Shown here: in pieces, positions 1 to 64,000 of the stretch | Position numbering within the stretch: position 1 is the stretch's first letter | Layout of the letters: every line of letters starts with the position of its first letter | Assembly: GCA_963744145.1 (NCBI GenBank) | Contig: CAVUSO010000001.1 | Location: forward strand, 6,496,001-6,560,000 | Reading direction: 5' to 3' | From: an uncultured cyanobacterium | GTDB lineage: Bacteria; Cyanobacteriota; Cyanobacteriia; Cyanobacteriales; CAWUOF01 | Length of the DNA: 64,000 nt | Program-made: the position numbers and the translations under genes | Notes under the pieces: generated by a model | What the model saw: the letters and a program-made list of their open reading frames with translations, nothing else | Databases searched by the model: none | Told to the model about the DNA's origin: nothing

Positions 1-96
1 AAGGTAAAATAACACCATAGACTACCTAAATTCACCCTGATTGGTGAGTAGTAAATTTAGCATGGAACCGTTAAACAATCGAGGTTGTTTAACATT

Positions 97-260
97 CAAT
101 ACGGTTCAGTTCAGGATATTTTGGAGGATCTCGGCGAAGATGGGGCGAAGCATTCGGACATAGTATTAACGCCCTTCGACTACGCCCTTCGGCTACGCTC
201 AGGGTAAACTCAGGGTAAAGGTTTAAACAATTAATTGTCGCCCGAATGCTTCGCCCCTAC
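97..260. mobile_element. Partial MITE (left TIR only) carrying a REP-like hairpin and nested 24-nt repeats
   Basis: Starts CAATACGGTTCAGTTCAG, the same TIR as the complete MITE at 24169. Inverted repeat GGGGCGAAGCATTCGG...CCGAATGCTTCGCCCC. Homologous to 6833-6970. Confidence 0.75.
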
Positions 261-271
261 ATAAATGACCA

Positions 272-330
272 GGCTTTCTGTAGTCGAGTTGTTGTGATCC
301 CAAACTTCAACTCTCAGACTACTGAAAGCC
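272..330. terminator. Long hairpin downstream of tRNA-Leu, possible terminator
   Basis: GGCTTTC-GTAGTC-GAGTTG ... CAACTC-GACTAC-GAAAGCC interrupted inverted repeat. Confidence 0.45.
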
Positions 331-396
331 TATGTCATGTTAATTTCTACTTTGGGGCAACCAAAATCCGGCAATTGGCCGACAATTTAGGAAAAA

Positions 397-477
397 TGCG
401 GATGGCGAGACTCGAACTCGCAAGGCAAAGCCACACGCCCCTCAAACGTGCGCGTATACCAATTCCGCCACATCCGC
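397..477 (-). tRNA. trnL: tRNA-Leu(GAG)
   Basis: Reverse complement GCGGATGTGGCGGAATTGGTATACGCGCACGT-TT-GAG-GG-GCGTG...GTTCGAGTC...CATCCGCA; long variable arm; CCA not encoded. Confidence 0.96.
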
Positions 478-643
478 AGTTAAAGTCAAACGAAATATTC
501 CGAATGACTGACTATTATACAATAACACCATAAACAGGTTTTTATCTAGCTTTTTTAAAAAACTTTATCAGAAAGTTTCCCTTTCCCGCATGATAGGATT
601 AACTGCCGCTTACAAATAACTTTTTTGATGGAAAAACTAGGAA

Positions 644-1990
644 ATGGGTTTTTCTAAAATCTTGATTGCCAACCGAGGAGAAATCGCTCTGAGAATTCTC
701 CGCACCTGTGAGGAAATGGGCATTGCTACCATTGCCGTCCATTCTACGATTGACCGTCATGCGCTCCATGTCCAACTAGCTGACGAAGCTGTCTGTATTG
801 GAGAACCAGCCAGTAGCAAAAGCTATCTTAATATCCCTAACATTATTGCCGCAGCCCTGACTCGTAATGCTAGTGCTATTCATCCGGGCTATGGATTTTT
901 ATCGGAAAATGCTCGTTTTGCCGAAATCTGTGCGGATCATCATTTGACCTTTATTGGGCCAACTCCGGAAGCGATGCGGGCGATGGGAGATAAGTCCACT
1001 GCTAAAGAAACGATGAAAAAAGTGGGTGTACCGACGGTTCCTGGTAGCGATGGATTAATTACTGAAGAAAAAGAAGCGATCGCGATCGCGCGCAAAATTG
1101 GTTATCCTGTGATGATTAAAGCTACTGCTGGTGGTGGTGGTAGGGGGATGCGTTTAGTTCGAGCAGATCAGGACTTCAGCCAATTGTTTCAAGCAGCTCG
1201 GGGTGAAGCTGAAGCTGCTTTTGGTAATCCAGGGGTCTATCTGGAAAAATTTATTGAATCTCCCCGACATATCGAGTTCCAAATTCTGGCTGATAATTAC
1301 GGGAATGTGATTCATCTGGGGGAAAGAGATTGCTCGATTCAGCGTCGTCATCAAAAATTATTGGAGGAAGCCCCCAGTTTGGCGCTGACTCCCAAATTAC
1401 GGGCTAAAATGGGCGCAGCCGCAGTTACAGCCGCTAAAGCGATCAAATATACTGGAGCAGGAACGATCGAATTTCTGCTGGATCAATCAGGTCATTTCTA
1501 CTTTATGGAAATGAATACTCGGATTCAAGTCGAGCATCCTGTGACGGAAATGATCTCTGGGTTAGACCTAATTGCGGAACAAATCCGGATTGCTCAAGGT
1601 GAAAAACTGCAACTCCATCAAAACCAAGTAATTCTGAATGGTCATGCGATCGAATGTCGGATCAATGCTGAAGATCCCGATCGCAATTTCCGTCCTCATC
1701 CTGGACGTATTACTGGATTTTTACCTCCTGGTGGTCCAGGTGTCAGAATGGATTCCCATGTTTATACAGATTATGAGATTCCAGCTTACTATGACTCTCT
1801 GATTGGCAAATTAATTGTCTGGGGACCCGATCGACCATCGGCTATTAAACGGATGAAAAGAGCGCTGCGGGAATGTGCGATTACTGGATTACCGACTACA
1901 ATTGCTTTCCATCAAAAAATCCTTGAAAACCCAGCTTTTTTAAGTGGTGAAGTATATACCAATTTTGTCGAGCAAATCACTCAAGGTTAA
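644..1990 (+). CDS. accC: Acetyl-CoA carboxylase biotin carboxylase subunit
   Basis: [50 protein letters not shown] motifs. Confidence 0.97.
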
Positions 1991-1993
1991 GAA

Positions 1994-2245
1994 ATGAACA
2001 TAGTGAAAGAGTTTATGAATACTTCATCAGATGTGTTGAGTATATTAGAGCGTGACCTAAATAAAGTCAGCGGTGCATTGGTTTTCCGAGGAACCCGTGT
2101 ACCTGTGGCTGCTTTTTTTGAGAACCTCAAAGACGGAGCTTCCATTGATCAGTTTCTTGAATGGTTTCCTGGAGTAACGCGATTGCAAGTGGAGACGCTC
2201 TTAGACTACGAACTTGCTACCTTGACCAAAGCAGTCCCAAAATGA
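1994..2245 (+). CDS. DUF433-family antitoxin
   Basis: SGALVFRGTRVPV...LKDGASIDQFLEWFP; stop overlaps the next start (ATGA). Confidence 0.88.
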   Translation: MNIVKEFMNTSSDVLSILERDLNKVSGALVFRGTRVPVAAFFENLKDGASIDQFLEWFPGVTRLQVETLLDYELATLTKAVPK

Positions 2246-2560
2246 AAATTCTTTTCGATCAAGGTACACCTGTTCCTCTACGACGATATTTATCAGGACA
2301 TACAGTAGACACAGCTTATGAGCGTGGATGGTCAGAGCTTTCCAATGGTGATTTGCTGACAACAGCTGAAAGCGAAAACTATGATCTTTTGATTACGACC
2401 GATCAAAACCTCCGCTATCAGCAAAATTTTGTCGGTCGTCAAATCGCCATTGTAGTTTTGCTTTCTACATCATGGTCCTCGTCTCCAGCAGCAGACTGAT
2501 CAGATCCAAATTGTAGTTGATCATATTCAAGCAGGCGAATATCAGGAAATTGCTATATGA
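2242..2560 (+). pseudogene. DUF5615/VapC45-type PIN-like toxin with a +1 frameshift near 2476
   Basis: MKILFDQGTP...LITTDQNLRYQQN; removing one T at ~2476 restores WPRLQQQTDQIQIVVDHIQAGEYQEIAI* ending 2560. Confidence 0.8.
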
Positions 2561-2598
2561 TGCAAGCAGGTTAACAAAGTCTCTAGGAAGCTCGGTCA

Positions 2599-2685
2599 TC
2601 ACAACAAGGTGTTAGAGCTGACGAACTGCCCTTAGCCCGACGATGAGACCTAAGTGTTGTTCCCAGCTCAACTCCGCTATTAGTT
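2599..2685 (+). mobile_element. Degenerate attC-like integron cassette recombination site
   Basis: ..CAAC-5nt-GTTaGAGCTGAC...CAGCTCAAC-6nt-ATTAGTT; inner arms GAAC/GTTC and CTTAG/CTAAG. Confidence 0.65.
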
Positions 2686-2709
2686 GGCAACCTGCTGGCA
2701 ACCCTGAGT

Positions 2710-5451
2710 TTATCCTAATTCAATCTCCGCTTTAATCAGATTCTGATCAATGGAAGTAAGCTGAAAATCGAATTTTTTGCACAGTTTCTGCATTTCAATA
2801 TTTTCCGTCAGCATATAAGCAGTAATCCGGCTGAGTTTTTCTACATGACCAATATCCAAAATTTGCCGCAGGATTTCCGTACCTAAACCGCGACGTTGGA
2901 AGGAATCCCTCACAATCACACTACATTCACCTTCATTATTACCTTGTAATTTACTGAGACTACCAAAACCAATAACTTGGTGTTCACCAGTTTGCGGGTC
3001 TTTATAGTCAACCACCAGCGCCATTTCCCGATCGTAATCGATAAAGCAAATCCGCGTCAGTCGTTCATGAGCAACGCGATGAGCAAAGTCCATTTCATGG
3101 AAATAGCGAAAATAAACGCTGCGATCGCTTAAATTTTCATGCAGTTTCACAAGTAACGGTTCATCTTCAGGACGAATGGGACGGATTGTTACCTCGGTGT
3201 GATCTTCCATTACAAAAGTAGAAATGTGCTGACTAGGATAAGGTCGAACTGCTGGAGTTGGTAACTGATTTTCAGTTAAATCTAAATCATGTAAAACGAC
3301 CCTTGCATCTAAAGCTACTAACTGTTCTGGGGACGCAAGTAAAGGATTAATATCTGTTTCCTTAATCCACCGTTGTTCAATCACCAACTGACTAAATCTG
3401 ACCAACAACAGCTCTAAAGCTTCCAGATCTACAGGTAAACGTCCTCGTACTCCCTTCAGCGCATGATAGATTTTGGTTTGTTCCATCATCCGTCGGGCTA
3501 AGGTAGTATTCAGGGGAGGTAAAGCGAGGGAACGATCTTTAAATACCTCTACTAATTGACCACCAGTACCAAACAACAACACCGGACCAAACTGAGGATC
3601 AATACTACTACCCAAAATTAATTCGTATCCTTCTAGCTTGATCATCTTTTGAACAGTAACACCTAAGAAATGTTCTGCGCCAACTTTTTCTGTCACTGAT
3701 GTTTCGATCGCCCGATAAGCTTCAGCTACCCCATCAGCATCGATCAAATTCAACTTTACTCCTCCCACATCAGTTTTGTGAGTAATTGTTTCGGAATAAA
3801 GCTTAAGTACGATCGGATAACCAATCTCCTGAGCGTGTTTAACTGCTTCAGAGGAGCTAGTAGCTAATCGAGTTTCTACAACGGGAATCCCATAAGCAGC
3901 AAACAATTGTTTAGATTCAAATTCTGTCAGTAAAGTTCTCCCAGCATCTCTTGCTGCTTTGATAATCTTCTCAGCAATGGCGCGAGGAGGAGTATCATCA
4001 TCTACATCTTTTGGTAATGTTGGTGTTTCATACAGACCGCGCAAATTGTAGGTATAACGCCACATATAGTAGAATAAGCGAGCGGCTGTATCTGGGTAGG
4101 GAAAAGCCGGAATTCCAGCATGATTGAGAATATCAGCACCCGCAGCTACATCTTCTCCTCCCATCCAACTAGCTAAAATTGGTTTACCTTTAACCTGAGC
4201 ATAGTTTTTAATTTGTTCTGCTGTTGCGGTCGGATCACTCATTGCTTGTGGGGTCAAAATCACTAATAATCCATCACTCTCAGGATCATTAGCAACTACT
4301 TCCAAGGTTTTAGCATAGCGGATGGGTTCTGCATCTCCCAAAATATCGACTGGATTGGAATGACTCCAATGGGTTGGTAAAAATTGGTTAAGTTTAGCGA
4401 TCGTCTCTGGGGATATTTCCGCTAGTTCACCTCCTTCAGTAATTAAAGCATCTGTAGCAATTACCCCTGGACCACCAGCATTAGTCACAATGGTCAACCT
4501 TGGTCCTTGGGGACGTGGTTGTTTGGCTAATACTTCTGCCATAAAGAATAAATAAGAAATATTGTTGACACGCAATACTCCTGTCCGACGGAAAGCTGCG
4601 TCTAGCACTCCATCACTACCTGTCAGCGCACCAGTATGTGATGCGGCTGCTTTGGCGGCTGCTTCTGTATGTCCAACTTTAATCACGATAATTGGTTTAG
4701 TTAAAGCTACTTCCCTAGCAGCAGAAAGGAAGGAGCGAGCATTACCAATTGATTCCATGTAGATGACGATACTTTTAGTGTTGGGATCGTTTCCCAAATA
4801 ATAAATTAAATCTCCCCAGCCTACATCTAGCATGGAACCGATGGAAACAAAGGCGCTAAAGCCAACATTTTCGCGAAAACTCCAGTCCAGAATTGCTGTA
4901 CATAGAGCACCACTTTGACTGATAAATCCCACATTACCAGGATGTGCCATCTTGCTGGCAAAGGTAGCGTTTAGTCCAGTAATCGGACTCATTACTCCTA
5001 AACAATTAGGACCAATGATTCGCATTCCTCCTTGATGTGCTTGTTCTAAGATTTGTCTTTCTAATTCCAGTCCCGGAGCTCCAATTTCTTTGAATCCAGC
5101 GGAAATAATGATGGCTCCTTTTACTCCTACGTCTATACATTCTTTAATTACTGCTGGTACACCAGGAGCTGGGATAACAATAATGGCAAGATCGATTTTT
5201 TCAGATATGGCTGTAATATTTGGATAAGTTTTGATTCCCAACACACTCGAACGTTTCGGATTGATGGGAAATATAGTTCCACCAAAAGGACTACTGAGTA
5301 AGTTCCAGAGAATAGTACGTCCGACACTGCCCTCTTTTTCTGTAGCTCCAATTAGGGCAACGTTTTTCGGTTTGAAAATTGCATCGAGAGATTGACGCGT
5401 GGATTGTTTAATATTACTAACAGCGTCTGGTCTGGGTGTAATAGTATACAT
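2710..5451 (-). CDS. Bifunctional NDP-forming acyl-CoA ligase-like / GNAT acetyltransferase (Pat/PatZ type)
   Basis: [31 protein letters not shown]-grasp HKTDVGGV, C-terminal GNAT ([14 protein letters not shown]). Confidence 0.93.
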
Positions 5452-6152
5452 GGATTTACCTATTGATCCTAAACAGACAAAATTTAGGTTTTACCCTTTT
5501 TAAGTCTAATGGTAATTTACCTGAATTAACCCAAAAAATGATGGTTTTGTGAAAATTTACTTTTTTTTAATATCTTTAGATTCTGACTCAGCGCTTAGTT
5601 ACTAGATAGGTTAACGTTTCTCTAAGAAAAAAATTAACTTGATCTTAATTTATAAATTCTTTATAATTTGGAGATAAGAAATTAGGTTACGATTTTTAAA
5701 CAAAATATCCAGAAAAGCTCAAATTATCTAGATATTTATGAGAGAATGCTCACAATTCAGTCATTTTCTGAAAATATCGATATTGGTAAATGGTAAATCG
5801 GAGGATTAATGAGTGTATTCTTGATCTTGAAAAGCAGATATTAATTATTCATTAATCTATTTTTGATGGTATAATTTTTCGTTTAAACTGATCGTGAAAA
5901 TGCTAGTTTTGGTATTATTTAATCGTGATAGCAATGAGTTTTTGCTGGTTGTTCGTTCCCCAGGTAAACCAAATAAGTTAACCAGATTCGAGCTAATCTG
6001 AGACTAGAGCCGATCGCGCTTAGTCCCCAGTCAGGTGATCCCAATCGGTCGGTTACTCATGGGGCTTCGGTCTGCCATAGATATCAGTGAAGTTTTACAA
6101 TAACTGGAAACAAAGCTCATTTTCTGTTTGAAATCTTCTAGGGTTCGGTTTT

Positions 6153-6794
6153 ATGACATCCTATGCAACCTCTAATGCTAAAGCCGAGATGGCTGAACTA
6201 AGACGCTTAAAAGGTTTACTACCACCAGAACTCCAAAGTTGGGTGACAGTAGAAAAAACCACAGAAATCAATCCACCACTGATCCGCTCTGAAGAAATCG
6301 GTAAAGATCAGGTGGAAATTCAAGTTGACCTCATTCGCTGGGAGCAGCTAGCGATGGATCAGCGCAATTTGCTCTTTTGGCATGAAGTAGCCAGGGTGCA
6401 AAATGATACCATTACTCGAGAAGGTTGGGAAATGGCAGCTCTGGCGATCGGTTTAGGTGGTGCGGTGGGTGAACTTTGGGTCCAAGATGTGTTACTCCTC
6501 TTACTAGCACTGGGACTCTGTGGAGCTGCGGGTTGGAGACTTTACCAGAAAAATAATGGTGAGCGAGTCTTCCGAGAAGCTACTGAAGCTGACGATAAAG
6601 CGATCGCCCTAGCGACTCGGTTTGGTTATTCCATCCCCAATGCTTATAAAAGTTTAGCGAGTGCGTTGAAAACTTTAATCGATCAAACTCCGGGACGACG
6701 GTTGCGATCGCGATATGAAGCGCGTTTACAAGCTCTTAAACGCAGTGCTGCGAAAGCTAAAAGTAAGCTAAAAGGTCCCCAAGCTGAATTCTAA
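6153..6794 (+). CDS. DUF3318-family conserved cyanobacterial membrane protein
   Basis: ELRRLKGLLPPELQSW, QRNLLFWHEVAR. Confidence 0.8.
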   Translation: MTSYATSNAKAEMAELRRLKGLLPPELQSWVTVEKTTEINPPLIRSEEIGKDQVEIQVDLIRWEQLAMDQRNLLFWHEVARVQNDTITREGWEMAALAIGLGGAVGELWVQDVLLLLLALGLCGAAGWRLYQKNNGERVFREATEADDKAIALATRFGYSIPNAYKSLASALKTLIDQTPGRRLRSRYEARLQALKRSAAKAKSKLKGPQAEF

Positions 6795-6832
6795 AATTAT
6801 TTGCTGTGAGCCAAAATAACTAGGACAGCTCT

Positions 6833-6970
6833 CAATACAGTTCAGTTAAGAGTATTTTGGAGATCCGGGCAAATCAGGGCGAAGCATTCGGATCTAATAT
6901 TAGCAGCCCTTCGACTCCGCTCAGGGTAAAATTTAAGCGCTTAATTGTCGCCCGAATGCTTCGCCCCTAC
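6833..6970. mobile_element. Partial MITE with REP-like hairpin and one 24-nt small repeat
   Basis: CAATACAGTTCAGTTAAG left end; GGGCGAAGCATTCGG...CCGAATGCTTCGCCCCTAC; paralog of 97-260. Confidence 0.75.
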
Positions 6971-6979
6971 ACTAATCAT

Positions 6980-7756
6980 CTACAATTGTCCAATCATTTT
7001 ATGAGTTTGGGGTATAACTCGAACTTGCTTGAGCCAACGTTTCATTAAAGCTTGCCACATTAATACTTGTTCAGGGGTCGGAGCTTGAGTACCAGAGTTG
7101 ATCGGTGTGATTGGCTGCAAAAATAGGGGAATACTAGGGCTACAATCTGCTACTAACTGAGCTGCTATTTCTAATTCGATCAGATTGGTTTGCTGTGCAA
7201 CAATTACCTTGACAAAAACTTCAAGTTGTGCATCAAAACAGATTTTTAAAAAATCTCGATGTTCCGACCAGCAGCTTTCCCCACTGACACTTGGCAATTT
7301 AATATCCATTCCCACTGAATCCAAGTATGGTAAAATCATCGCTAATTGCTCAGGACGATGACCTCCGGTTTCTAAATAAATTGGTAATCTGCTAGATTGG
7401 CGTAATTGTGGTAAAAATTCGACTAGAAATGGAGCATGGAGCAGGGGTTCACCACCTGTTAGACTAATGCTATCATGTAAACCAGGTTGATTTTGGTGAT
7501 CTACCCATTCTAATAATTGCTCAAGCTCGACTGGATTGGAGTAGGTTTGAAAATTACGTTTTCCCGGTGTTTGTTCAATTTGACAAGTGGATGGTACATT
7601 CCAAGTATGGGAACTATCACAAAAATGACAGCGTAAATCGCATAGAGCAAAACGAATAAAAATTTGTCTTGTACCGATGTTCAGTCCTTCCCCTTGGATT
7701 GCGGAAAAAAGTTCAATTAATTTAGCTTTAGGGGAGGGAATATTTAGTGCTACCAT
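6980..7756 (-). CDS. queE: 7-carboxy-7-deazaguanine synthase (radical SAM)
   Basis: ELFSAIQGEG, CDLRCHFCD, TGGEPL, IPQTHK. Confidence 0.92.
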   Translation of the reverse strand: MVALNIPSPKAKLIELFSAIQGEGLNIGTRQIFIRFALCDLRCHFCDSSHTWNVPSTCQIEQTPGKRNFQTYSNPVELEQLLEWVDHQNQPGLHDSISLTGGEPLLHAPFLVEFLPQLRQSSRLPIYLETGGHRPEQLAMILPYLDSVGMDIKLPSVSGESCWSEHRDFLKICFDAQLEVFVKVIVAQQTNLIELEIAAQLVADCSPSIPLFLQPITPINSGTQAPTPEQVLMWQALMKRWLKQVRVIPQTHKMIGQL

Positions 7757-7813
7757 ATTTTTAGAGATGTTAGGTGTTAGGTGTCAGAAAATAAGCTTCC
7801 TGACACCGATCAA

Positions 7814-8575
7814 TTAAGATAGTTTTATTTCCATCCGCTCACCTGGTACAGCTTCTATTACTTGGGTAGAAAGCTGATTTTTAGCGAGTTGCGATCGCAG
7901 CTCTTCGATGTTTCCGACTGCTTTGAGTAACGAAAGTAACAATCCTTCAAATAATATATCTCCTCCTGCTGCTGTTGGTAAGATGACTTGAGGTTTGACC
8001 AATTTGGCTAAGTCTACAGCACTTTGACTACCTTTGATTACTGGTCCAATTAAAGGTAATACTAGGTCAATAATGGGAGTAATTACTAAATCTATGGGTG
8101 CAAATTCTTTGAGGATCGGATCATGGAAACCATGGGGTTCATAGTATAAACTTTTTCCACTGCTTTGATCTTTGAGTAGATAACCATTTTCTACCAAATT
8201 TACCCCAACGGTAGATCCTGGTAAAGCTTTAATTTCCACGCTTTGATTCAAAGTAAAACTTTCACCATGAGCTAGTGCTGATACTTGGGTAAAGCCTAAT
8301 TCTCGCACTATTTTAGCAGCATTGACCGAAGCTACTACTCGAGTTGAACGATTAATTTGTTTGAGGGTGGGGGGATGGGTATGGTCTTCTAATCCCTGGG
8401 AGAGTAAGATCAGGTCAATCTGATCGGGAATCGCGCGATCGCTAAGTCTTGAACCTTTAAATAACCAGGGTAGATTACCAAAAACTAACGGTCCAATTAA
8501 CCAAGGATCTAAGAGTATACGTTGATGGTTAATTTCGATTAACCAGCTATTACTATCCAACCAAGTGAGGTACAT
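7814..8575 (-). CDS. MBL-fold metallo-hydrolase
   Basis: ILLDPWL, LSQGLEDHTH, YYEPHG. Confidence 0.85.
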   Translation of the reverse strand: MYLTWLDSNSWLIEINHQRILLDPWLIGPLVFGNLPWLFKGSRLSDRAIPDQIDLILLSQGLEDHTHPPTLKQINRSTRVVASVNAAKIVRELGFTQVSALAHGESFTLNQSVEIKALPGSTVGVNLVENGYLLKDQSSGKSLYYEPHGFHDPILKEFAPIDLVITPIIDLVLPLIGPVIKGSQSAVDLAKLVKPQVILPTAAGGDILFEGLLLSLLKAVGNIEELRSQLAKNQLSTQVIEAVPGERMEIKLS

Positions 8576-8588
8576 ATTGTCTGATTAG

Positions 8589-9515
8589 TTATTTTTCCGT
8601 TAGTTGAGCTGATCTTCCCTTTAATACCGACCAAGTCAGAGCTTTGGAAGGAGGGAGTTTAGTACCGAGTTGGGTGTCGCGGATTTGAAAATGTAAATGG
8701 GGTCCGGTACTCATTCCTGATGTACCTGTTTTGGCGATAATTTCTCCCGCTTTTACCTTAATTATAGCACCATTAGTCGGCGCTCTGCACCAGGATAAGT
8801 GTAAAGCGTCAAATAGTTTGGAGGGATAGAGTGGAGAAGTCATTGTTGCGACGAGTCCCCCTCCTCCCCCATCGATCCAGCAATTCAAAGTGATGGTATT
8901 TCCTGGTTCTCCGATCGCATAAATAGGAGTGCTTAAGGGAGTTGCTAAATCTACTCCACCATGAAATTGAGCTTCACCAGTGACCGGATTAATCCGATTA
9001 CCAAATGGTGAAGTTACGGGATAACCAGCAATTGTTTCACCAATTTTTGGGCTACTTTTCAGATTAGCAATTTCTGGTTTTGGCTCGATTTTAAATGTTG
9101 GTTTTGGGTGAGGTTGATTTGGTCTAGCTTTGGGGACATTTGGGGCAGAATCTGCGTCAGAAAAAGGAGTAAAATTTAATTCCCCATCTGGATAATTTGG
9201 TTGATTTGGTTGCAGCGATCGGCTAATTTGATCAGCTACTTTTTGATCTACTACGGTTGGAGTAGAGACATCCGAACTAGGGGTAAAAGTTAGGACTATG
9301 GGAGGATCGGGAGAATTAGCGATCGCTGGTTTGGTAATTTCCCTGTGAGGGTGATAATTTTTCCGATCAACCTTGGGGATGTCAAAATTCAAAATATCTT
9401 CCCCAGCTAATGCTAGATGATTTGGCACTAATAATAGCATTAACCAACTGATCATTAATCTAACTATAGTTAAAATTTTCATATTTTCCTCAACTTTTTC
9501 GAGGTAGCGATTCAT
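8589..9515 (-). CDS. Secreted M23-family metallopeptidase
   Basis: Signal-like N-terminus; VTSPFG, HGGVD (HxxxD), STGPHLHF. Confidence 0.88.
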   Translation of the reverse strand: MNRYLEKVEENMKILTIVRLMISWLMLLLVPNHLALAGEDILNFDIPKVDRKNYHPHREITKPAIANSPDPPIVLTFTPSSDVSTPTVVDQKVADQISRSLQPNQPNYPDGELNFTPFSDADSAPNVPKARPNQPHPKPTFKIEPKPEIANLKSSPKIGETIAGYPVTSPFGNRINPVTGEAQFHGGVDLATPLSTPIYAIGEPGNTITLNCWIDGGGGGLVATMTSPLYPSKLFDALHLSWCRAPTNGAIIKVKAGEIIAKTGTSGMSTGPHLHFQIRDTQLGTKLPPSKALTWSVLKGRSAQLTEK

Positions 9516-9540
9516 AGAAATTATCTATGAATCGCATTAA

Positions 9541-10017
9541 CTATTGTTGCAACATTTGCTCAATAATTTTCTTAGATGGTTCAACTAACGCCCAGCGACC
9601 ATTAGGTTGTTTGTTCAACAAAGCTAACTGTAATTCATCACCATAACCAATAATTTGTCCAGCACGTCTCAGACCAATTCTCGGATGGTTTAGTCCACAA
9701 AGACGAAATAGATAAATTGGTAATTCATCACTGGCAAAAATTACACATCCAGCTTTATAACGTTGTACTTTTCCTGGAATGGGGGCATAAATATTATCTC
9801 CATCTAAGGAAATAGAGATATCACCTAAACCACCTTTGACTTGGTGATTAGCGATCGTATCTCCTGGTTGTAGCTCCCAGTTTTGATATAGTTCCAACTC
9901 TCTCGTAGACTCTCCTACTGGTTGTTTAGTACAACTAACAATTAGTAGCAGTAATAGTATTATATTGGCGATTTTAATTGTGTTTAAAGCCATATCCCAC
10001 ATAACTTTTGCCCTCAT
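9541..10017 (-). CDS. Hypothetical lipoprotein, probably co-transcribed with the M23 gene (real start likely ~9994)
   Basis: Hydrophobic stretch plus LIVSC lipobox-like motif. Confidence 0.65.
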   Translation of the reverse strand: MRAKVMWDMALNTIKIANIILLLLLIVSCTKQPVGESTRELELYQNWELQPGDTIANHQVKGGLGDISISLDGDNIYAPIPGKVQRYKAGCVIFASDELPIYLFRLCGLNHPRIGLRRAGQIIGYGDELQLALLNKQPNGRWALVEPSKKIIEQMLQQ

Positions 10018-10381
10018 AAAGAACGATTAATGATGTTTGGGGATCGAATGCTAAAGGATAAACATCGCGTTCAGTTTTCGCACCTGTACGGATGCTTAAA
10101 CTTGGTAATTGACAGTAAGGTTGTTTGAGAATTTCTTGGACAATATTACGCTGACTACGTTCTGGTATGCTTAACAATTTTGCTAGCTGCTCACGGGAAA
10201 TTGTCGCTTTAGGTTGGACAATTTTTTCACAACCTAATCGTTGGTCTGTTGTCTCCTGATTTTGCAGATTTAACTGAAGTTTTGATAGCAAGGTCAGTAG
10301 GGTAATAATACAGGTCGCAGCTAATAAATATTGGAGCCATACCGATGCTTGTTCCTGAAGTCGTTTAATCATTTTTTGCAC
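9974..10381 (-). CDS. Hypothetical membrane-anchored protein
   Basis: One TM segment; C-terminal YPLAFDPQT..VLYEG..Y.GY. Confidence 0.65.
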   Translation of the reverse strand: MQKMIKRLQEQASVWLQYLLAATCIITLLTLLSKLQLNLQNQETTDQRLGCEKIVQPKATISREQLAKLLSIPERSQRNIVQEILKQPYCQLPSLSIRTGAKTERDVYPLAFDPQTSLIVLYEGKSYVGYGFKHN

Positions 10382-10644
10382 CTCGATGAAGTTGTTAAAT
10401 AGAAAAAATTATCCATCTATGGGTATTAATATTTATCCATACTCTTAGAACAGTATAACAACAGTTGACTTTTACGTCAAGTCTAAATTGAAAATATTTT
10501 TCAGTTTCTAGAAAAGTAACTGGTAAGATAAAGGAGAGCGAAATTTTGGGGTGGGATAGATTAGTTGTAGAGATAACCGTACTGGGATGAGAGCGATCGC
10601 ATCACCAGTAGGATTAGCATCTGGGTGAGCAAATATTTTCGCTC

Positions 10645-11169
10645 TTAGCTTTTCGATAAAGCTAATAATTTAGTGCGAATATTTTCTATTCTTTGACGAT
10701 TAACACCTAAATCTGACTCTCCCAAGCGTGAAGCAGAACGAACTTGGATCAGGTGAGCATTTTCATCAACAAAAAATTCCACATCATCAACAAACCCCAT
10801 AATTTTGCTAGTAAATTCTACATAAAGATAATTTTCATCTTCGGTGATAATTTTTGTGTTCTCCCAAGATTGAATTATTTTTTTCAGATCGGCTAAGGTT
10901 TGGGTGGAGTTATTGATAATGGGTAAAGGTGCAATTTGATGGATGGGATTTTGACTTTGACTATTAACACAATTGGGAGAAGAAGGACAAGGTGCCAGTT
11001 TTCCTGATTCTATGCCCAAATTAGTGGGTCTAGGACCATTAAAAAGGGTGATCTGTCCAGGAAAAGCGAATCGCAATCCGAGCCAAAGGGTAATAATGAT
11101 TAGCAAAGACAGTATGATTAATAATACTTTGCTCAGGGTGGGATTGATTTTAAGTGCAAAAGTTGACAT
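10645..11169 (-). CDS. DUF1499-family protein
   Basis: LAPCPSSPNCV, GFVDDVEF, RSASRLGESDLGVNRQR. Confidence 0.9.
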   Translation of the reverse strand: MSTFALKINPTLSKVLLIILSLLIIITLWLGLRFAFPGQITLFNGPRPTNLGIESGKLAPCPSSPNCVNSQSQNPIHQIAPLPIINNSTQTLADLKKIIQSWENTKIITEDENYLYVEFTSKIMGFVDDVEFFVDENAHLIQVRSASRLGESDLGVNRQRIENIRTKLLALSKS

Positions 11170-11468
11170 AGATGATCACAAAAATTTGTCTAATTCAGTC
11201 ACAATTAGAAAGTATTATATTATTAACGGGTAATTGATTTCTTTGATATCTATCCGATCAGCAATTAAGCCAGGTTATAATGGGGGCTGATGGAGCAAAA
11301 ATATAAAAAGAACGGTTTAGGTATATTTCGGGGTGCCCTTAACCGTCCTTGTCTCAAGTGTATAGCTTATTGCCAGCACTTCTATTATCTTTTTACTGCC
11401 TATTTTTCTATTCGGCAATCTGGGAGGATTTCGGGGGTGAAATTCTCAGAATTTGGCAGGGCTGTTTC

Positions 11469-11567
11469 ATGACAAATAATTTAATTCTCATTACTTATAA
11501 TCTCAGAGAATTCCAGCGTGTTAATGGCTTACTTATTGAAGGTTGGGAGATAGGTAATGCGGGTTGA
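11469..11567 (+). pseudogene. C-terminal remnant of a VapC/PIN toxin
   Basis: TNNLILITYNLREFQRVNGLLIEGW resembles the VapC C-terminal motif. Confidence 0.6.
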
Positions 11568-11577
11568 CTTCTCCCCC

Positions 11578-11917
11578 CTAGGGTGTACACACAAGTTGAG
11601 ATAGAGTCAGGAGGGAAGGGAAGTAAGGAGAAAAAAGTAGTGGAAAATCCAATTTTAATTCATGTGCAACAATGTCAGGGAACAGCATTCCCAGACCCAA
11701 GACTGGGAAAAAGAGGGGCTTCATTATATACAGCGATGGCACAACATCAATCAGTAAATATTCGGAAAATCAGTAAAAATCGAGCCGAGCAAGTTGGATA
11801 TTACCGATTTTTAGGGAATGAGAATGTAAAAACTGGAGAATTAGTCGTAAGTTTAGGAGAGCATTGCGCCTTACAGGTAGATGGAAAACACCAGGTCTTA
11901 GCGATAAGTGATAGTAG
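11578..11917 (+). mobile_element. IS4-family (IS50/Tn5-like) left end and truncated transposase
   Basis: End sequence ...GGGTGTACACACAAG; FPDPRLGKRG...AEQVGYYRFLGNENV...VLAISDSS. Confidence 0.8.
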
Positions 11918-12058
11918 CCCTTCGACTACGCCCCCTTCGACTACGCTCAGGGTAAACTTCGACTACGCTCAGGGTAAACTTCGACTACGCCCTTCGACTT
12001 CGCTCAGGGTAAACTCAGGGTAAACTCAGGGAACACTCAGGACAAGCGCTCAACACAA
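11918..12058. repeat. Nested array of 24-nt small dispersed repeats (CCCTTCGACTACGCTCAGGGTAAA)
   Basis: Stacked left halves (TTCGACTACG) followed by stacked right halves (CTCAGGGTAAA). Confidence 0.85.
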
Positions 12059-13106
12059 GTTTTTTCAATCTTTTCAATCCTATTTTTACCGTATTACTGG
12101 TTTCATAAATATCTCTTAATTCTTCTTTCAAATCATCAGCAATCCTTAAACAAGGAGAGCAATTCAATAATTGTTCCAGCTCGATTTTTTCTGATTCAGT
12201 TAAATTGCTAGCATTTTGAAGAAGTAAGTAGCGATTTTTTAAACCTTTTAAATTTAACATAAATCGGATTTTATTGACAGCCTTATTTACTAGCTGCATG
12301 ACATGAAACCTGTCAATTACAATTAAGGCATGAGGAAAAACTTCTTTTATAACTTTCGGAAAACCGCCCCACATATCTATGTACGGGCGTATTGCAATAC
12401 GCCCCTACCCCTTAACATTCTCCCTTATAGTAAGGGGTTGAGTCTTTAAGACTTCTATAATCTCATCACTTTTATGGGAATCTATAACTTCTAATAATGA
12501 CCCTTGATCAAGGTCACTAACTACCGTAACAAACTCTTGTGTTGAGCGGAGTCGAAACATTCCTTTTCCTTTTTCTTTACTGAATTCATCTAAACTCAGT
12601 CTTTCTGGTAGCAACCAGTCTTTTTTTTAGTTTTGGCAATTCTTGAAAAGATATTTTGCACTTGTTCTGCACTTAATTGTTCATGACGACTCACTTGCTC
12701 TACTGTTAATTCTTTGACTCGCTCATAAATATATTCCTCGGATATCTTAGTATAATTACGACCTTTTTCTACAAAATCTAAAGCTTCGGTTGAGTATTTT
12801 TTACAAGATGGACAATAAATTTGTCGTCTTGGTACTTGGAGATATACTCCTTGACCACAAATTGATAAATCCCTGACTAAAATCGGACGAATTTGATGGA
12901 TTTCATCCGTCGATTTTCCGCAGTAAACACAACTAATTTTATCGTTCAATAAATCCAGTTTTAGAATCGTGAATTCTTCTTTCTGGTAACAAGTAAAAAC
13001 TGTTACATTAGGCAAATTTAGTAAAATATCTAGATGCAAGTCCATTTTTGACCACTTAGTAAAATGTATTAGCAGTTACATTTTACTACGAAATGCTGAA
13101 AGAGCC
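12059..13106 (-). mobile_element. ISL3-family element, truncated; transposase pseudogene in three ORFs (12596-13045, 12405-12614, ~12059-12374)
   Basis: Left end GGCTCTTTCAG at 13106; zinc finger CVYC..CPSC; LSLDEF, DMWGGF, IDRFHVM; A8G slippery run at 12620-12628. Confidence 0.9.
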
Positions 13107-16100
13107 AATGTGGTCAAGAATATTATCATGTTTGTCGCGATCGCTATAAAAATCAAATTACACCTGCATTATCTACCAGTCTACATACAGAAACAGATGA
13201 GGATATCCAAGAAGGTTATCTAGTTCTCGATTAAGATGAAATCTGGAAATCTGAATATGAAGATCGTCTTCCAGATGGTTGGTTTAATACCACTAAACGG
13301 GGAGGAAGAAAAATCAGCGCAGATAAACAAAAATTTATTCCCGAAAAGTTATTTGTTTTTCCCAATGGTGAATCTAAAGATATCAGAATTAGTCAAAAAT
13401 CGGAACATCCCACCGCTAGTTGGTTTATCCCTAAACCCTTTTTAACTTGCTTACAGTGTGGAGTAGTTTACGATCAGAAAAAGAATGAATTTGCTAAATT
13501 ATCTCGTCTAAGTTCAGAAGGTCGTAGTACCGCGACAACGTTATTATGTTTATCAACCGTTAGCAGTTTAAAATCTGCTACTGCTAAACCTATCTCAGCT
13601 AAAGTTCTCAGTTTTACCGATAACCGTCAAGATGCTTCTTTACAAGCGGGTCACTTTAATGATTTTGTCCAAACCAGTTTTTTAAGAGCTAGTTTAAATG
13701 GAGCATTACAAACTCGAAAATCCCTAACTCATCAAGATTTAGCTTCAGAAGTAGTGAAACAAATGGGGTTAACTCAAGCAGATTATGCTCAACAAGAAGC
13801 ATCCTTTAGCGATCGCAACGCTCAAGCATTTTTACATTTAATCGAATACCGACTTTATGAAGATTTACGTCGAGGTTGGCGCATTGTTCAACCAAATTTA
13901 GAACAATATGGATTATTAGTAATTGCATATAAAGATTTAGAAGATAATTGCCAAAAATCTGAATTATGGCAAAGTTTTCCCCATCCTATTTTATTAAAAG
14001 CTACTCCAGAACAACGTTTTATTGTCATTAAAACTTTCCTTAACCAATTGCGTCGCGATTTATACCAATTAACTATGAAATTGCACTTAATCTGAGGTTG
14101 ATCTGTTAGAGTTCAGGGCAGGTTTATAATGGTGATCTGTTGGTGGCAAAATTGACTGGTGAACCTGCCCCTACCAATTTTATCCTCAATTTGCGGATTT
14201 CTGTAGTAGGGGCGGGTTCGCCCAGATTTTTGAAATTTACCAATTAATTAGAAAAACCCGCCCGGGTTCACCGAGATGTTTGACATTTACCTACTAATCA
14301 TCAAAACCCACCCTCACCCACAGATCAATATACATCAATGTATCTTCATGGTGAATTGGTATTAGTCATTGATGCGAAATTCCTCCAAAATGAAGAATTA
14401 GAAAAACTTAAACGTGAAGTAAACCAAGCATTAAAAGAACCTTGGACGATCGAATTAAATCAAAGACTGCATCAAGCAGGAATTGCTACTTTAATTAAAG
14501 GAAGTAATAAAGGTAGAGATCATAGTAAAATCAAACTCACTTCTAACAGTAAAATTGGTCGCTTTCTCCGGTCTAATCGTGCTTGGTCTTGGTTGAATGT
14601 CAATTTATCATAATTAGAGTATGAAGGTTTAATTGCAGCTTTAATTAATATTCTTTGTGCTTCAGCTTATTTAAACAAAATTAATAATGGGGTGCAACTC
14701 AGAGTAGATTCTATTATTTGGAAAGCGGAAAATCTCTCCGAAATTCCCTCTGATATTCTGACCAGTTGCTCAAGGTAGCGGTCGAGCGGGAAGAGATGGA
14801 CAACCTGCTCTAGTAATTACCTACGCTTCAGCAGGAAGTGGACATGATCAATACTTTTATCGTCGTCAACAACAAATGGTAGCAGGAATTGTGACACCAC
14901 CAAAATTAGAATTAGCAAATCCTGATTTAATTAAATCTCATATTTACTCCCTCTGGTTATCCTATACAGGTGCAAGTTTAGGGGAGTCGATGAATACAAT
15001 CTTAGATTTAGATACCATCTCCTATCCCCTCAAAGAAAGTTTAAAAGCACAAATCACCCTAACTCCAGCAAGATTAAATGAATGTTTACAAGCACTAGAG
15101 ATAATTTTAGCCGATCGATTTTGTCAACAAGATTTAGCCAAAACCAGTTGGTATTCTACAGATTGGTTAGAAACAACTTTAAATCAAGCGGTAAAAGCTT
15201 TTGATCGAGCTTGCGATCGCTGGAGATCGCTCTATGAAGAAGCAGCTAAACAATTACAAGAAGCCAGAAATATTATTGACCGTTCCCGAGCAGGAGGAAT
15301 TACTAAAGAAGAATACCAGAAAGCTGAAAATACGGAAAAAGAAGCTAAACGACAAATGGAACTATTAACTGGTCAAGCTAATTCCTATAGAAATGCTAGT
15401 AACTTGGAATTTTATCCCTATCGTTATTTTGCTTCGGAAGGATTTTTACCAGGATTTAATTTTCCACGACTCCCAGTAAGAGCTTTTATCAATTATGGAG
15501 ATAAGAGTGATTTTCTGTCGCGATCGCGGATTGTCGCAATTAGAGAATTTGCACCGCGAAACATCGTTTATTATGAAGGAAATAAATTTCAAATTAACCG
15601 CACTAAAATTCCGATCCGTGGTTTAAACTTTGAGCAAATTGCGATTTGTGCTAAATGTGGATATTTCCATAAAGGAGATACCTCCCATCGAGATACTTGT
15701 GAAAACTGTAATACCAGATTAGTCGCAGATGCTGCGGGAAATCCTGCTTATTTACCAAAAGTATTACCAATGGATACAGTTTTTACTCAACGACGAGAAC
15801 GAATTACTTGTGATGAAGAAGAACGGTTAAAATATGGTTATAATATCACCACTCATTTTCGCTACACTAAAAAAGAACCCGATCTAGCTGAAGCGATCGC
15901 TAATGATGGGACAGAATTATTAAAATTAACCTTGGGAGAAGCTGACTGTAAACCAGATTTTATCTATAATGATGCTAAAATTGCCCTATTTTGTGATGGT
16001 TCAGTACATGATCATCCAGAACAGAGTCAACAAGATCAAATTAATCGAGCTGATTTGGAATTTACTACAGGTTATACCGTGATGGTTATTCGTTATGATG

Positions 16101-16144
16101 ATAGCTTAGAAGCTAAGTTAAATGAATTAGCAAGTCAGATTTGA
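13107..16144 (+). pseudogene. Fragmented large DEAD/DEAH-box helicase with C-terminal DUF559/Vsr-like nuclease domain
   Basis: Begins CGQEYY right after the ISL3 end; KVLSFTDNRQDASLQAGHFNDF; SGRAGR; EGFLPGFNFPRLP; KPDFIY..ALFCDGSVHD; in-frame stops, MITE insertion and internal deletions. Confidence 0.85.
14063..14361. mobile_element. MITE (TACCAATT...AATTGGTA) with TTA target duplication
   Basis: TTA at 14060-62 and 14362-64; excision rejoins RRDL-VIDAKF in frame; internal REP-like hairpins. Confidence 0.85.
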
Positions 16145-16235
16145 AATAATTTATTAGGAATTAGCGATCACCACTGCTTTGATAGCGATCGCCAGCCCAA
16201 TGATCAAGCTGAATGCTGATCAGAAGTCATCCCAA

Positions 16236-18863
16236 TTATTGATATTCAGCATACTGCTGAATTAATTTAGCCACTAAACCTGTCCACCCGGTCTGATGAT
16301 TAGCGCCAACTCCTGTACCATTATCGCCGTGAAAATACTCAAAATAAAGCAAATAATCGCGCCAGTGGGGATCATTTTGGAATTTTTCAATTGTTCCATA
16401 TACAGGACGATGCCCATTCTGATCGCGCAAAAAAGTCCGAATTAAGCGTGCTTCAATTTCTAGAGCTACTTCCCACAAATTCAAAAATTTATTTGAACCA
16501 GTTGGACATTCTATTTTAAAGTCATCACCAAGATAGTGGTAGAACTTTTGCAGCGATTCGATCAAGAGAAAATTGACAGGAAACCACACCGGACCTCGCC
16601 AATTTGAATTGCCACCAAACAGCCCAGAACTTGATTCTGCGGGTTCATAATCTACCCGATATTGACTGCCATTAGTGGTAAAAATATAGGGATGATCATG
16701 ATGATAGCGAGAGAGTGCGCGGATGCCATAGTCCCCTAAAAATTCCTGTTCATCCAGAAGTTTAGATAGAATTTCCCCAAGACGTTCTTTCCAAACAATA
16801 GATAGAAGTCTGCGTTCTTTTTTTCCTGGAGTACGCATACAAGCAACATTCTTACGCAGATCTTTGCGATTATCAATAAACCATTCTAATCGATTCCGAA
16901 ATCCGGATACTTTTTCCATTACTTCCGGTTCCAGAGTCATAACCGCAAATAAAGGAATTAACCCTACCATTGATCGCACTTTTAAGTGTATAGATTGGTC
17001 ATTGGGAAGTTTAAGGACATCATAATAAAATTGATCTTCCTGATCCCAAAGTTCGGTGCCGTTGTTGCCCATGTGGTTCATAGCATTGGCAATATAGAGG
17101 AAATGCTCAAAAAATTTAGTTGCCATATCCTCATATACTGGATTAGTCAATGCTAGTTCTAAGGCGATCGTCAGCATATTCAGACAATACATCCCCATCC
17201 AACTGGTGCCATCTGATTGTTCAATATATCCACCTGTGGGTAAGGGTGCGCTGCGATCAAAAACACCAATGTTATCTAATCCCAGAAATCCACCTTCAAA
17301 AACGTTATTTCCTTCTAAATCCTTACGATTAACCCACCAAGTAAAGTTCATCAGTAATTTCTGAAATACGCGCTCCAAGAATTGCAGATCGCCTTTACCT
17401 GTAAGCTTTTCCTCAATCTTATATACTCGCCAGGTTGCCCAAGCATGAACGGGGGGATTAACATCACTGAAATTCCATTCATAGGCGGGCATTTGTCCAT
17501 TTGGGTGCATATACCATTCACGGGTCATCAAATCCAATTGATTTTTGGCAAATTCTGGATCGATTGTTGCCAAAGGAATGGCATGAAACGCCAAGTCCCA
17601 TGCAGCAAACCAAGGATACTCCCATTTATCTGGCATTGATAACACTTCTGCATTATTCAAATGTAGCCATTGGTAATTACGCACACGATGCCTTTCCAGA
17701 GCAGGAGATGGCTGATTAACATCCCCTCTTAGCCAGTCAGTGACATCGTAATAAAAAAATTGCTTGCTCCAGAGCATCCCCGCGTAGGCTTGACGTTGTA
17801 CTCTACGCATATCTTCATCCATGTCAGATGTTGTGACAGTCTGATAGAAAGCATCTGCCTCACTTTGACGCTGGGTAAAAATATCAGCGAATTCCTGACC
17901 AAAGGGAGTCTGAAGATCGCCATTATCCACTAATCGCAACTGGATCGTATGGGTGGTCTGTCCAGGGATTGTGAGATGATAAAGAGCGCCAGCTTTTGTG
18001 CCCAATTGTTTTGGGTTGATAGCTGTCTTTTCATCGTGAATAATATATCTATGGAAAGCGTCTTTCACGTAGGGAGAAGGATTAGCAGTACCATAAAGAC
18101 GTTGAAAATTTGTCTCATTCTCTGTAAAGAGTAAAGAATTTGCATCTTGGCAATAAAGCCAGCGTTTTCCTAATTTTGGATGTTCTGCTTCGATGGTCTG
18201 CTCGGAAATTGCTTTCAGGGAAGGTTTTAGATGATCAGGCTCCCATGACCAAATATTGCGAAACCACAGTGTAGGTAAGACATCGAGAGTAGCTGCTTCG
18301 GTACTACGATTGGCAATATGAATTTGAATCACGATGTCTTCGGGACTGGTCTTGGCATATTCTATGAAGATATCGAAATAACGATCATTGTCGAAAACTC
18401 CAGTATCCAAGAGTTCGCATTCGGGTTGGCGGCGATCGCGTCTACGGTTCTCAGCAACTAAATAATCGTAGGGATAGGCTACCTGGGGATATTTATAGAG
18501 ATATTTCATGTAGGAATGGGTAGGCGTACTATCTAGGTAGAAGTAATACTCCTTCACATCTTCGCCATGATTCCCTTCGCTTCCTGTCAAACCAAACATC
18601 CGTTCTTTGAGAATTGGATCTTTTCCATTCCAAAGAGCGATCGCAAAACAAAGAAGCTGCTGATCATCAGAAATACCACCAATACCATCTTCACCCCAGC
18701 GATAAGTTCGCGATCGCGCCTGATCGTGGGTAAAGTAATCCCAAGCCGTACCATGAGGACTGTAATCTTCCCGCACCGTTCCCCATTGACGCTCGGCTAG
18801 ATATGGACCCCAATGTTTCCAGCCAGATGCTTGTAATCGTTTGCCTTCGGCAGTATTGAACAT
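16236..18863 (-). CDS. GH63/MGH1-like glycoside hydrolase
   Basis: [48 protein letters not shown]. Confidence 0.9.
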
Positions 18864-18899
18864 TCTTTTTTCCCTCTGAATCTATAACTGTAAAAATTT

Positions 18900-19697
18900 C
18901 TAAACCTTTAAAATAGTTCGATTTGCGCTCAATGCCGCATTTAAGAAAGCTTGTAACTTCTCAGCATCAATATCTCCTATTTCCTGGGCGGTTAGGACTG
19001 CTCCTGTCCATTCTTGGGTGTGCCAAGAACCTAAGGTCAGAGAGGGAAGATCCTCAATAGCAGGATAAGGCCAGAGAGTTACATACCAGTAAGGCATAGC
19101 ATAACTTTGGTCACCAGGGGAAAGACCAACACCGATACTTTTCTCCTCTGGAAAAGAGAGTAGCAGAGCCATATCGAAATGATGAGGCCAAATGCAGACC
19201 CCAGAAGCCTGGGGATTATTGAGCGCAATTTCTTGTAAGGGTTTATAAGACACACTATAGTATTGCGCTAAAGCTTCCCTGTCTTCAGATCCAGCAGTAG
19301 AAAATATTCCGCCAAGAGCGATCGGATGGAACGGAAAGTCATAGGGAGGATAGGTCAGGGGAGCGATCGCTGTTCCATCGATCGAAAACTGGGCTAATGT
19401 GGCGCGAAGCCAGGAAAATCCTTCGACGATCGTAGTTCCGCCCAAGGAAAATGATGCAAGCACTGTTCCTTCCCCATCTAAGATCAGAGACTCTAATGGT
19501 CCTGGATTTAATGCTACCCGGATCGAATGGGAAGGACCCAGAGGTTTGGTTTGGAAATATCCCTTTTCTAGATTCCACTCCAAAGCAGTATGAGAATAGT
19601 CGGGTTCAGCAGGAACCAGCACAGCAGCAGTCGCTGCCATAAATTGAATCGCATAGTGGAGTTGCAGTCTACTTTCAAGCAAAGATTTAGGATTCAT
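18900..19697 (-). CDS. Hypothetical protein (DUF5996-like)
   Basis: IWPHHFD, GLSPGD...PYWYV. Confidence 0.65.
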   Translation of the reverse strand: MNPKSLLESRLQLHYAIQFMAATAAVLVPAEPDYSHTALEWNLEKGYFQTKPLGPSHSIRVALNPGPLESLILDGEGTVLASFSLGGTTIVEGFSWLRATLAQFSIDGTAIAPLTYPPYDFPFHPIALGGIFSTAGSEDREALAQYYSVSYKPLQEIALNNPQASGVCIWPHHFDMALLLSFPEEKSIGVGLSPGDQSYAMPYWYVTLWPYPAIEDLPSLTLGSWHTQEWTGAVLTAQEIGDIDAEKLQAFLNAALSANRTILKV

Positions 19698-19759
19698 ACC
19701 AACCTAGTTATTGTGATTAAGAACTGATGTTTAGACTAATCTTGTCTTTCCCGCTGTGG

Positions 19760-21328
19760 CTAGCTGGTCATGCGCTCCAAAATATGATCTCCTACTCGCA
19801 GAGCATTGGCGATAATGGTTAGGGTGGGATTAACTGCTCCACTGGAGGGGAAGAAACTGCCATCTACAACATAGAGATTATCTAGATCATGAGTACGACA
19901 GTTAAGATCGAGAACTGAGGTTTGAGGATCTTCACCGAAACGGCAAGTGCCCACCTGATGTCCTACGCCATCTACGGGTAACTTACTAGTGAAATATTGC
20001 TTGGAACCTTTGATAAAGTAAGTGGAGTGAGAGTGAACTGATTCTGCACATTCGATCGATTTGAGAATTTCGATCCAACGCTGCTCTAGTCGGGCATAGG
20101 GTTCAGAATTATTTTCCTGATAGTGCAGGAGAATTCGATCACCATCAACCAAAACGCGATTGTTGGGATCGGGCAAGTCTTCTGTTGTCAACCACCAGTC
20201 AATGGAATGTGAGGCAACTTCTTCAGGAGTCAGAGGAGCATACTGAGCTGCATTACCTGCTAGCATTTCCTGACTCACCTTACCCAAGGTTTGAATTTGT
20301 CCCATTGGATAGGGATAGTCCGCTTCACCCCAATAGAAATCATTGATCGATAGGGTTTTCTGAAAGACAGTTGGATTTGACTTTTTGGCAACTCCAATCA
20401 CCGAACCAAGAACGTGCTTCATGAAGTTCCGCCCCACTAGGTCAGAACTATTAGCGAGTCCTTGGGGATGACGATCATTGGCAGAACGTAACAAAATAGC
20501 CGTAGAATTTACCGCACCACAGGCGATCACGATAATATCCCCACGAAACCGTCGTTGTTCACCGCCGATTGTTGCCTCTACCTCAGTCACCTCTTTTCCA
20601 GAGGCATTGGTGTACAGTTTTTCTACCTTCGCTTCCGTCAGTAAGGTAATGTTATTTTGGGAGACAATTGGCAAAATGCCTGTCACTTCGGCATCGGATT
20701 TGGCGTGAACTAAACAAGGAAAGCCATCGCAGGTACTACAGCGAATGCAAGCACTCAAAAACTTTTGCGCCTCGTTGAGATGAATTCCCATCGGTGTCGA
20801 GTAGGGATGGAGTCCAGTACCCTCCAACAGCTCCTTCACCTCTTGGATACGCGGTTCATGGCTGACAGATGGATAGAAGAAATCGCGACTACGTGGCGGT
20901 TCCGTTGGATCGACCCCTTGCCGTCCGTGGACTTGATAGAGTTCTTCGGCCTGGGTATAGTAGGGCTCAAAGTCTTTATACTTCAAAGGCCATGCGGGCG
21001 AGATGCCGTCTTTGTGGCTAAACTCCTCAAAATCCCGCTCTCGTAGACGAAATAGGGCAGCACCATAGACTTTTGTATTGCCACCGACAAAGTAGCTCAT
21101 GCCGGGATGGAGTTCTTTGCCTTCCTGATCGTACCAAACCTCGTTATTGTGATAGCGATCGCTATTAATTACAGTCTGTACATCCCAGTTGTTTTTCTCC
21201 CGGGGCAAAAACGGTCCTCTTTCCAAGATCAGAATCCGTTTGCCACTGGGAGCAAGACGATAGGCCAGAGTGCCACCAGCAGCCCCTGTCCCAATGATAA
21301 TGATATCGTAGTGATTCTCTATTGTCAT
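19760..21328 (-). CDS. GMC-family flavin oxidoreductase
   Basis: IIIGTGAAGG, CIRCSTCDGFPC, HQVGTCRFG, VNPTLTIIANA. Confidence 0.92.
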   Translation of the reverse strand: MTIENHYDIIIIGTGAAGGTLAYRLAPSGKRILILERGPFLPREKNNWDVQTVINSDRYHNNEVWYDQEGKELHPGMSYFVGGNTKVYGAALFRLRERDFEEFSHKDGISPAWPLKYKDFEPYYTQAEELYQVHGRQGVDPTEPPRSRDFFYPSVSHEPRIQEVKELLEGTGLHPYSTPMGIHLNEAQKFLSACIRCSTCDGFPCLVHAKSDAEVTGILPIVSQNNITLLTEAKVEKLYTNASGKEVTEVEATIGGEQRRFRGDIIVIACGAVNSTAILLRSANDRHPQGLANSSDLVGRNFMKHVLGSVIGVAKKSNPTVFQKTLSINDFYWGEADYPYPMGQIQTLGKVSQEMLAGNAAQYAPLTPEEVASHSIDWWLTTEDLPDPNNRVLVDGDRILLHYQENNSEPYARLEQRWIEILKSIECAESVHSHSTYFIKGSKQYFTSKLPVDGVGHQVGTCRFGEDPQTSVLDLNCRTHDLDNLYVVDGSFFPSSGAVNPTLTIIANALRVGDHILERMTS

Positions 21329-21349
21329 TTTTTCTCTCTTTGGTTAGGG

Positions 21350-22690
21350 CTACAAATCAATAACTATTCTGCTAGTTTTGGGTTTAGAAATACAAATCAG
21401 CACAGAACCCTCTGGGACTGAAGCGGTGGGGGGTTGCTGATATTCAACTTCACCTTCTACGAGTCGGCATTCACAGGTGCCACAAATACCCTGCCGACAA
21501 CTATAGTCAGGATTTACATTATTTGCTTCTAAAAATTCTAGCAAACTATCGGCATCTCCCTGCCAAGACAAAGTTTTTTCCGATTTGGATAAGACGATCT
21601 CTGCACCCTCACCTTTAACAGTTGCTGGAGCAGAAGTGGATGTAACTTCGGCTGTAGTTTTACTCGCCTTTGTAAACATCTCAAAAAATACTCTACTATC
21701 GGGTACACCTGCCTCTCTTAAACCTGTACGAATCGAATCCATGAAAGGAGGAGAACCACAAAGAAAATATTCTGCTTCCTGTTTCACTAGAGATTGAATT
21801 AATGGAACATCAACATATCCTGTACTTTGATAATGACCCTCATCTTCAGGACGTGGTTTACTGTAGGCGTAATGGATAGTTAGGTTGGGGTTCTGTTGGG
21901 CGATCGCTTCCACCTCATCACAAAAAGCGTGGAAACTGCCATCTCTAGCACCATGAAAAAACCAAATCTGTCTTTGGGGATTTAACAGAGTAGTAGCTTT
22001 AGCCATCGCCAACATTGGAGTAATGCCTACCCCGTTACTAACTAATACAATGGGTATAGACTGCTGAACATCCAGAGCAAATTTACCACTGGGAGGTTTT
22101 GCAGGAATAATCGATCCTACCTGAATGCGATCGTGCATGAAATTAGAAGCAATACCTGGTGGCACATCTAACCCTTTTGGTGCGGGTTCGCGTTTAATAG
22201 ATAAACGATAGTATTGACCAGAACTAGAATAGTCAGAGAGAGAATAGGTGCGAATAGTTGGTCTAGACTGTTCGGGAATATCTAGTTTGATCGTTAAAAA
22301 CTGTCCTGGTTGGAAATTAGGAATTTCACCTTGATCCTGTGGTTTTAGGTAAAAAGAAGTGATCTCTTGACTTTCTTCTACTTTGCGCTCAACTACAAAA
22401 TTTCGCCAATCCTGCCAACCACTTTTATCCATTTTTTGTGGTTGGTTAATCGGCGCATTAGTTAGAATTTGTTTTTGCTTTTCTTCTTTCTCATATACAA
22501 AACCAAAAACTGCGCCACATCCAGTTGCAAAAAGACTACTAAAAAAAGCCGTTTTATAGACAGATTCTTTCTTTAAGTTGGCCATCTCAATCACTAGACC
22601 ATAACCAATCGTTGTGATCGAGCCAGCTACGATCGCGGCTGTAATACCTCTAATCAATGGATTCTTGATCGTCGTTAAATCATCCAGCAT
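21350..22690 (-). CDS. Membrane-anchored FAD/NAD(P)-binding oxidoreductase with C-terminal 2Fe-2S ferredoxin
   Basis: Two N-terminal TMs; RTYSLS, GVGITP, CGSPPFM; CRQGICGTC...C. Confidence 0.9.
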   Translation of the reverse strand: MLDDLTTIKNPLIRGITAAIVAGSITTIGYGLVIEMANLKKESVYKTAFFSSLFATGCGAVFGFVYEKEEKQKQILTNAPINQPQKMDKSGWQDWRNFVVERKVEESQEITSFYLKPQDQGEIPNFQPGQFLTIKLDIPEQSRPTIRTYSLSDYSSSGQYYRLSIKREPAPKGLDVPPGIASNFMHDRIQVGSIIPAKPPSGKFALDVQQSIPIVLVSNGVGITPMLAMAKATTLLNPQRQIWFFHGARDGSFHAFCDEVEAIAQQNPNLTIHYAYSKPRPEDEGHYQSTGYVDVPLIQSLVKQEAEYFLCGSPPFMDSIRTGLREAGVPDSRVFFEMFTKASKTTAEVTSTSAPATVKGEGAEIVLSKSEKTLSWQGDADSLLEFLEANNVNPDYSCRQGICGTCECRLVEGEVEYQQPPTASVPEGSVLICISKPKTSRIVIDL

Positions 22691-22861
22691 AATTACTCCC
22701 TTTAATAAAGGAAACGCTCCAGCACCATGCTATATTTATATGGACAGTAAAAAGTCGATCGCCCAATTTTCCTAAGATAACATATAGTGAGCTAAAAGAC
22801 TCGCACTCCCTCTTAGATCCTTATACCAATTCACGCGCTTAAGATACATTAATAAGATTGA

Positions 22862-22975
22862 TCTGTGAAACATTTACCTTTGTATCCCCTGATTAATTTC
22901 TCCCACCTGTAATGCTTCTCGAAAGTGAAAAACATAAATACTCATATAGTTATCATTTAATTAATCAGCTTTTAT
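22862..22975 (-). pseudogene. Degenerate caspase-domain fragment, paralog of the 26242-27286 gene
   Basis: Reads ..MSIYVFHFREALQ.GGRN*SGDTKVNVS, versus SMSIYTFHFLEALQGGGNQPGDTEVNVS in the longer gene. Confidence 0.7.
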
Positions 22976-23027
22976 ACTTAGCCAAGTATAGTAAAATTTT
23001 CTGATCGCTAGTCTGTAAAACTGACGT

Positions 23028-23281
23028 TAATGGAGTTTGGCAATTACCGTGCCTATCCTAGGATCTGATATACTCCGAACTACTTCATTACTTTGGTTAT
23101 TTTGGTCACCTATCTGGATTCCTTTCGCTTCTTAAATATTGATAATATACTTAGCCTCTTGTCGCAAAATTTGACGATTATCATCAGGACACAAAATCTG
23201 ATCTAATTGAGATAACTCAGATTCAGTGTGTTGCCCTTGGATAATTTGATCTATAATTTTTTTTAACTTATCTTCTATCAT
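23028..23281 (-). pseudogene. EAD10-like domain gene with premature stop
   Basis: MIEDKLKKIIDQIIQGQHTESELSQL...RQEAKYIINI*EAKGIQIGDQ; TAA at 23132-23134. Confidence 0.7.
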
Positions 23282-23293
23282 AGTATTAAAGAG

Positions 23294-23333
23294 ATAATGA
23301 TCAGATTGTGATTGAGATGACTAATGCGCCACT
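23294..23333. repeat. 40-bp intergenic direct repeat, copy 1
   Basis: ATAATGATCAGATTGTGATTGAGATGACTAATGCGCCACT; 32/40 identical to 23621-23660. Confidence 0.7.
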
Positions 23334-23371
23334 GAAGAAGTAAAAGACTTTTACCTATGTCATAGGATTAG

Positions 23372-23578
23372 TTAGATCCTCAATAATTCAACTCGCAAAT
23401 TTTCTATATTGATCGGAATATAGTTAAGTCGCTCAAAGCCAATCACCCGTCCCGCTTGATTTTTGATCAGAATCACTTCTTCTTCTGTTTCCTCTGCCAT
23501 AAATTCCTGGATGGGGTCATCAAACCAAACTGTAAGAGTTTTGCCCACTTCGTCATAGTAGATTTTTAGGCTGTCCAT
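23372..23578 (-). CDS. DUF2283-family small antitoxin-like protein
   Basis: LKIYYDEVGKTLTVWF...VILIKNQAGRVIGFE. Confidence 0.8.
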   Translation of the reverse strand: MDSLKIYYDEVGKTLTVWFDDPIQEFMAEETEEEVILIKNQAGRVIGFERLNYIPINIENLRVELLRI

Positions 23579-23620
23579 ATAAGGCTTCAAACTTTAATCC
23601 GGTTGGTTTAATCAGTGGTT

Positions 23621-23660
23621 ATAGTGATCATATTGCGATCAAGATTACTAACGCACCACT
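23621..23660. repeat. 40-bp intergenic direct repeat, copy 2
   Basis: ATAGTGATCATATTGCGATCAAGATTACTAACGCACCACT. Confidence 0.7.
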
Positions 23661-23871
23661 AAGCAAACAGTAATCTACCTTTGGATTCTGGAATAGGTCG
23701 CCCTAATTCTTGTGCTGTTGCAATCCACTCTTGGATAACGATTTCGGCATTTTGTACTGCTTCCTGATAGGTTTTACCATCTGCGGCACAACCGGGCAAC
23801 TCTGGCACTTCAACAATAAATGATTGATCGACTTCACTCCAGTCAATAATTAGTTTATACTTAATCTTCAT
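23659..23871 (-). CDS. hicB: HicB-family antitoxin; only a C-terminal scrap of the upstream HicA-like gene remains
   Basis: FIVEVPELPGCAADGKTYQEA; overlapping upstream frame EVILAYHLGTQDED*. Confidence 0.85.
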   Translation of the reverse strand: MKIKYKLIIDWSEVDQSFIVEVPELPGCAADGKTYQEAVQNAEIVIQEWIATAQELGRPIPESKGRLLFA

Positions 23872-23920
23872 CTTGAGTTCCAAGGTGATAGGCTAAAATT
23901 ACCTCAATCAAGCACATCAG

Positions 23921-24120
23921 CTACGTTACGATCGTTAGGATAAGCTCTTGAGGATTAAATAGTTGACGCTTAGAAGCATTCAGAAATTCGATGCTAACAG
24001 GTTTTTTAGTTTCGTCATAACTGACAATCACACCCCAGGTTCAGAGATAGCATTGACTGGAAAAATATCACAGAAGACAAAAATTAGAATGTCTGTTTCT
24101 GCATCATATTTAACTTTCAT
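23921..24120 (-). pseudogene. Frameshifted DUF2283-family gene
   Basis: MKVKYDAETDILI... then in another frame IVSYDETKKPVSIEFLNAS. Confidence 0.7.
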
Positions 24121-24429
24121 TTATATTCTCCTGCCAATATTGCTTGACTTGGTTTGTCTATTATAGAGCAATACGGTTCAGTTAAGACCTGATTTGGATA
24201 GATGAACCACCAAGACACTCATGGCACTAAGGTTAGGAAGTTTGGTCTGATCACTTCTTCGTATCTTGGTGTCTTGGTGGTAAAAATCTCATGACTTACT
24301 AAGCTAGAAAATCTATTTTTTCTTTAACTGAACTGTATTGTATTATAGAGTTAAAATCTGCCTGTTTTTACCTATTTCAACAAAGGGTACTCTCAAAAGA
24401 CCTTTACGCTGTTTAATTTGAGCTATCAA
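24110..24429 (-). pseudogene. C-terminal remnant of a DUF4258-like toxin, interrupted by a MITE
   Basis: After MITE removal reads LIAQIKQRKGLLRVPFVEIGKNRQILTL**TNQVKQYWQE and overlaps the DUF2283 start. Confidence 0.6.
24169..24340. mobile_element. Complete 172-bp MITE with ~17-bp TIRs and 10-bp target duplication
   Basis: CAATACGGTTCAGTTAA...TTAACTGAACTGTATTG; TATTATAGAG at 24159-68 and 24341-50; internal ACCACCAAGACAC/GTGTCTTGGTGGT hairpin. Confidence 0.92.
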
Positions 24430-26236
24430 AATTTATTTCTGTATTAATAAATAAAAAAGGAGTAATAATTAAATCCAACGATTGAAGATAAACTGTAATA
24501 AAAATTTGTTCAATATATTGATATAACCCTTCTTTTCCTTTACCAAAAAGACTATAATAGAGAAATTCAGTAATTAAGTTTCTCCATTCTTTATCTTCAT
24601 AGGGATCAGGTAAAGTAGTTTGAGAATCAAAAAGTTCGTCAGCTTGCTGTTTAAAGTAATCAGCTAACAAGATATTTGTTTTACGAAACTGATTTTTATT
24701 ATCCTGAAAATAAGATTGTCGAAATACATCTCTAACTACCTCATCTAAACGATACTGATGTTTAGTAAACTCAACAAAATCTGAGTTTTTTAACCATTCA
24801 AAATATATCTCTGCATTTTTAGTATGCTGCTGTCCCCCTAAGTCATCACTTTCTAATAGATACTGAATTATGGCTAAATTAAACCACCGACAACAAGCTA
24901 CCATCTGCAAAATTTTTCTCTGTCCGTAATTTAGACCTTGAAAAAATAATTCGGTAATTTCCTTATTTCCCCTGGAAAAGTCAATTTCTTGACATTGCTC
25001 TTTTTGCTTCCGTATCCAATTTAGATAATAAGGTAATCCTTGAGTTGTCTTGTATATTTTGGCGCGTGTACCACCATTTTCAATTCCTATTTGCTGAAGA
25101 TATTTGTCTGTATTATTCTTGCTAAACTTGTTCAGATGTACCTCATAAAGAAGATTTCGATCTTGGTTAAGCTTACGCCAACCTTCATTTTTTTGTAGCG
25201 ATCGCCTTCCTATAACCACTAGCCTTATTGGTGCAGAATATAATATTGTATCTTCTACAAAATATTGCCATAACCATTGATTCAAATAAGTTTGAGCTTT
25301 TTCATAGGTATCCAAAACCAAGACAAGGGGACGTTTTGTTCGCTGGATAATTTGGATTAAACTTATAGCAAATGCTTGAGTTAGTTTAGCAACTGGTTGT
25401 AACATCAGTGCCTGTAATTCAGGCTGATCTTTAGTTACAGGATGATTTCTTACTAGCTGTTGACTCCATTCTTGTAAATTTTCAGAATCTTCACTCATTG
25501 TAATTGCTAAATCAGAAAATATGAAATTTGATTTAGTTGAGATTGATGTCAAACTTGTTGAACCTAGCCAAATTAATTGTTCAAACCAGTTTGTAATCTT
25601 CTTTGCTTCTTCACTACTGGCTTTACCACCATTAACTGACTGGTTACTTAATTCAAATAGAGTTTTTTCAAATTGTTGTTCTTGTTGTGTAAATGAATCA
25701 AGACTAGATTTTACATCTAAAAACTTTTTATTCCTCGCTTGTTGATGTAATTTACGCATCAATTTTAGAGGTGTTTCAATATTAGGAGTTTTAGCAAAAC
25801 AAACCTCTATAAAATCAACTTTATCTGTGTAAGTTTCCTTTAATCGACCTAGTAATGTTGTTTTACCTACTCCACCAATTCCGTAAATATTAAATAATAG
25901 AGGTTGTTCATGAGGGTGTTTTAGCGCATTGTCAAAATTTTCTAATAACCTTTTTGCCTCATCTCTTTCAATATAATATTTATCAGGCAATGGTGATCGC
26001 ATTCGAGAGAAATACTCTATCTCAACTGGCTCTTCTGGTTGGAACTCTTTCCTTGCTAATTGTGCTACCTCTAGTCGAGCCTTCAAATTTTCAACTTCTT
26101 TGCGTTTATCATTCAACTCAATGTTTAGGTTTGACGGAATTGTCAGGATAGTGTATCCCGCTGCTTTTCTCTCCAAATCTAAAAGCACAGTTTGGGCAAT
26201 TTCCAATGTTTTTTTCAATCCAAGACAATCGTCCAT
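24413..26236 (-). CDS. STAND-class P-loop NTPase with N-terminal helical adaptor; probably 3'-truncated
   Basis: Walker A GIGGVGKT, Walker B LVLVLDTYE, GxP motif TQGLPYYL; 3' end runs into the DUF4258 remnant. Confidence 0.85.
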   Translation of the reverse strand: MDDCLGLKKTLEIAQTVLLDLERKAAGYTILTIPSNLNIELNDKRKEVENLKARLEVAQLARKEFQPEEPVEIEYFSRMRSPLPDKYYIERDEAKRLLENFDNALKHPHEQPLLFNIYGIGGVGKTTLLGRLKETYTDKVDFIEVCFAKTPNIETPLKLMRKLHQQARNKKFLDVKSSLDSFTQQEQQFEKTLFELSNQSVNGGKASSEEAKKITNWFEQLIWLGSTSLTSISTKSNFIFSDLAITMSEDSENLQEWSQQLVRNHPVTKDQPELQALMLQPVAKLTQAFAISLIQIIQRTKRPLVLVLDTYEKAQTYLNQWLWQYFVEDTILYSAPIRLVVIGRRSLQKNEGWRKLNQDRNLLYEVHLNKFSKNNTDKYLQQIGIENGGTRAKIYKTTQGLPYYLNWIRKQKEQCQEIDFSRGNKEITELFFQGLNYGQRKILQMVACCRWFNLAIIQYLLESDDLGGQQHTKNAEIYFEWLKNSDFVEFTKHQYRLDEVVRDVFRQSYFQDNKNQFRKTNILLADYFKQQADELFDSQTTLPDPYEDKEWRNLITEFLYYSLFGKGKEGLYQYIEQIFITVYLQSLDLIITPFLFINTEINFDSSN

Positions 26237-26241
26237 ATAAA

Positions 26242-27286
26242 CTAACTATTCCTTAATCTTTTCTCTAGTTCAGCTACTTCTTGACGCTTTTCTTCTAGTT
26301 CAATCCGCAAATGAGCAGGCATTTGCAATTTACTAAAGCCAGCGACTTGTTCTTCTAGAATAGCTAATGATCGCCGCGCCATAGCTAATGCAGGAGTTAT
26401 AATTTCATGATTTGTCATCACTTTAGGCAATTCTAAGCTTTTATCTATATTGAACTGTCCCTGACCACCACATAATAGAGCGATCGCAAAATCATCTGTA
26501 TCAAAATCAAAATGGGGAATTTGTTCAACATTATATAAATCTTTAGCTGTTTTAGGTACAGTTTTACCTAAATAATTCATTAAATTAGAAACATTTACCT
26601 CTGTATCCCCTGGTTGATTCCCTCCACCCTGTAACGCTTCTAGAAAATGAAAAGTATAGATACTCATGCTATCATCTTTAATCCATGACTGTTGTTCACC
26701 TTCAGAAGAAGTAAATACTACTCTTCCTTTTCCTTGTTTTAAAGCAGAAATTAAACCCTTAGATGGAGAAAGTCGCTGAAAATTATCGAATTCTTCAAAC
26801 AATTGAGCATCGGCTATATCTGCATCTTTAGATGTTGCCATTCCTGCCGCATGACAGCTATCTATTACTACTAACAAACGTTCCGCTTTAATTTGACGTA
26901 ATGCTTCTGTAAAATCTTTCGCTGATAAGGCTGAATTTGCTAATTTAGATGGCTTAACATCATGTTGCAATAAATAATAGGCATTGTCGGTTTTATCCAC
27001 CCAACCATGTCCAGAATAATAAATAAATACCGTTGCTTGAGAATCTTTTCCAGCTTTTTCTTTCAGCCATTTTAAACTTTCTAAAATCTTAGCTTTTGTT
27101 GTTTCTTGATTATTCAAAACCTGAATATGGTCTTGATCATTTACATAACCGCACAATTCAGGATCAATTAATGCAGCATAAATGGCTTGAGTATCCTTAA
27201 CAGTTACTAGGTAAGGATAGAGGTTTATAAGCAGATTCTCCCACGCCAATGAGTAAGGCATAACCACTTTCAAAACTTTTAGCCAT
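26242..27286 (-). pseudogene. Caspase-like (C14) protease with C-terminal adaptor domain; +1 frameshift near 27208
   Basis: YYSGHG and IDSCHA catalytic dyad; true N-terminus MAKSFESGYALLIGVGES..LSLP lies in another frame. Confidence 0.88.
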
Positions 27287-27540
27287 AGTTTCCATTGTTG
27301 ACATAATTTAACATTGATAACGACTAACTCAAAACACTAAATGGTGATATTATCAAAGTGAATCATCAGCTTTATGAATAATTCCAGGATAATGTCTCAT
27401 CAATTTATTAAGATTCTGTTATCGGCGCGATCGCAGTAAAGTATGAGAAAAGCTAAGATGGCGATCGCCCAACTAGGTAGTTGCATAGGTGAGTGCCGAT
27501 CAACTAAAATATCTGCCTCTGAATCATAGCATGGTAAATA

Positions 27541-28436
27541 ATGTCCTTCGATAACCTGTGTAAACTCTTAGCAGAAAAATATCCAGACCCTTTTGCCACC
27601 TGGATTTTAGGTGAAAAGCCCCCAATAGTGCAGGTATTGAAAACTGAATTAAGCATCGAACCAATTCGAGCAGATTCAGTCCTATTCCTGCAAACCTCTG
27701 ACCGGATCTTACATCTGGAATTCCAGGTCAAACTAGAATCCGAGCCAGATGGTTACCATTAAGAATGCTAGACTATTGGGTAAGGTTATATCGGCTGTAC
27801 CGCAAACCAATTACCCAAGTAATTATTTTATTACTACCTCCCGCACCAGGAACAGTCATTGAAACCGCCTTTGTCCTAGAAACAACTCGCCATGAGTATC
27901 GGGTAATTAGGTTATGGGAAGAAGACCCTAACATATTTCTGTCTGATCCAGCATTGCTACCCTTAGCATCTTTAGCAGCAACGTCCCAACCAGAACAGTT
28001 GCTCGCACAAGTCGCACAGCAAGTAAATAGAATCGAGTCAGTTACACAGCAACGGGAAGTATCTACATACGTTCAAATCTTAGCAGGATTGAAGTTTAAT
28101 CAACAAATTTTGCATCGATTATTTCGGGAGAATGCTATGCGAGAATCAGTGATTTATCAGGAGATTTTGCAAGAAGGTCGAGATGAAGGTCTCCAAGAAG
28201 GACACCAAAAAGGTCGTCAAGAAGGTCTTCAGGAAGGTCGTCAAGAAGGTCTTCAGGAAGAAGCTCGTGCTTTTGTTCTTCGTCTTCTGACTCGACGGTT
28301 TGGGTCAATAGATGAGACGGTGCGATCGCAGATTTCTACTCTACCCGTTGCATTGCTAGAAGACTTAGGTGAAGCACTCTTGGATTTTTCCTCTGTTGCT
28401 GAGTTACCAGTTTGGTTAGAAACTCATCACCCCTAA
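27541..28436 (+). pseudogene. Rpn-family (PD-(D/E)XK, DUF4351) protein split by a frameshift near 27750
   Basis: TELSIEPIRADS, HLEFQ | LPLRMLDYW, MRESVIYQEI, QEG repeats, LEDLGEALLDF. Confidence 0.88.
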
Positions 28437-28461
28437 GTAGCTGTTGGGGAGTCATTTTTGC

Positions 28462-28580
28462 TAAGTAGTCGGACATAAATAAACGTAAGTATGTCATTGC
28501 GAGGGTCGCGAAGCAATCGCAGGTCTTGAGGTAGTTCCGCAACCCTCCTATGGCACTGTTTATTTTTGTCCAGGTACTTA
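28462..28580. mobile_element. MITE with ~23-bp imperfect TIRs bounded by TA
   Basis: TAAGTAGTCGGACATAAATAAAC ... GTTTATTTTTGTCCAGGTACTTA. Confidence 0.75.
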
Positions 28581-28693
28581 TCCGTCGAATTGACGTTAAA
28601 TAATAGAAAACCTATTCCCAAAAATATCAAATATGAATCCGCAATAACTTTACCAATAGGAAAATTACAATCAAATCAGATCCAAACAACAGA

Positions 28694-29677
28694 TTAACGA
28701 CCAAGAAGACATAACTCAATCATCTTAGTTTGTAAAGTAGATAGTTCTGGTGCCCCTGATTTCAAACTCACTTCCAATTCTAACAATAGAGGTAAACTTT
28801 GTTGCAGACGGCTCAAAGAAATATGCTGAACTTCTTTGCGTAAAAAATAAATTCGTTTGGGATTAGGAATTTCTGCGGCTTTAGCAATCTTATTCTCATC
28901 ACGTTCCCCCGATTCCACCATTAATTTTACCCATAACCAAGTCCGAAATTGGCCCACTAAAGTCGCTACAATCCGGAGTGCTGGTTCATTACGATTAATT
29001 AAGTCCCCTACCACCTCCAAAGTTTTGGCAATATCACCTTGGAGAATTAAACTAGCTAACTGTAAACTATTTTGAGTATTAGCCGTGACCAAATTGGCCA
29101 CATCTGCTGCGGTTAAAGGTTTTTGGTGAGCAGAATAAAAAAGTTGTAATTTTTGCAGTTCATTAAACAATTGCCGGGTATCATTACCTAGGGAGTGAGC
29201 TAAAAATTCAATGCCAGAATGATCAAGTTTCACCCCAACATCCTCAGCTGCTTCCCGGACTTGCTGGACTAATTGTTCAGTTTTCCAGGGGGGAATCGGA
29301 GCAAATTCTTTATACTGCTCGGTATGGTTTTGTAATAACTTTGTAGATTTAAGCCGTCCATCTGGCTTATGACGACAGGTAAGTAACAATACTGTAGCGT
29401 CTGGAATCACACCCAAAGTGCGCTCCAATTCAGCTAATAATGGTTCGGGACAATGCTGTGTCAGAGTTGTATCAACTAACCAGACTAAACGACCACCACT
29501 ACCAAAGGGAGGGGTCATAGCTTGAGTCAGCGCTTGGATTACAGCATCTGGATCGTCAGGGGAAATTTTATCGTAATTAAAACTAGCCCAACTTGGATCG
29601 AGGATGCGATCGCGTAATTTCTTAACCGCTTGCTGGAGAGAGAAGTCATCTTCTCCCCAATAAAGGTAAATTGGCAT
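28694..29677 (-). CDS. holA: DNA polymerase III delta subunit
   Basis: MPIYLYWGEDDF, TPPFGSGGRLV, KPDGRLKSTK, NELQKL. Confidence 0.92.
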   Translation of the reverse strand: MPIYLYWGEDDFSLQQAVKKLRDRILDPSWASFNYDKISPDDPDAVIQALTQAMTPPFGSGGRLVWLVDTTLTQHCPEPLLAELERTLGVIPDATVLLLTCRHKPDGRLKSTKLLQNHTEQYKEFAPIPPWKTEQLVQQVREAAEDVGVKLDHSGIEFLAHSLGNDTRQLFNELQKLQLFYSAHQKPLTAADVANLVTANTQNSLQLASLILQGDIAKTLEVVGDLINRNEPALRIVATLVGQFRTWLWVKLMVESGERDENKIAKAAEIPNPKRIYFLRKEVQHISLSRLQQSLPLLLELEVSLKSGAPELSTLQTKMIELCLLGR

Positions 29678-29696
29678 TATAAATGATCAATTAATT

Positions 29697-30500
29697 GTGA
29701 GGCTATCGAGATTGGACGACAACTATCATATTTACTTAAACCGGGTAGTCAAAAACACCCTACCAGCTACCTACGATTCCCAATTACAACATATTCAGGA
29801 ATCTCCCAAATTTAAACATCCTGAATCAGGGGGTGAAAAGCAACCTGTACCTTTTCCGGGTTACACCATTATTACCCCTCCTTGGGAAGAAGACCAAAAA
29901 AATACTGATTTCTATGGGAGTTTACATCAAAGTCAGCAAGACCTGATCCAACAGGTAGAACCAGGTTTGATCTTACCCGTACCAGCAAATAGTTTCCATT
30001 TCACCTTAGCTGATTTAATTTGGGATAGCTCTTATCGTCACGTTATTGAGAAAAATCCTGACTTTGACGGACAACTACAAGCAAAGATTGGGGAAATTTT
30101 CCAGAAAACCCAACCCGAATTGCAAAGCGAGTCATCAATTTGTTGGCAATTATTGGGAATTATGCTCATGGCGCGAGCGATCGCGATTTGTTTAGCACCC
30201 AAAAATGAAGAATCTTACGAGCGGATTGTCCGATTTAGGCGTGAGATTTATCAAAATTCCGGTTTAATGGCTTTGGGGATTGAGCAGCAATATCATCTGA
30301 CTGCTCATGTCACGATCGGATATTTTGGCACCATTCCCACAGCTCTAGATCGCGATCGCTTGACCAAAACTGTCAGCCATATCAATGATCGTTGGCTCGA
30401 CTCACCGCAAGAAATTATTGTAGAGCGAGCCGAATTACGAAAATTTGATGATATGACGCGCTACTATCGGGAACCAGGATGGCCCGTGTTGACCTTTTAA
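29697..30500 (+). CDS. DUF1868 / 2H-phosphoesterase-fold protein
   Basis: Two HxT motifs (FHFTL, AHVTI); PFPGYT. Confidence 0.8.
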   Translation: MRLSRLDDNYHIYLNRVVKNTLPATYDSQLQHIQESPKFKHPESGGEKQPVPFPGYTIITPPWEEDQKNTDFYGSLHQSQQDLIQQVEPGLILPVPANSFHFTLADLIWDSSYRHVIEKNPDFDGQLQAKIGEIFQKTQPELQSESSICWQLLGIMLMARAIAICLAPKNEESYERIVRFRREIYQNSGLMALGIEQQYHLTAHVTIGYFGTIPTALDRDRLTKTVSHINDRWLDSPQEIIVERAELRKFDDMTRYYREPGWPVLTF

Positions 30501-30577
30501 TTTCCTACCAATTACCAGTGGCGATCGGGTTGGTGTTGATCATGGTGCGTTGATTTTACCAATAGCAGAGGGAAAAT

Positions 30578-31210
30578 TTGGATATTAAAGTGCTGAATCA
30601 TCCTATTCTGGAACAAAGTTTCGCTGTCATTGACCGTGAAATGGGCGAGCATAACTTGAGTACCAATGAATATGCCATTGTTAGACGTGCCATTCATAGT
30701 ACGGCTGACTTTGAATTTCAGCACTTAATTCAGTTTAGTCCCGATGCTATTCCCTCAGCGATCGCTGCTCTTGGTCAGCAACAGCCAATTATTACTGATG
30801 TCAGCATGGTGAAACAAGGGATAGTTAATTTAGTTAGCCAAACTTTTCACAACCCCTTGATCTGTGCGGTTGAACAAGTATCAGTCCCGCTTCCTGGGAA
30901 AACCCGAACAGAAACTGGATTACTCCAATGTTGGGAAAAATTTCCCCAAGGAATTTTTGTGATTGGTAATGCTCCCACAGCTCTATTAGCACTCTGTTCT
31001 TGTTTATCATCAACCTCAGTGTTCCCAGCTTTAGTAATTGGGGCACCAGTGGGGTTTATTTCTGTGATCGAGTCTAAAGCTGCTCTGGCCCAAATTAATG
31101 TCCCTCAAATCCGGGTCGAAGGACGTAAGGGTGGTTCACCTGTTGCCGCAGCCATACTCAATGCTTTAATAGTTTTAGCTTGGGAAAAGAATTATAAGGA
31201 GGAGGAGTGA
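30578..31210 (+). CDS. cobH: Precorrin-8X methylmutase
   Basis: RRAIHSTADF, IGNAPTAL, GRKGGSPVAAA. Confidence 0.92.
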   Translation: MDIKVLNHPILEQSFAVIDREMGEHNLSTNEYAIVRRAIHSTADFEFQHLIQFSPDAIPSAIAALGQQQPIITDVSMVKQGIVNLVSQTFHNPLICAVEQVSVPLPGKTRTETGLLQCWEKFPQGIFVIGNAPTALLALCSCLSSTSVFPALVIGAPVGFISVIESKAALAQINVPQIRVEGRKGGSPVAAAILNALIVLAWEKNYKEEE

Positions 31211-31280
31211 AAAATCAAAAATTCTTATGGGGTAGTTATGATGCAAAATCTATTTTTAATTCTAAGTTTTGGTTATTTAA

Positions 31281-32576
31281 TTGGCAAAGATGACCCCAGT
31301 AAACGTCGTTGGAATTGGTTTAGATGGGGCAACAGGACTGGTCAATGATCTGCGACAACTCATTGATCGGTCTACCCTATTAATTGGTAGCGATCGCCAT
31401 TTGAGTTATTTCCCGGACTATGTAGGTGATCGTTTGCTGTTAGGAGATATTCATCAAACCCTAGAAAAAATTCGTCATCAGTTAAATTATGGCAATGATC
31501 CCCAACTCTCAATTGTGATTTTAGTCAGTGGTGATCCGCTATTTTTTGGTTTAGGACGTTTGCTGCTCGAAGCATTTCCTGCTGAACAAATCACCTTTCA
31601 TCCCCATGTTAGTTCAGTGCAGTTAGCCTTTAATCGGATTAAAATACCTTGGCAAGATGCGAAGGTGATTAGTGTTCATGGACGTTCTTTAGATGAAGTT
31701 ACTCAAGCATTACAACAGGGGATAGAAAAAATTGCGATTCTGACCGATGCAACTAATCATCCCGTCGCGATCGCCCGTTTACTTTTATCTTTAGATTTAC
31801 CAATTAATTATGATTTCTGGATTTGTGAAAATCTGGGGGATAAAAATGAGCGGATTGAATCTTGGTCAGTGGAAAATCTCCGAGAACAAACTTTTTCACC
31901 CCTCAATGTAGTGGTATTAATCCGCAAGAACCAAGTTCATAGTTTAAATTTACGCAATTTACCTTTATTGGGATTACCCGATCGCGTATTTCTTACTTTT
32001 AGTGATCGACCCGGACTAATGACTAAACGAGAAGTGCGGATTTTGGCTCTAGGAGAATTAGCTTTAAGACCCGGTCAAACTGTCTGGGATGTGGGAGCAG
32101 GTACAGGTACAGTTTCCATTGAAATTGCTCGTTTATTTCCTGATTCCCAAGTATATGCAGTGGAAAAAACTACCGCAGGAACATCTTTAATTGAGCAAAA
32201 CTGTCAACGTTTTCTACTCAGAAATGTCATTTCCATCCACGGTACAGCACCAGATATTTTACATCATCTCCCTCAACCCAATCGCATTTTTATTGGTGGG
32301 AGTGGGGGTAAATTGAGTTCAATTTTAGGAGTTTGTGCAGCTCATTTGCTTCCGGGAGGAGTCGTAGTTGTAGCTTTAGCTACTTTAGAACATCTCCAAA
32401 TGGCACTAACCTGGTTAGCAGAACGGAAACATTACGAACCTGGGTGGGAACATCATCTGTTACAAGTGCAATTATCCCGCTCTATTCCTGTGGGAGAATT
32501 GACGCGGTTTTCTCCTCTTAATCCTGTCACTATTTTTACTGCTTATCGACCGGATAAATTAAGTTTTAAATATTAA
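31281..32576 (+). CDS. cbiET: Bifunctional precorrin-6Y C5,15-methyltransferase CbiE/CbiT
   Basis: SGDPLFFGLG, MTKREVR, WDVGAGTG, FIGGSGG. Confidence 0.92.
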   Translation: MAKMTPVNVVGIGLDGATGLVNDLRQLIDRSTLLIGSDRHLSYFPDYVGDRLLLGDIHQTLEKIRHQLNYGNDPQLSIVILVSGDPLFFGLGRLLLEAFPAEQITFHPHVSSVQLAFNRIKIPWQDAKVISVHGRSLDEVTQALQQGIEKIAILTDATNHPVAIARLLLSLDLPINYDFWICENLGDKNERIESWSVENLREQTFSPLNVVVLIRKNQVHSLNLRNLPLLGLPDRVFLTFSDRPGLMTKREVRILALGELALRPGQTVWDVGAGTGTVSIEIARLFPDSQVYAVEKTTAGTSLIEQNCQRFLLRNVISIHGTAPDILHHLPQPNRIFIGGSGGKLSSILGVCAAHLLPGGVVVVALATLEHLQMALTWLAERKHYEPGWEHHLLQVQLSRSIPVGELTRFSPLNPVTIFTAYRPDKLSFKY

Positions 32577-33398
32577 CCTCAATCCCATTAAAATTCCAGC
32601 AGTAGTTAGTAAAAACCCCATCCCCATGATTCCAGCTAGAGGTTTTTTCCCCAAACCAGTAATCCATGCGGGTACTTGATCGGTATAAGTAATTAAATTA
32701 ATGGTATCTAGACTAGCAATACCCCAAACCCAACCCGCGTGTAATCCCCAAGCTAAACCTAAACTACCCCCATCTACCCAACGAGCTAAAACTAATACCA
32801 TCCCCATTAACCATAATCCTGGAAGTTGGGGAGTAGTTTCTTGCACTTCCCAAATTAAATGTAACAAAGCAAAAATTAAACTCGAAGCGATCGCAGCTAC
32901 CCAGAGGGAATAATCTTGTTGAAGTTGATTTAAGAGAAAACCGCGAAAGATTAATTCTTCTGTAGCACTAATCCACAAGCTTAATAAAAAAGTCGGTAGT
33001 AATACGGATAATCCTATCTTTGGTGCTAAGGATTCTAAGATTTGCTGATTAAATTTTAGCCAACCTAACCCTAATTGGAGTGCAAATAAAATCCCTAATC
33101 CAAATACACCTAAACCCCAACCCCAACCGAGGGAAATTAAGAGTGAAAATTTCGGGCTGAAACCATAGTCAGAAATTGAAACACCCTCTAACTGACTAAC
33201 TCCCCAGACCATGAGCGGAGCGATCGCATATAATGAAGCAAGCAATGGTAATTTGCTGGCAATTTTGTAGTCAGGAGAGAGCCAATTAAGAGCGTTCCAA
33301 GTTAATAGTGCTAAAGGAATCCAGCAAGAGCCCCAGACTACAAAAAACGCGATCGCTTTCACTATTGCTGGGATTTCCAACCAATAAAATTCAAACAT
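32559..33398 (-). CDS. CPBP (CAAX/Abi) intramembrane metalloprotease
   Basis: EELIFRG, FALLH, GLHAGW. Confidence 0.9.
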   Translation of the reverse strand: MFEFYWLEIPAIVKAIAFFVVWGSCWIPLALLTWNALNWLSPDYKIASKLPLLASLYAIAPLMVWGVSQLEGVSISDYGFSPKFSLLISLGWGWGLGVFGLGILFALQLGLGWLKFNQQILESLAPKIGLSVLLPTFLLSLWISATEELIFRGFLLNQLQQDYSLWVAAIASSLIFALLHLIWEVQETTPQLPGLWLMGMVLVLARWVDGGSLGLAWGLHAGWVWGIASLDTINLITYTDQVPAWITGLGKKPLAGIMGMGFLLTTAGILMGLRLIFKT

Positions 33399-33545
33399 TC
33401 GGGCTACTTATTTACTAATTTTTTTCCAAAGGGGGTGAATTCCAAAGGGATTTTGGTTAATTGGCTATCAATTCATACTTGACAGACCACTAGATTGGTA
33501 TTGTAATCCTTTTTTATATTTTTGCAAAACTGAGATACTCCCGAT

Positions 33546-34268
33546 TTAATCAGTAGGTTGATTGACAGTTTCATCTAGGGCTTTTTTAGCAATTTTGGTC
33601 AAATAAATGGTCACGATCACTGTAGTAATTAAACCAAATCCGAGTTTAATCCATGTGAGGGTTTGTGGGGTGGGCTGATTTCCTATTCCTAAAGTTGCAA
33701 TGTTTCCAGCTAAATAACCAAAATATACATACATGATTGTACCTGGAATCATTCCAATCAAGCCGATGATATAGTCTGTTAAAGAGACTTGGGTAACACC
33801 AAAAGCATAATTTAAAAATGTAAACGGAAAAATTGGCGATAACCGGGTTAGGAAAACAATTTTTAAGCCAGATTGAGCAACAGCACTATCAATTGCGGCA
33901 AATTTAGGGTTATTTTCAATGAGCTGAAAAACCCAATCTCGGAATAGATAGCGACCAATGAGAAAAGCTAATATAGCTCCGCAACTAGCAGCAATAAATA
34001 CATAAATAGAACCCCACCAGATCCCAAATATAATTCCTGCTCCTAAGGTTAAAATTGAGCCGGGAACCATTAATACTGTTGCACAACTATAAATTAAGAT
34101 AAAGATCATTACTTGGAATGACCCCAAATTTTTTAGCCATTGCAAAAATGTTTGCGATAATTCAGGAATATTAAAACTGAAAAAAGATAATAAAGATATG
34201 GTAATTAATAATACCATCATTATTAGCTTAAATTTTGTCAAAAATTGCACTTTGGTTGGTTCATTCAT
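33546..34268 (-). CDS. TVP38/TMEM64 (DedA/VTT) membrane protein
   Basis: PGSILTLGAG, RLSPIFPF..LNY. Confidence 0.9.
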   Translation of the reverse strand: MNEPTKVQFLTKFKLIMMVLLITISLLSFFSFNIPELSQTFLQWLKNLGSFQVMIFILIYSCATVLMVPGSILTLGAGIIFGIWWGSIYVFIAASCGAILAFLIGRYLFRDWVFQLIENNPKFAAIDSAVAQSGLKIVFLTRLSPIFPFTFLNYAFGVTQVSLTDYIIGLIGMIPGTIMYVYFGYLAGNIATLGIGNQPTPQTLTWIKLGFGLITTVIVTIYLTKIAKKALDETVNQPTD

Positions 34269-34350
34269 GATGATTTTACCTAAAATTTAAGATTTACACC
34301 CACATTTTCGGAGATAATTATTTCTAACCGCTACCTGAAATATCCAAATT

Positions 34351-36762
34351 ATGTCTCAGATTGCAGGATTATCTGAAAATGAAGTCCGGTTACGTCGGTC
34401 CCAGGGTCTAGGAAATAATACCCGTTCAGTCACCAGTCGCTCCTATATAGATATTCTTCGTCAAAATGTCTTTACCTTCATTAATAATGTTTTATTTGGG
34501 ATTGGATTAGCTTTAATTATACTCGAAAGACCCGGGGACGCATTTGTAAGTGTTGCTGTCGTACTACTAAATGTAGTAGTTGGGGTAATTCAAGAGACTC
34601 GGAGTAAACAAAAACTCGATCAGATTAATCTTCTCACTCGTCCTACTGTCACGGTAATGCGCGATCGGGACCAGGTAAAGCTCGATCCGGGGGAGTTGGT
34701 ACTTGGTGATCTGATCCAAGCTGATCCCGGAGATCAAATCATAGTGGATGGAATTATTGTTGATGAAGGAAGAATCCAGGTAGATGAGTCCCTCTTGACA
34801 GGAGAATCAGATTTGATTCTAAAACAAAATGGGGATCGGGTTTATTCTGGAAGCATTGTGATTAGTGGTAGTGCTTGGTACGAAGCTGAAAAAGTAGGAG
34901 CAGAAAGTTTTGCAAGCAAATTAACTGCTACTGCTAAAGCATATCGCAAGGTCATGACTCCAGTTCAACAAGAAATTAATCTGGTATTGCGGTTATTATT
35001 GATGTTAGTCAGCTATTTATGGACTTTATTGGCTCTCAGCTCAGTCATGCAAGATATTTCCATGGTAGAAAGTGTCCAAATGGCTGCGATTATTGGTGGT
35101 CTGATTCCCAATGGACTATTATTAATGCTCACCACAACCTATGCTCTTGGAGCTGTACGAATTGCCCAAACGGGAGCATTAGTTCAACAGATGAATGCAA
35201 TTGAATCTTTGAGTAATGTGGATGTTTTGTGTTTAGATAAAACCGGAACACTTACAGCTAATTGTCTGGTGCTGAATCAGGTTGATCCGATCGGGATTTC
35301 TGAAGCAGAGTTGCAGCAAAAATTAGGAATTTATACAGCTAGTACCAAAGCTGGTAATCGGACTAATGAAGCGATCGCGAATGCTTGTCCTGGAACAGCA
35401 TATCCCGTTACCCAAGAAATTCCTTTTTCTTCCGATCGGAAATGGAGTGCTTTAGCATTTGATTTACCTGAATTCCAAGGTATCTATGTACTAGGAGCTC
35501 CGGAAATGATGGAAGTTTATGTCAATTTAGATCCCGATTGGCAAATCCGCATTTCTGATTTAACTAAATGTGGTTTACGGGTGCTACTGTTTGCTTATTA
35601 TGATCAGGTTCAACCTCTTTATAATGATGATGGAAAACCCCAGTTACCTGCTAAATTAATTCCTTTAGGATTAGTTAGTATTAGTGATGAATTAAGACCA
35701 CAAGCAGCGGAAACCTTACATGGGTTTCGTCAATTAGGAATTGACATTAAAATTATCTCGGGTGATCATCCTGAAACTGTTGCTGCTTTAGCTAAACAAG
35801 CTGGTTTTGATCCAGATTTAACGGTAATTTCTGGACCAGAATTAGCGATAATGGCACCAGAAGAATTGGCGATCGCAGCTGATCAAACTACAATTTTTGG
35901 TCGAATTACTCCTGAGCAAAAAGAACAATTAGTGGGAGCTTTCCGCTCACGAGGTCACTATGTAGCTATGATTGGGGATGGAGTTAATGATGTAATGTCT
36001 CTCAAAAAAGCTAATTTAGGTATTGCGATGCAAAGTGGTAGTGCTGCTACTCGTAATGTTGCAGATATGGTTTTACTGAATGATTCTTTTGCTGCGTTGT
36101 TACCTGCAATCCAGGAAGGACAAAGAATTGTCAATGGGATTCAGGATATTTTGAAACTATTTCTGACTCGGATTCTTTATGTAACTATGTTAATTAATTC
36201 CACGGCTTTTGTCGGGGTAGGGTTTCCTTTTGCAGTTAAACAAAATTCCTTATTAGTGATGTTAACTGTCGGAATTCCTCCTTTAGCAATGGCAGCTTGG
36301 GCAAAACCAGGTAAATCACCAAGGGGTTTAATTCGTTCCGTGCTGCATTTTGTTTTACCTGCTGCATTTACTTTATTGATTGTGACAATGATAGTTTATG
36401 TTGGTTATTTAGTGAAAAGTGGGGAACAGGATGTCGCGCAAACTGCTGTAACTACGACAGCGATTTTGTGTGGATTATTATTAATTTGCTTTGTCGAACC
36501 TCCTACTAAAGCTTGGGTGGGTGGGGATTCTTTAAGTGGAGATTGGCGTCCCTCATTAGTAGCATTTATGATGTTAGTGGTATATGTGATCATTGTCGTA
36601 AATCCATCCCTGCGAAGTTTTTTTGAGTTAGTCTTGTTGGATCAAAAAGATTATTTACTCATTGCAGCGATCGCCGCATTGTGGGGATTTATGCTACGGT
36701 TTATTTGGCGTCAACGTCTGTTAGATCGTTTCTTGGACGTTGATCTTAGTGTTCATTATTAA
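34351..36762 (+). CDS. P-type ATPase (CtpE-like)
   Basis: DESLLTGES, DKTGTLT, ISGD, GDGVND; M4 reads IPNGL. Confidence 0.92.
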   Translation: MSQIAGLSENEVRLRRSQGLGNNTRSVTSRSYIDILRQNVFTFINNVLFGIGLALIILERPGDAFVSVAVVLLNVVVGVIQETRSKQKLDQINLLTRPTVTVMRDRDQVKLDPGELVLGDLIQADPGDQIIVDGIIVDEGRIQVDESLLTGESDLILKQNGDRVYSGSIVISGSAWYEAEKVGAESFASKLTATAKAYRKVMTPVQQEINLVLRLLLMLVSYLWTLLALSSVMQDISMVESVQMAAIIGGLIPNGLLLMLTTTYALGAVRIAQTGALVQQMNAIESLSNVDVLCLDKTGTLTANCLVLNQVDPIGISEAELQQKLGIYTASTKAGNRTNEAIANACPGTAYPVTQEIPFSSDRKWSALAFDLPEFQGIYVLGAPEMMEVYVNLDPDWQIRISDLTKCGLRVLLFAYYDQVQPLYNDDGKPQLPAKLIPLGLVSISDELRPQAAETLHGFRQLGIDIKIISGDHPETVAALAKQAGFDPDLTVISGPELAIMAPEELAIAADQTTIFGRITPEQKEQLVGAFRSRGHYVAMIGDGVNDVMSLKKANLGIAMQSGSAATRNVADMVLLNDSFAALLPAIQEGQRIVNGIQDILKLFLTRILYVTMLINSTAFVGVGFPFAVKQNSLLVMLTVGIPPLAMAAWAKPGKSPRGLIRSVLHFVLPAAFTLLIVTMIVYVGYLVKSGEQDVAQTAVTTTAILCGLLLICFVEPPTKAWVGGDSLSGDWRPSLVAFMMLVVYVIIVVNPSLRSFFELVLLDQKDYLLIAAIAALWGFMLRFIWRQRLLDRFLDVDLSVHY

Positions 36763-36808
36763 TCCTTAATGTTAATCATAATATTATGATCATTTAGTAT
36801 TTAGTAGC

Positions 36809-38155
36809 ATGACTCAAATTTCCCTGACTCAAACTCACCATAGTGTTAATCTGATCGCCCTCGCCAAGGGTAGTTTAATAGTTTTAGGATTGCGACTTGC
36901 TGGAATAGGTTTAATGTATCTCCTCCAAATATTTCTAGCTCGGTGGATGGGTACAGCCGAATATGGAATCTATCAATATGTAATGACTTGGTCTCTGTTG
37001 TTAGCCGTACCCACTACTCTGGGTTTACCTAGGGCTGTTGTTCGTTTGATTAATGAATATCGTGAGCAAAAAAAATGGGGATTACTGCGAGGAATCATTC
37101 TTGGTAGTTGGCAATTAACCATTGGTACGGGTTTACTTCTGGGGTTGTTGGGTACAGGAGTAATCTTTCTGATTAACCACTATCATCAATTTTCCCTTGC
37201 TCCTGTTTTATTGATTGGGATTTGGTTGGTTCCCTTACAAAGTTTACTGTTGCTGCAAGAAGACATGGGTAGAGGTACAGAAAACCTGGTTCTTGGTTAT
37301 GCCCCCACGAAAGTTATTTGGCCAATTATCGCTATTTTAGGAGCATTTCTCCTCTGGGAAGATGATCATCTACTCAATAGCATACCTATGACCTGGATGG
37401 CTTTCGGGACTCTAGGGGGAGTATTGGCGATCCAAGGAGGTTGGATGTGGTTCAAATTTAATCGAGAAATCGAACCCACACCCCCGGTTTATATCCCTTA
37501 TGATTGGCTAAAAATTTCTCTTCCCCTCTTGCTTGATCGGACATTTCGAGCAATTATCCTCCAAACAGATACTTTAATGTTAGGATTATTGATCGGAACT
37601 GATGCGGTGGCAATTTATAGTCCAGCCTCAACCACAGCCCTTTGGGTAAGTTTTGTTGTAGAATCGATTGGAGCGGTTGTCAGTCGGACATTTAGTATTC
37701 TGAATGTCAGAAATGATCGAGATTCACTGCAAAAAGTCCTTTCTGCTGTCACTATTTGGATTTTCTGGTCATCGACGGCGATCGCTACATTTTTATTCAT
37801 TTTTGCCAAACCCATTTTAGGCATATTTGGTTCAGAATTTGCCGAAGCTCATTGGATATTAAGAATTCTCATTATTGGGCAATTAGTTAATTCTTTATCT
37901 GGATCGGTCGGCAATTTGATGGCTATGACGGGTTATCAAAATAAATTAATGTTAGTTTCTTCTGTTACTGCTTTAATGAACCTGACTTTAAATATGATCA
38001 CAATTCCTCTGTGGGGACCTGTGGGAGCTGCTTTCACTACCGCTCTTACTCTGAGTATTTGGAATATTTGGCTAGTAGTGATTGTCATCCGGAATATAGG
38101 AGTAAATCCTACGATTTTCTCCTATTTTTTCCCTTTGCCAAAACCACAGTCCTAA
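36809..38155 (+). CDS. MOP-superfamily (Wzx-like) polysaccharide flippase
   Basis: Many TMs; LARWMG..EYG, TDTLMLG, IPLWGPVGAA. Confidence 0.85.
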   Translation: MTQISLTQTHHSVNLIALAKGSLIVLGLRLAGIGLMYLLQIFLARWMGTAEYGIYQYVMTWSLLLAVPTTLGLPRAVVRLINEYREQKKWGLLRGIILGSWQLTIGTGLLLGLLGTGVIFLINHYHQFSLAPVLLIGIWLVPLQSLLLLQEDMGRGTENLVLGYAPTKVIWPIIAILGAFLLWEDDHLLNSIPMTWMAFGTLGGVLAIQGGWMWFKFNREIEPTPPVYIPYDWLKISLPLLLDRTFRAIILQTDTLMLGLLIGTDAVAIYSPASTTALWVSFVVESIGAVVSRTFSILNVRNDRDSLQKVLSAVTIWIFWSSTAIATFLFIFAKPILGIFGSEFAEAHWILRILIIGQLVNSLSGSVGNLMAMTGYQNKLMLVSSVTALMNLTLNMITIPLWGPVGAAFTTALTLSIWNIWLVVIVIRNIGVNPTIFSYFFPLPKPQS

Positions 38156-38175
38156 AGGTAACCTATATATTTTAA

Positions 38176-38829
38176 TTATTGCATAACGGTTTCAGGTGGG
38201 AAACAAACTTTTGTACCTCCTAAACCACAATAACCATTAGGGTTTTTAGCCAGATACTGTTGATGATACTCTTCCGCATAATAAAACACTGGAGCATCAA
38301 TAATCTCAGTGGTGATCTGACTATAACCTGATTTATTCAAAGCTTGCTGATAAGTATCACGGGAAAGTTCAGCTAATTTTTTCTGAACGTCAGAGTAGAC
38401 ATAAATTCCGGAGCGATACTGGGTTCCCACATCATTACCTTGTTTCATTCCTTGGGTAGGATTGTGACTTTCCCAAAATACTTTTAGCAGAGTTTCATAA
38501 CTAATCAATTTTGGCTCAAACACAACCAGCACTACTTCGTTATGACCAGTCATCCCCGTACAAACTTCTTGATAACTAGGGTTAGGTGTAATTCCAGCAG
38601 CATAACCAACTGCGGTACTAAATACTCCTTCTTGTTGCCAAAATTTTCGTTCTGCTCCCCAAAAACATCCCATCCCAAACATGGCAATTTCCATTCCCTC
38701 TGGATAAGGAGGTTTCAATGGATTACCATTCACAAAGTGTTTGTCGGGTACTGATATTGGTTCTGCTCTTCCTGGGAGAGCATTTTCGACGGTGGGTAAG
38801 GTGAGTTTTTTGCCAAGTCCAAATATCAT
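38176..38829 (-). CDS. msrA: Peptide-methionine (S)-S-oxide reductase
   Basis: [26 protein letters not shown]. Confidence 0.97.
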
Positions 38830-38891
38830 GTTTAATTTCCTCTGTTGTTTCTATTCTTAATCGATCTTATTTTAGTCTTTTTTCAGCCAAT

Positions 38892-39743
38892 TTACCCCTT
38901 CACCCCACTACCTGGATCTGTCGGTACAATATAATGCTGTAACACTAAAAATACCAGCAATACTGGTACAATGGAGATAGTTGAACCAGCGGCAATTAAA
39001 CGCCAATCTAGGGAAAATGTACCTGCTAAAGTTGCTACTCCTAATGGTAACGTATAATATTCAGGCTGATCTAACACAATTAAGGGCCAAAGAAAGTCAC
39101 TCCAAGAATCAATAAAAACAAATATTGCTAACGTTACTAGAGCTGGACGAATTGATGGTAACATAATATGCCACCAAATTCCCCAATCGGAACATCCATC
39201 AATTCTAGCAGCTTCTTCCATTTCTTTTGGCACTCCTTGAAATGCTTGTCTGAGTAAAAAAATCCCAAATGCGGATGCTAGGGATGGAAAAATAATCCCT
39301 AGATAACTATTTCTTAATCCCAATTGTACCGTTAATATATATAGGGGAATCATGACAATTTGAAAGGGAATCATAATGGTGGAAACAATCCCAGCAAAAA
39401 TTAGATCCCTTCCTTGAAAATTTAACCGGGCTAAAGGATAAGCTGCTAAAGCACAAAATAGCAAATTTAAGCATACCGTTAAAACAGCTACTAAGGTACT
39501 GTTAAATAAATATTGGTAAAAAGGATTAGTTTGCCAAACTGTAACGAAGTTCTGAAAAGTTGGTTGACTTGGTAATAGGTGGGGGGGAAATTCAAACAGG
39601 TTTTCCGTGGAAGATTTTAGAGCTGTGCTGATTAACCAAATCAGCGGGATGAGCATGAGAATTGCGATCGCACTTAGTAACCCATACATTCCGAATTTTT
39701 GCCACTGATCATTATACTTAGATGAGCGTTTAGGCTTTTTCAT
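38892..39743 (-). CDS. Carbohydrate ABC transporter permease
   Basis: EEAARIDG EAA loop; W.DFLWPL. Confidence 0.92.
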   Translation of the reverse strand: MKKPKRSSKYNDQWQKFGMYGLLSAIAILMLIPLIWLISTALKSSTENLFEFPPHLLPSQPTFQNFVTVWQTNPFYQYLFNSTLVAVLTVCLNLLFCALAAYPLARLNFQGRDLIFAGIVSTIMIPFQIVMIPLYILTVQLGLRNSYLGIIFPSLASAFGIFLLRQAFQGVPKEMEEAARIDGCSDWGIWWHIMLPSIRPALVTLAIFVFIDSWSDFLWPLIVLDQPEYYTLPLGVATLAGTFSLDWRLIAAGSTISIVPVLLVFLVLQHYIVPTDPGSGVKG

Positions 39744-39751
39744 ACTCTTAA

Positions 39752-40966
39752 TTAAAATACTTGGTTTTGTAATAAAATGCTGTAATCTTCACGCTGACGA
39801 ATTAACTGCTCCCGGTTATTTTCTATTAATATTTCCGCTGGACGACACCGATGGAGAAAATGGGAAGACATCGCATAACCATAAGCTCCCACATCTAATA
39901 TTACCAGAATATCTCCTGTTTGTAAAATCGGCAATTGACAATTTTTGCCCAGATAGTCCCGGGAATAGGTGGTATTCCCACAAATATCGGTGGTATATAA
40001 AGAATCACTAGCTCTCAAGGAAATAATTTCTCGCTCACCTCCATGTACAGCTAAAACTGCTAAATTAGCAATAGTGGTATCGACCCCAACAATTTGTTTA
40101 TCATTTTGCCATTTAACGGATACAACTCGGGTTAATAAAATTCCACACTTTGCGATCGCAGCTCTTCCGGGTTCAATAATTAAATCAATATCTTTTCCTA
40201 TTTTTTGTAAATGTTGGGTTAATTCTGCTCCAAATATATTCCAATCAAACCTTACACCATCGGGACGATAGGGATACCCAAACCCACCACCAAAATCGAG
40301 ATATTCCCAATCCGGTAATTGTTGAGCGATTGACAAGATCTGACTAATTACTCCTGTAAAAGCTGGAGTAGCATTTGTACCAGTACCACGATAAAAATGC
40401 AAACCATTCACCTTTAATCCGATTGATGCAGCGATCGCACCAGCGGCTGAAAATTCATCAGGACGTACTCCAATTCGACTATCTCCAGTTAATTCTGGTA
40501 AATTTAATCGCAATCCTAACCGGATCTTTTTTTCAGGAAAAGCATTGAGAAATACATCAGCAAATAATTCTAATTGCGACTGACTATCTAAATTTAAAGT
40601 AGTCACTCCCCATGCTAAAACTTGGTGCAAGTCAGTGCGATTCAAATTACTACCACTATAGACAATGCGATCGGGTGGAAAACCTGCTTGTAGTGCTAAA
40701 TAAATATCTCCAGGTGTATTAGCATGAATCCCCCATCCTGACTGATGAAAAATTTTCAATAAGGAGACATTTCCATTAGTGACACTAGCAAAATGAAAAG
40801 CGGTTTTGGGATAAGGGATAGATTGAGAAATCTGCTGAATTGTGTGACGGAGAATTTCTCCTTGATAAACATACAAAGGTGAATTATAGGTATTCAGCAA
40901 CTTTTGAGCAACTTCTAGACTAATGGGAAATGCTAATTTTTGCGGTAATTTTTGAGTTATATTCAC
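39752..40966 (-). CDS. LysA-like (group IV) decarboxylase homologue with atypical active site
   Basis: SPLYVY, DFGGGFG, EPGR, GAYGYAMSS; FASVTN in place of YAxKAN. Confidence 0.82.
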   Translation of the reverse strand: MNITQKLPQKLAFPISLEVAQKLLNTYNSPLYVYQGEILRHTIQQISQSIPYPKTAFHFASVTNGNVSLLKIFHQSGWGIHANTPGDIYLALQAGFPPDRIVYSGSNLNRTDLHQVLAWGVTTLNLDSQSQLELFADVFLNAFPEKKIRLGLRLNLPELTGDSRIGVRPDEFSAAGAIAASIGLKVNGLHFYRGTGTNATPAFTGVISQILSIAQQLPDWEYLDFGGGFGYPYRPDGVRFDWNIFGAELTQHLQKIGKDIDLIIEPGRAAIAKCGILLTRVVSVKWQNDKQIVGVDTTIANLAVLAVHGGEREIISLRASDSLYTTDICGNTTYSRDYLGKNCQLPILQTGDILVILDVGAYGYAMSSHFLHRCRPAEILIENNREQLIRQREDYSILLQNQVF

Positions 40967-41040
40967 AGGTTTATTCCTAACTTGCCAAAATTATTCTAAC
41001 CCAAACTACTGGAATTATAGATCAATTCAGTGCAGGATAA

Positions 41041-41180
41041 TACCAATTTTTGATGTGATGAGGCTACATAGAATTGATCCCCCCAACCTCCTTAAAAAGG
41101 GGGAGCATGAATTCAAATTCCCCCTTAAAAAGGGGGATTTAGGGGGATATAAATTTGTGCAGTTTCACATTGAATTGGTA
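41041..41180. mobile_element. MITE (TACCAATT...AATTGGTA) with TAA target duplication
   Basis: TAA at 41038-40 and 41181-83; internal CCCCCTTAAAAAGGGGG hairpins. Confidence 0.82.
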
Positions 41181-41198
41181 TAAATTCTAATTTATCTC

Positions 41199-42071
41199 TT
41201 AATTTTTCTGGTCTTCAATTCGATCTAAAAATTCACTCAAAACTTGTAAAAATCGCTCTGTTTCCTCTAGATGAACCATGTGTGAACTATTTTCAAAAAG
41301 TACCCATTCAGAGCCGCAAATACCTTGGTTAACTATTTCGACACAAGCAGGAGTAACCTCATCGTAGTGACCTGAAATTAGCAGGGTCGGTGTGACAATT
41401 TCTGCGAGACGATTTGACCTATTCCAGTCGATAATTTTGCCCACACCACGAAACACTGTACCAACTTTACTATAAGCTCTAGTTAAGCATTCCGGCCAAG
41501 GATCTAATCGACAAAGAAAGGAATAATTAAATAATTCCATAGCTTGTTTATATTCAGGTGATTCGGTAGTATGATTAGTTTCATGGTGATGGATAATCTG
41601 TTGTATTTCTTTTGGTAAATCATTCATCAACCTATATGCTTCACTGACAAATTGTTGAATATTTGCTGGTGTACTAGCTAAGATGAGACTAACTAACCCA
41701 TTAGCTCGATCAAGAGCGTGTTCGAGTGCTAAACAGCCCCCCCATGATTGTCCAAAAAGATGTATTTGCTCTAAATTTAGGGCTTGACGAATAGTGACAA
41801 GTTCCTCTTTAAATAGATCAATGGAATAAAAATCAGGATCTTGGGGGCGATCGCTATTCCCACAACCTAATTGATCATAAAATATGACAGATCGTCCCGT
41901 TTTGGCGATCGCTGCTAGTGGTTCTAAGTAGTCATGGGGTACTCCTGGACCACCATGAAGACATAGCAGTGGGAATTTGCCCAATTCTTCCGGTTCGGGT
42001 TTAATTTGACGATACCAAACTTGATGACCACGGAATGGGATAAAACCTTCACTAGCAGATGTTTTTGTCAT
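41199..42071 (-). CDS. Proline iminopeptidase-family alpha/beta hydrolase
   Basis: HGGPG, YDQLGCG, GQSWGG, SSHMVH. Confidence 0.9.
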   Translation of the reverse strand: MTKTSASEGFIPFRGHQVWYRQIKPEPEELGKFPLLCLHGGPGVPHDYLEPLAAIAKTGRSVIFYDQLGCGNSDRPQDPDFYSIDLFKEELVTIRQALNLEQIHLFGQSWGGCLALEHALDRANGLVSLILASTPANIQQFVSEAYRLMNDLPKEIQQIIHHHETNHTTESPEYKQAMELFNYSFLCRLDPWPECLTRAYSKVGTVFRGVGKIIDWNRSNRLAEIVTPTLLISGHYDEVTPACVEIVNQGICGSEWVLFENSSHMVHLEETERFLQVLSEFLDRIEDQKN

Positions 42072-42160
42072 ACAGGATCAGTTTTTTTCAATGCCAAGTA
42101 AGTATAATAGGACTAGGCCATCAGTGATTGTAGCATTATGGGAGAGAAAATATCCGATCG

Positions 42161-42178
42161 CATCTGATTAATCAGATG
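42161..42178. promoter_or_regulatory. Perfect 18-bp palindrome upstream of Uma2 (second copy at 43141-43158)
   Basis: CATCTGATT-AATCAGATG. Confidence 0.45.
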
Positions 42179-42239
42179 TAAGCTGAAGGGGATGAGCTGG
42201 GACGATTACCATAAACTAATAAATCCAATAATCTTAACT

Positions 42240-42941
42240 ATGACAATTGCTAAAGAAATAGAATCTTCCCAAAATCCCTGCCCAAATGTTATCTTTCCCC
42301 CAGGTGATTTATATAGCGACGAGCCTCCCTTGGAAAGCGAACTACATCTGCGACAAATAATTCTCCTGTTACAATGCCTAGAATGGTTATGGCAAGACCG
42401 AACTGATTTTTATGCCGCAGGAAACCTGACTATTTACTATAGTCGCTACCAACGCAAAAGCGAGGATAGCCGAGGACCAGATTTTTTTGTGGTATTGGAT
42501 ACGGAACGGAAAATCCGGAAAAGTTGGGTATTATGGGAAGAAGAGGGCAAATATCCCAACTTCATCGTCGAAATTCTGTCGGAATCAACAGCTCGGAAGG
42601 ACAAGAAAGAAAAGAAAAAAATTTATCAAAATGTATTTCGGACACCAGATTATTTTTGGTTTGACCCTTACACCTTAGAATTTGCTGGGTTTCATTTACT
42701 TGATAATAAATATGAACCTCTAGAACCAAATCCAGCAGGACATCTATGGAGTCAGCAATTAGGTTTATATTTAGGAATTCATCAAAGACAATTAAGATTT
42801 TTTACCGACCTGGGAAAATTAGTCCCGACACCAGCAGAAATTGCCGAACAGGAAACTCAACGGGCCGAACAGGAAACTCAACGGGCCGATCGTTTAGCAG
42901 CTAAACTACGACAATTAAATATCGATCCAGATCAGATTTGA
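42240..42941 (+). CDS. Uma2-family endonuclease, copy 1
   Basis: SDEPPLES, GPDFFVV, IVEILSEST, YFWFDP; start inferred from paralogs. Confidence 0.92.
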   Translation: MTIAKEIESSQNPCPNVIFPPGDLYSDEPPLESELHLRQIILLLQCLEWLWQDRTDFYAAGNLTIYYSRYQRKSEDSRGPDFFVVLDTERKIRKSWVLWEEEGKYPNFIVEILSESTARKDKKEKKKIYQNVFRTPDYFWFDPYTLEFAGFHLLDNKYEPLEPNPAGHLWSQQLGLYLGIHQRQLRFFTDLGKLVPTPAEIAEQETQRAEQETQRADRLAAKLRQLNIDPDQI

Positions 42942-43219
42942 GCAAAAGTTCCTTTTCTGCTTACCAATTTAAACCTATTAAAATATGAGAAGGAAAAAAG
43001 TGCTTCGGAAAGAGCTTTGGTGATCAGTTTCACTAGCAGATGTTTTTGTCATACAGGATTAGTTTTTTCAATACCAAGTAAGTATAATAGGACTAGGCCA
43101 TCAGTGATTGTAGCATCATGGGATAGAAAATGTCCGATCGCATCTGATTAATCAGATGTAAGCTGAAGGGAATTAGCTGGGACGATTACCATAAACTAAT
43201 AAATACAATAATCTTAACT

Positions 43220-43963
43220 ATGACGATTGCTAAAGAAATAGAATCTTCCCAAAATACCTGCCCAAATGTTATCTTTCCTTCAGGTGATTTATATAGCGAC
43301 GAGCCTCCCTTGGAAAGCGAACTACATCTGCGACAAATAATTCTCCTGTTACAATGCCTAGAATGGTTATGGCAAGACCGAACTGATTTTTATGCCGCAG
43401 GAAACCTGACCATTTACTATAGTCGCTATCAACGCAAAAGCGAGGATAGTCGAGGACCAGATTTTTTTGTAGTATTGGATACGGAACGGAAAATCCGGAA
43501 AAGTTGGGTATTATGGGAAGAAGAGGGCAAATATCCCAACTTCATTGTTGAAATTCTGTCGGAATCAACAGCACAGAAGGACAAGAAAGAAAAGAAAAAA
43601 ATTTATCAAAATGTATTTCGGACACCAGATTATTTTTGGTTTGATCCTTACACCCTAGAATTGGCTGGGTTTCATTTACTGGATAATAAATATCAACCTC
43701 TAGAACCAAATCCAGCCGGACATCTGTGGAGTCAGCAATTAGGTTTATATTTAGGAATTCATCAAAGACAATTAAGATTTTTTACCGACCTGGGGAAATT
43801 AGTCCCGACACCAGCAGAAATTGCCCAACAGGAAGCTCAACGGGCCGAACAGGCAGCTCAACAGGCCGAACAGGCAGCTCAACGGGCCGAACAGGAAACT
43901 CAACGGGCCGATCGTTTAGCGGCTAAACTACGACAATTAAATATCGATCCAGATCAGATTTGA
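43220..43963 (+). CDS. Uma2-family endonuclease, copy 2
   Basis: Near-identical to copy 1; four C-terminal heptads. Confidence 0.92.
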   Translation: MTIAKEIESSQNTCPNVIFPSGDLYSDEPPLESELHLRQIILLLQCLEWLWQDRTDFYAAGNLTIYYSRYQRKSEDSRGPDFFVVLDTERKIRKSWVLWEEEGKYPNFIVEILSESTAQKDKKEKKKIYQNVFRTPDYFWFDPYTLELAGFHLLDNKYQPLEPNPAGHLWSQQLGLYLGIHQRQLRFFTDLGKLVPTPAEIAQQEAQRAEQAAQQAEQAAQRAEQETQRADRLAAKLRQLNIDPDQI

Positions 43964-44029
43964 GCAAAAGCTCCTTTGAGGAGAGGGGTTGGGCTCGATA
44001 TGTTCTGCTAGCATGAAACAGCCATGCTG

Positions 44030-44087
44030 CTTTTTAAGGGGGATACGAGGGGGATCTAGCTCTGTGCAACTTTACATTAAATTGGTA
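44030..44087. mobile_element. Right-end fragment of the TACCAATT MITE family
   Basis: AAGGGGGAT..AGGGGGAT..TGTGCAACTTTACATTAAATTGGTA-TAA resembles 41130-41183. Confidence 0.6.
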
Positions 44088-44147
44088 TAAGCTGAATGAG
44101 ATTAGCTGGGACGATTACCATAAACTAATAAATACAATATCTTAACT

Positions 44148-44828
44148 ATGACAATTGCTAAAGAAATAGAATCTTCCCAAAATCCCTGCCCAAATGTTAT
44201 CTTTCCCCCAGGTGATTTATATAGCGACGAGCCTCCCTTGGAAAGCGAACTACATCTGCGACAAGTAATTCTACTGTTACAATGCTTAGAATGGTTATGG
44301 CAAGACCGAACTGATTTTTATGCCGCAGGAAACCTGACTATTTACTATAGTCGCTACCAACGCAAAAGCGAGGATAGTCGAGGACCAGATTTTTTTGTGG
44401 TATTGGATACGGAACGGAAAATCCGGAAAAGTTGGGTATTATGGGAAGAAGAGGGTAAATATCCCAACTTCATTGTCGAAATTCTGTCGGAATCAACAGC
44501 ACAGAAGGACAAGAAAGAAAAGAAAAAAATTTATCAAAATGTATTTCGGACACCAGATTATTTTTGGTTTGACCCTTACACCCTAGAATTGGCTGGGTTT
44601 CATTTACTGGATAATAAATATGAACCTCTAGAACCAAATCCAGCCGGACATCTGTGGAGTCAGCAATTAGGTTTATATTTAGGAATTCATCAAAGACAAT
44701 TAAGATTTTTTACCGACCTGGGTAAATTAGTCCCGACACCAGCAGAAACTGCCGAACAGGAAACCCAACGGGCCGATCGTTTAGCGGCTAAACTACGACA
44801 ATTAAATATCGATCCAGATCAGATTTGA
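44148..44828 (+). CDS. Uma2-family endonuclease, copy 3
   Basis: Near-identical to copies 1 and 2; one heptad. Confidence 0.92.
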   Translation: MTIAKEIESSQNPCPNVIFPPGDLYSDEPPLESELHLRQVILLLQCLEWLWQDRTDFYAAGNLTIYYSRYQRKSEDSRGPDFFVVLDTERKIRKSWVLWEEEGKYPNFIVEILSESTAQKDKKEKKKIYQNVFRTPDYFWFDPYTLELAGFHLLDNKYEPLEPNPAGHLWSQQLGLYLGIHQRQLRFFTDLGKLVPTPAETAEQETQRADRLAAKLRQLNIDPDQI

Positions 44829-44871
44829 GCAAAAGCTCCTTTTCTTCTTAGCAATTTAAACCTATTAAAAT

Positions 44872-45912
44872 ATGAGAAGGGAAAAAAAAGTGATTCGGAA
44901 AGAGCCTTGGTTATCAGCTTCACTAGCATTAGCTTGTCCTGGAGCTGGCCATATTTATGCGGGAAAAATGTTAAGAGGATTAGTATTAAACTCATCGATT
45001 GTTATTTTAGCTAGTCTAGGTTTATGGTATATTATTAATTCAATCCATGGTTTTGTAACGGGCATGGAAATATTAATGCTTTCTGCGATATTATTCATGT
45101 TCAATATTTATGATGCTCATCGTTATGTGATGGATGGCAATAATAGAAGGTTTGAAGTATTAAGAAAAAGTAATAAAGACCCTTGGTTGGCTGTATTTCT
45201 TTCATTAATTATCCCTGGGCTTGGTCATGCTTATCAGAAAAAATGGTTATTTGCACTTGGTTTTTTTCTGGTTAATCTGGCTGCTGGATTAATTAATAAT
45301 TTGGCATTTTATCTAATCTTAAAGCTAGTAATTACCTATATCTGCTGTTACCATGTTTATATTTATGCACCAGTTAGACGAGAAAAAAATAACCACTTAA
45401 TCTTCAATAAATCTATCGCATTTATGACCATCTCAATTATTTTAGGATGGGGATTAATATTGACAATTATGCAATTCAATTATATTGGTAGCAATGAGAT
45501 GATGCCAACTTTACAGCCAGACGATCGCATAGTAGTTAACAAGATGGATTATTTATTTAACCATCCTGAACGAGGTGATATTATTGTATTTGAACCAACC
45601 CCCAAGCTGAGGTCGATGAACTTGCATGATCTATTGGTCAAAAGAATAATTGGTTTACCAGGAGAAAAAGTTGAAATCAAAAATCGACAGGTTTATATTG
45701 ATGATCAACCATTACCAGAAGATTATATATTAGAACCACCCAATTATGATTATGGTCCACATATAGTGCCCCAGGATTTCTATTTGGTTCTCGGTGATAG
45801 TCGTAATCATTCCTTTGATAGTCATAACTGGGGGTTTCTAGCGAGAGAATATATTATTGGTAAGGTGACAAAAATATATTTGCCTTGGGCAAGAAATAAA
45901 ATTCTCAAATAA
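44872..45912 (+). CDS. Signal peptidase I homologue with multi-TM N-terminus
   Basis: MMPTLQPDDRI, RGDIIVF, VKRIIGLPG, LGDSRNHSFDS; duplicated PW....S...PG.GH.Y TM module. Confidence 0.88.
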   Translation: MRREKKVIRKEPWLSASLALACPGAGHIYAGKMLRGLVLNSSIVILASLGLWYIINSIHGFVTGMEILMLSAILFMFNIYDAHRYVMDGNNRRFEVLRKSNKDPWLAVFLSLIIPGLGHAYQKKWLFALGFFLVNLAAGLINNLAFYLILKLVITYICCYHVYIYAPVRREKNNHLIFNKSIAFMTISIILGWGLILTIMQFNYIGSNEMMPTLQPDDRIVVNKMDYLFNHPERGDIIVFEPTPKLRSMNLHDLLVKRIIGLPGEKVEIKNRQVYIDDQPLPEDYILEPPNYDYGPHIVPQDFYLVLGDSRNHSFDSHNWGFLAREYIIGKVTKIYLPWARNKILK

Positions 45913-45960
45913 TATTTTTAGTCCCGATCGCCGACAAACACCTTCCCAAAAGTTTCCTGA

Positions 45961-46395
45961 TTAAAATCCTTCAACATAATGTTTTAATTCCCGCGCCATC
46001 CGTTCCATCGCACGCTGCTCATCGAGCCGAATGAAAGGCAAAAATATTCCTGATAACCATCCAGAAAATTTAGCTTGGTGCATATATTTAGTGCGTCCCA
46101 CACCAATTTCTTGTAATTCAAAAATATACTCAGTCCGAAAACCAGTTGTGGTAGAAACCCAGGATAAACAAGTATTCAGTTGGAGCAAAGTTACCAAAGC
46201 ACCAAACTCCGTTTCCTCCTCACGTCGAATCCGTCGGAGAGATAAAATCACCTCTCGTCCGAGTTGAAAAGGACGAGCTGGGTCACTGTCAAATAAAAAA
46301 GTATTCCATTTTAACCATTCCTCTTTGTGAAATAAAGCGTGCCAAACTTGCTTTTTGGGGGCATTTATCACCGTTTCCGTATAAATACTTGGCAT
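45961..46395 (-). CDS. SRPBCC/START-fold protein
   Basis: TETVINAPKKQVW. Confidence 0.8.
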   Translation of the reverse strand: MPSIYTETVINAPKKQVWHALFHKEEWLKWNTFLFDSDPARPFQLGREVILSLRRIRREEETEFGALVTLLQLNTCLSWVSTTTGFRTEYIFELQEIGVGRTKYMHQAKFSGWLSGIFLPFIRLDEQRAMERMARELKHYVEGF

Positions 46396-46555
46396 AACGA
46401 TCGCTTGACCTTCCTTGCTAGGGTATTTTTAAGGAAAATATCCAGATGGAAATCTAAAAATTTAAAATTTAAAATCGCAGATTTTCCGGACATGGGCATC
46501 TAAAATCTAAAAGCTGGAATATCTCAACTGCCATTTTCACGAAAACAGCAATAGT

Positions 46556-47947
46556 ATGACTGATTTAACTCCTAATCCTAGTTTTAGTTTAGCAATTCGG
46601 TTACAACTTCCTAATCGAGCAGGAATGTTAGCCAGTGTGACCCAAGCGATCGCCGAGCAAGGCGGAAATTTAGGCCACATTGACTTAATTGAACAAAACC
46701 GCCATACTTCAATTCGCGAAATCACGGTTGATGCGGCTAGTATTGAGCAAGATGAACGAATCGTACAAGCGCTCAAAGCACTGCCAGAAATTCAGATCCT
46801 GGAGGTTTCTGATCGAACATTTGACTTACACAAAGGTGGCAAAATTAGTATTCACAGCAAAGTTCCCTTGAAAACCCAAGCCGAACTGGCCATGGCCTAT
46901 ACTCCTGGAGTCGGTCGGATTTCTTTAGCGATCGCCCATGATCCTGAAGAAGTTTACAATCTCACGATCAAAAGTAATACTGTTGCGATCGTCACTGATG
47001 GTAGTGCGGTGTTGGGGTTAGGTAATTTAGGTAGTAGTAGTGCTTTACCAGTAATGGAAGGTAAAGCCATGTTGTTCAGAGAATTTGCTAATATCAATGC
47101 CTTTCCGATCTGTTTAGATACTCAAGATACGGAAGAAATTATTCGCACTGTCAAAAATATTGCCCCTGTGTTTGGGGGGATTAACCTGGAAGATATTAGT
47201 GCCCCCCGGTGTTTTGAAATTGATACTAGGTTACGACGAGAATTAGATATTCCTGTATTTCACGATGATCAACATGGCACCGCGATCGTGAGTTTAGCCG
47301 CTTTAATTAATGCTTTGAAGCTAGTTAAAAAATCCATGGCAGAAGTGCGAATTGTCATTAATGGGGCGGGAGCTGCTGGGATTGCGATCGCCCGATTACT
47401 GCGTAAAGCTGGTGCATCCTCGATTTGGATCTGTGATTCCAAAGGAATTTTATCTACCAGTCGCACCAATCTAACTCCCGAAAAACAGGAATTTGCCGTG
47501 GCAGCTAGTGGGACTTTAGCCGATGCTTTAATCGATGCAGATATTTTTCTAGGTGTGAGTGTAGCTGGAGTTCTTTCCCCAGAAATGGTGCGATCGATGG
47601 CTAAAGATCCGATCGTTTTTGCGATGGCTAATCCCATTCCCGAGATTCAACCGGAATTAATCATTCATGATGTGGCGATTATGGCTACAGGTCGCAGTGA
47701 TTACTCCAATCAAATCAATAACGTCTTAGCTTTCCCAGGTTTATTTCGTGGTGCTTTAGATTGTCGAGCTGCTAGCATTACTACTAATATGTATTTACAA
47801 GCAGCAGCAGCGATCGCTGCTTTAGTCAGCGAGGATGAGCTTAACCAAGAACATATTATCCCCTCGGTTTTTGATCCGCGAGTGGTTAACGCTGTTGCTA
47901 CTGCGGTGCAAAATGCTGCTCGTGAAGATGGAGTAGCTCGGAATTAA
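46556..47947 (+). CDS. Malic enzyme with N-terminal ACT domain
   Basis: AYTPGV, VMEGK, NLEDI, HDDQHGT, GAGAAG, NQINNVLAFPG. Confidence 0.95.
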   Translation: MTDLTPNPSFSLAIRLQLPNRAGMLASVTQAIAEQGGNLGHIDLIEQNRHTSIREITVDAASIEQDERIVQALKALPEIQILEVSDRTFDLHKGGKISIHSKVPLKTQAELAMAYTPGVGRISLAIAHDPEEVYNLTIKSNTVAIVTDGSAVLGLGNLGSSSALPVMEGKAMLFREFANINAFPICLDTQDTEEIIRTVKNIAPVFGGINLEDISAPRCFEIDTRLRRELDIPVFHDDQHGTAIVSLAALINALKLVKKSMAEVRIVINGAGAAGIAIARLLRKAGASSIWICDSKGILSTSRTNLTPEKQEFAVAASGTLADALIDADIFLGVSVAGVLSPEMVRSMAKDPIVFAMANPIPEIQPELIIHDVAIMATGRSDYSNQINNVLAFPGLFRGALDCRAASITTNMYLQAAAAIAALVSEDELNQEHIIPSVFDPRVVNAVATAVQNAAREDGVARN

Positions 47948-47966
47948 TTTTCTCACCAGAAAAATC

Positions 47967-48014
47967 TGGTTCGTGGTTCATCTGCACTTGAGCGAAGTCA
48001 TGAACCACCAACCA
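47967..48014. terminator. Hairpin between convergent genes
   Basis: TGGTTcGTGGTTCAT...ATGAACCACAACCA. Confidence 0.55.
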
Positions 48015-48030
48015 GGATTAATTTAATCAC

Positions 48031-48927
48031 CTAATGTTTTTTTGCTTGCAAATCTAAATCCTTACGAACACCAATCGAAGCGATTCCAGTAACGGGTAAA
48101 TTAAATTGTCTTTGAAATTGGCGCACCGCAGATTCAGTGGCTGCATCATACTGACCATTATATATTAGTGGTGGATTGGGCTTAACCACATTATTCAAAT
48201 TGTCATGCAGAGTTCGCATGACCCGAAACGCCATTTTCTGAGTGTCAGCACCAGCAATTCCATCAATCGTCAGTTCATACTCACGCTGAAAGTCTCGGAT
48301 TGCTTGTTGGCTCAGGGGATCACTTAAACTATTGCTTCTCAAATCCACATTATATCCCAGACCATATAAAACCGTGAGAAACTGGGTAACATTATAATTT
48401 CCTGGTGTAATCACTGGTGTGGGATTTGGAGGTTGGGGTTGGGGCTGAGGTGTTTGACCAATTATTTCTTTAGCCCTTTTATCCACTTCTTGACGTACAG
48501 CTAGGGTCGCAATCCCAGTTACAGGTAAATTGTATCTTTGCTGAAATTGTCTCACCGCTAATTCAGTTTGTGGGCCAAAATATTGCGATCGGGGTAAGGG
48601 GGGGTTAGGTTTCAACAACAGATTTAAACTTGCTTGTAGATTTGTGACTAGATTTGCTGCTAAATCTTGAGTAGCCACGTTAGCTGACCCATCAACTGGT
48701 AATCCATATTGTTTTTGAAATTCCCGAATTGCTTGCACACTAACATCATCTGTTAAAGTATCACCTAAAGAGATGTTATATCCCAAACCATTTAAAACCG
48801 AACGAAACTCTACTGGGGTATAATCTCTAGCCCGTTTAGCCCAGGCTGGTTGGTAACTAACTAGACCGACAGTGGCACCCAATACTAAAGTTGTGCCGAT
48901 GATTTGCCAATTATGACCCATTACCAC
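48031..48927 (-). CDS. Secreted protein with tandem peptidoglycan-binding domains
   Basis: Signal peptide; four A(I/V)RxFQ..Y/F.L...G.A units in two halves with a PQ linker. Confidence 0.85.
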   Translation of the reverse strand: MVMGHNWQIIGTTLVLGATVGLVSYQPAWAKRARDYTPVEFRSVLNGLGYNISLGDTLTDDVSVQAIREFQKQYGLPVDGSANVATQDLAANLVTNLQASLNLLLKPNPPLPRSQYFGPQTELAVRQFQQRYNLPVTGIATLAVRQEVDKRAKEIIGQTPQPQPQPPNPTPVITPGNYNVTQFLTVLYGLGYNVDLRSNSLSDPLSQQAIRDFQREYELTIDGIAGADTQKMAFRVMRTLHDNLNNVVKPNPPLIYNGQYDAATESAVRQFQRQFNLPVTGIASIGVRKDLDLQAKKH

Positions 48928-49034
48928 ATCCTACCTTGATAATTACACAATAAAGCTAGTAATCCGAATCAACTGCCAATTTAATTTAAGCTGGATTCGA
49001 CTAGTTTGCCATTTTGATATTTACACATAAAATT

Positions 49035-50503
49035 ATGTCATCTCAAAAACAGTTGCTCCGGAAAACATCGATTCGCGCTCTTTTATTTGAACGCTTATTG
49101 GCGTTTTAATTGCTTTAGCTAATTTGGGACTGGTCTTGTTTGATCTCAGTTATATCCCTTGGCGTAATGTTTATTTACGCTATCTGCCCACCCTCACCAA
49201 ATTATATGATCCTTATAAGGGGATTGAACCCCATCGAGATACGGAAAAATATCTAAATACAGTTGATACCCTCGAAACCCAGATTAAACAAACAGGGATT
49301 AATTCGGCTGAAGTTGAAAATTTGTTAAAACAATTGCGCGACCAAAGCGCACAAATGATTGATAATAATCCTTTTCAGTTGGCAAATAAAAGCGGTACTT
49401 TGGAAAAGATTAAAAATCTGATGCGATCGCATATTTTTCGTCAGCGCAATGTTTCCGCTAAAGAATCTTTCCGCATTTTTTGGAGCGCCCAGCATCTGGC
49501 TGAACCTAATACGGATAAAGAATTAGGTTTTTTTGATCAGAAAATTCGCTTTTTGATTGCTACTAACTATTACCGTCACTTCTCAGAAAATGGACAGTTT
49601 ATTAATATTTTTTGGCAAATAGATATTTGGTTTAATTGTCTATTTTTAGCAGAATTTTTACTGCGTACTTGGGTGATTAGTCGTCGCTATAAAAATTTAA
49701 AATGGCGCGGAGCTATGCTCGGACGTAGTTATGATATATTATTAGTTATCCCCTTTTCTCTGTTGGGCTTTAATCAGTTCGCTCTCTGTCGAATTATTAC
49801 TGTAATTGTGCGTCTTCACCAAGCTGAACTTCCCGATCTTGAACCATTACGAGCTGAAATTAGCAAATATTTGGTGTCCGTTTTAGCAACAGAAATTACG
49901 GAAGTGGTCGTGGTCAATGTGATTAATCAAACTCAAGAATCGATTAAAAGCGGTGACCTAATCAAAATGTTATTTAAAAGTAGTAACAATCATCATGTAA
50001 ACTTAAATAATGTTAATGAAATTGAAGCGATCGCTAATTATTTAGTCCAGCTAATTGTTTACGATGTTATGCCCACAATTCAACCTGATCTAGAAGCTCT
50101 GCTCCATCATAATATTAACAACTTATTTAACCAATCTCCTGTGACTAAAGGAATCCAAAATATTCCCGGGTTTAACAATTTATCCTCTGAATTAGCTCAA
50201 CAGCTAGCTACTGAAATCACCAAAGCACTTACAGTTGGACCTCAAGATTTCTACCAGAATTTTATCAATATTCCTAAAGATACAGTCGGAGAAGAACTGA
50301 CTAATCGATTGTTTCAACATCTTAGTCAATCTTTAGCAGTTGAATTGCAAAAGAAACATACTGTCAAGAAAATTGAAACTTTAATTTTAGATATTTTAGA
50401 GGAAGTTAAAGTTAGCTATGTTAAATTTTCAATTGAGGAAAAAAATGAACAAGCTAAAGCTGAGGATAACCTTTTACAAAAGATTACTTCTGCAAATAAT
50501 TAA
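49035..50503 (+). CDS. Conserved cyanobacterial membrane protein with apparent frameshift at ~49105
   Basis: ATG 49035 gives ..LFERLLAF*; the other frame continues LIALANLGLVLFDLSYIPWR. Confidence 0.7.
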
Positions 50504-50537
50504 CGAAGTTGTTCAGTTATTAAGTAATGATTTCATG

Positions 50538-50735
50538 CTAGCTAACTGCTAAATCTCCCCATACTAAATATTGCTCCAAGGGAATTTTAGTTTTAAAAAT
50601 TTCAATTAAATTACTGGGAATAAATTCTACTTTCCCATTTGCAAAAACTAAGTAAATACTATCCCCACTTAAAACTATGATCGGATTAGCTTGATGTTTG
50701 ATCGCTTCTTCAGAAAAACTAGGTAGCTTAAACAT
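50538..50735 (-). CDS. Small hypothetical protein
   Basis: ATG-initiated 65-aa ORF in intergenic space. Confidence 0.45.
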   Translation of the reverse strand: MFKLPSFSEEAIKHQANPIIVLSGDSIYLVFANGKVEFIPSNLIEIFKTKIPLEQYLVWGDLAVS

Positions 50736-50919
50736 ATTTTTGGTGAAAAGATGAATTGATTACCTGCAACAAACTTTCTATCTATGATTATTTCTTAATC
50801 ACTGAATGGGATTAGTGATCTATCTTAACATTTTTTGTGATCATATCGGTAATTTTACGTGATTATGATCACTGAATAGCAAACATAAATGTAATAGATG
50901 TAAATTTAGGATTGTCAAT

Positions 50920-52503
50920 TCAGCCTAAGGGTAGTCGCACCATAAAAATTGTCCAATTTTGATTGCTGGTGACTTGAATTGTACCTTGAAGATATTCCAC
51001 CATTGTTTTGACGAGAGCTAGTCCTAATCCACTACCACCTTGTTTCCAAAAATCATTTTTAGAAATCCGGTAAAACGGTTCAAAGATCCGAGAGATTTCT
51101 GCTGAGGAAATTTCCACACCAGAGTTACTAATAATAATCGCAATTTGGGATTTGATATTTTCTGCTTCATCGACTGGATCAACTCTTACCTCTATAGTAA
51201 TTTTTTCCCCAATTGGTGTATATTTACAAGCATTATTAAGTAATTCTAAAACAATTCGAGACAGGCTAATTCGATCGGAAACAAAGGAAGTTAAATTTGG
51301 TGAAACAGTTATTTGTAAAGTTTGTTGCTGAGTAGTGAGCTTTGTTTGAAAATTTTCAGTGATATGAGATAGCCACTCCTCAATCTGAATCGTGGTCAAA
51401 TCTAAAGGATAGGCACCTGATTCCAGGGCTCGCAGATCTAGCAAGTCATTCACCAGATTGATTTCCTCATCACACTGATCCTGTATAATTGAGAGATATT
51501 TAGTAATAACCTCAGCTTGAGCAAGCCCCTCAGTTGTCAAAATTCCCTCCTGATTTAAAAAGGTTTCCAACAGACAAATTATCAGTTTAATATTAGATAG
51601 AGGAGTTCGTAGTTCATGGGATATAGTTGCCAAAAAATCATCTTTTAATTGAGTTATTCTTCGTTGTTCTAATAGTCTACTTTCAGTTTGTTGGATCAGT
51701 TCATTAGCGCGATCGCGTTCTTCCATCAGTCGTCGCTGAGTGTCATCTCGAAACACCAGGACTGCTCCTATGATCAATCTGTCATTATCTCTGAGCAAAG
51801 CCACACTATCAGCGATCGGTAGTTCAGTTCCATCCTTACGCACTAAAAGAACATGGCTCACTAAATAAATCGTTTTTTCTGTTTGCAAAGCTAAAATGAG
51901 CGGGTGAATAATCGGACAATGATTATGTTCATCCAAAAAGATAAAAACATTAGCAATATTTTCCTCTTGGACTTCATTCAGCGTCCAACCAGTGAGAGCT
52001 TCTGCTGCTGAATTAAGATACTTGATATGTAATTGAGGATCAACAACAATAACACCATCTCCCATTTCCTGCAAAACGGTCGAGAAGAATTGCTCACGCT
52101 CATAACGATTGAGCGCTGTTTCGATCGCTACATAGAGTTCTTTTTCGCGGATTGGTTTGAGGATATAGCCAAAGGGAAAGGTCAACTTTGCGCGTTCAAT
52201 CGTGCTTTGATCTGAATGTCCAGTGACATAGATAACAGGAATTTCTAACTGTTGCCAAATTTGTCTAGCTGCTTGAATACCGTCGATCTCACCGCGAATA
52301 CGGATATCCATCAAAATGATACTAGGACGCAGCTTGTTTGCGGTTTCAATCGCAGTTTCACCAGAGTCAATAATCCCTAAAACTATATAACCAAAAGATT
52401 CTAAAGTTTCCTTCAGATTTCTTGCTAGAATATATTCATCTTCAACAATCAACACTCTTACCATTCTGATCATTTTTAAACCAGGCAAAATTTTGGCTGT
52501 CAT
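50920..52503 (-). CDS. Hybrid sensor kinase REC-PAS-HisKA-HATPase
   Basis: VLIVEDE, LMDI, ISHELRTPL, ELLNNACKY, GGSGLGL. Confidence 0.93.
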   Translation of the reverse strand: MTAKILPGLKMIRMVRVLIVEDEYILARNLKETLESFGYIVLGIIDSGETAIETANKLRPSIILMDIRIRGEIDGIQAARQIWQQLEIPVIYVTGHSDQSTIERAKLTFPFGYILKPIREKELYVAIETALNRYEREQFFSTVLQEMGDGVIVVDPQLHIKYLNSAAEALTGWTLNEVQEENIANVFIFLDEHNHCPIIHPLILALQTEKTIYLVSHVLLVRKDGTELPIADSVALLRDNDRLIIGAVLVFRDDTQRRLMEERDRANELIQQTESRLLEQRRITQLKDDFLATISHELRTPLSNIKLIICLLETFLNQEGILTTEGLAQAEVITKYLSIIQDQCDEEINLVNDLLDLRALESGAYPLDLTTIQIEEWLSHITENFQTKLTTQQQTLQITVSPNLTSFVSDRISLSRIVLELLNNACKYTPIGEKITIEVRVDPVDEAENIKSQIAIIISNSGVEISSAEISRIFEPFYRISKNDFWKQGGSGLGLALVKTMVEYLQGTIQVTSNQNWTIFMVRLPLG

Positions 52504-54467
52504 TAATAATTTCCTCCTCTAAAAGTGATTTTCACCTCTGTACCCAGTTGACGGGTTATCTCAAATACTCCCCGGATTTGGGTAACTAATCCTTGGACTA
52601 GAGAAATTCCCAGAGTTGTGGTTTTTTCCAGATCAAAATCATCTGGTAGTCCGATTCCATTATCTCGAACTATCAGCGTAAAAGAGGAGTTTTGCGAACC
52701 GACCATCACAGAATCAACTAATGATATTAACCTAATCTGAATTTCTCCGCTGCGATCATTGGGAAAAGCGTGTTTCAAAGCATTGGATACCAATTCATTG
52801 ACAATTAAGCCACAGGGAATAGCGGTTTCAATTTCTAAGTTTACTGTTTCAACTTGAATATCTAGAGTAACTTGGCTCGAATTAATATTGTAAGAATCAA
52901 AGAGATAAACCGTTAAATCTTGTAGATATTGAGCAAAGTCAATATTAGCCAGATCTTGAGAACGGTAGAGCTTTTCATGCACCAAAGCGATCGAAGCAAT
53001 CCGGTTTTCACTATCTCGTAAAATCATATTTGCTTGGGGATCTTGAGTACGACGGGACTGGATCTGTAGCAACCCACTTACAATACCAAGGTTATTTTTA
53101 ACACGATGATGAATCTCTTTCAATAACACCTCTTTTTCTTTGAGGGAAGCGGTTACCCGTTCTTCAGCTTGTTTGCGATCGGTAATATCCTGTTGAACCG
53201 CAACCAGGACATAACCATAGTCAGGATGCTGAAATACAGAGGTGGTAGCACTACACCAAAATGCAGTCCCATTTTTCTTAACATTATAGACTTCGTAGGT
53301 GGCTTCCCCATGTTGGAGAACCGTAGACCGAATGGCTTGATTAACTGCTTCAGCATCCCTTTCATCATTACCATAATTCACAATCGAAACATGACGACCA
53401 TTAAGTTCATCAGGGTCATAGCCAAACATCTGCTCAAATTTGGGATTAGCATAAACAATAATGCCATTATCAATCCTAACTAGACAAATGCCTTCAGCCA
53501 TATTGCGGGTAATTACAGCTTGTAGTTCCAACTTTTGTTGTGCTTGTTTGCGATCGGTGATATCCAAAATCACCCCTAACATCCGGATGGGCTCACCCTC
53601 AGCATCATATATAGCGCAACCCTTACCAATCAGCCAGTGTAGTGTACCATCTGGATATATCACTCGGTATTCACGTTCATAGTCGGTATGGTGTTTCAGA
53701 GCATTTAATAGGGATTGTTCGACCTGAGACCGATCGTCTGGATGAATTGCTTTGAGCCAGATTTGATAAAGATCGGGTGTTGATTTTGGCTCTAATCCTA
53801 GTAAACGAAAGTGATTGTCATTCCAAACTACTTCTCCAGTTCTGACATCCCAATTCCAGGTGCCGATCTTGGTAAATTCCAAGGTGAGTCTGACTAATTC
53901 TTCTTGTTGAGCTAAGGTTTCTTCTACTAGTTTGCGATCGGTGATATCTTTAGCGATGAAAGAAAACTGAGGTAGTCGATAGGAACCGAGTGCGATCGGA
54001 CAAATATTAACAAATAGCCAGCGCTTTTTGTCAGTATCATCACAATATTCAAAACTGACTGGAGCCTGACGTGACTGAGATATTTGGTAATACTCCAACC
54101 ATTGCTGGGGTCTTTCTGGGGATTCATCCATCTCACTGTCCAGTCGATTTAGTAATGCTTCAGATGTGGTGCCCAAAAAACCAGCCATAGCTTTGTTGAC
54201 AGAAATATAGCGGATATTATTGTGATCGAGTTCAACGATCGCCATCATATTTTCATGGTTGAAGAAACTCCACAGAATTGATTCACTCTGTTGTAGCTTG
54301 ATTTTGATTTGTTCTAACTCAGTAGTTAGTTCACTGATCCGGATTTCCAAATCTTCTTTAGCTTGTCTGAGTTCTAACTCAGCATTTTTTCGGTTGGTAA
54401 TATTTTCAGAAAAACTCATAATCTCCCCAATTTTCTGATTGGGTGCTACCAGTGACACAACTACCAT
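52503..54467 (-). CDS. Multi-PAS sensor kinase of HisKA_2 type; N-terminus probably truncated
   Basis: Repeated DITDRK; LKEIHHRVKNNL; NELVSNALKHAF; begins at a PAC tail (ENITNRK). Confidence 0.9.
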   Translation of the reverse strand: MVVVSLVAPNQKIGEIMSFSENITNRKNAELELRQAKEDLEIRISELTTELEQIKIKLQQSESILWSFFNHENMMAIVELDHNNIRYISVNKAMAGFLGTTSEALLNRLDSEMDESPERPQQWLEYYQISQSRQAPVSFEYCDDTDKKRWLFVNICPIALGSYRLPQFSFIAKDITDRKLVEETLAQQEELVRLTLEFTKIGTWNWDVRTGEVVWNDNHFRLLGLEPKSTPDLYQIWLKAIHPDDRSQVEQSLLNALKHHTDYEREYRVIYPDGTLHWLIGKGCAIYDAEGEPIRMLGVILDITDRKQAQQKLELQAVITRNMAEGICLVRIDNGIIVYANPKFEQMFGYDPDELNGRHVSIVNYGNDERDAEAVNQAIRSTVLQHGEATYEVYNVKKNGTAFWCSATTSVFQHPDYGYVLVAVQQDITDRKQAEERVTASLKEKEVLLKEIHHRVKNNLGIVSGLLQIQSRRTQDPQANMILRDSENRIASIALVHEKLYRSQDLANIDFAQYLQDLTVYLFDSYNINSSQVTLDIQVETVNLEIETAIPCGLIVNELVSNALKHAFPNDRSGEIQIRLISLVDSVMVGSQNSSFTLIVRDNGIGLPDDFDLEKTTTLGISLVQGLVTQIRGVFEITRQLGTEVKITFRGGNY

Positions 54468-54572
54468 TGTATCCGCTGGATGCTACCATTTTTTTTGTTC
54501 ACAGCCTTCTGCTTCACAGCACACCCTGATCCCTAATCAATTAAACCATTTTCCTCTCGATTTTGGCAATTT

Positions 54573-55859
54573 CTAAGCCAACCGTTTTCGCTTCGGGATC
54601 ACATCATCTGCTATTCCCCAATATGCTGATGCTTGCGACATCTTATAACTAAGAATTTCAGGGTGAACTTGATTAAGAATATTCGTAGTTAACAATTGAG
54701 AATTAATTCCTAATGCGTGAATAATTGCATCTCCAATCTCCTTAGATAAAGCGGGTATGACAGCATTGCCAATTTCTCTAAATCCATGCCAAATAGTTCG
54801 ATGAAATTGAAACCAGTCGGGAAAAGTATGTAGTCTAGCAGCTTCTCTAATGGTAATACAGCGAGGTTTTGAGTAGTGAATTGGTCGAGGAGCAGTGAAA
54901 GCACCTTTATCGCTATTAGTTCCAGCACGCAAAGTGTTACAGAGATCCAATTTTGATAACTTAAAAAATCGACTCTTGGGTTCAACTGTTCCTGGTGCAG
55001 TATTAGCAAAACGTTCGATCGACTGTGGTGTATGTACGGAACCAAGATGACCAAAAACTAAATCTCCTACTGTTCTAGTGTGACATTTGGCAAAAATTCC
55101 ACTTGGTTGCAATGCGTATTGAAGTCGATCACCTGTATAGTTAAGTCTATGATGATTTATGCCTCGGTCATAGTCAGTATAAGCTTCGATGTTGGATAGA
55201 TCGGCGATCGCATCATAGACAGTGATTAATGGATTGCTCTGCTCTGAAGATAAATCCTCAGACTGAGCATGAGTTTGTCCATATTTGGGTAAAGGATATT
55301 TAGCCAGATTTACATCGTTTCTACTACCGATTATAATCAAACGCTTTCTTTTCTGGGGTGCACCAAATTCACTCGCATCAAGGATTTTGATTGGTTGGTC
55401 GATTCGATAACCTATGGTAGCAAATTCACTAATTAATTCCGTCAGAAATTGTCGGTGCTGTCCAGTTGTCATTCCTGGTACATTCTCAAAAATAAAATAT
55501 TTTGGTTTCAGTTCAGAGATAATTCTATGGTATTGAAATACTAATGAGTTTCTTGGATCATTAAGCTGACGCTTTCCCATCAGGGAGAATCCTTGACAAG
55601 GAGGACCACCAGCAATTAAGTCAATATCTTTTCCGTAACCCTTTTCAACTAGCGCTTGGAGGATATCTGAACTGGAAACCTGGGAAATATCTTGGCAAAT
55701 TGTTTCACAATAAGGGAAATTGTAATGATGAACTAATGAATGGATAGCATCAAACTCAACTGCTACAGCCACATCAAAACCAGCTGCTTCTAATCCCAGG
55801 GACATTCCTCCACAACCGGCAAATAAATCTATCGCTATGGGTCTTTTTATGGTGATCAT
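54573..55859 (-). CDS. DNA (cytosine-5)-methyltransferase
   Basis: DLFAGCGG, GGPPCQGFS, ENV, Q.RKR, REAARL..FPD, IGNAV. Confidence 0.95.
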   Translation of the reverse strand: MITIKRPIAIDLFAGCGGMSLGLEAAGFDVAVAVEFDAIHSLVHHYNFPYCETICQDISQVSSSDILQALVEKGYGKDIDLIAGGPPCQGFSLMGKRQLNDPRNSLVFQYHRIISELKPKYFIFENVPGMTTGQHRQFLTELISEFATIGYRIDQPIKILDASEFGAPQKRKRLIIIGSRNDVNLAKYPLPKYGQTHAQSEDLSSEQSNPLITVYDAIADLSNIEAYTDYDRGINHHRLNYTGDRLQYALQPSGIFAKCHTRTVGDLVFGHLGSVHTPQSIERFANTAPGTVEPKSRFFKLSKLDLCNTLRAGTNSDKGAFTAPRPIHYSKPRCITIREAARLHTFPDWFQFHRTIWHGFREIGNAVIPALSKEIGDAIIHALGINSQLLTTNILNQVHPEILSYKMSQASAYWGIADDVIPKRKRLA

Positions 55860-55923
55860 GGAAAAATTATTAGCCAGCAGAAGTAATATATGATCATAAC
55901 CTTCATTATTTTATCCTTTCCCC

Positions 55924-56763
55924 TTGCCTAAACAAAGACTAGATACCTTATTAGTAGAGTTAAACCTCTGTTCTTCCCGACAATTGGCTCAACGCTTAAT
56001 TCGTGCTGGGGAAGTTATGGTAAATAATCAGGTAATTGATAAACCTGGTACAGATATAGATATCTCTGCTCAGATTTTAATTAAACAGCGATCGCGATAT
56101 GTATCTAGAGGAGGAGAAAAACTCGCGAAAGCTTTAGAAATCTTTACTATTCCCGTAGCGAATCGAATTTGTTTAGATGGAGGAATTTCTACGGGTGGTT
56201 TTACTGACTGTTTACTCCAAGCAGGTGCTAAATTAGTTTATGGGATTGATGTTGGTTATGGTCAAGTTGACTGGAAATTACGCAATGACCCACGGGTGAT
56301 TTTAAAAGAGCGTACTAATCTCCGTTATCTTCAACCTAGTGAATTATATGGTGATCAACCCTTAGCTGATTTAGGTGTGGTGGATGTATCTTTTATTTCT
56401 CTGACAAAAATTATACCTGTTCTCTGGCAACTGCTCCAACCACCTAAAGAAATAGTATTGTTAGTCAAACCGCAATTTGAAGTGGGACGGGAAAAAATTG
56501 GTAAAAAAGGGGTAGTCCGGGATTCTTATGATCAAGCTCAAGCAATTTGGCAAGTTTTACAAGCGGCTTTAGCTTTAGGATGGAGATATAATGGTCTTAC
56601 TTGGTCTCCTTTAATGGGTCCTGCTGGTAATATTGAGTATCTGCTCTGGTTACAAATCAATAGTCAAATCCCGATTCCCGAATTTGACGCGATCGCACAA
56701 CTCACCCAGTCTGCTCACCATCTTTTAGCTCATCCTCACCCTCCCACCGGTTCAGAAATATAG
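55924..56763 (+). CDS. tlyA: TlyA-family rRNA methyltransferase
   Basis: S4 domain; YVSRGGEKL, STGGFTD, DVSFISL, VKPQFE. Confidence 0.95.
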   Translation: MPKQRLDTLLVELNLCSSRQLAQRLIRAGEVMVNNQVIDKPGTDIDISAQILIKQRSRYVSRGGEKLAKALEIFTIPVANRICLDGGISTGGFTDCLLQAGAKLVYGIDVGYGQVDWKLRNDPRVILKERTNLRYLQPSELYGDQPLADLGVVDVSFISLTKIIPVLWQLLQPPKEIVLLVKPQFEVGREKIGKKGVVRDSYDQAQAIWQVLQAALALGWRYNGLTWSPLMGPAGNIEYLLWLQINSQIPIPEFDAIAQLTQSAHHLLAHPHPPTGSEI

Positions 56764-56796
56764 TCCTAGTTGATCTTGTTCTTTTTTTTTAACTAA

Positions 56797-57555
56797 ATGC
56801 TTTTCTTCAAACAATTTAGCGGTGTCTTATTATATCTTTTTAGTGTCCTATCCCTGCTATTTATAGCAGTTATGATTAAGATCATCTCACTTTCTATTGC
56901 CGATCAACTGATTTATAATCTTTATATAGTTGGGGATATTCTTAGGGGACTTGAAATTGTTGAAACTGTAAATATATTAGTATTTGCCATTCTTGGGATG
57001 GGATTTGGTTTAATTAGTATCTACTTACCCAAACGGTGGGGAATTAAAATTGGCGCTTTATTTTTAATCATCCTATTTCCTTTAATATTTACTATAACTA
57101 ATCTAGTGAGATATCATACTTGGATTCAACATATTGTTGCTAATCAGGGGATAAGTTATGTCCGAGCAGAAAATTTTAGTAATAATTTTTTAAAAAACAA
57201 AATTGGGACAGAAGGATTTATTGGCTTTTATTTATATACGGCAAGTTTTCCAGCTTTACCAACTAAAGAATCACAAATCCAAGAAATAGAAGAGTTACAA
57301 AAATCAGTCAAAAACAAAATTTTGCAAATCATCTTACATGGTAATAAAATCCAACTATCAACAGCGACAGGAATTTTAGCGATCGGAAGTTGGGGAATTA
57401 GAGTTTTTTATTTTTTATTATCCCTATTAGCCACAGTAGTTCATTTTTGGGAAGGATTAAAAGAAGCGGGAAGAATCCCCATCATTAAAGAGGAAAAAGT
57501 CCCCCAGAAAGTCCCCCAAAAAATCCCCAAGAAAAAATTAGCAATTAGCGATTAG
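56797..57555 (+). CDS. Hypothetical membrane protein
   Basis: About four TM segments; KVPQ repeats at the C-terminus. Confidence 0.7.
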   Translation: MLFFKQFSGVLLYLFSVLSLLFIAVMIKIISLSIADQLIYNLYIVGDILRGLEIVETVNILVFAILGMGFGLISIYLPKRWGIKIGALFLIILFPLIFTITNLVRYHTWIQHIVANQGISYVRAENFSNNFLKNKIGTEGFIGFYLYTASFPALPTKESQIQEIEELQKSVKNKILQIILHGNKIQLSTATGILAIGSWGIRVFYFLLSLLATVVHFWEGLKEAGRIPIIKEEKVPQKVPQKIPKKKLAISD

Positions 57556-58999
57556 CAATTTTCAATTCTTTCCGTAATCGATAAAGAATAGTATGGGATT
57601 CTACTTGATTAAGAATCTCGTGAATCATCGTATCCGGACCATCCGGTCCCCAAGTACAACCAAGTTCTAAGTATATCTGTGCTGCTTGACCAACCACATA
57701 AGTTCCATATCCAGCTAGACTAGCTTGCGCGATCGCTGCTCCTAGATAAGCAGGAATTCCTGGAGTCGCGATCGCTGTAGCAGTTTTACCTAAACCAAAG
57801 AGAAAACTACTGCTCAATTCACTTAATAATAACCCACCGGCACTGATCATAATCTTCTTTAACAACTTACTTGCTTCATAACCAGTCATTGGTAGATTAT
57901 AGAGTTTAGCCAAAGCACGAATCAAAGCTAAATCAGCTACAGTTCCACCAATTAAATCTAACAAGAAAATCGGATTGACCGCAACTGCTAGAGATTTATA
58001 TTTAGCAAACTCCCAAATTAAATCTGCTGCGGCTCGGTGACGGATTTCCAGAGTTTTATTAGCAATTTTTATTTGAGCATCTTTAGCTTGAATTAGAGCA
58101 TTTACAGCTAAAAGCGATCGCCCTTCCTGATTTAATAAATTCAGAATTTTTTGCTTTAACTCATCCATCATCGGTGGGGGAGACTCCCATTCTGCTGTCA
58201 CCTCTCCATTGGGCCATTCCACCCGAATTTCCCTCGGTACAGGAGCCGCAGCGACCATCACAATTTCATCAGCAGATAATAATTTTTCTAACCTTCCTCC
58301 AACTTTACTACCTCCACCAAGATTTTGCAATTGTTGGTAAATTGCTTGTCGATCTTGTTCCGGATAGAGGTCAATTTTATTAAAGACCAAAAGCATTGGT
58401 TTCTGTGCTGTGCGGAGTTCACAGAGCGCTTCATATTCCGTCCGAGTAATATCTCCTGCAACTACAAACAGAATTAAATCTGCTTGACGAGCTACTTCTC
58501 TGGACATTTCTGCTCTTGCTTGACCTTCAATTTCATCTAATCCGGGGGTATCGATTAACTCAATTTGGATCTTACCTTCATGATTAGGTGTCCAACGCAC
58601 GGCTATGGGCCATTGAGTTACCCCATTGAGGGGACCAGTTTGTAATATTTTTTGACCAATTAGAGCATTAAGTACCGCAGATTTACCCCGACTGACTAAA
58701 CCAAATGCTGCAATCCGAACGACACCATGATCAAGTTTAGCTAAGTTAGATGCTAAAACATCCAGTTCAGTTTGGAGAGCTGCTGGTAATTTTGAATTAA
58801 GAGTATTGTGCTGATTGGAGAAGTTTGTATACCTAGTGATTAATTCTCGCAAAGTAGCACGGGCCCGTTGAAAGTGATTGTCTTGTAAATTACTCCAGGT
58901 TGAGGATGTTTGGTGATCACCTGGGGGATGGGGTGGGATTGATTCAGGATGATTCAAGGTAGTTTTTTTTATAGTAGTTTTTTGATTTAACAGACCCAA
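57545..58999 (-). CDS. Era/YcjF-like GTP-binding protein (DUF697)
   Basis: GLVSRGKS, DTPG, NKID. Confidence 0.88.
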   Translation of the reverse strand: MGLLNQKTTIKKTTLNHPESIPPHPPGDHQTSSTWSNLQDNHFQRARATLRELITRYTNFSNQHNTLNSKLPAALQTELDVLASNLAKLDHGVVRIAAFGLVSRGKSAVLNALIGQKILQTGPLNGVTQWPIAVRWTPNHEGKIQIELIDTPGLDEIEGQARAEMSREVARQADLILFVVAGDITRTEYEALCELRTAQKPMLLVFNKIDLYPEQDRQAIYQQLQNLGGGSKVGGRLEKLLSADEIVMVAAAPVPREIRVEWPNGEVTAEWESPPPMMDELKQKILNLLNQEGRSLLAVNALIQAKDAQIKIANKTLEIRHRAAADLIWEFAKYKSLAVAVNPIFLLDLIGGTVADLALIRALAKLYNLPMTGYEASKLLKKIMISAGGLLLSELSSSFLFGLGKTATAIATPGIPAYLGAAIAQASLAGYGTYVVGQAAQIYLELGCTWGPDGPDTMIHEILNQVESHTILYRLRKELKIANR

Positions 59000-59012
59000 A
59001 ACACAGATACAG

Positions 59013-59456
59013 TTAACTTACTGCTGGTAACCATTCTAGATTAAGTAATTGCTCAAGGGAGTAAGGAGATTTGGGAGGAAAACTGATAGAATTTTGAGTT
59101 TTAATTTTTACAAAACCTAACGCATCTTGATAGATAGAGTCTAATTCTGTCTCTAAATAGTTACGCAGGTTAGTAGTAAGTCTTCGTTTTAATTGAGTGC
59201 GAAAATTATAGATTTCTTCTTGCCAATGAATAGCATTATATTCAGTAGCATTGATCCAGTATTGCAGTAATAATAGATCACGAAAAACCTGTTCTAAAAG
59301 ACTGGCTACAGCATTTTTCTTTTCTCTTCCCAAGTCTTCTAACTCCTCAATTAAGTTCTCTAAATCTAGCTCTTGAAATTGGTGGGTTTTAATTAATTTC
59401 ACCGTTTCTTCTAGCCATTGAGAATCATCTAGCTCGTAGAGATTTTTTAAGTTCAT
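59013..59456 (-). CDS. DUF29-family protein
   Basis: LYELD...W, LDLENLIEELEDLG, FP..SPYSLEQLL. Confidence 0.9.
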   Translation of the reverse strand: MNLKNLYELDDSQWLEETVKLIKTHQFQELDLENLIEELEDLGREKKNAVASLLEQVFRDLLLLQYWINATEYNAIHWQEEIYNFRTQLKRRLTTNLRNYLETELDSIYQDALGFVKIKTQNSISFPPKSPYSLEQLLNLEWLPAVS

Positions 59457-59519
59457 AATGATTTAAAGCTATGAAATTATAGATAGCCTCATATTATAGC
59501 ATATTTTGGCAAACTTTGT

Positions 59520-59729
59520 CTATTTTTTTGAATTTGGTTTGGCGATCGCTTGGAGGGCACTAGGGCTATCACGATTGCTCCACCAGTTTTTCTTCTTCCG
59601 TGCTGATTCAGGAAGTGAGCATTTCATCAATGCTTCGATTTCGGTAAAGGTTAGCGTGACTGCTGCTTGATTGCAGCAATGCAGGTGTTCAAAGAGTGGA
59701 TAGTATTTGCTTCCAGGTTTGATGCTCAT
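59520..59729 (-). pseudogene. Truncated small DNA-binding-like protein
   Basis: SKYYPL..HL...VTLTF.EIE.L....LP.SA....WWSN; similarity appears to end at the HIP1 site at 59543. Confidence 0.6.
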
Positions 59730-59749
59730 GAGAGGAATTAATCAAAACC

Positions 59750-60202
59750 TCATGGAACAGATGGGATCACAAAGTCTGAGAACAACTGAATATCAAAACC
59801 TGTATTTTTTAGAGTATTGACTAACCGTTGATCTTGAGTGAGTAGAGGAGCGTTGTTCTGTTGGGAAAGGGCAACATAGCACGCATCATAGGCAGAAATT
59901 CCATGAGCGATACTAAGGGAAAGTGCTTTCAGCATCAGATCAGCAGTAGGCGTTGTGGTGAAGCGAAGCAACTTTAAATCGGCTAGGTTAGCTTGGGCTT
60001 CTGCACTGTCATACAACCCAGCACGAATATATTTCCAGGCAATGTTTGTACATTTGATGTAAAACAAATCTGGAATGTAAATCCGAGCATCCGGATCATT
60101 CAAATGGGCAAAAAGCTGATCCACTTTTGGAGTCAGTGGCTCGATAATGAATTTCTTAATGCCAACGCTGGCATCGACTATACACTTGAGGGAAGTTGTC
60201 AT
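59750..60202 (-). CDS. vapC: VapC/PIN toxin
   Basis: IVDASVGIK, ISAYDACYVAL, LLTQDQRL. Confidence 0.9.
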   Translation of the reverse strand: MTTSLKCIVDASVGIKKFIIEPLTPKVDQLFAHLNDPDARIYIPDLFYIKCTNIAWKYIRAGLYDSAEAQANLADLKLLRFTTTPTADLMLKALSLSIAHGISAYDACYVALSQQNNAPLLTQDQRLVNTLKNTGFDIQLFSDFVIPSVP

Positions 60203-60567
60203 CGGGCACGATCATCCTGAATCAAGGTAAGGGTATCTGGTAGATGGTGTTGAGCGGGGGAAAAGGTTCGGCGTTGCTCAATCCGTTGAAGAATGTTTGC
60301 CTGCGTAGGTTGGTTTTGCTTTTGCTGTGAACCGTTTGCCGACTGTGTTCTTAAGTCTTGTTGGAAGTCTTCAACGCCATAATGAATGGGGATTTTACGG
60401 CTACCCAAAATGCGCTGAAATTCTAATTGATTCATACCTGCAAACTGGCTGGCTGTGCCCAAGGTAATCTTTTCCTGCTGAAACAGCAGAATGGCAATTT
60501 CTAGCTTGAAATCAGCTTCAGAAATATGTGCCGCTTGCAGAAACTCATCAGAAATAACTAAACTCAT
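60199..60567 (-). CDS. Chimeric antitoxin: UPF0175 N-terminus fused to the C-terminus of another antitoxin
   Basis: EIAILLFQQEKITLG.AS..AG....F (UPF0175) followed by ..LPDTLTLIQDDRAR. Confidence 0.72.
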   Translation of the reverse strand: MSLVISDEFLQAAHISEADFKLEIAILLFQQEKITLGTASQFAGMNQLEFQRILGSRKIPIHYGVEDFQQDLRTQSANGSQQKQNQPTQANILQRIEQRRTFSPAQHHLPDTLTLIQDDRAR

Positions 60568-60893
60568 ACTTCAAAATTTCCTTTCATGCTTATTGTTTAT
60601 TAGGTAAGAGGATAACAAAATTTCCAGTTGGGCAAGTAGCGGTTCCAACTCTGAGATAACATGAGCATATCCCACAGTGATCCGGCATCACGGTTGTTTG
60701 CTTGCATAGATCACCTGATATTTGCTACAGCTTGATGAGAAACAAAAAACAAATATTTCAAAGCCCGATCAGATTCAATTGATTTTGATGGGAGGTGTTA
60801 ATATGGGTCTAATTTTACCAGATTTGGCCCTAAATTTTTCCTCTATTTATGTATCACATAAAATGATATTTGTCAAGTAAATTAAGATACGTT

Positions 60894-62800
60894 CAGCAAT
60901 TCTCATTTTGAAAAAAATCAGAGAAAATTCTCTTATTTAAATAGAGAACTTGTGTCGAAGCATGATTTTTTGACAGATAATTATCATCCGACGCTGAAGA
61001 TAGACAAGTTTTCAGAAATTTGTCCATGAAAAATCGATTTCAACTGATACATCCAGATGAAATTCTCACCCATTTTTTAGGTTTTTTTTGATAAAAAAGT
61101 ACGGGCGTATTGCAATACGCCCCTACCCTTCCTCTTTCAATATATTGATATTTTTCAACTAGAATTTAGTTTTTTTAATGGGACATTCTCGGTGAGAATA
61201 AATGAGAATAAATCTGACCAATTTTTGAACCATAAATATTTTAATAAGGTCCGAATATCCTTAAAGAAAGTAGTAGGGGCGTATGGCAATACGCCCGTAC
61301 TAATAGGTCACGAACTTTTTGATAGATGTAATTAACTAAATCCAAAACAGTATGAAATAAAAAAGCTAGTAAATTCAAAGACAATAATAACTCGCACAAA
61401 TGATTTTCACCATGACCAAAGTTATGCTCTAAATTATAACCGTGATTTTTAAGAACGTTATTACTTTCATTCTCAACTTTCCATCTGCTGCGCCCAGCTT
61501 TGACAATTTCTTCAATATTATTTTCAGTGATTTTATGATTAGTGATCCAATTATTTTGGTAGATAATTTTCTGTGTTTCCTCATTAATAACAGTCACTTC
61601 GTACCAATTAACTTCGAGACTTGATTCTTCATCTTTTAAGGGAACTCTATTAGCATAGCGATAACGATACAGGAGATTTTTTCGCCCATCCCATTGGGGC
61701 TTTTTAATGGTAGTAACTTCTCCACTTTTTTCTAAAAACTCTAGCCATTCATATAAAGTTTTATGCGAAGTTTCTCGACCAACAAAAATAAAATTATATC
61801 CTTGTTTTAGAGCTAATTCACAAATAGGTTGGTGGGCATATAAGTCATCCCCTAAAAGGGTTACAGGATAACCATATTTATTTTGATGATTCTTATTCAA
61901 CCATCTTTTAACCGCCGCATTTTCACAATCTTGTTTTTGATGACCATCCAGGTTTTTAATAAATTCTGGCGCTAAACTAATCACTTGGTTTTGATTAGGA
62001 GAAACTACAATAGGTGTAACACAGCTATGAAAATAGGTGGTAGTTCCATTGCGATGATTACGACGGTTACAATGAGGACAATTTATTTTCTGTGATGAAA
62101 AATATTCGGTGCCATCTAAAGCCATTAAAATTTCTTCATCTAAGTAGAGAAACTTTTTCAAAACTCCGTTTTTATTTAACCATTCATAGACTTCTTGAAA
62201 AGCCATAAATATAGTAGCTGCTGGCACCGGATCTAACAAATTTCTGATTTGATTATCACAGGGAATTTTCTTAATTGAAAATAAACTTTCTGCGTTATCT
62301 TTTCCTTTATTGCTTTTCATTAACCGCTGATGGTCTAAAAAAGATGCTGACTGAGTAAAAAAGATTGAAAATGCAGCCATCACTGCATCTTCTACCTGGT
62401 ATTTCGTATTATTTCCAGGTTTCCTTTCATCAGGTAAGTCATGTAATTGTTGACGTAAAAATTCGATTAATTCAGGGATTTCTAGGGTCGCTGCTTTTTG
62501 AGCCATGTTTGAGTAATTTAACGTGCTGTCAGATTTTTAACTCACCGATTATACCTCATCTGATCACAATTATAAATTTTTATTTTCCTTGAATTCCCTA
62601 TTCTAAAAACCGAACTATCAAACTGGATTTCCCTCGTTCGTTGTCAGGCCATCCTCGATTCTATTGAGTATTTATACTTAGATATTGACCCAATTGTTTT
62701 TTAGCCATTGCCTCTGCCTGAAAAACTGGTTATTTTGTACTATATTTTCAATTCCCAAATCGGGATTAATACTCTATTTTTTTTTAAATGAGAATTGCTG
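60894..62800 (-). mobile_element. Complete insertion sequence (ISNCY/IS4-like DDE), 1907 bp
   Basis: TIRs CAGCAATTCTCATTT at both ends; 9-bp TSD AGATACGTT at 60885-93 and 62801-09. Confidence 0.93.
61241..62506 (-). CDS. DDE transposase with C-terminus frameshifted by a 28-nt palindrome
   Basis: ALDGT, KQDCE, LGDDLY, GRSRWKVENE, LEHNFGHG. Confidence 0.9.
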   Translation of the reverse strand: MAQKAATLEIPELIEFLRQQLHDLPDERKPGNNTKYQVEDAVMAAFSIFFTQSASFLDHQRLMKSNKGKDNAESLFSIKKIPCDNQIRNLLDPVPAATIFMAFQEVYEWLNKNGVLKKFLYLDEEILMALDGTEYFSSQKINCPHCNRRNHRNGTTTYFHSCVTPIVVSPNQNQVISLAPEFIKNLDGHQKQDCENAAVKRWLNKNHQNKYGYPVTLLGDDLYAHQPICELALKQGYNFIFVGRETSHKTLYEWLEFLEKSGEVTTIKKPQWDGRKNLLYRYRYANRVPLKDEESSLEVNWYEVTVINEETQKIIYQNNWITNHKITENNIEEIVKAGRSRWKVENESNNVLKNHGYNLEHNFGHGENHLCELLLSLNLLAFLFHTVLDLVNYIYQKVRDLLVRAYCHTPLLLSLRIFGPY

Positions 62801-62816
62801 AGATACGTTTACCCTG

Positions 62817-63254
62817 TTAATTAAATAAAGGAGATGCAATAAAATCTAATAAAATTTTTTGATGGATTTTACCTATAGGTTGCACACTCTCAGCTTTAGT
62901 GGAATAACGATCGCCACGCTCAATATCTGTAGTTGTCAATAAACCTAGATCCCAACCTTCATTTAGCACTAAGTCTTCCAACCCTACTGTTAGAGGTGCA
63001 TAATACACATGACGAATTACCAGCTCATCACTATAACAACCAAATTTCTGGACTACGGGTGGGACATAAGCAATTTCCTCTAACAGCTCTCGTTGGAGAG
63101 CGATTTCGGGAGTTTCTCCTGGTTCAAGATGACCACCAAATAACCCCCAATGACCAGGATAGAAAATAGTAGGGATATTATCTCTTAATTGGAGCAGAAA
63201 CTGCCGATCGCGATAAAGAATGGCGATCGCGACCTCAACTGGTGATAAATTCAT
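62817..63254 (-). CDS. NUDIX hydrolase
   Basis: GGHLEPGETPEIALQRELLEEI. Confidence 0.92.
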   Translation of the reverse strand: MNLSPVEVAIAILYRDRQFLLQLRDNIPTIFYPGHWGLFGGHLEPGETPEIALQRELLEEIAYVPPVVQKFGCYSDELVIRHVYYAPLTVGLEDLVLNEGWDLGLLTTTDIERGDRYSTKAESVQPIGKIHQKILLDFIASPLFN

Positions 63255-63292
63255 GATTGGTTGGCTGATTGTTTAACTAGTTACAGATATTT

Positions 63293-64000
63293 TTACCAAT
63301 TATCGATTACATCAAGCAATTTTTCCTTAGAAATATAACCTTTACCTAATTCAGAAATCACATCATTAAAAGTAGCAAACTTATCATGTTTTGGATTACT
63401 TATTTCTTTTAATCTATCAGCTATTTTTTTGGCTTTCTTATTACCTAAAAATTCCAGCTTTTTAACAACTTCTCCATAAACTTTAGGATCTGAAATATGG
63501 TTGAAAGCTTCTAACGGTGGTAAAGGTTTTGGTAAATAAACCTGAAAGTTTTCGATCATCTCTGATTTTAGTTGACTACTTTCAAGACTAATATTATGAG
63601 TTATATTTGTTGCCAAACTTTGAATGATAGACTTAATATTTCCCAGTTCTAAGAGAACAGGATTACTAGCATTATTATCAATAGTTTGAGGGCTCTGTAG
63701 ATTCTTAATTGCTTGAACTTGCTCTAAGATCGGTTGGGTATTTTTTCCATCAACAATAAAAACTCTGATTCTGTCTGGTAAACTTGGTTCAAGTTCTCTA
63801 GCTTTTATAAAAGCATAGTATTCAAACTGTCCTGCAATTAGTCGATAAGATTCAACCCCTGTTCTTTGGACAATCGGAATTGTAAGTAACGCTTTGAGAT
63901 TAACAATAGAATGAGCTAAATATTCAATCTCAACTTTTTTTGCTTCAAATTGTGACTGAGTTTCTTCATGATTAATCTCAATGCTATCGATGTCGATCAG
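63293..64000 (-). CDS. ParB/Srx N-terminal-domain-like protein, 5' end outside the window
   Basis: Frame open to the window edge: LIDIDSI...LAHSIV...PIVQRTGVESYRLIAGQFEYYA..KA. Confidence 0.72.
   Translation of the reverse strand: MIDIDSIEINHEETQSQFEAKKVEIEYLAHSIVNLKALLTIPIVQRTGVESYRLIAGQFEYYAFIKARELEPSLPDRIRVFIVDGKNTQPILEQVQAIKNLQSPQTIDNNASNPVLLELGNIKSIIQSLATNITHNISLESSQLKSEMIENFQVYLPKPLPPLEAFNHISDPKVYGEVVKKLEFLGNKKAKKIADRLKEISNPKHDKFATFNDVISELGKGYISKEKLLDVIDNW

Follow-up and report, generated by a model that had tools for sequence, protein, structure and literature searches.

Two neighboring genes in the window, the whole 64-kb stretch of DNA that was analyzed, are probably the remains of a two-gene defense or cell death module in which paired helical hairpins would dock an effector onto a STAND NTPase, with the hairpin forming a new family of the effector-associated domain (EAD) type. 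The hairpin itself is real, conserved, and widespread, and it occurs as a pair in adjacent genes. Different effectors can occupy the partner position, and in relatives direct effector fusions take the place of the hairpin. A role as an adaptor is well supported by the comparative evidence; the contact between the two hairpins is a prediction. The locus in the window seems to be the degraded remnant of a system of known type, and its adaptor family is apparently unnamed.

The caspase-like and NTPase genes

Both genes lie on the minus strand, the caspase-like ORF (26242..27273) preceding the NTPase ORF (24413..26236), and the ORF coordinates, the SGHG and DSCH motifs, and the 5-nt gap described in the original prediction are all reproduced (Table 1). 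The caspase ORF matches Pfam Peptidase_C14 (E=3.6e-17), and this match together with the invariant His and Cys gives the protein the His-Cys dyad in a p20-like fold that marks a caspase. The best NCBIfam match of the core is NF047832, the EACC1-associated caspase (2.1e-23), but at 82.9 bits against a 140-bit cut-off the protein falls outside that family. PADLOC returns only weak matches in the window (caspase, AriA, and PtuA).

Table 1. Features of the caspase-NTPase locus, in positions of the window
Feature	Position	Strand	Basis
Caspase-like gene, broken frame	26242..27286	(-)	Peptidase_C14 3.6e-17, split tblastn; stop codon 26242-26244
Caspase frameshift site, one extra base relative to homologues	27207..27209	(-)	tblastn coordinates, three-frame translation
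Catalytic His codon (SGHG), intact	27007..27009	(-)	Invariant column in A2, A4; coordinate computed from ORF start 27273
Catalytic Cys codon (DSCH), intact	26854..26856	(-)	Invariant column in A2, A4; coordinate computed from ORF start 27273
Effector-side hairpin, caspase C-terminus	26245..26412	(-)	HMM envelope, E=1.7e-21
5-nt spacer, caspase stop to NTPase ATG	26237..26241	(-)	ORF coordinates
STAND-type P-loop NTPase gene, 607 codons, truncated relative to homologues, without TPR array	24413..26236	(-)	Pfam AAA_16, Foldseek, homologue lengths
Sensor-side hairpin, NTPase N-terminus	26063..26236	(-)	HMM envelope, E=7.5e-27
Walker A motif GIGGVGKTT	25856..25882	(-)	Conserved in A1; coordinate computed from ORF start 26236

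The caspase frame is interrupted. As located by tblastn with four homologues (P0002, P0004, P0005, and P0072) and by three-frame translation, homologue residues 1-26 correspond to 27286..27209, and everything from residue 27 on corresponds to 27207..26245 in a different frame, so the frame is broken near 27208, after codon 26. The open ORF lacks the first strand, GYALLIGVG, which is conserved in 13 of 13 aligned homologues (alignment A2), and no uninterrupted caspase frame includes this first beta-strand. The frameshift had been overlooked in the original prediction. A sequencing artifact could also explain it; the comparison covered a single sequence of this genome. A programmed frameshift was set aside, for want of supporting evidence and because the NTPase carries damage of its own.

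The window caspase is also a chimera that joins the core of one caspase lineage to a hairpin tail. Over the core, it shares 85-88% identity with caspases P0002-P0004 and only 52-60% with adaptor-type caspases; over the tail, its identity to the adaptor-type caspases rises to 73-86%. The tails of P0002-P0004 are unrelated to the hairpin; that of P0002 matches EAD10 below the cut-off, and the tail of a further caspase, P0005, matches EAD10. Among the matches listed, 10 of 120 caspase homologues carry the same hairpin tail as the window protein.

The second gene encodes a P-loop NTPase that is placed in the STAND class, whose core has helical and winged-helix modules. G119 and G121-T127 of its Walker A motif are invariant columns in alignment A1, and the conserved columns listed do not include I120. 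The STAND assignment leans on one Pfam match just over its cut-off (AAA_16, 34.6 bits against 32.6) and on Foldseek matches of low TM-score (0.13-0.22); NACHT, NB-ARC, and nSTAND5/6 stay below their cut-offs. Three Foldseek matches of the NTPase model reach E<=0.001, namely MalT, RdrA, and a STAND-TPR protein, and further matches with low TM-scores (0.13-0.22) include NLRs, Apaf-1, CED-4, Dark, and Avs3. When the PDB was searched by sequence, the window NTPase by itself yielded only P-loop matches to FtsY, and the use of alignment A1 gave a result swamped by TPR proteins.

This NTPase stops at residue 607. Its homologues span 945-1192 aa, full-length ones carry TPR arrays, and all 14 complete NTPases of the paired loci described below have at least 945 aa. 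The missing C-terminal extension amounts to about 340-590 residues, the region that holds the TPR repeats in full-length homologues, and tblastn with four of these found no TPR remnant anywhere in the 64-kb window; the window protein lacks the C-terminal repeat sensor of a STAND NTPase. A few short homologues of 577-713 aa exist, so a natural TPR-less variant is conceivable. The original prediction had passed over the missing C-terminus. Given damage in both genes, the caspase frameshift and the loss of the TPR sensor, the module in this window is probably inactive.

A shared hairpin paired in adjacent genes

The original prediction claimed similarity between the caspase tail and the NTPase start. 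The two segments in question (26254-26388 and 26072-26206) translate as quoted, and about 50 residues are common to both proteins; BLASTP aligns them without gaps at 20/46 identical and 31/46 positive positions, with E=7e-8 under compositional adjustment. The pattern is a helix, an AG[YF]xxLxxPxxL loop, and a second helix, about 55 residues in length and 58 positions in the profile. An AlphaFold2 model of the hairpin has helices at 3-26 and 35-57 around an 8-residue loop (pLDDT 82.9), and the model of the full NTPase has helices at 3-26 and 35-64, then a low-confidence linker at 63-79. Conservation tracks the helix and loop positions of this fold. With 58 positions, two helices, and no catalytic family matched, the hairpin qualifies as a small, non-enzymatic domain.

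E, K, L, and A are abundant in both segments, and single members weakly match coiled-coil Pfam families, as would be expected if two coiled-coil-like segments resembled each other by chance. This explanation is already refuted and retains next to no probability. For single members the coiled-coil matches stay at E>=0.003 (best E=0.0034), whereas the segment HMM scores the window copies at about 1e-21 to 1e-27, far better than the generic coiled coil against which the original prediction had set its claim. Further points against chance are the BLASTP E-value with compositional adjustment, the conserved loop motif, and 614 cluster matches. In the six-frame ORFs of 80 related loci the HMM matches only equivalent positions, and its matches in 81 sequences are confined to equivalent gene ends.

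A PDB sequence search with the profile of the hairpin gives nothing better than E=0.07, Foldseek of its model against the PDB gives 0 matches at E<=0.001 with no Death-fold entry among the listed matches, and the best ESM Atlas value for NTPase residues 1-62 is 0.87, to unnamed clusters and below a meaningful level. The high-TM Foldseek matches, which include the BRS domain of BRAF and peptides designed as four-helix bundles, are generic hairpins and were retained as analogies only.

Related loci provide the main evidence for coupling. Eighty were fetched with the NTPase alignment and searched with the segment HMM at E<0.01, which matched 16. In all 15 loci whose NTPase match starts from residue 1, one hairpin lies at the C-terminus of the upstream ORF and another at the N-terminus of the NTPase, which is the adjacent sensor/effector pairing that the original prediction had proposed as a check. 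The 16th matched locus, L037, is a 1.2-kb contig with a partial copy. By the same HMM, the hairpin is absent from 64 of 64 loci whose NTPase match fell short of residue 1. The upstream effectors in the 15 paired loci are Peptidase_C14 proteins (7), PNP_UDP_1 proteins (5), TIR+PNP_UDP_1 proteins (2), and an 89-aa fragment (1), and the effector-side tail is nearly constant across the three effector types. Among the NTPase homologues listed, 47 of 120 begin with the hairpin. Others carry an effector domain fused directly to the NTPase in its place, as seen in precomputed Pfam annotation for TIR (P0165, P0172, P0191, and P0193) and PNP_UDP_1 (P0171).

The copies fall into two subfamilies, with 75% identity within the effector side, 51% within the sensor side, and about 42% between them. 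By these sequence relationships the two window copies are assigned to the effector-side and sensor-side subfamilies and are not locus-specific twins. Identity within a locus is 43.4% as against 42.2% between loci (14 pairs; permutation p=0.04, mainly from L022), so closer kinship of adjacent copies, a feature of EADs, is at best weakly evident. The stronger effector-side conservation could reflect a constraint other than mutual docking.

A further alternative lies at the DNA level. In 13 of 14 related loci the stop codon of the effector runs into the start codons of the NTPase within a highly conserved sequence (ATGGATGA; L022 has ATGCAGGA), as against the 5-nt gap in the window. If the junction were chiefly a cassette boundary, serving effector-swap recombination and translational coupling, the protein likeness would be a by-product of an old duplication; the near constancy of the effector-side tail and the chimeric window caspase are in line with this. 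It is nevertheless very improbable as the main explanation: the hairpin also occurs N-terminally, internally, and in tandem on many unrelated proteins without such a junction, its conservation fits the helix and loop positions, and a recombination role is compatible with an adaptor role.

The distribution of the hairpin extends well beyond these loci. A profile of 30 copies matches at least 614 cluster representatives (50% identity clusters) at E<=1e-3, of which 306 reach E<=1e-10. It is terminal in 131 of the best 150 representatives, which comprise 62 N-terminal, 61 C-terminal, 8 whole-protein, 12 internal, and 7 multi-copy cases. Its partner domains include caspase, CHAT, PNP, TIR, trypsin, metallophosphatase, SIR2, NB-ARC/NACHT/nSTAND, and Roc-COR. 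Named adaptors also stand beside it in the best 150, namely EAD7 (20 proteins), bDLD1 (6), EAD1 (3), and EAD5 (1), and 20 of the 150 are small proteins made up of a hairpin and EAD7 only.

Alternatively, the hairpin may be a separate self-association or regulatory element in each protein, for example, a coiled coil that dimerizes the caspase and another that oligomerizes or auto-inhibits the NTPase, with no docking between them. Helical hairpins of this kind often homo-oligomerize, the structures most like this one are generic hairpins and peptides from four-helix bundles, the two subfamilies are separately conserved, and tandem arrays place two to three copies within single proteins. We nonetheless regard this alternative as unlikely. 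The strict pairing in adjacent genes (15/15 loci, as against 0/64 without a hairpin-bearing NTPase), the replacement of the hairpin by fused TIR or PNP domains, and the hairpin-EAD7 proteins are all predicted by a recruiting adaptor, whereas self-association does not need them.

Relation to named adaptor families

The Death-like superfamily (CARD, DD, DED, Pyrin, and bDLD) consists of six-helix bundles of about 85-100 residues. The AlphaFold2 model of the hairpin, with two helices in 58 residues, lies outside this fold. In agreement with the original prediction, which had recognized no named EAD family, no EAD or Death-like Pfam model matches either window segment or any of the 30 hairpin copies at E<=10; the library was confirmed to hold EAD1, EAD5, EAD7, EAD10, and bDLD1, and coverage of EAD2, 4, 6, 8, 9, and 11 is less certain. 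None of the 30 copies matches a relevant NCBIfam model. Newer, precomputed Pfam lists give no family for hairpin-only proteins, and in all 27 proteins that have both a hairpin and a Pfam EAD or bDLD match, the match lies outside the hairpin.

The literature searched contains neither a description of this domain nor names from EAD12 onward. Motif strings and EAD names did not retrieve a hairpin alignment from the supplements of PMC7159879 and PMC8195603; the authors' domain alignments are seemingly not among these files, so absence there is weak evidence.

A divergent member of a named family, such as EAD6, EAD8, EAD9, or EAD11, could lie beyond the reach of Pfam HMMs. Several helical EADs are interrelated only at the profile-profile level (PMC7159879, section 30; PMC8195603, supplementary file 2), and hairpin+nSTAND1 and trypsin+hairpin proteins (P0377, P0385, P0266, and others) resemble EAD8 architectures reported in a DGR preprint (10.1101/2023.09.22.558884). 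Such membership appears quite improbable in light of the Pfam and NCBIfam results above and the separate positions of named EADs and hairpins in the same proteins. Moreover, in the PMC8195603 supplement HHpred ties EAD8 to the larger EAD1 and EAD2, whereas the hairpin has two helices only. We read the hairpin as a new EAD-type family that, judged from gene arrangements and profile searches, would act like an EAD without matching a named EAD or Death-like model.

EADs were defined in NTP-dependent conflict systems, where EAD1-EAD11 and bDLD1-3 are distinguished (Kaur, Burroughs, Iyer, Aravind 2020, PMC7159879; Kaur et al. 2021, PMC8195603). Like them, the hairpin is a small, non-catalytic, terminal domain with one copy on a core NTPase and another on an enzymatic effector encoded next door. 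The kind of effector differs from one relative to the next, and in some relatives these effectors are joined straight to the core. The hairpin is likewise overrepresented in filamentous cyanobacteria and is found together with EAD7, bDLD1, EAD1, and EAD5. Unlike EADs, it matches none of their Pfam or NCBIfam models, has only two helices, and shows no clear excess of similarity between adjacent copies over copies from different loci. The core differs as well, being a simple two-gene STAND-TPR module rather than a MoxR-vWA ternary or GTPase system.

Proposed mechanism and comparison with known systems

An intact module, of a kind common in filamentous cyanobacteria, consists of an upstream gene for a caspase, PNP-type nucleoside phosphorylase, or TIR+phosphorylase effector, translationally coupled to a STAND NTPase gene whose product ends in a TPR sensor array. 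Paralogous hairpins of about 55 residues form the end of the effector and the start of the NTPase. Binding of an invader-derived ligand to the TPR array may be the trigger, after which the NTPase would oligomerize and cluster its flexibly tethered N-terminal hairpins. These could then dock the effector hairpins, plausibly as four-helix bundles, and the effector would be activated by induced proximity.

The original prediction called this a candidate apoptosome-like system built on a homotypic adaptor. The adaptor part of that description gains comparative support from the 15/15 pairs, the effector swap, and the fusions, but the concept was not new, since publication of the EAD principle (PMC7159879 and PMC8195603) had already put the analogy in print, and this particular copy is damaged. 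In its logic the module may parallel CARD-CARD coupling of Apaf-1 and caspase-9, in that a STAND NTPase with a repeat sensor would recruit a caspase by means of a small helical domain present on both proteins, and the structures matched by the NTPase model include Apaf-1, CED-4, and Dark. On the other hand, a two-helix hairpin replaces the six-helix Death fold with no sequence relation to CARD, the sensor of the homologues is TPR rather than WD40, and phosphorylase or TIR effectors can just as well take the place of the caspase.

The order of effector position, STAND NTPase, and TPR-like sensor is also that of the Avs families and bNACHT, bacterial antiviral STAND proteins whose effectors are fused N-terminally (PMC13581612; 10.1101/2022.07.19.500537), and homologues with an N-terminal TIR or PNP fusion have exactly this single-chain layout. 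Unlike in those systems, the effector here is a separate polypeptide that presumably docks through the hairpin, and PADLOC matches to AriA and PtuA are weak. EACC1-associated caspases (NF047832; two-gene system of PMC7159879) provide the best NCBIfam match of the caspase core. However, the score is far under the cut-off, Pfam names no EACC1-type domain on either neighboring gene, and the partner is a STAND NTPase.

A more far-reaching version of the adaptor reading is plausible, although we advance it only tentatively. The hairpin may represent a widespread adaptor family that has gone undescribed, with at least 614 clusters, and would be smaller than any other EAD-type module to date and not Death-like. 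Having diverged into effector-side and sensor-side paralogues that dock heterotypically, it would wire STAND sensors into larger adaptor networks of multicellular cyanobacteria via small hairpin-EAD7 bridges and larger bDLD1 proteins. The window chimera would then be an effector caught while being re-addressed from one sensor to another by an adaptor swap.

In this genome the locus is best regarded as a relic and not counted among active defense systems. For the family, docking of effectors onto STAND sensors by the hairpin would make it a very small, transplantable coupling module (about 55 residues and two helices), parallel to CARD and Death-domain signaling. This would explain how one sensor family is served by caspase, phosphorylase, or TIR effectors, and it would provide an annotation for several hundred protein clusters now without a domain name. 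The presence of the hairpin beside EAD7 and in larger bDLD1 proteins suggests multi-adaptor networks.

The paired genes and their shared segment

The caspase-like and NTPase genes of the window lie head to tail on the minus strand (see the table below). BLASTP aligns the end of the caspase (26254-26388) with the start of the NTPase (26072-26206) without gaps, with 20 of 46 residues identical, 31 of 46 positive and E=7e-8. The original prediction had described this ungapped similarity, together with the SGHG and DSCH motifs of the caspase and its end 5 nt before an NTPase gene; BLASTP, ORF and Pfam analyses confirm these features, with 5 nucleotides between the caspase stop codon and the ATG of the P-loop NTPase.

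Sequence support for assigning the NTPase to the STAND class is thin. Its AAA_16 score just exceeds the cut-off of 32.6 bits, its NACHT, NB-ARC and nSTAND5/6 scores in Pfam fall under their cut-offs, and a PDB sequence search returned FtsY P-loops only. Foldseek was run with an AlphaFold2 model built from the alignment of NTPase homologues (pLDDT 72.8). Three matches reach E<=0.001, namely MalT, RdrA and a STAND-TPR protein from an archaeon, and the next are plant NLR resistosomes, Apaf-1, CED-4, Dark and Avs3, with low TM-scores of 0.13-0.22. Homologues show the complete layout, running from the hairpin (or effector) through the NTPase to a TPR array.

The shared segment is a conserved two-helix hairpin, found at the end of 10 of the 120 listed caspase homologues and at the start of 47 of the 120 listed NTPase homologues. 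The 30 aligned copies, taken from the window and from 14 loci, share a pattern in which a helix leads through the loop A-[GA]-x-[YFH]-x-x-x-x-x-P-x-x-L to a second helix with K-R-x-E-V. The AlphaFold2 model of the hairpin has helices at residues 3-26 and 35-57 separated by an 8-residue loop (mean pLDDT 82.9). In the whole-NTPase model a low-confidence linker (residues 63-79) follows directly, as expected for a tethered module. When 1.84 billion cluster representatives were searched with the hairpin profile, 614 proteins passed E<=1e-3; of these, 306 also passed E<=1e-10 and 4 passed E<=1e-30. Among the best word-indexed matches, the named sources are nearly all cyanobacteria, including Microcoleus, Symploca, Nostoc, Phormidesmis, Acaryochloris and Leptolyngbya, with one Nitrospirae MAG.

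Pairing, effector exchange and comparison with known adaptors

Six-frame ORFs of 80 loci fetched with the NTPase alignment, and of the window, were searched with a hairpin HMM at E<0.01, giving matches in 16 of the 80 loci and in the window. Adjacent genes sharing the segment in other genomes, proposed as a check of the original prediction, were found in all 15 loci in which the NTPase match starts from residue 1 (L003, L004, L006, L007, L009-L014, L017-L019, L021 and L022). One hairpin forms the extreme C-terminus of the immediately upstream ORF and the other the N-terminus of the NTPase. L009, from Microcoleus vaginatus HSN003 (CP031705.1), has an intact pair with a caspase as effector, and L007 a pair with a PNP effector. 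L037, a 1.2-kb contig, contains just part of the NTPase copy. The remaining 64 loci have no HMM match in any frame at E<0.01, and in these the NTPase match falls short of residue 1; such relatives begin with the NTPase module itself or with another N-terminal domain, and in some the contig is cut.

The upstream partner is exchangeable: seven of the 15 paired loci encode Peptidase_C14, five a PNP_UDP_1 phosphorylase, two TIR with PNP_UDP_1 and one an 89-aa fragment. In 13 of 14 loci the two genes overlap, the effector stop sharing nucleotides with NTPase codons 1-3 (ATGGATGA); this arrangement suggests translational coupling and is lost in the window pair. Elsewhere the hairpin is replaced by an effector fused directly to the NTPase N-terminus, namely TIR in the homologues P0165, P0172, P0191 and P0193 and PNP_UDP_1 in P0171.

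Several loci depart from the simple pair. L022 of Oscillatoria sp. SIO1A7 (5146-10278) has three hairpin copies, on a PNP effector, on a 123-aa ORF with scarcely anything beyond a hairpin and on an NTPase ~330 nt further on; the extra copy represents a duplicated junction or else an adaptor gene standing alone. The pair at L021, the second Symploca sp. SIO1C2 locus (5899-9229), also appears partly decayed: the upstream ORF is just 89 aa and holds only the hairpin, and the NTPase copy starts from profile position 24. Two NTPase homologues of Symploca sp. SIO2E6, P0173 and P0177, keep the MDD(C/R) start, have the hairpin deleted and reach the P-loop module almost immediately.

The arrangement resembles that of effector-associated domains (EADs). 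As outlined by Kaur et al. 2020 (PMC7159879), EADs are small non-catalytic terminal domains found both on a core component and on effectors, frequently those of an adjacent gene; the same effectors are elsewhere fused directly to the core, and homotypic coupling was proposed in analogy to that of CARD and Death domains. Kaur et al. 2021 (PMC8195603) count 12 EADs. Like the EADs described in PMC7159879, the hairpin is terminal, paired on adjacent genes and replaceable by direct effector fusions. The tendency noted there for adjacent copies to be closest to each other is at best weak for the hairpin, with identity of 43.4% within a locus versus 42.2% between loci (p=0.04). The copies form two subfamilies, the effector-side copies being 75% alike and the sensor-side copies 51%.

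The original prediction did not recognize the segment as a named EAD family, and the hairpin indeed matches no named model. Pfam and NCBIfam models gave no EAD or Death-like match to the two window segments at E<=10 and none to any of the 30 copies, and newer precomputed Pfam lists place no family on adaptor-only proteins. Nor is the hairpin Death-like, since that fold has six helices and the AlphaFold2 model two. No description of it was found in the papers searched or, by motif, in supplementary files of PMC7159879 and PMC8195603 that apparently lack the authors' alignments; it has perhaps been described under another label.

The hairpin is biased to protein ends. Of the 150 best representatives, 62 carry it at the N-terminus and 61 at the C-terminus; in 8 it makes up an entire short protein, in 12 it is internal, and 7 have 2-3 copies. 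Pfam partners counted at E<=1e-4 include effector or signaling domains (Peptidase_C14, 3; CHAT, 2; PNP_UDP_1, 6; TIR, 5; Trypsin_2, 6; Metallophos, 3; SIR2_2, DUF4062 and GUN4, 1 each; FGE-sulfatase, 2), NTPases (~20 STAND-type, comprising AAA_16, NB-ARC, NACHT and nSTAND1/2/5, one Roc-COR GTPase and one AAA_15/21 ATPase) and known adaptors (EAD7, 20; bDLD1, 6; EAD1, 3; EAD5, 1). In all 27 proteins with a Pfam EAD or bDLD match, that match falls outside the hairpin. Many of the proteins with EAD7 are only ~130-190 aa long and have EAD7 and the hairpin at opposite ends (P0263, P0271, P0286, P0288, P0302, P0324, P0339, P0350, P0352, P0354, P0370, P0376, P0382 and others).

Proteins with two or three hairpins are P0241, P0242, P0243, P0244, P0246, P0317 and P0330. 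The copies precede a calcineurin-like phosphoesterase, an LRR-Roc-COR GTPase, an NB-ARC NTPase, an AAA_15/21 ATPase or TIR. P0241 carries them behind a PNP phosphorylase, in what looks like a repeat-expanded tail, and P0317 has no other Pfam domain. P0379 gave two matched stretches in the profile search, of which just one passed in the position count.

Probable origin and decay of the window copy

Features of the window in and around the gene pair
Feature	Coordinates	Strand	Remarks
Intact DUF2283 ORF	23372-23590	-	follows the HicB-like ORF
HicB-like antitoxin ORF	23659-23883	-	
DUF2283 remnant, apparently frameshifted	23923-24120	-	by eye; short ORF 24031-24120 and following out-of-frame stretch
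Inverted repeat, outer arms	24162-24185 and 24324-24347		24 nt, 83% complementary
Inverted repeat, inner arms	24206-24218 and 24269-24281		13 nt, perfect
P-loop NTPase ORF, 607 aa	24413..26236	-	Walker A GIGGVGKTT; AAA_16 34.6 bits
Caspase-like ORF, 343 aa	26242..27273	-	Peptidase_C14 3.6e-17; SGHG and DSCH motifs
DUF4351 gene, apparently split, first ORF	27541-27762	+	no Pfam match
DUF4351 gene, apparently split, second ORF	27765-28436	+	DUF4351 1.1e-21; different frame
Three tandem Uma2-family genes	42192-44828	+	putative restriction endonuclease-like
C-5 cytosine DNA methylase gene	54573-55859	-	8.9e-68

The pair sits among ordinary cyanobacterial chromosomal genes, such as those for biotin carboxylase, the DNA polymerase III delta subunit, cobalamin synthesis and three Uma2 proteins. 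G+C is 0.32 in 24001-26000 versus 0.34-0.46 in the remaining 2-kb windows, consistent with an acquired island flanked by housekeeping genes. The methylase has no obvious restriction partner among the Pfam-scanned window ORFs of at least 180 aa.

The window caspase itself appears composite. Its closest relatives (core 85-88% identical) lack this hairpin, and adaptor-type caspases are just 52-60% identical in the core versus 73-86% in the tail. Among the caspase homologues, the tails of P0005 and P0062 match Pfam EAD10 above the cut-off and that of P0002 below it. With its core closest to one group and its tail closest to the other, the gene therefore looks like a natural chimera, with the hairpin where relatives have another C-terminal tail, sometimes a named EAD.

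Both genes are damaged. In tblastn with four caspase homologues, residues 1-26 match 27286..27209, and from residue 27 the match continues from 27207 downward in another frame. Translation in the upstream frame gives M-A-K-S-F-E-S-G-Y-A-L-L-I-G-V-G... and then stops; the open ORF starts with unrelated sequence and is missing the first strand, which is present in 13 of 13 aligned homologues. The His/Cys dyad codons are intact. The frame break lies outside any homopolymer run; it is possibly a sequencing error. The NTPase matches homologue residues 1-605/616 and then ends, and the rest of the four full-length homologues used as queries has no counterpart elsewhere in the 64 kb. In the paired loci, all 14 complete NTPases have lengths of 945-1192 aa.

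Directly downstream of the shortened NTPase gene are nested inverted repeats (24162-24347), whose layout resembles a miniature inverted-repeat element and which might be a trace of the event in which the TPR region was lost. Beyond them lies the DUF2283-like remnant, whose 30-aa piece has no Pfam match. Upstream of the pair, the apparently split DUF4351 ORFs, which together look like an Rpn-like gene, would be a third disrupted gene. The neighborhood therefore bears several marks of decay. The window copy of the system is most likely not working. Sensor loss and effector inactivation are possibly linked, for example if a sensor-less NTPase is harmful.

A proposed mechanism and the hairpin family

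Comparison across loci shows that the hairpin is conserved, strictly paired and biased to protein ends, that effectors are exchanged and that direct fusions occur as equivalents of the pair. In the mechanism we propose, the TPR array would bind a ligand and the NTPase would oligomerize in an NTP-dependent manner, as described for characterized STAND proteins (PMC13581612). The N-terminal hairpins would thereby cluster, effector hairpins would dock on them, and the caspase, TIR or phosphorylase would be activated by proximity.

The shared segment is real, and reading it as an adaptor is reasonable. The pair illustrates a principle already in print rather than a type of system that is new, and the copy in this window is a relic. 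The adaptor family itself may be new, as a widespread two-helix hairpin to which neither Pfam nor NCBIfam gives a name. Small proteins that are possible bridges between two adaptor systems combine it with EAD7, and it is present too in larger bDLD1 proteins.
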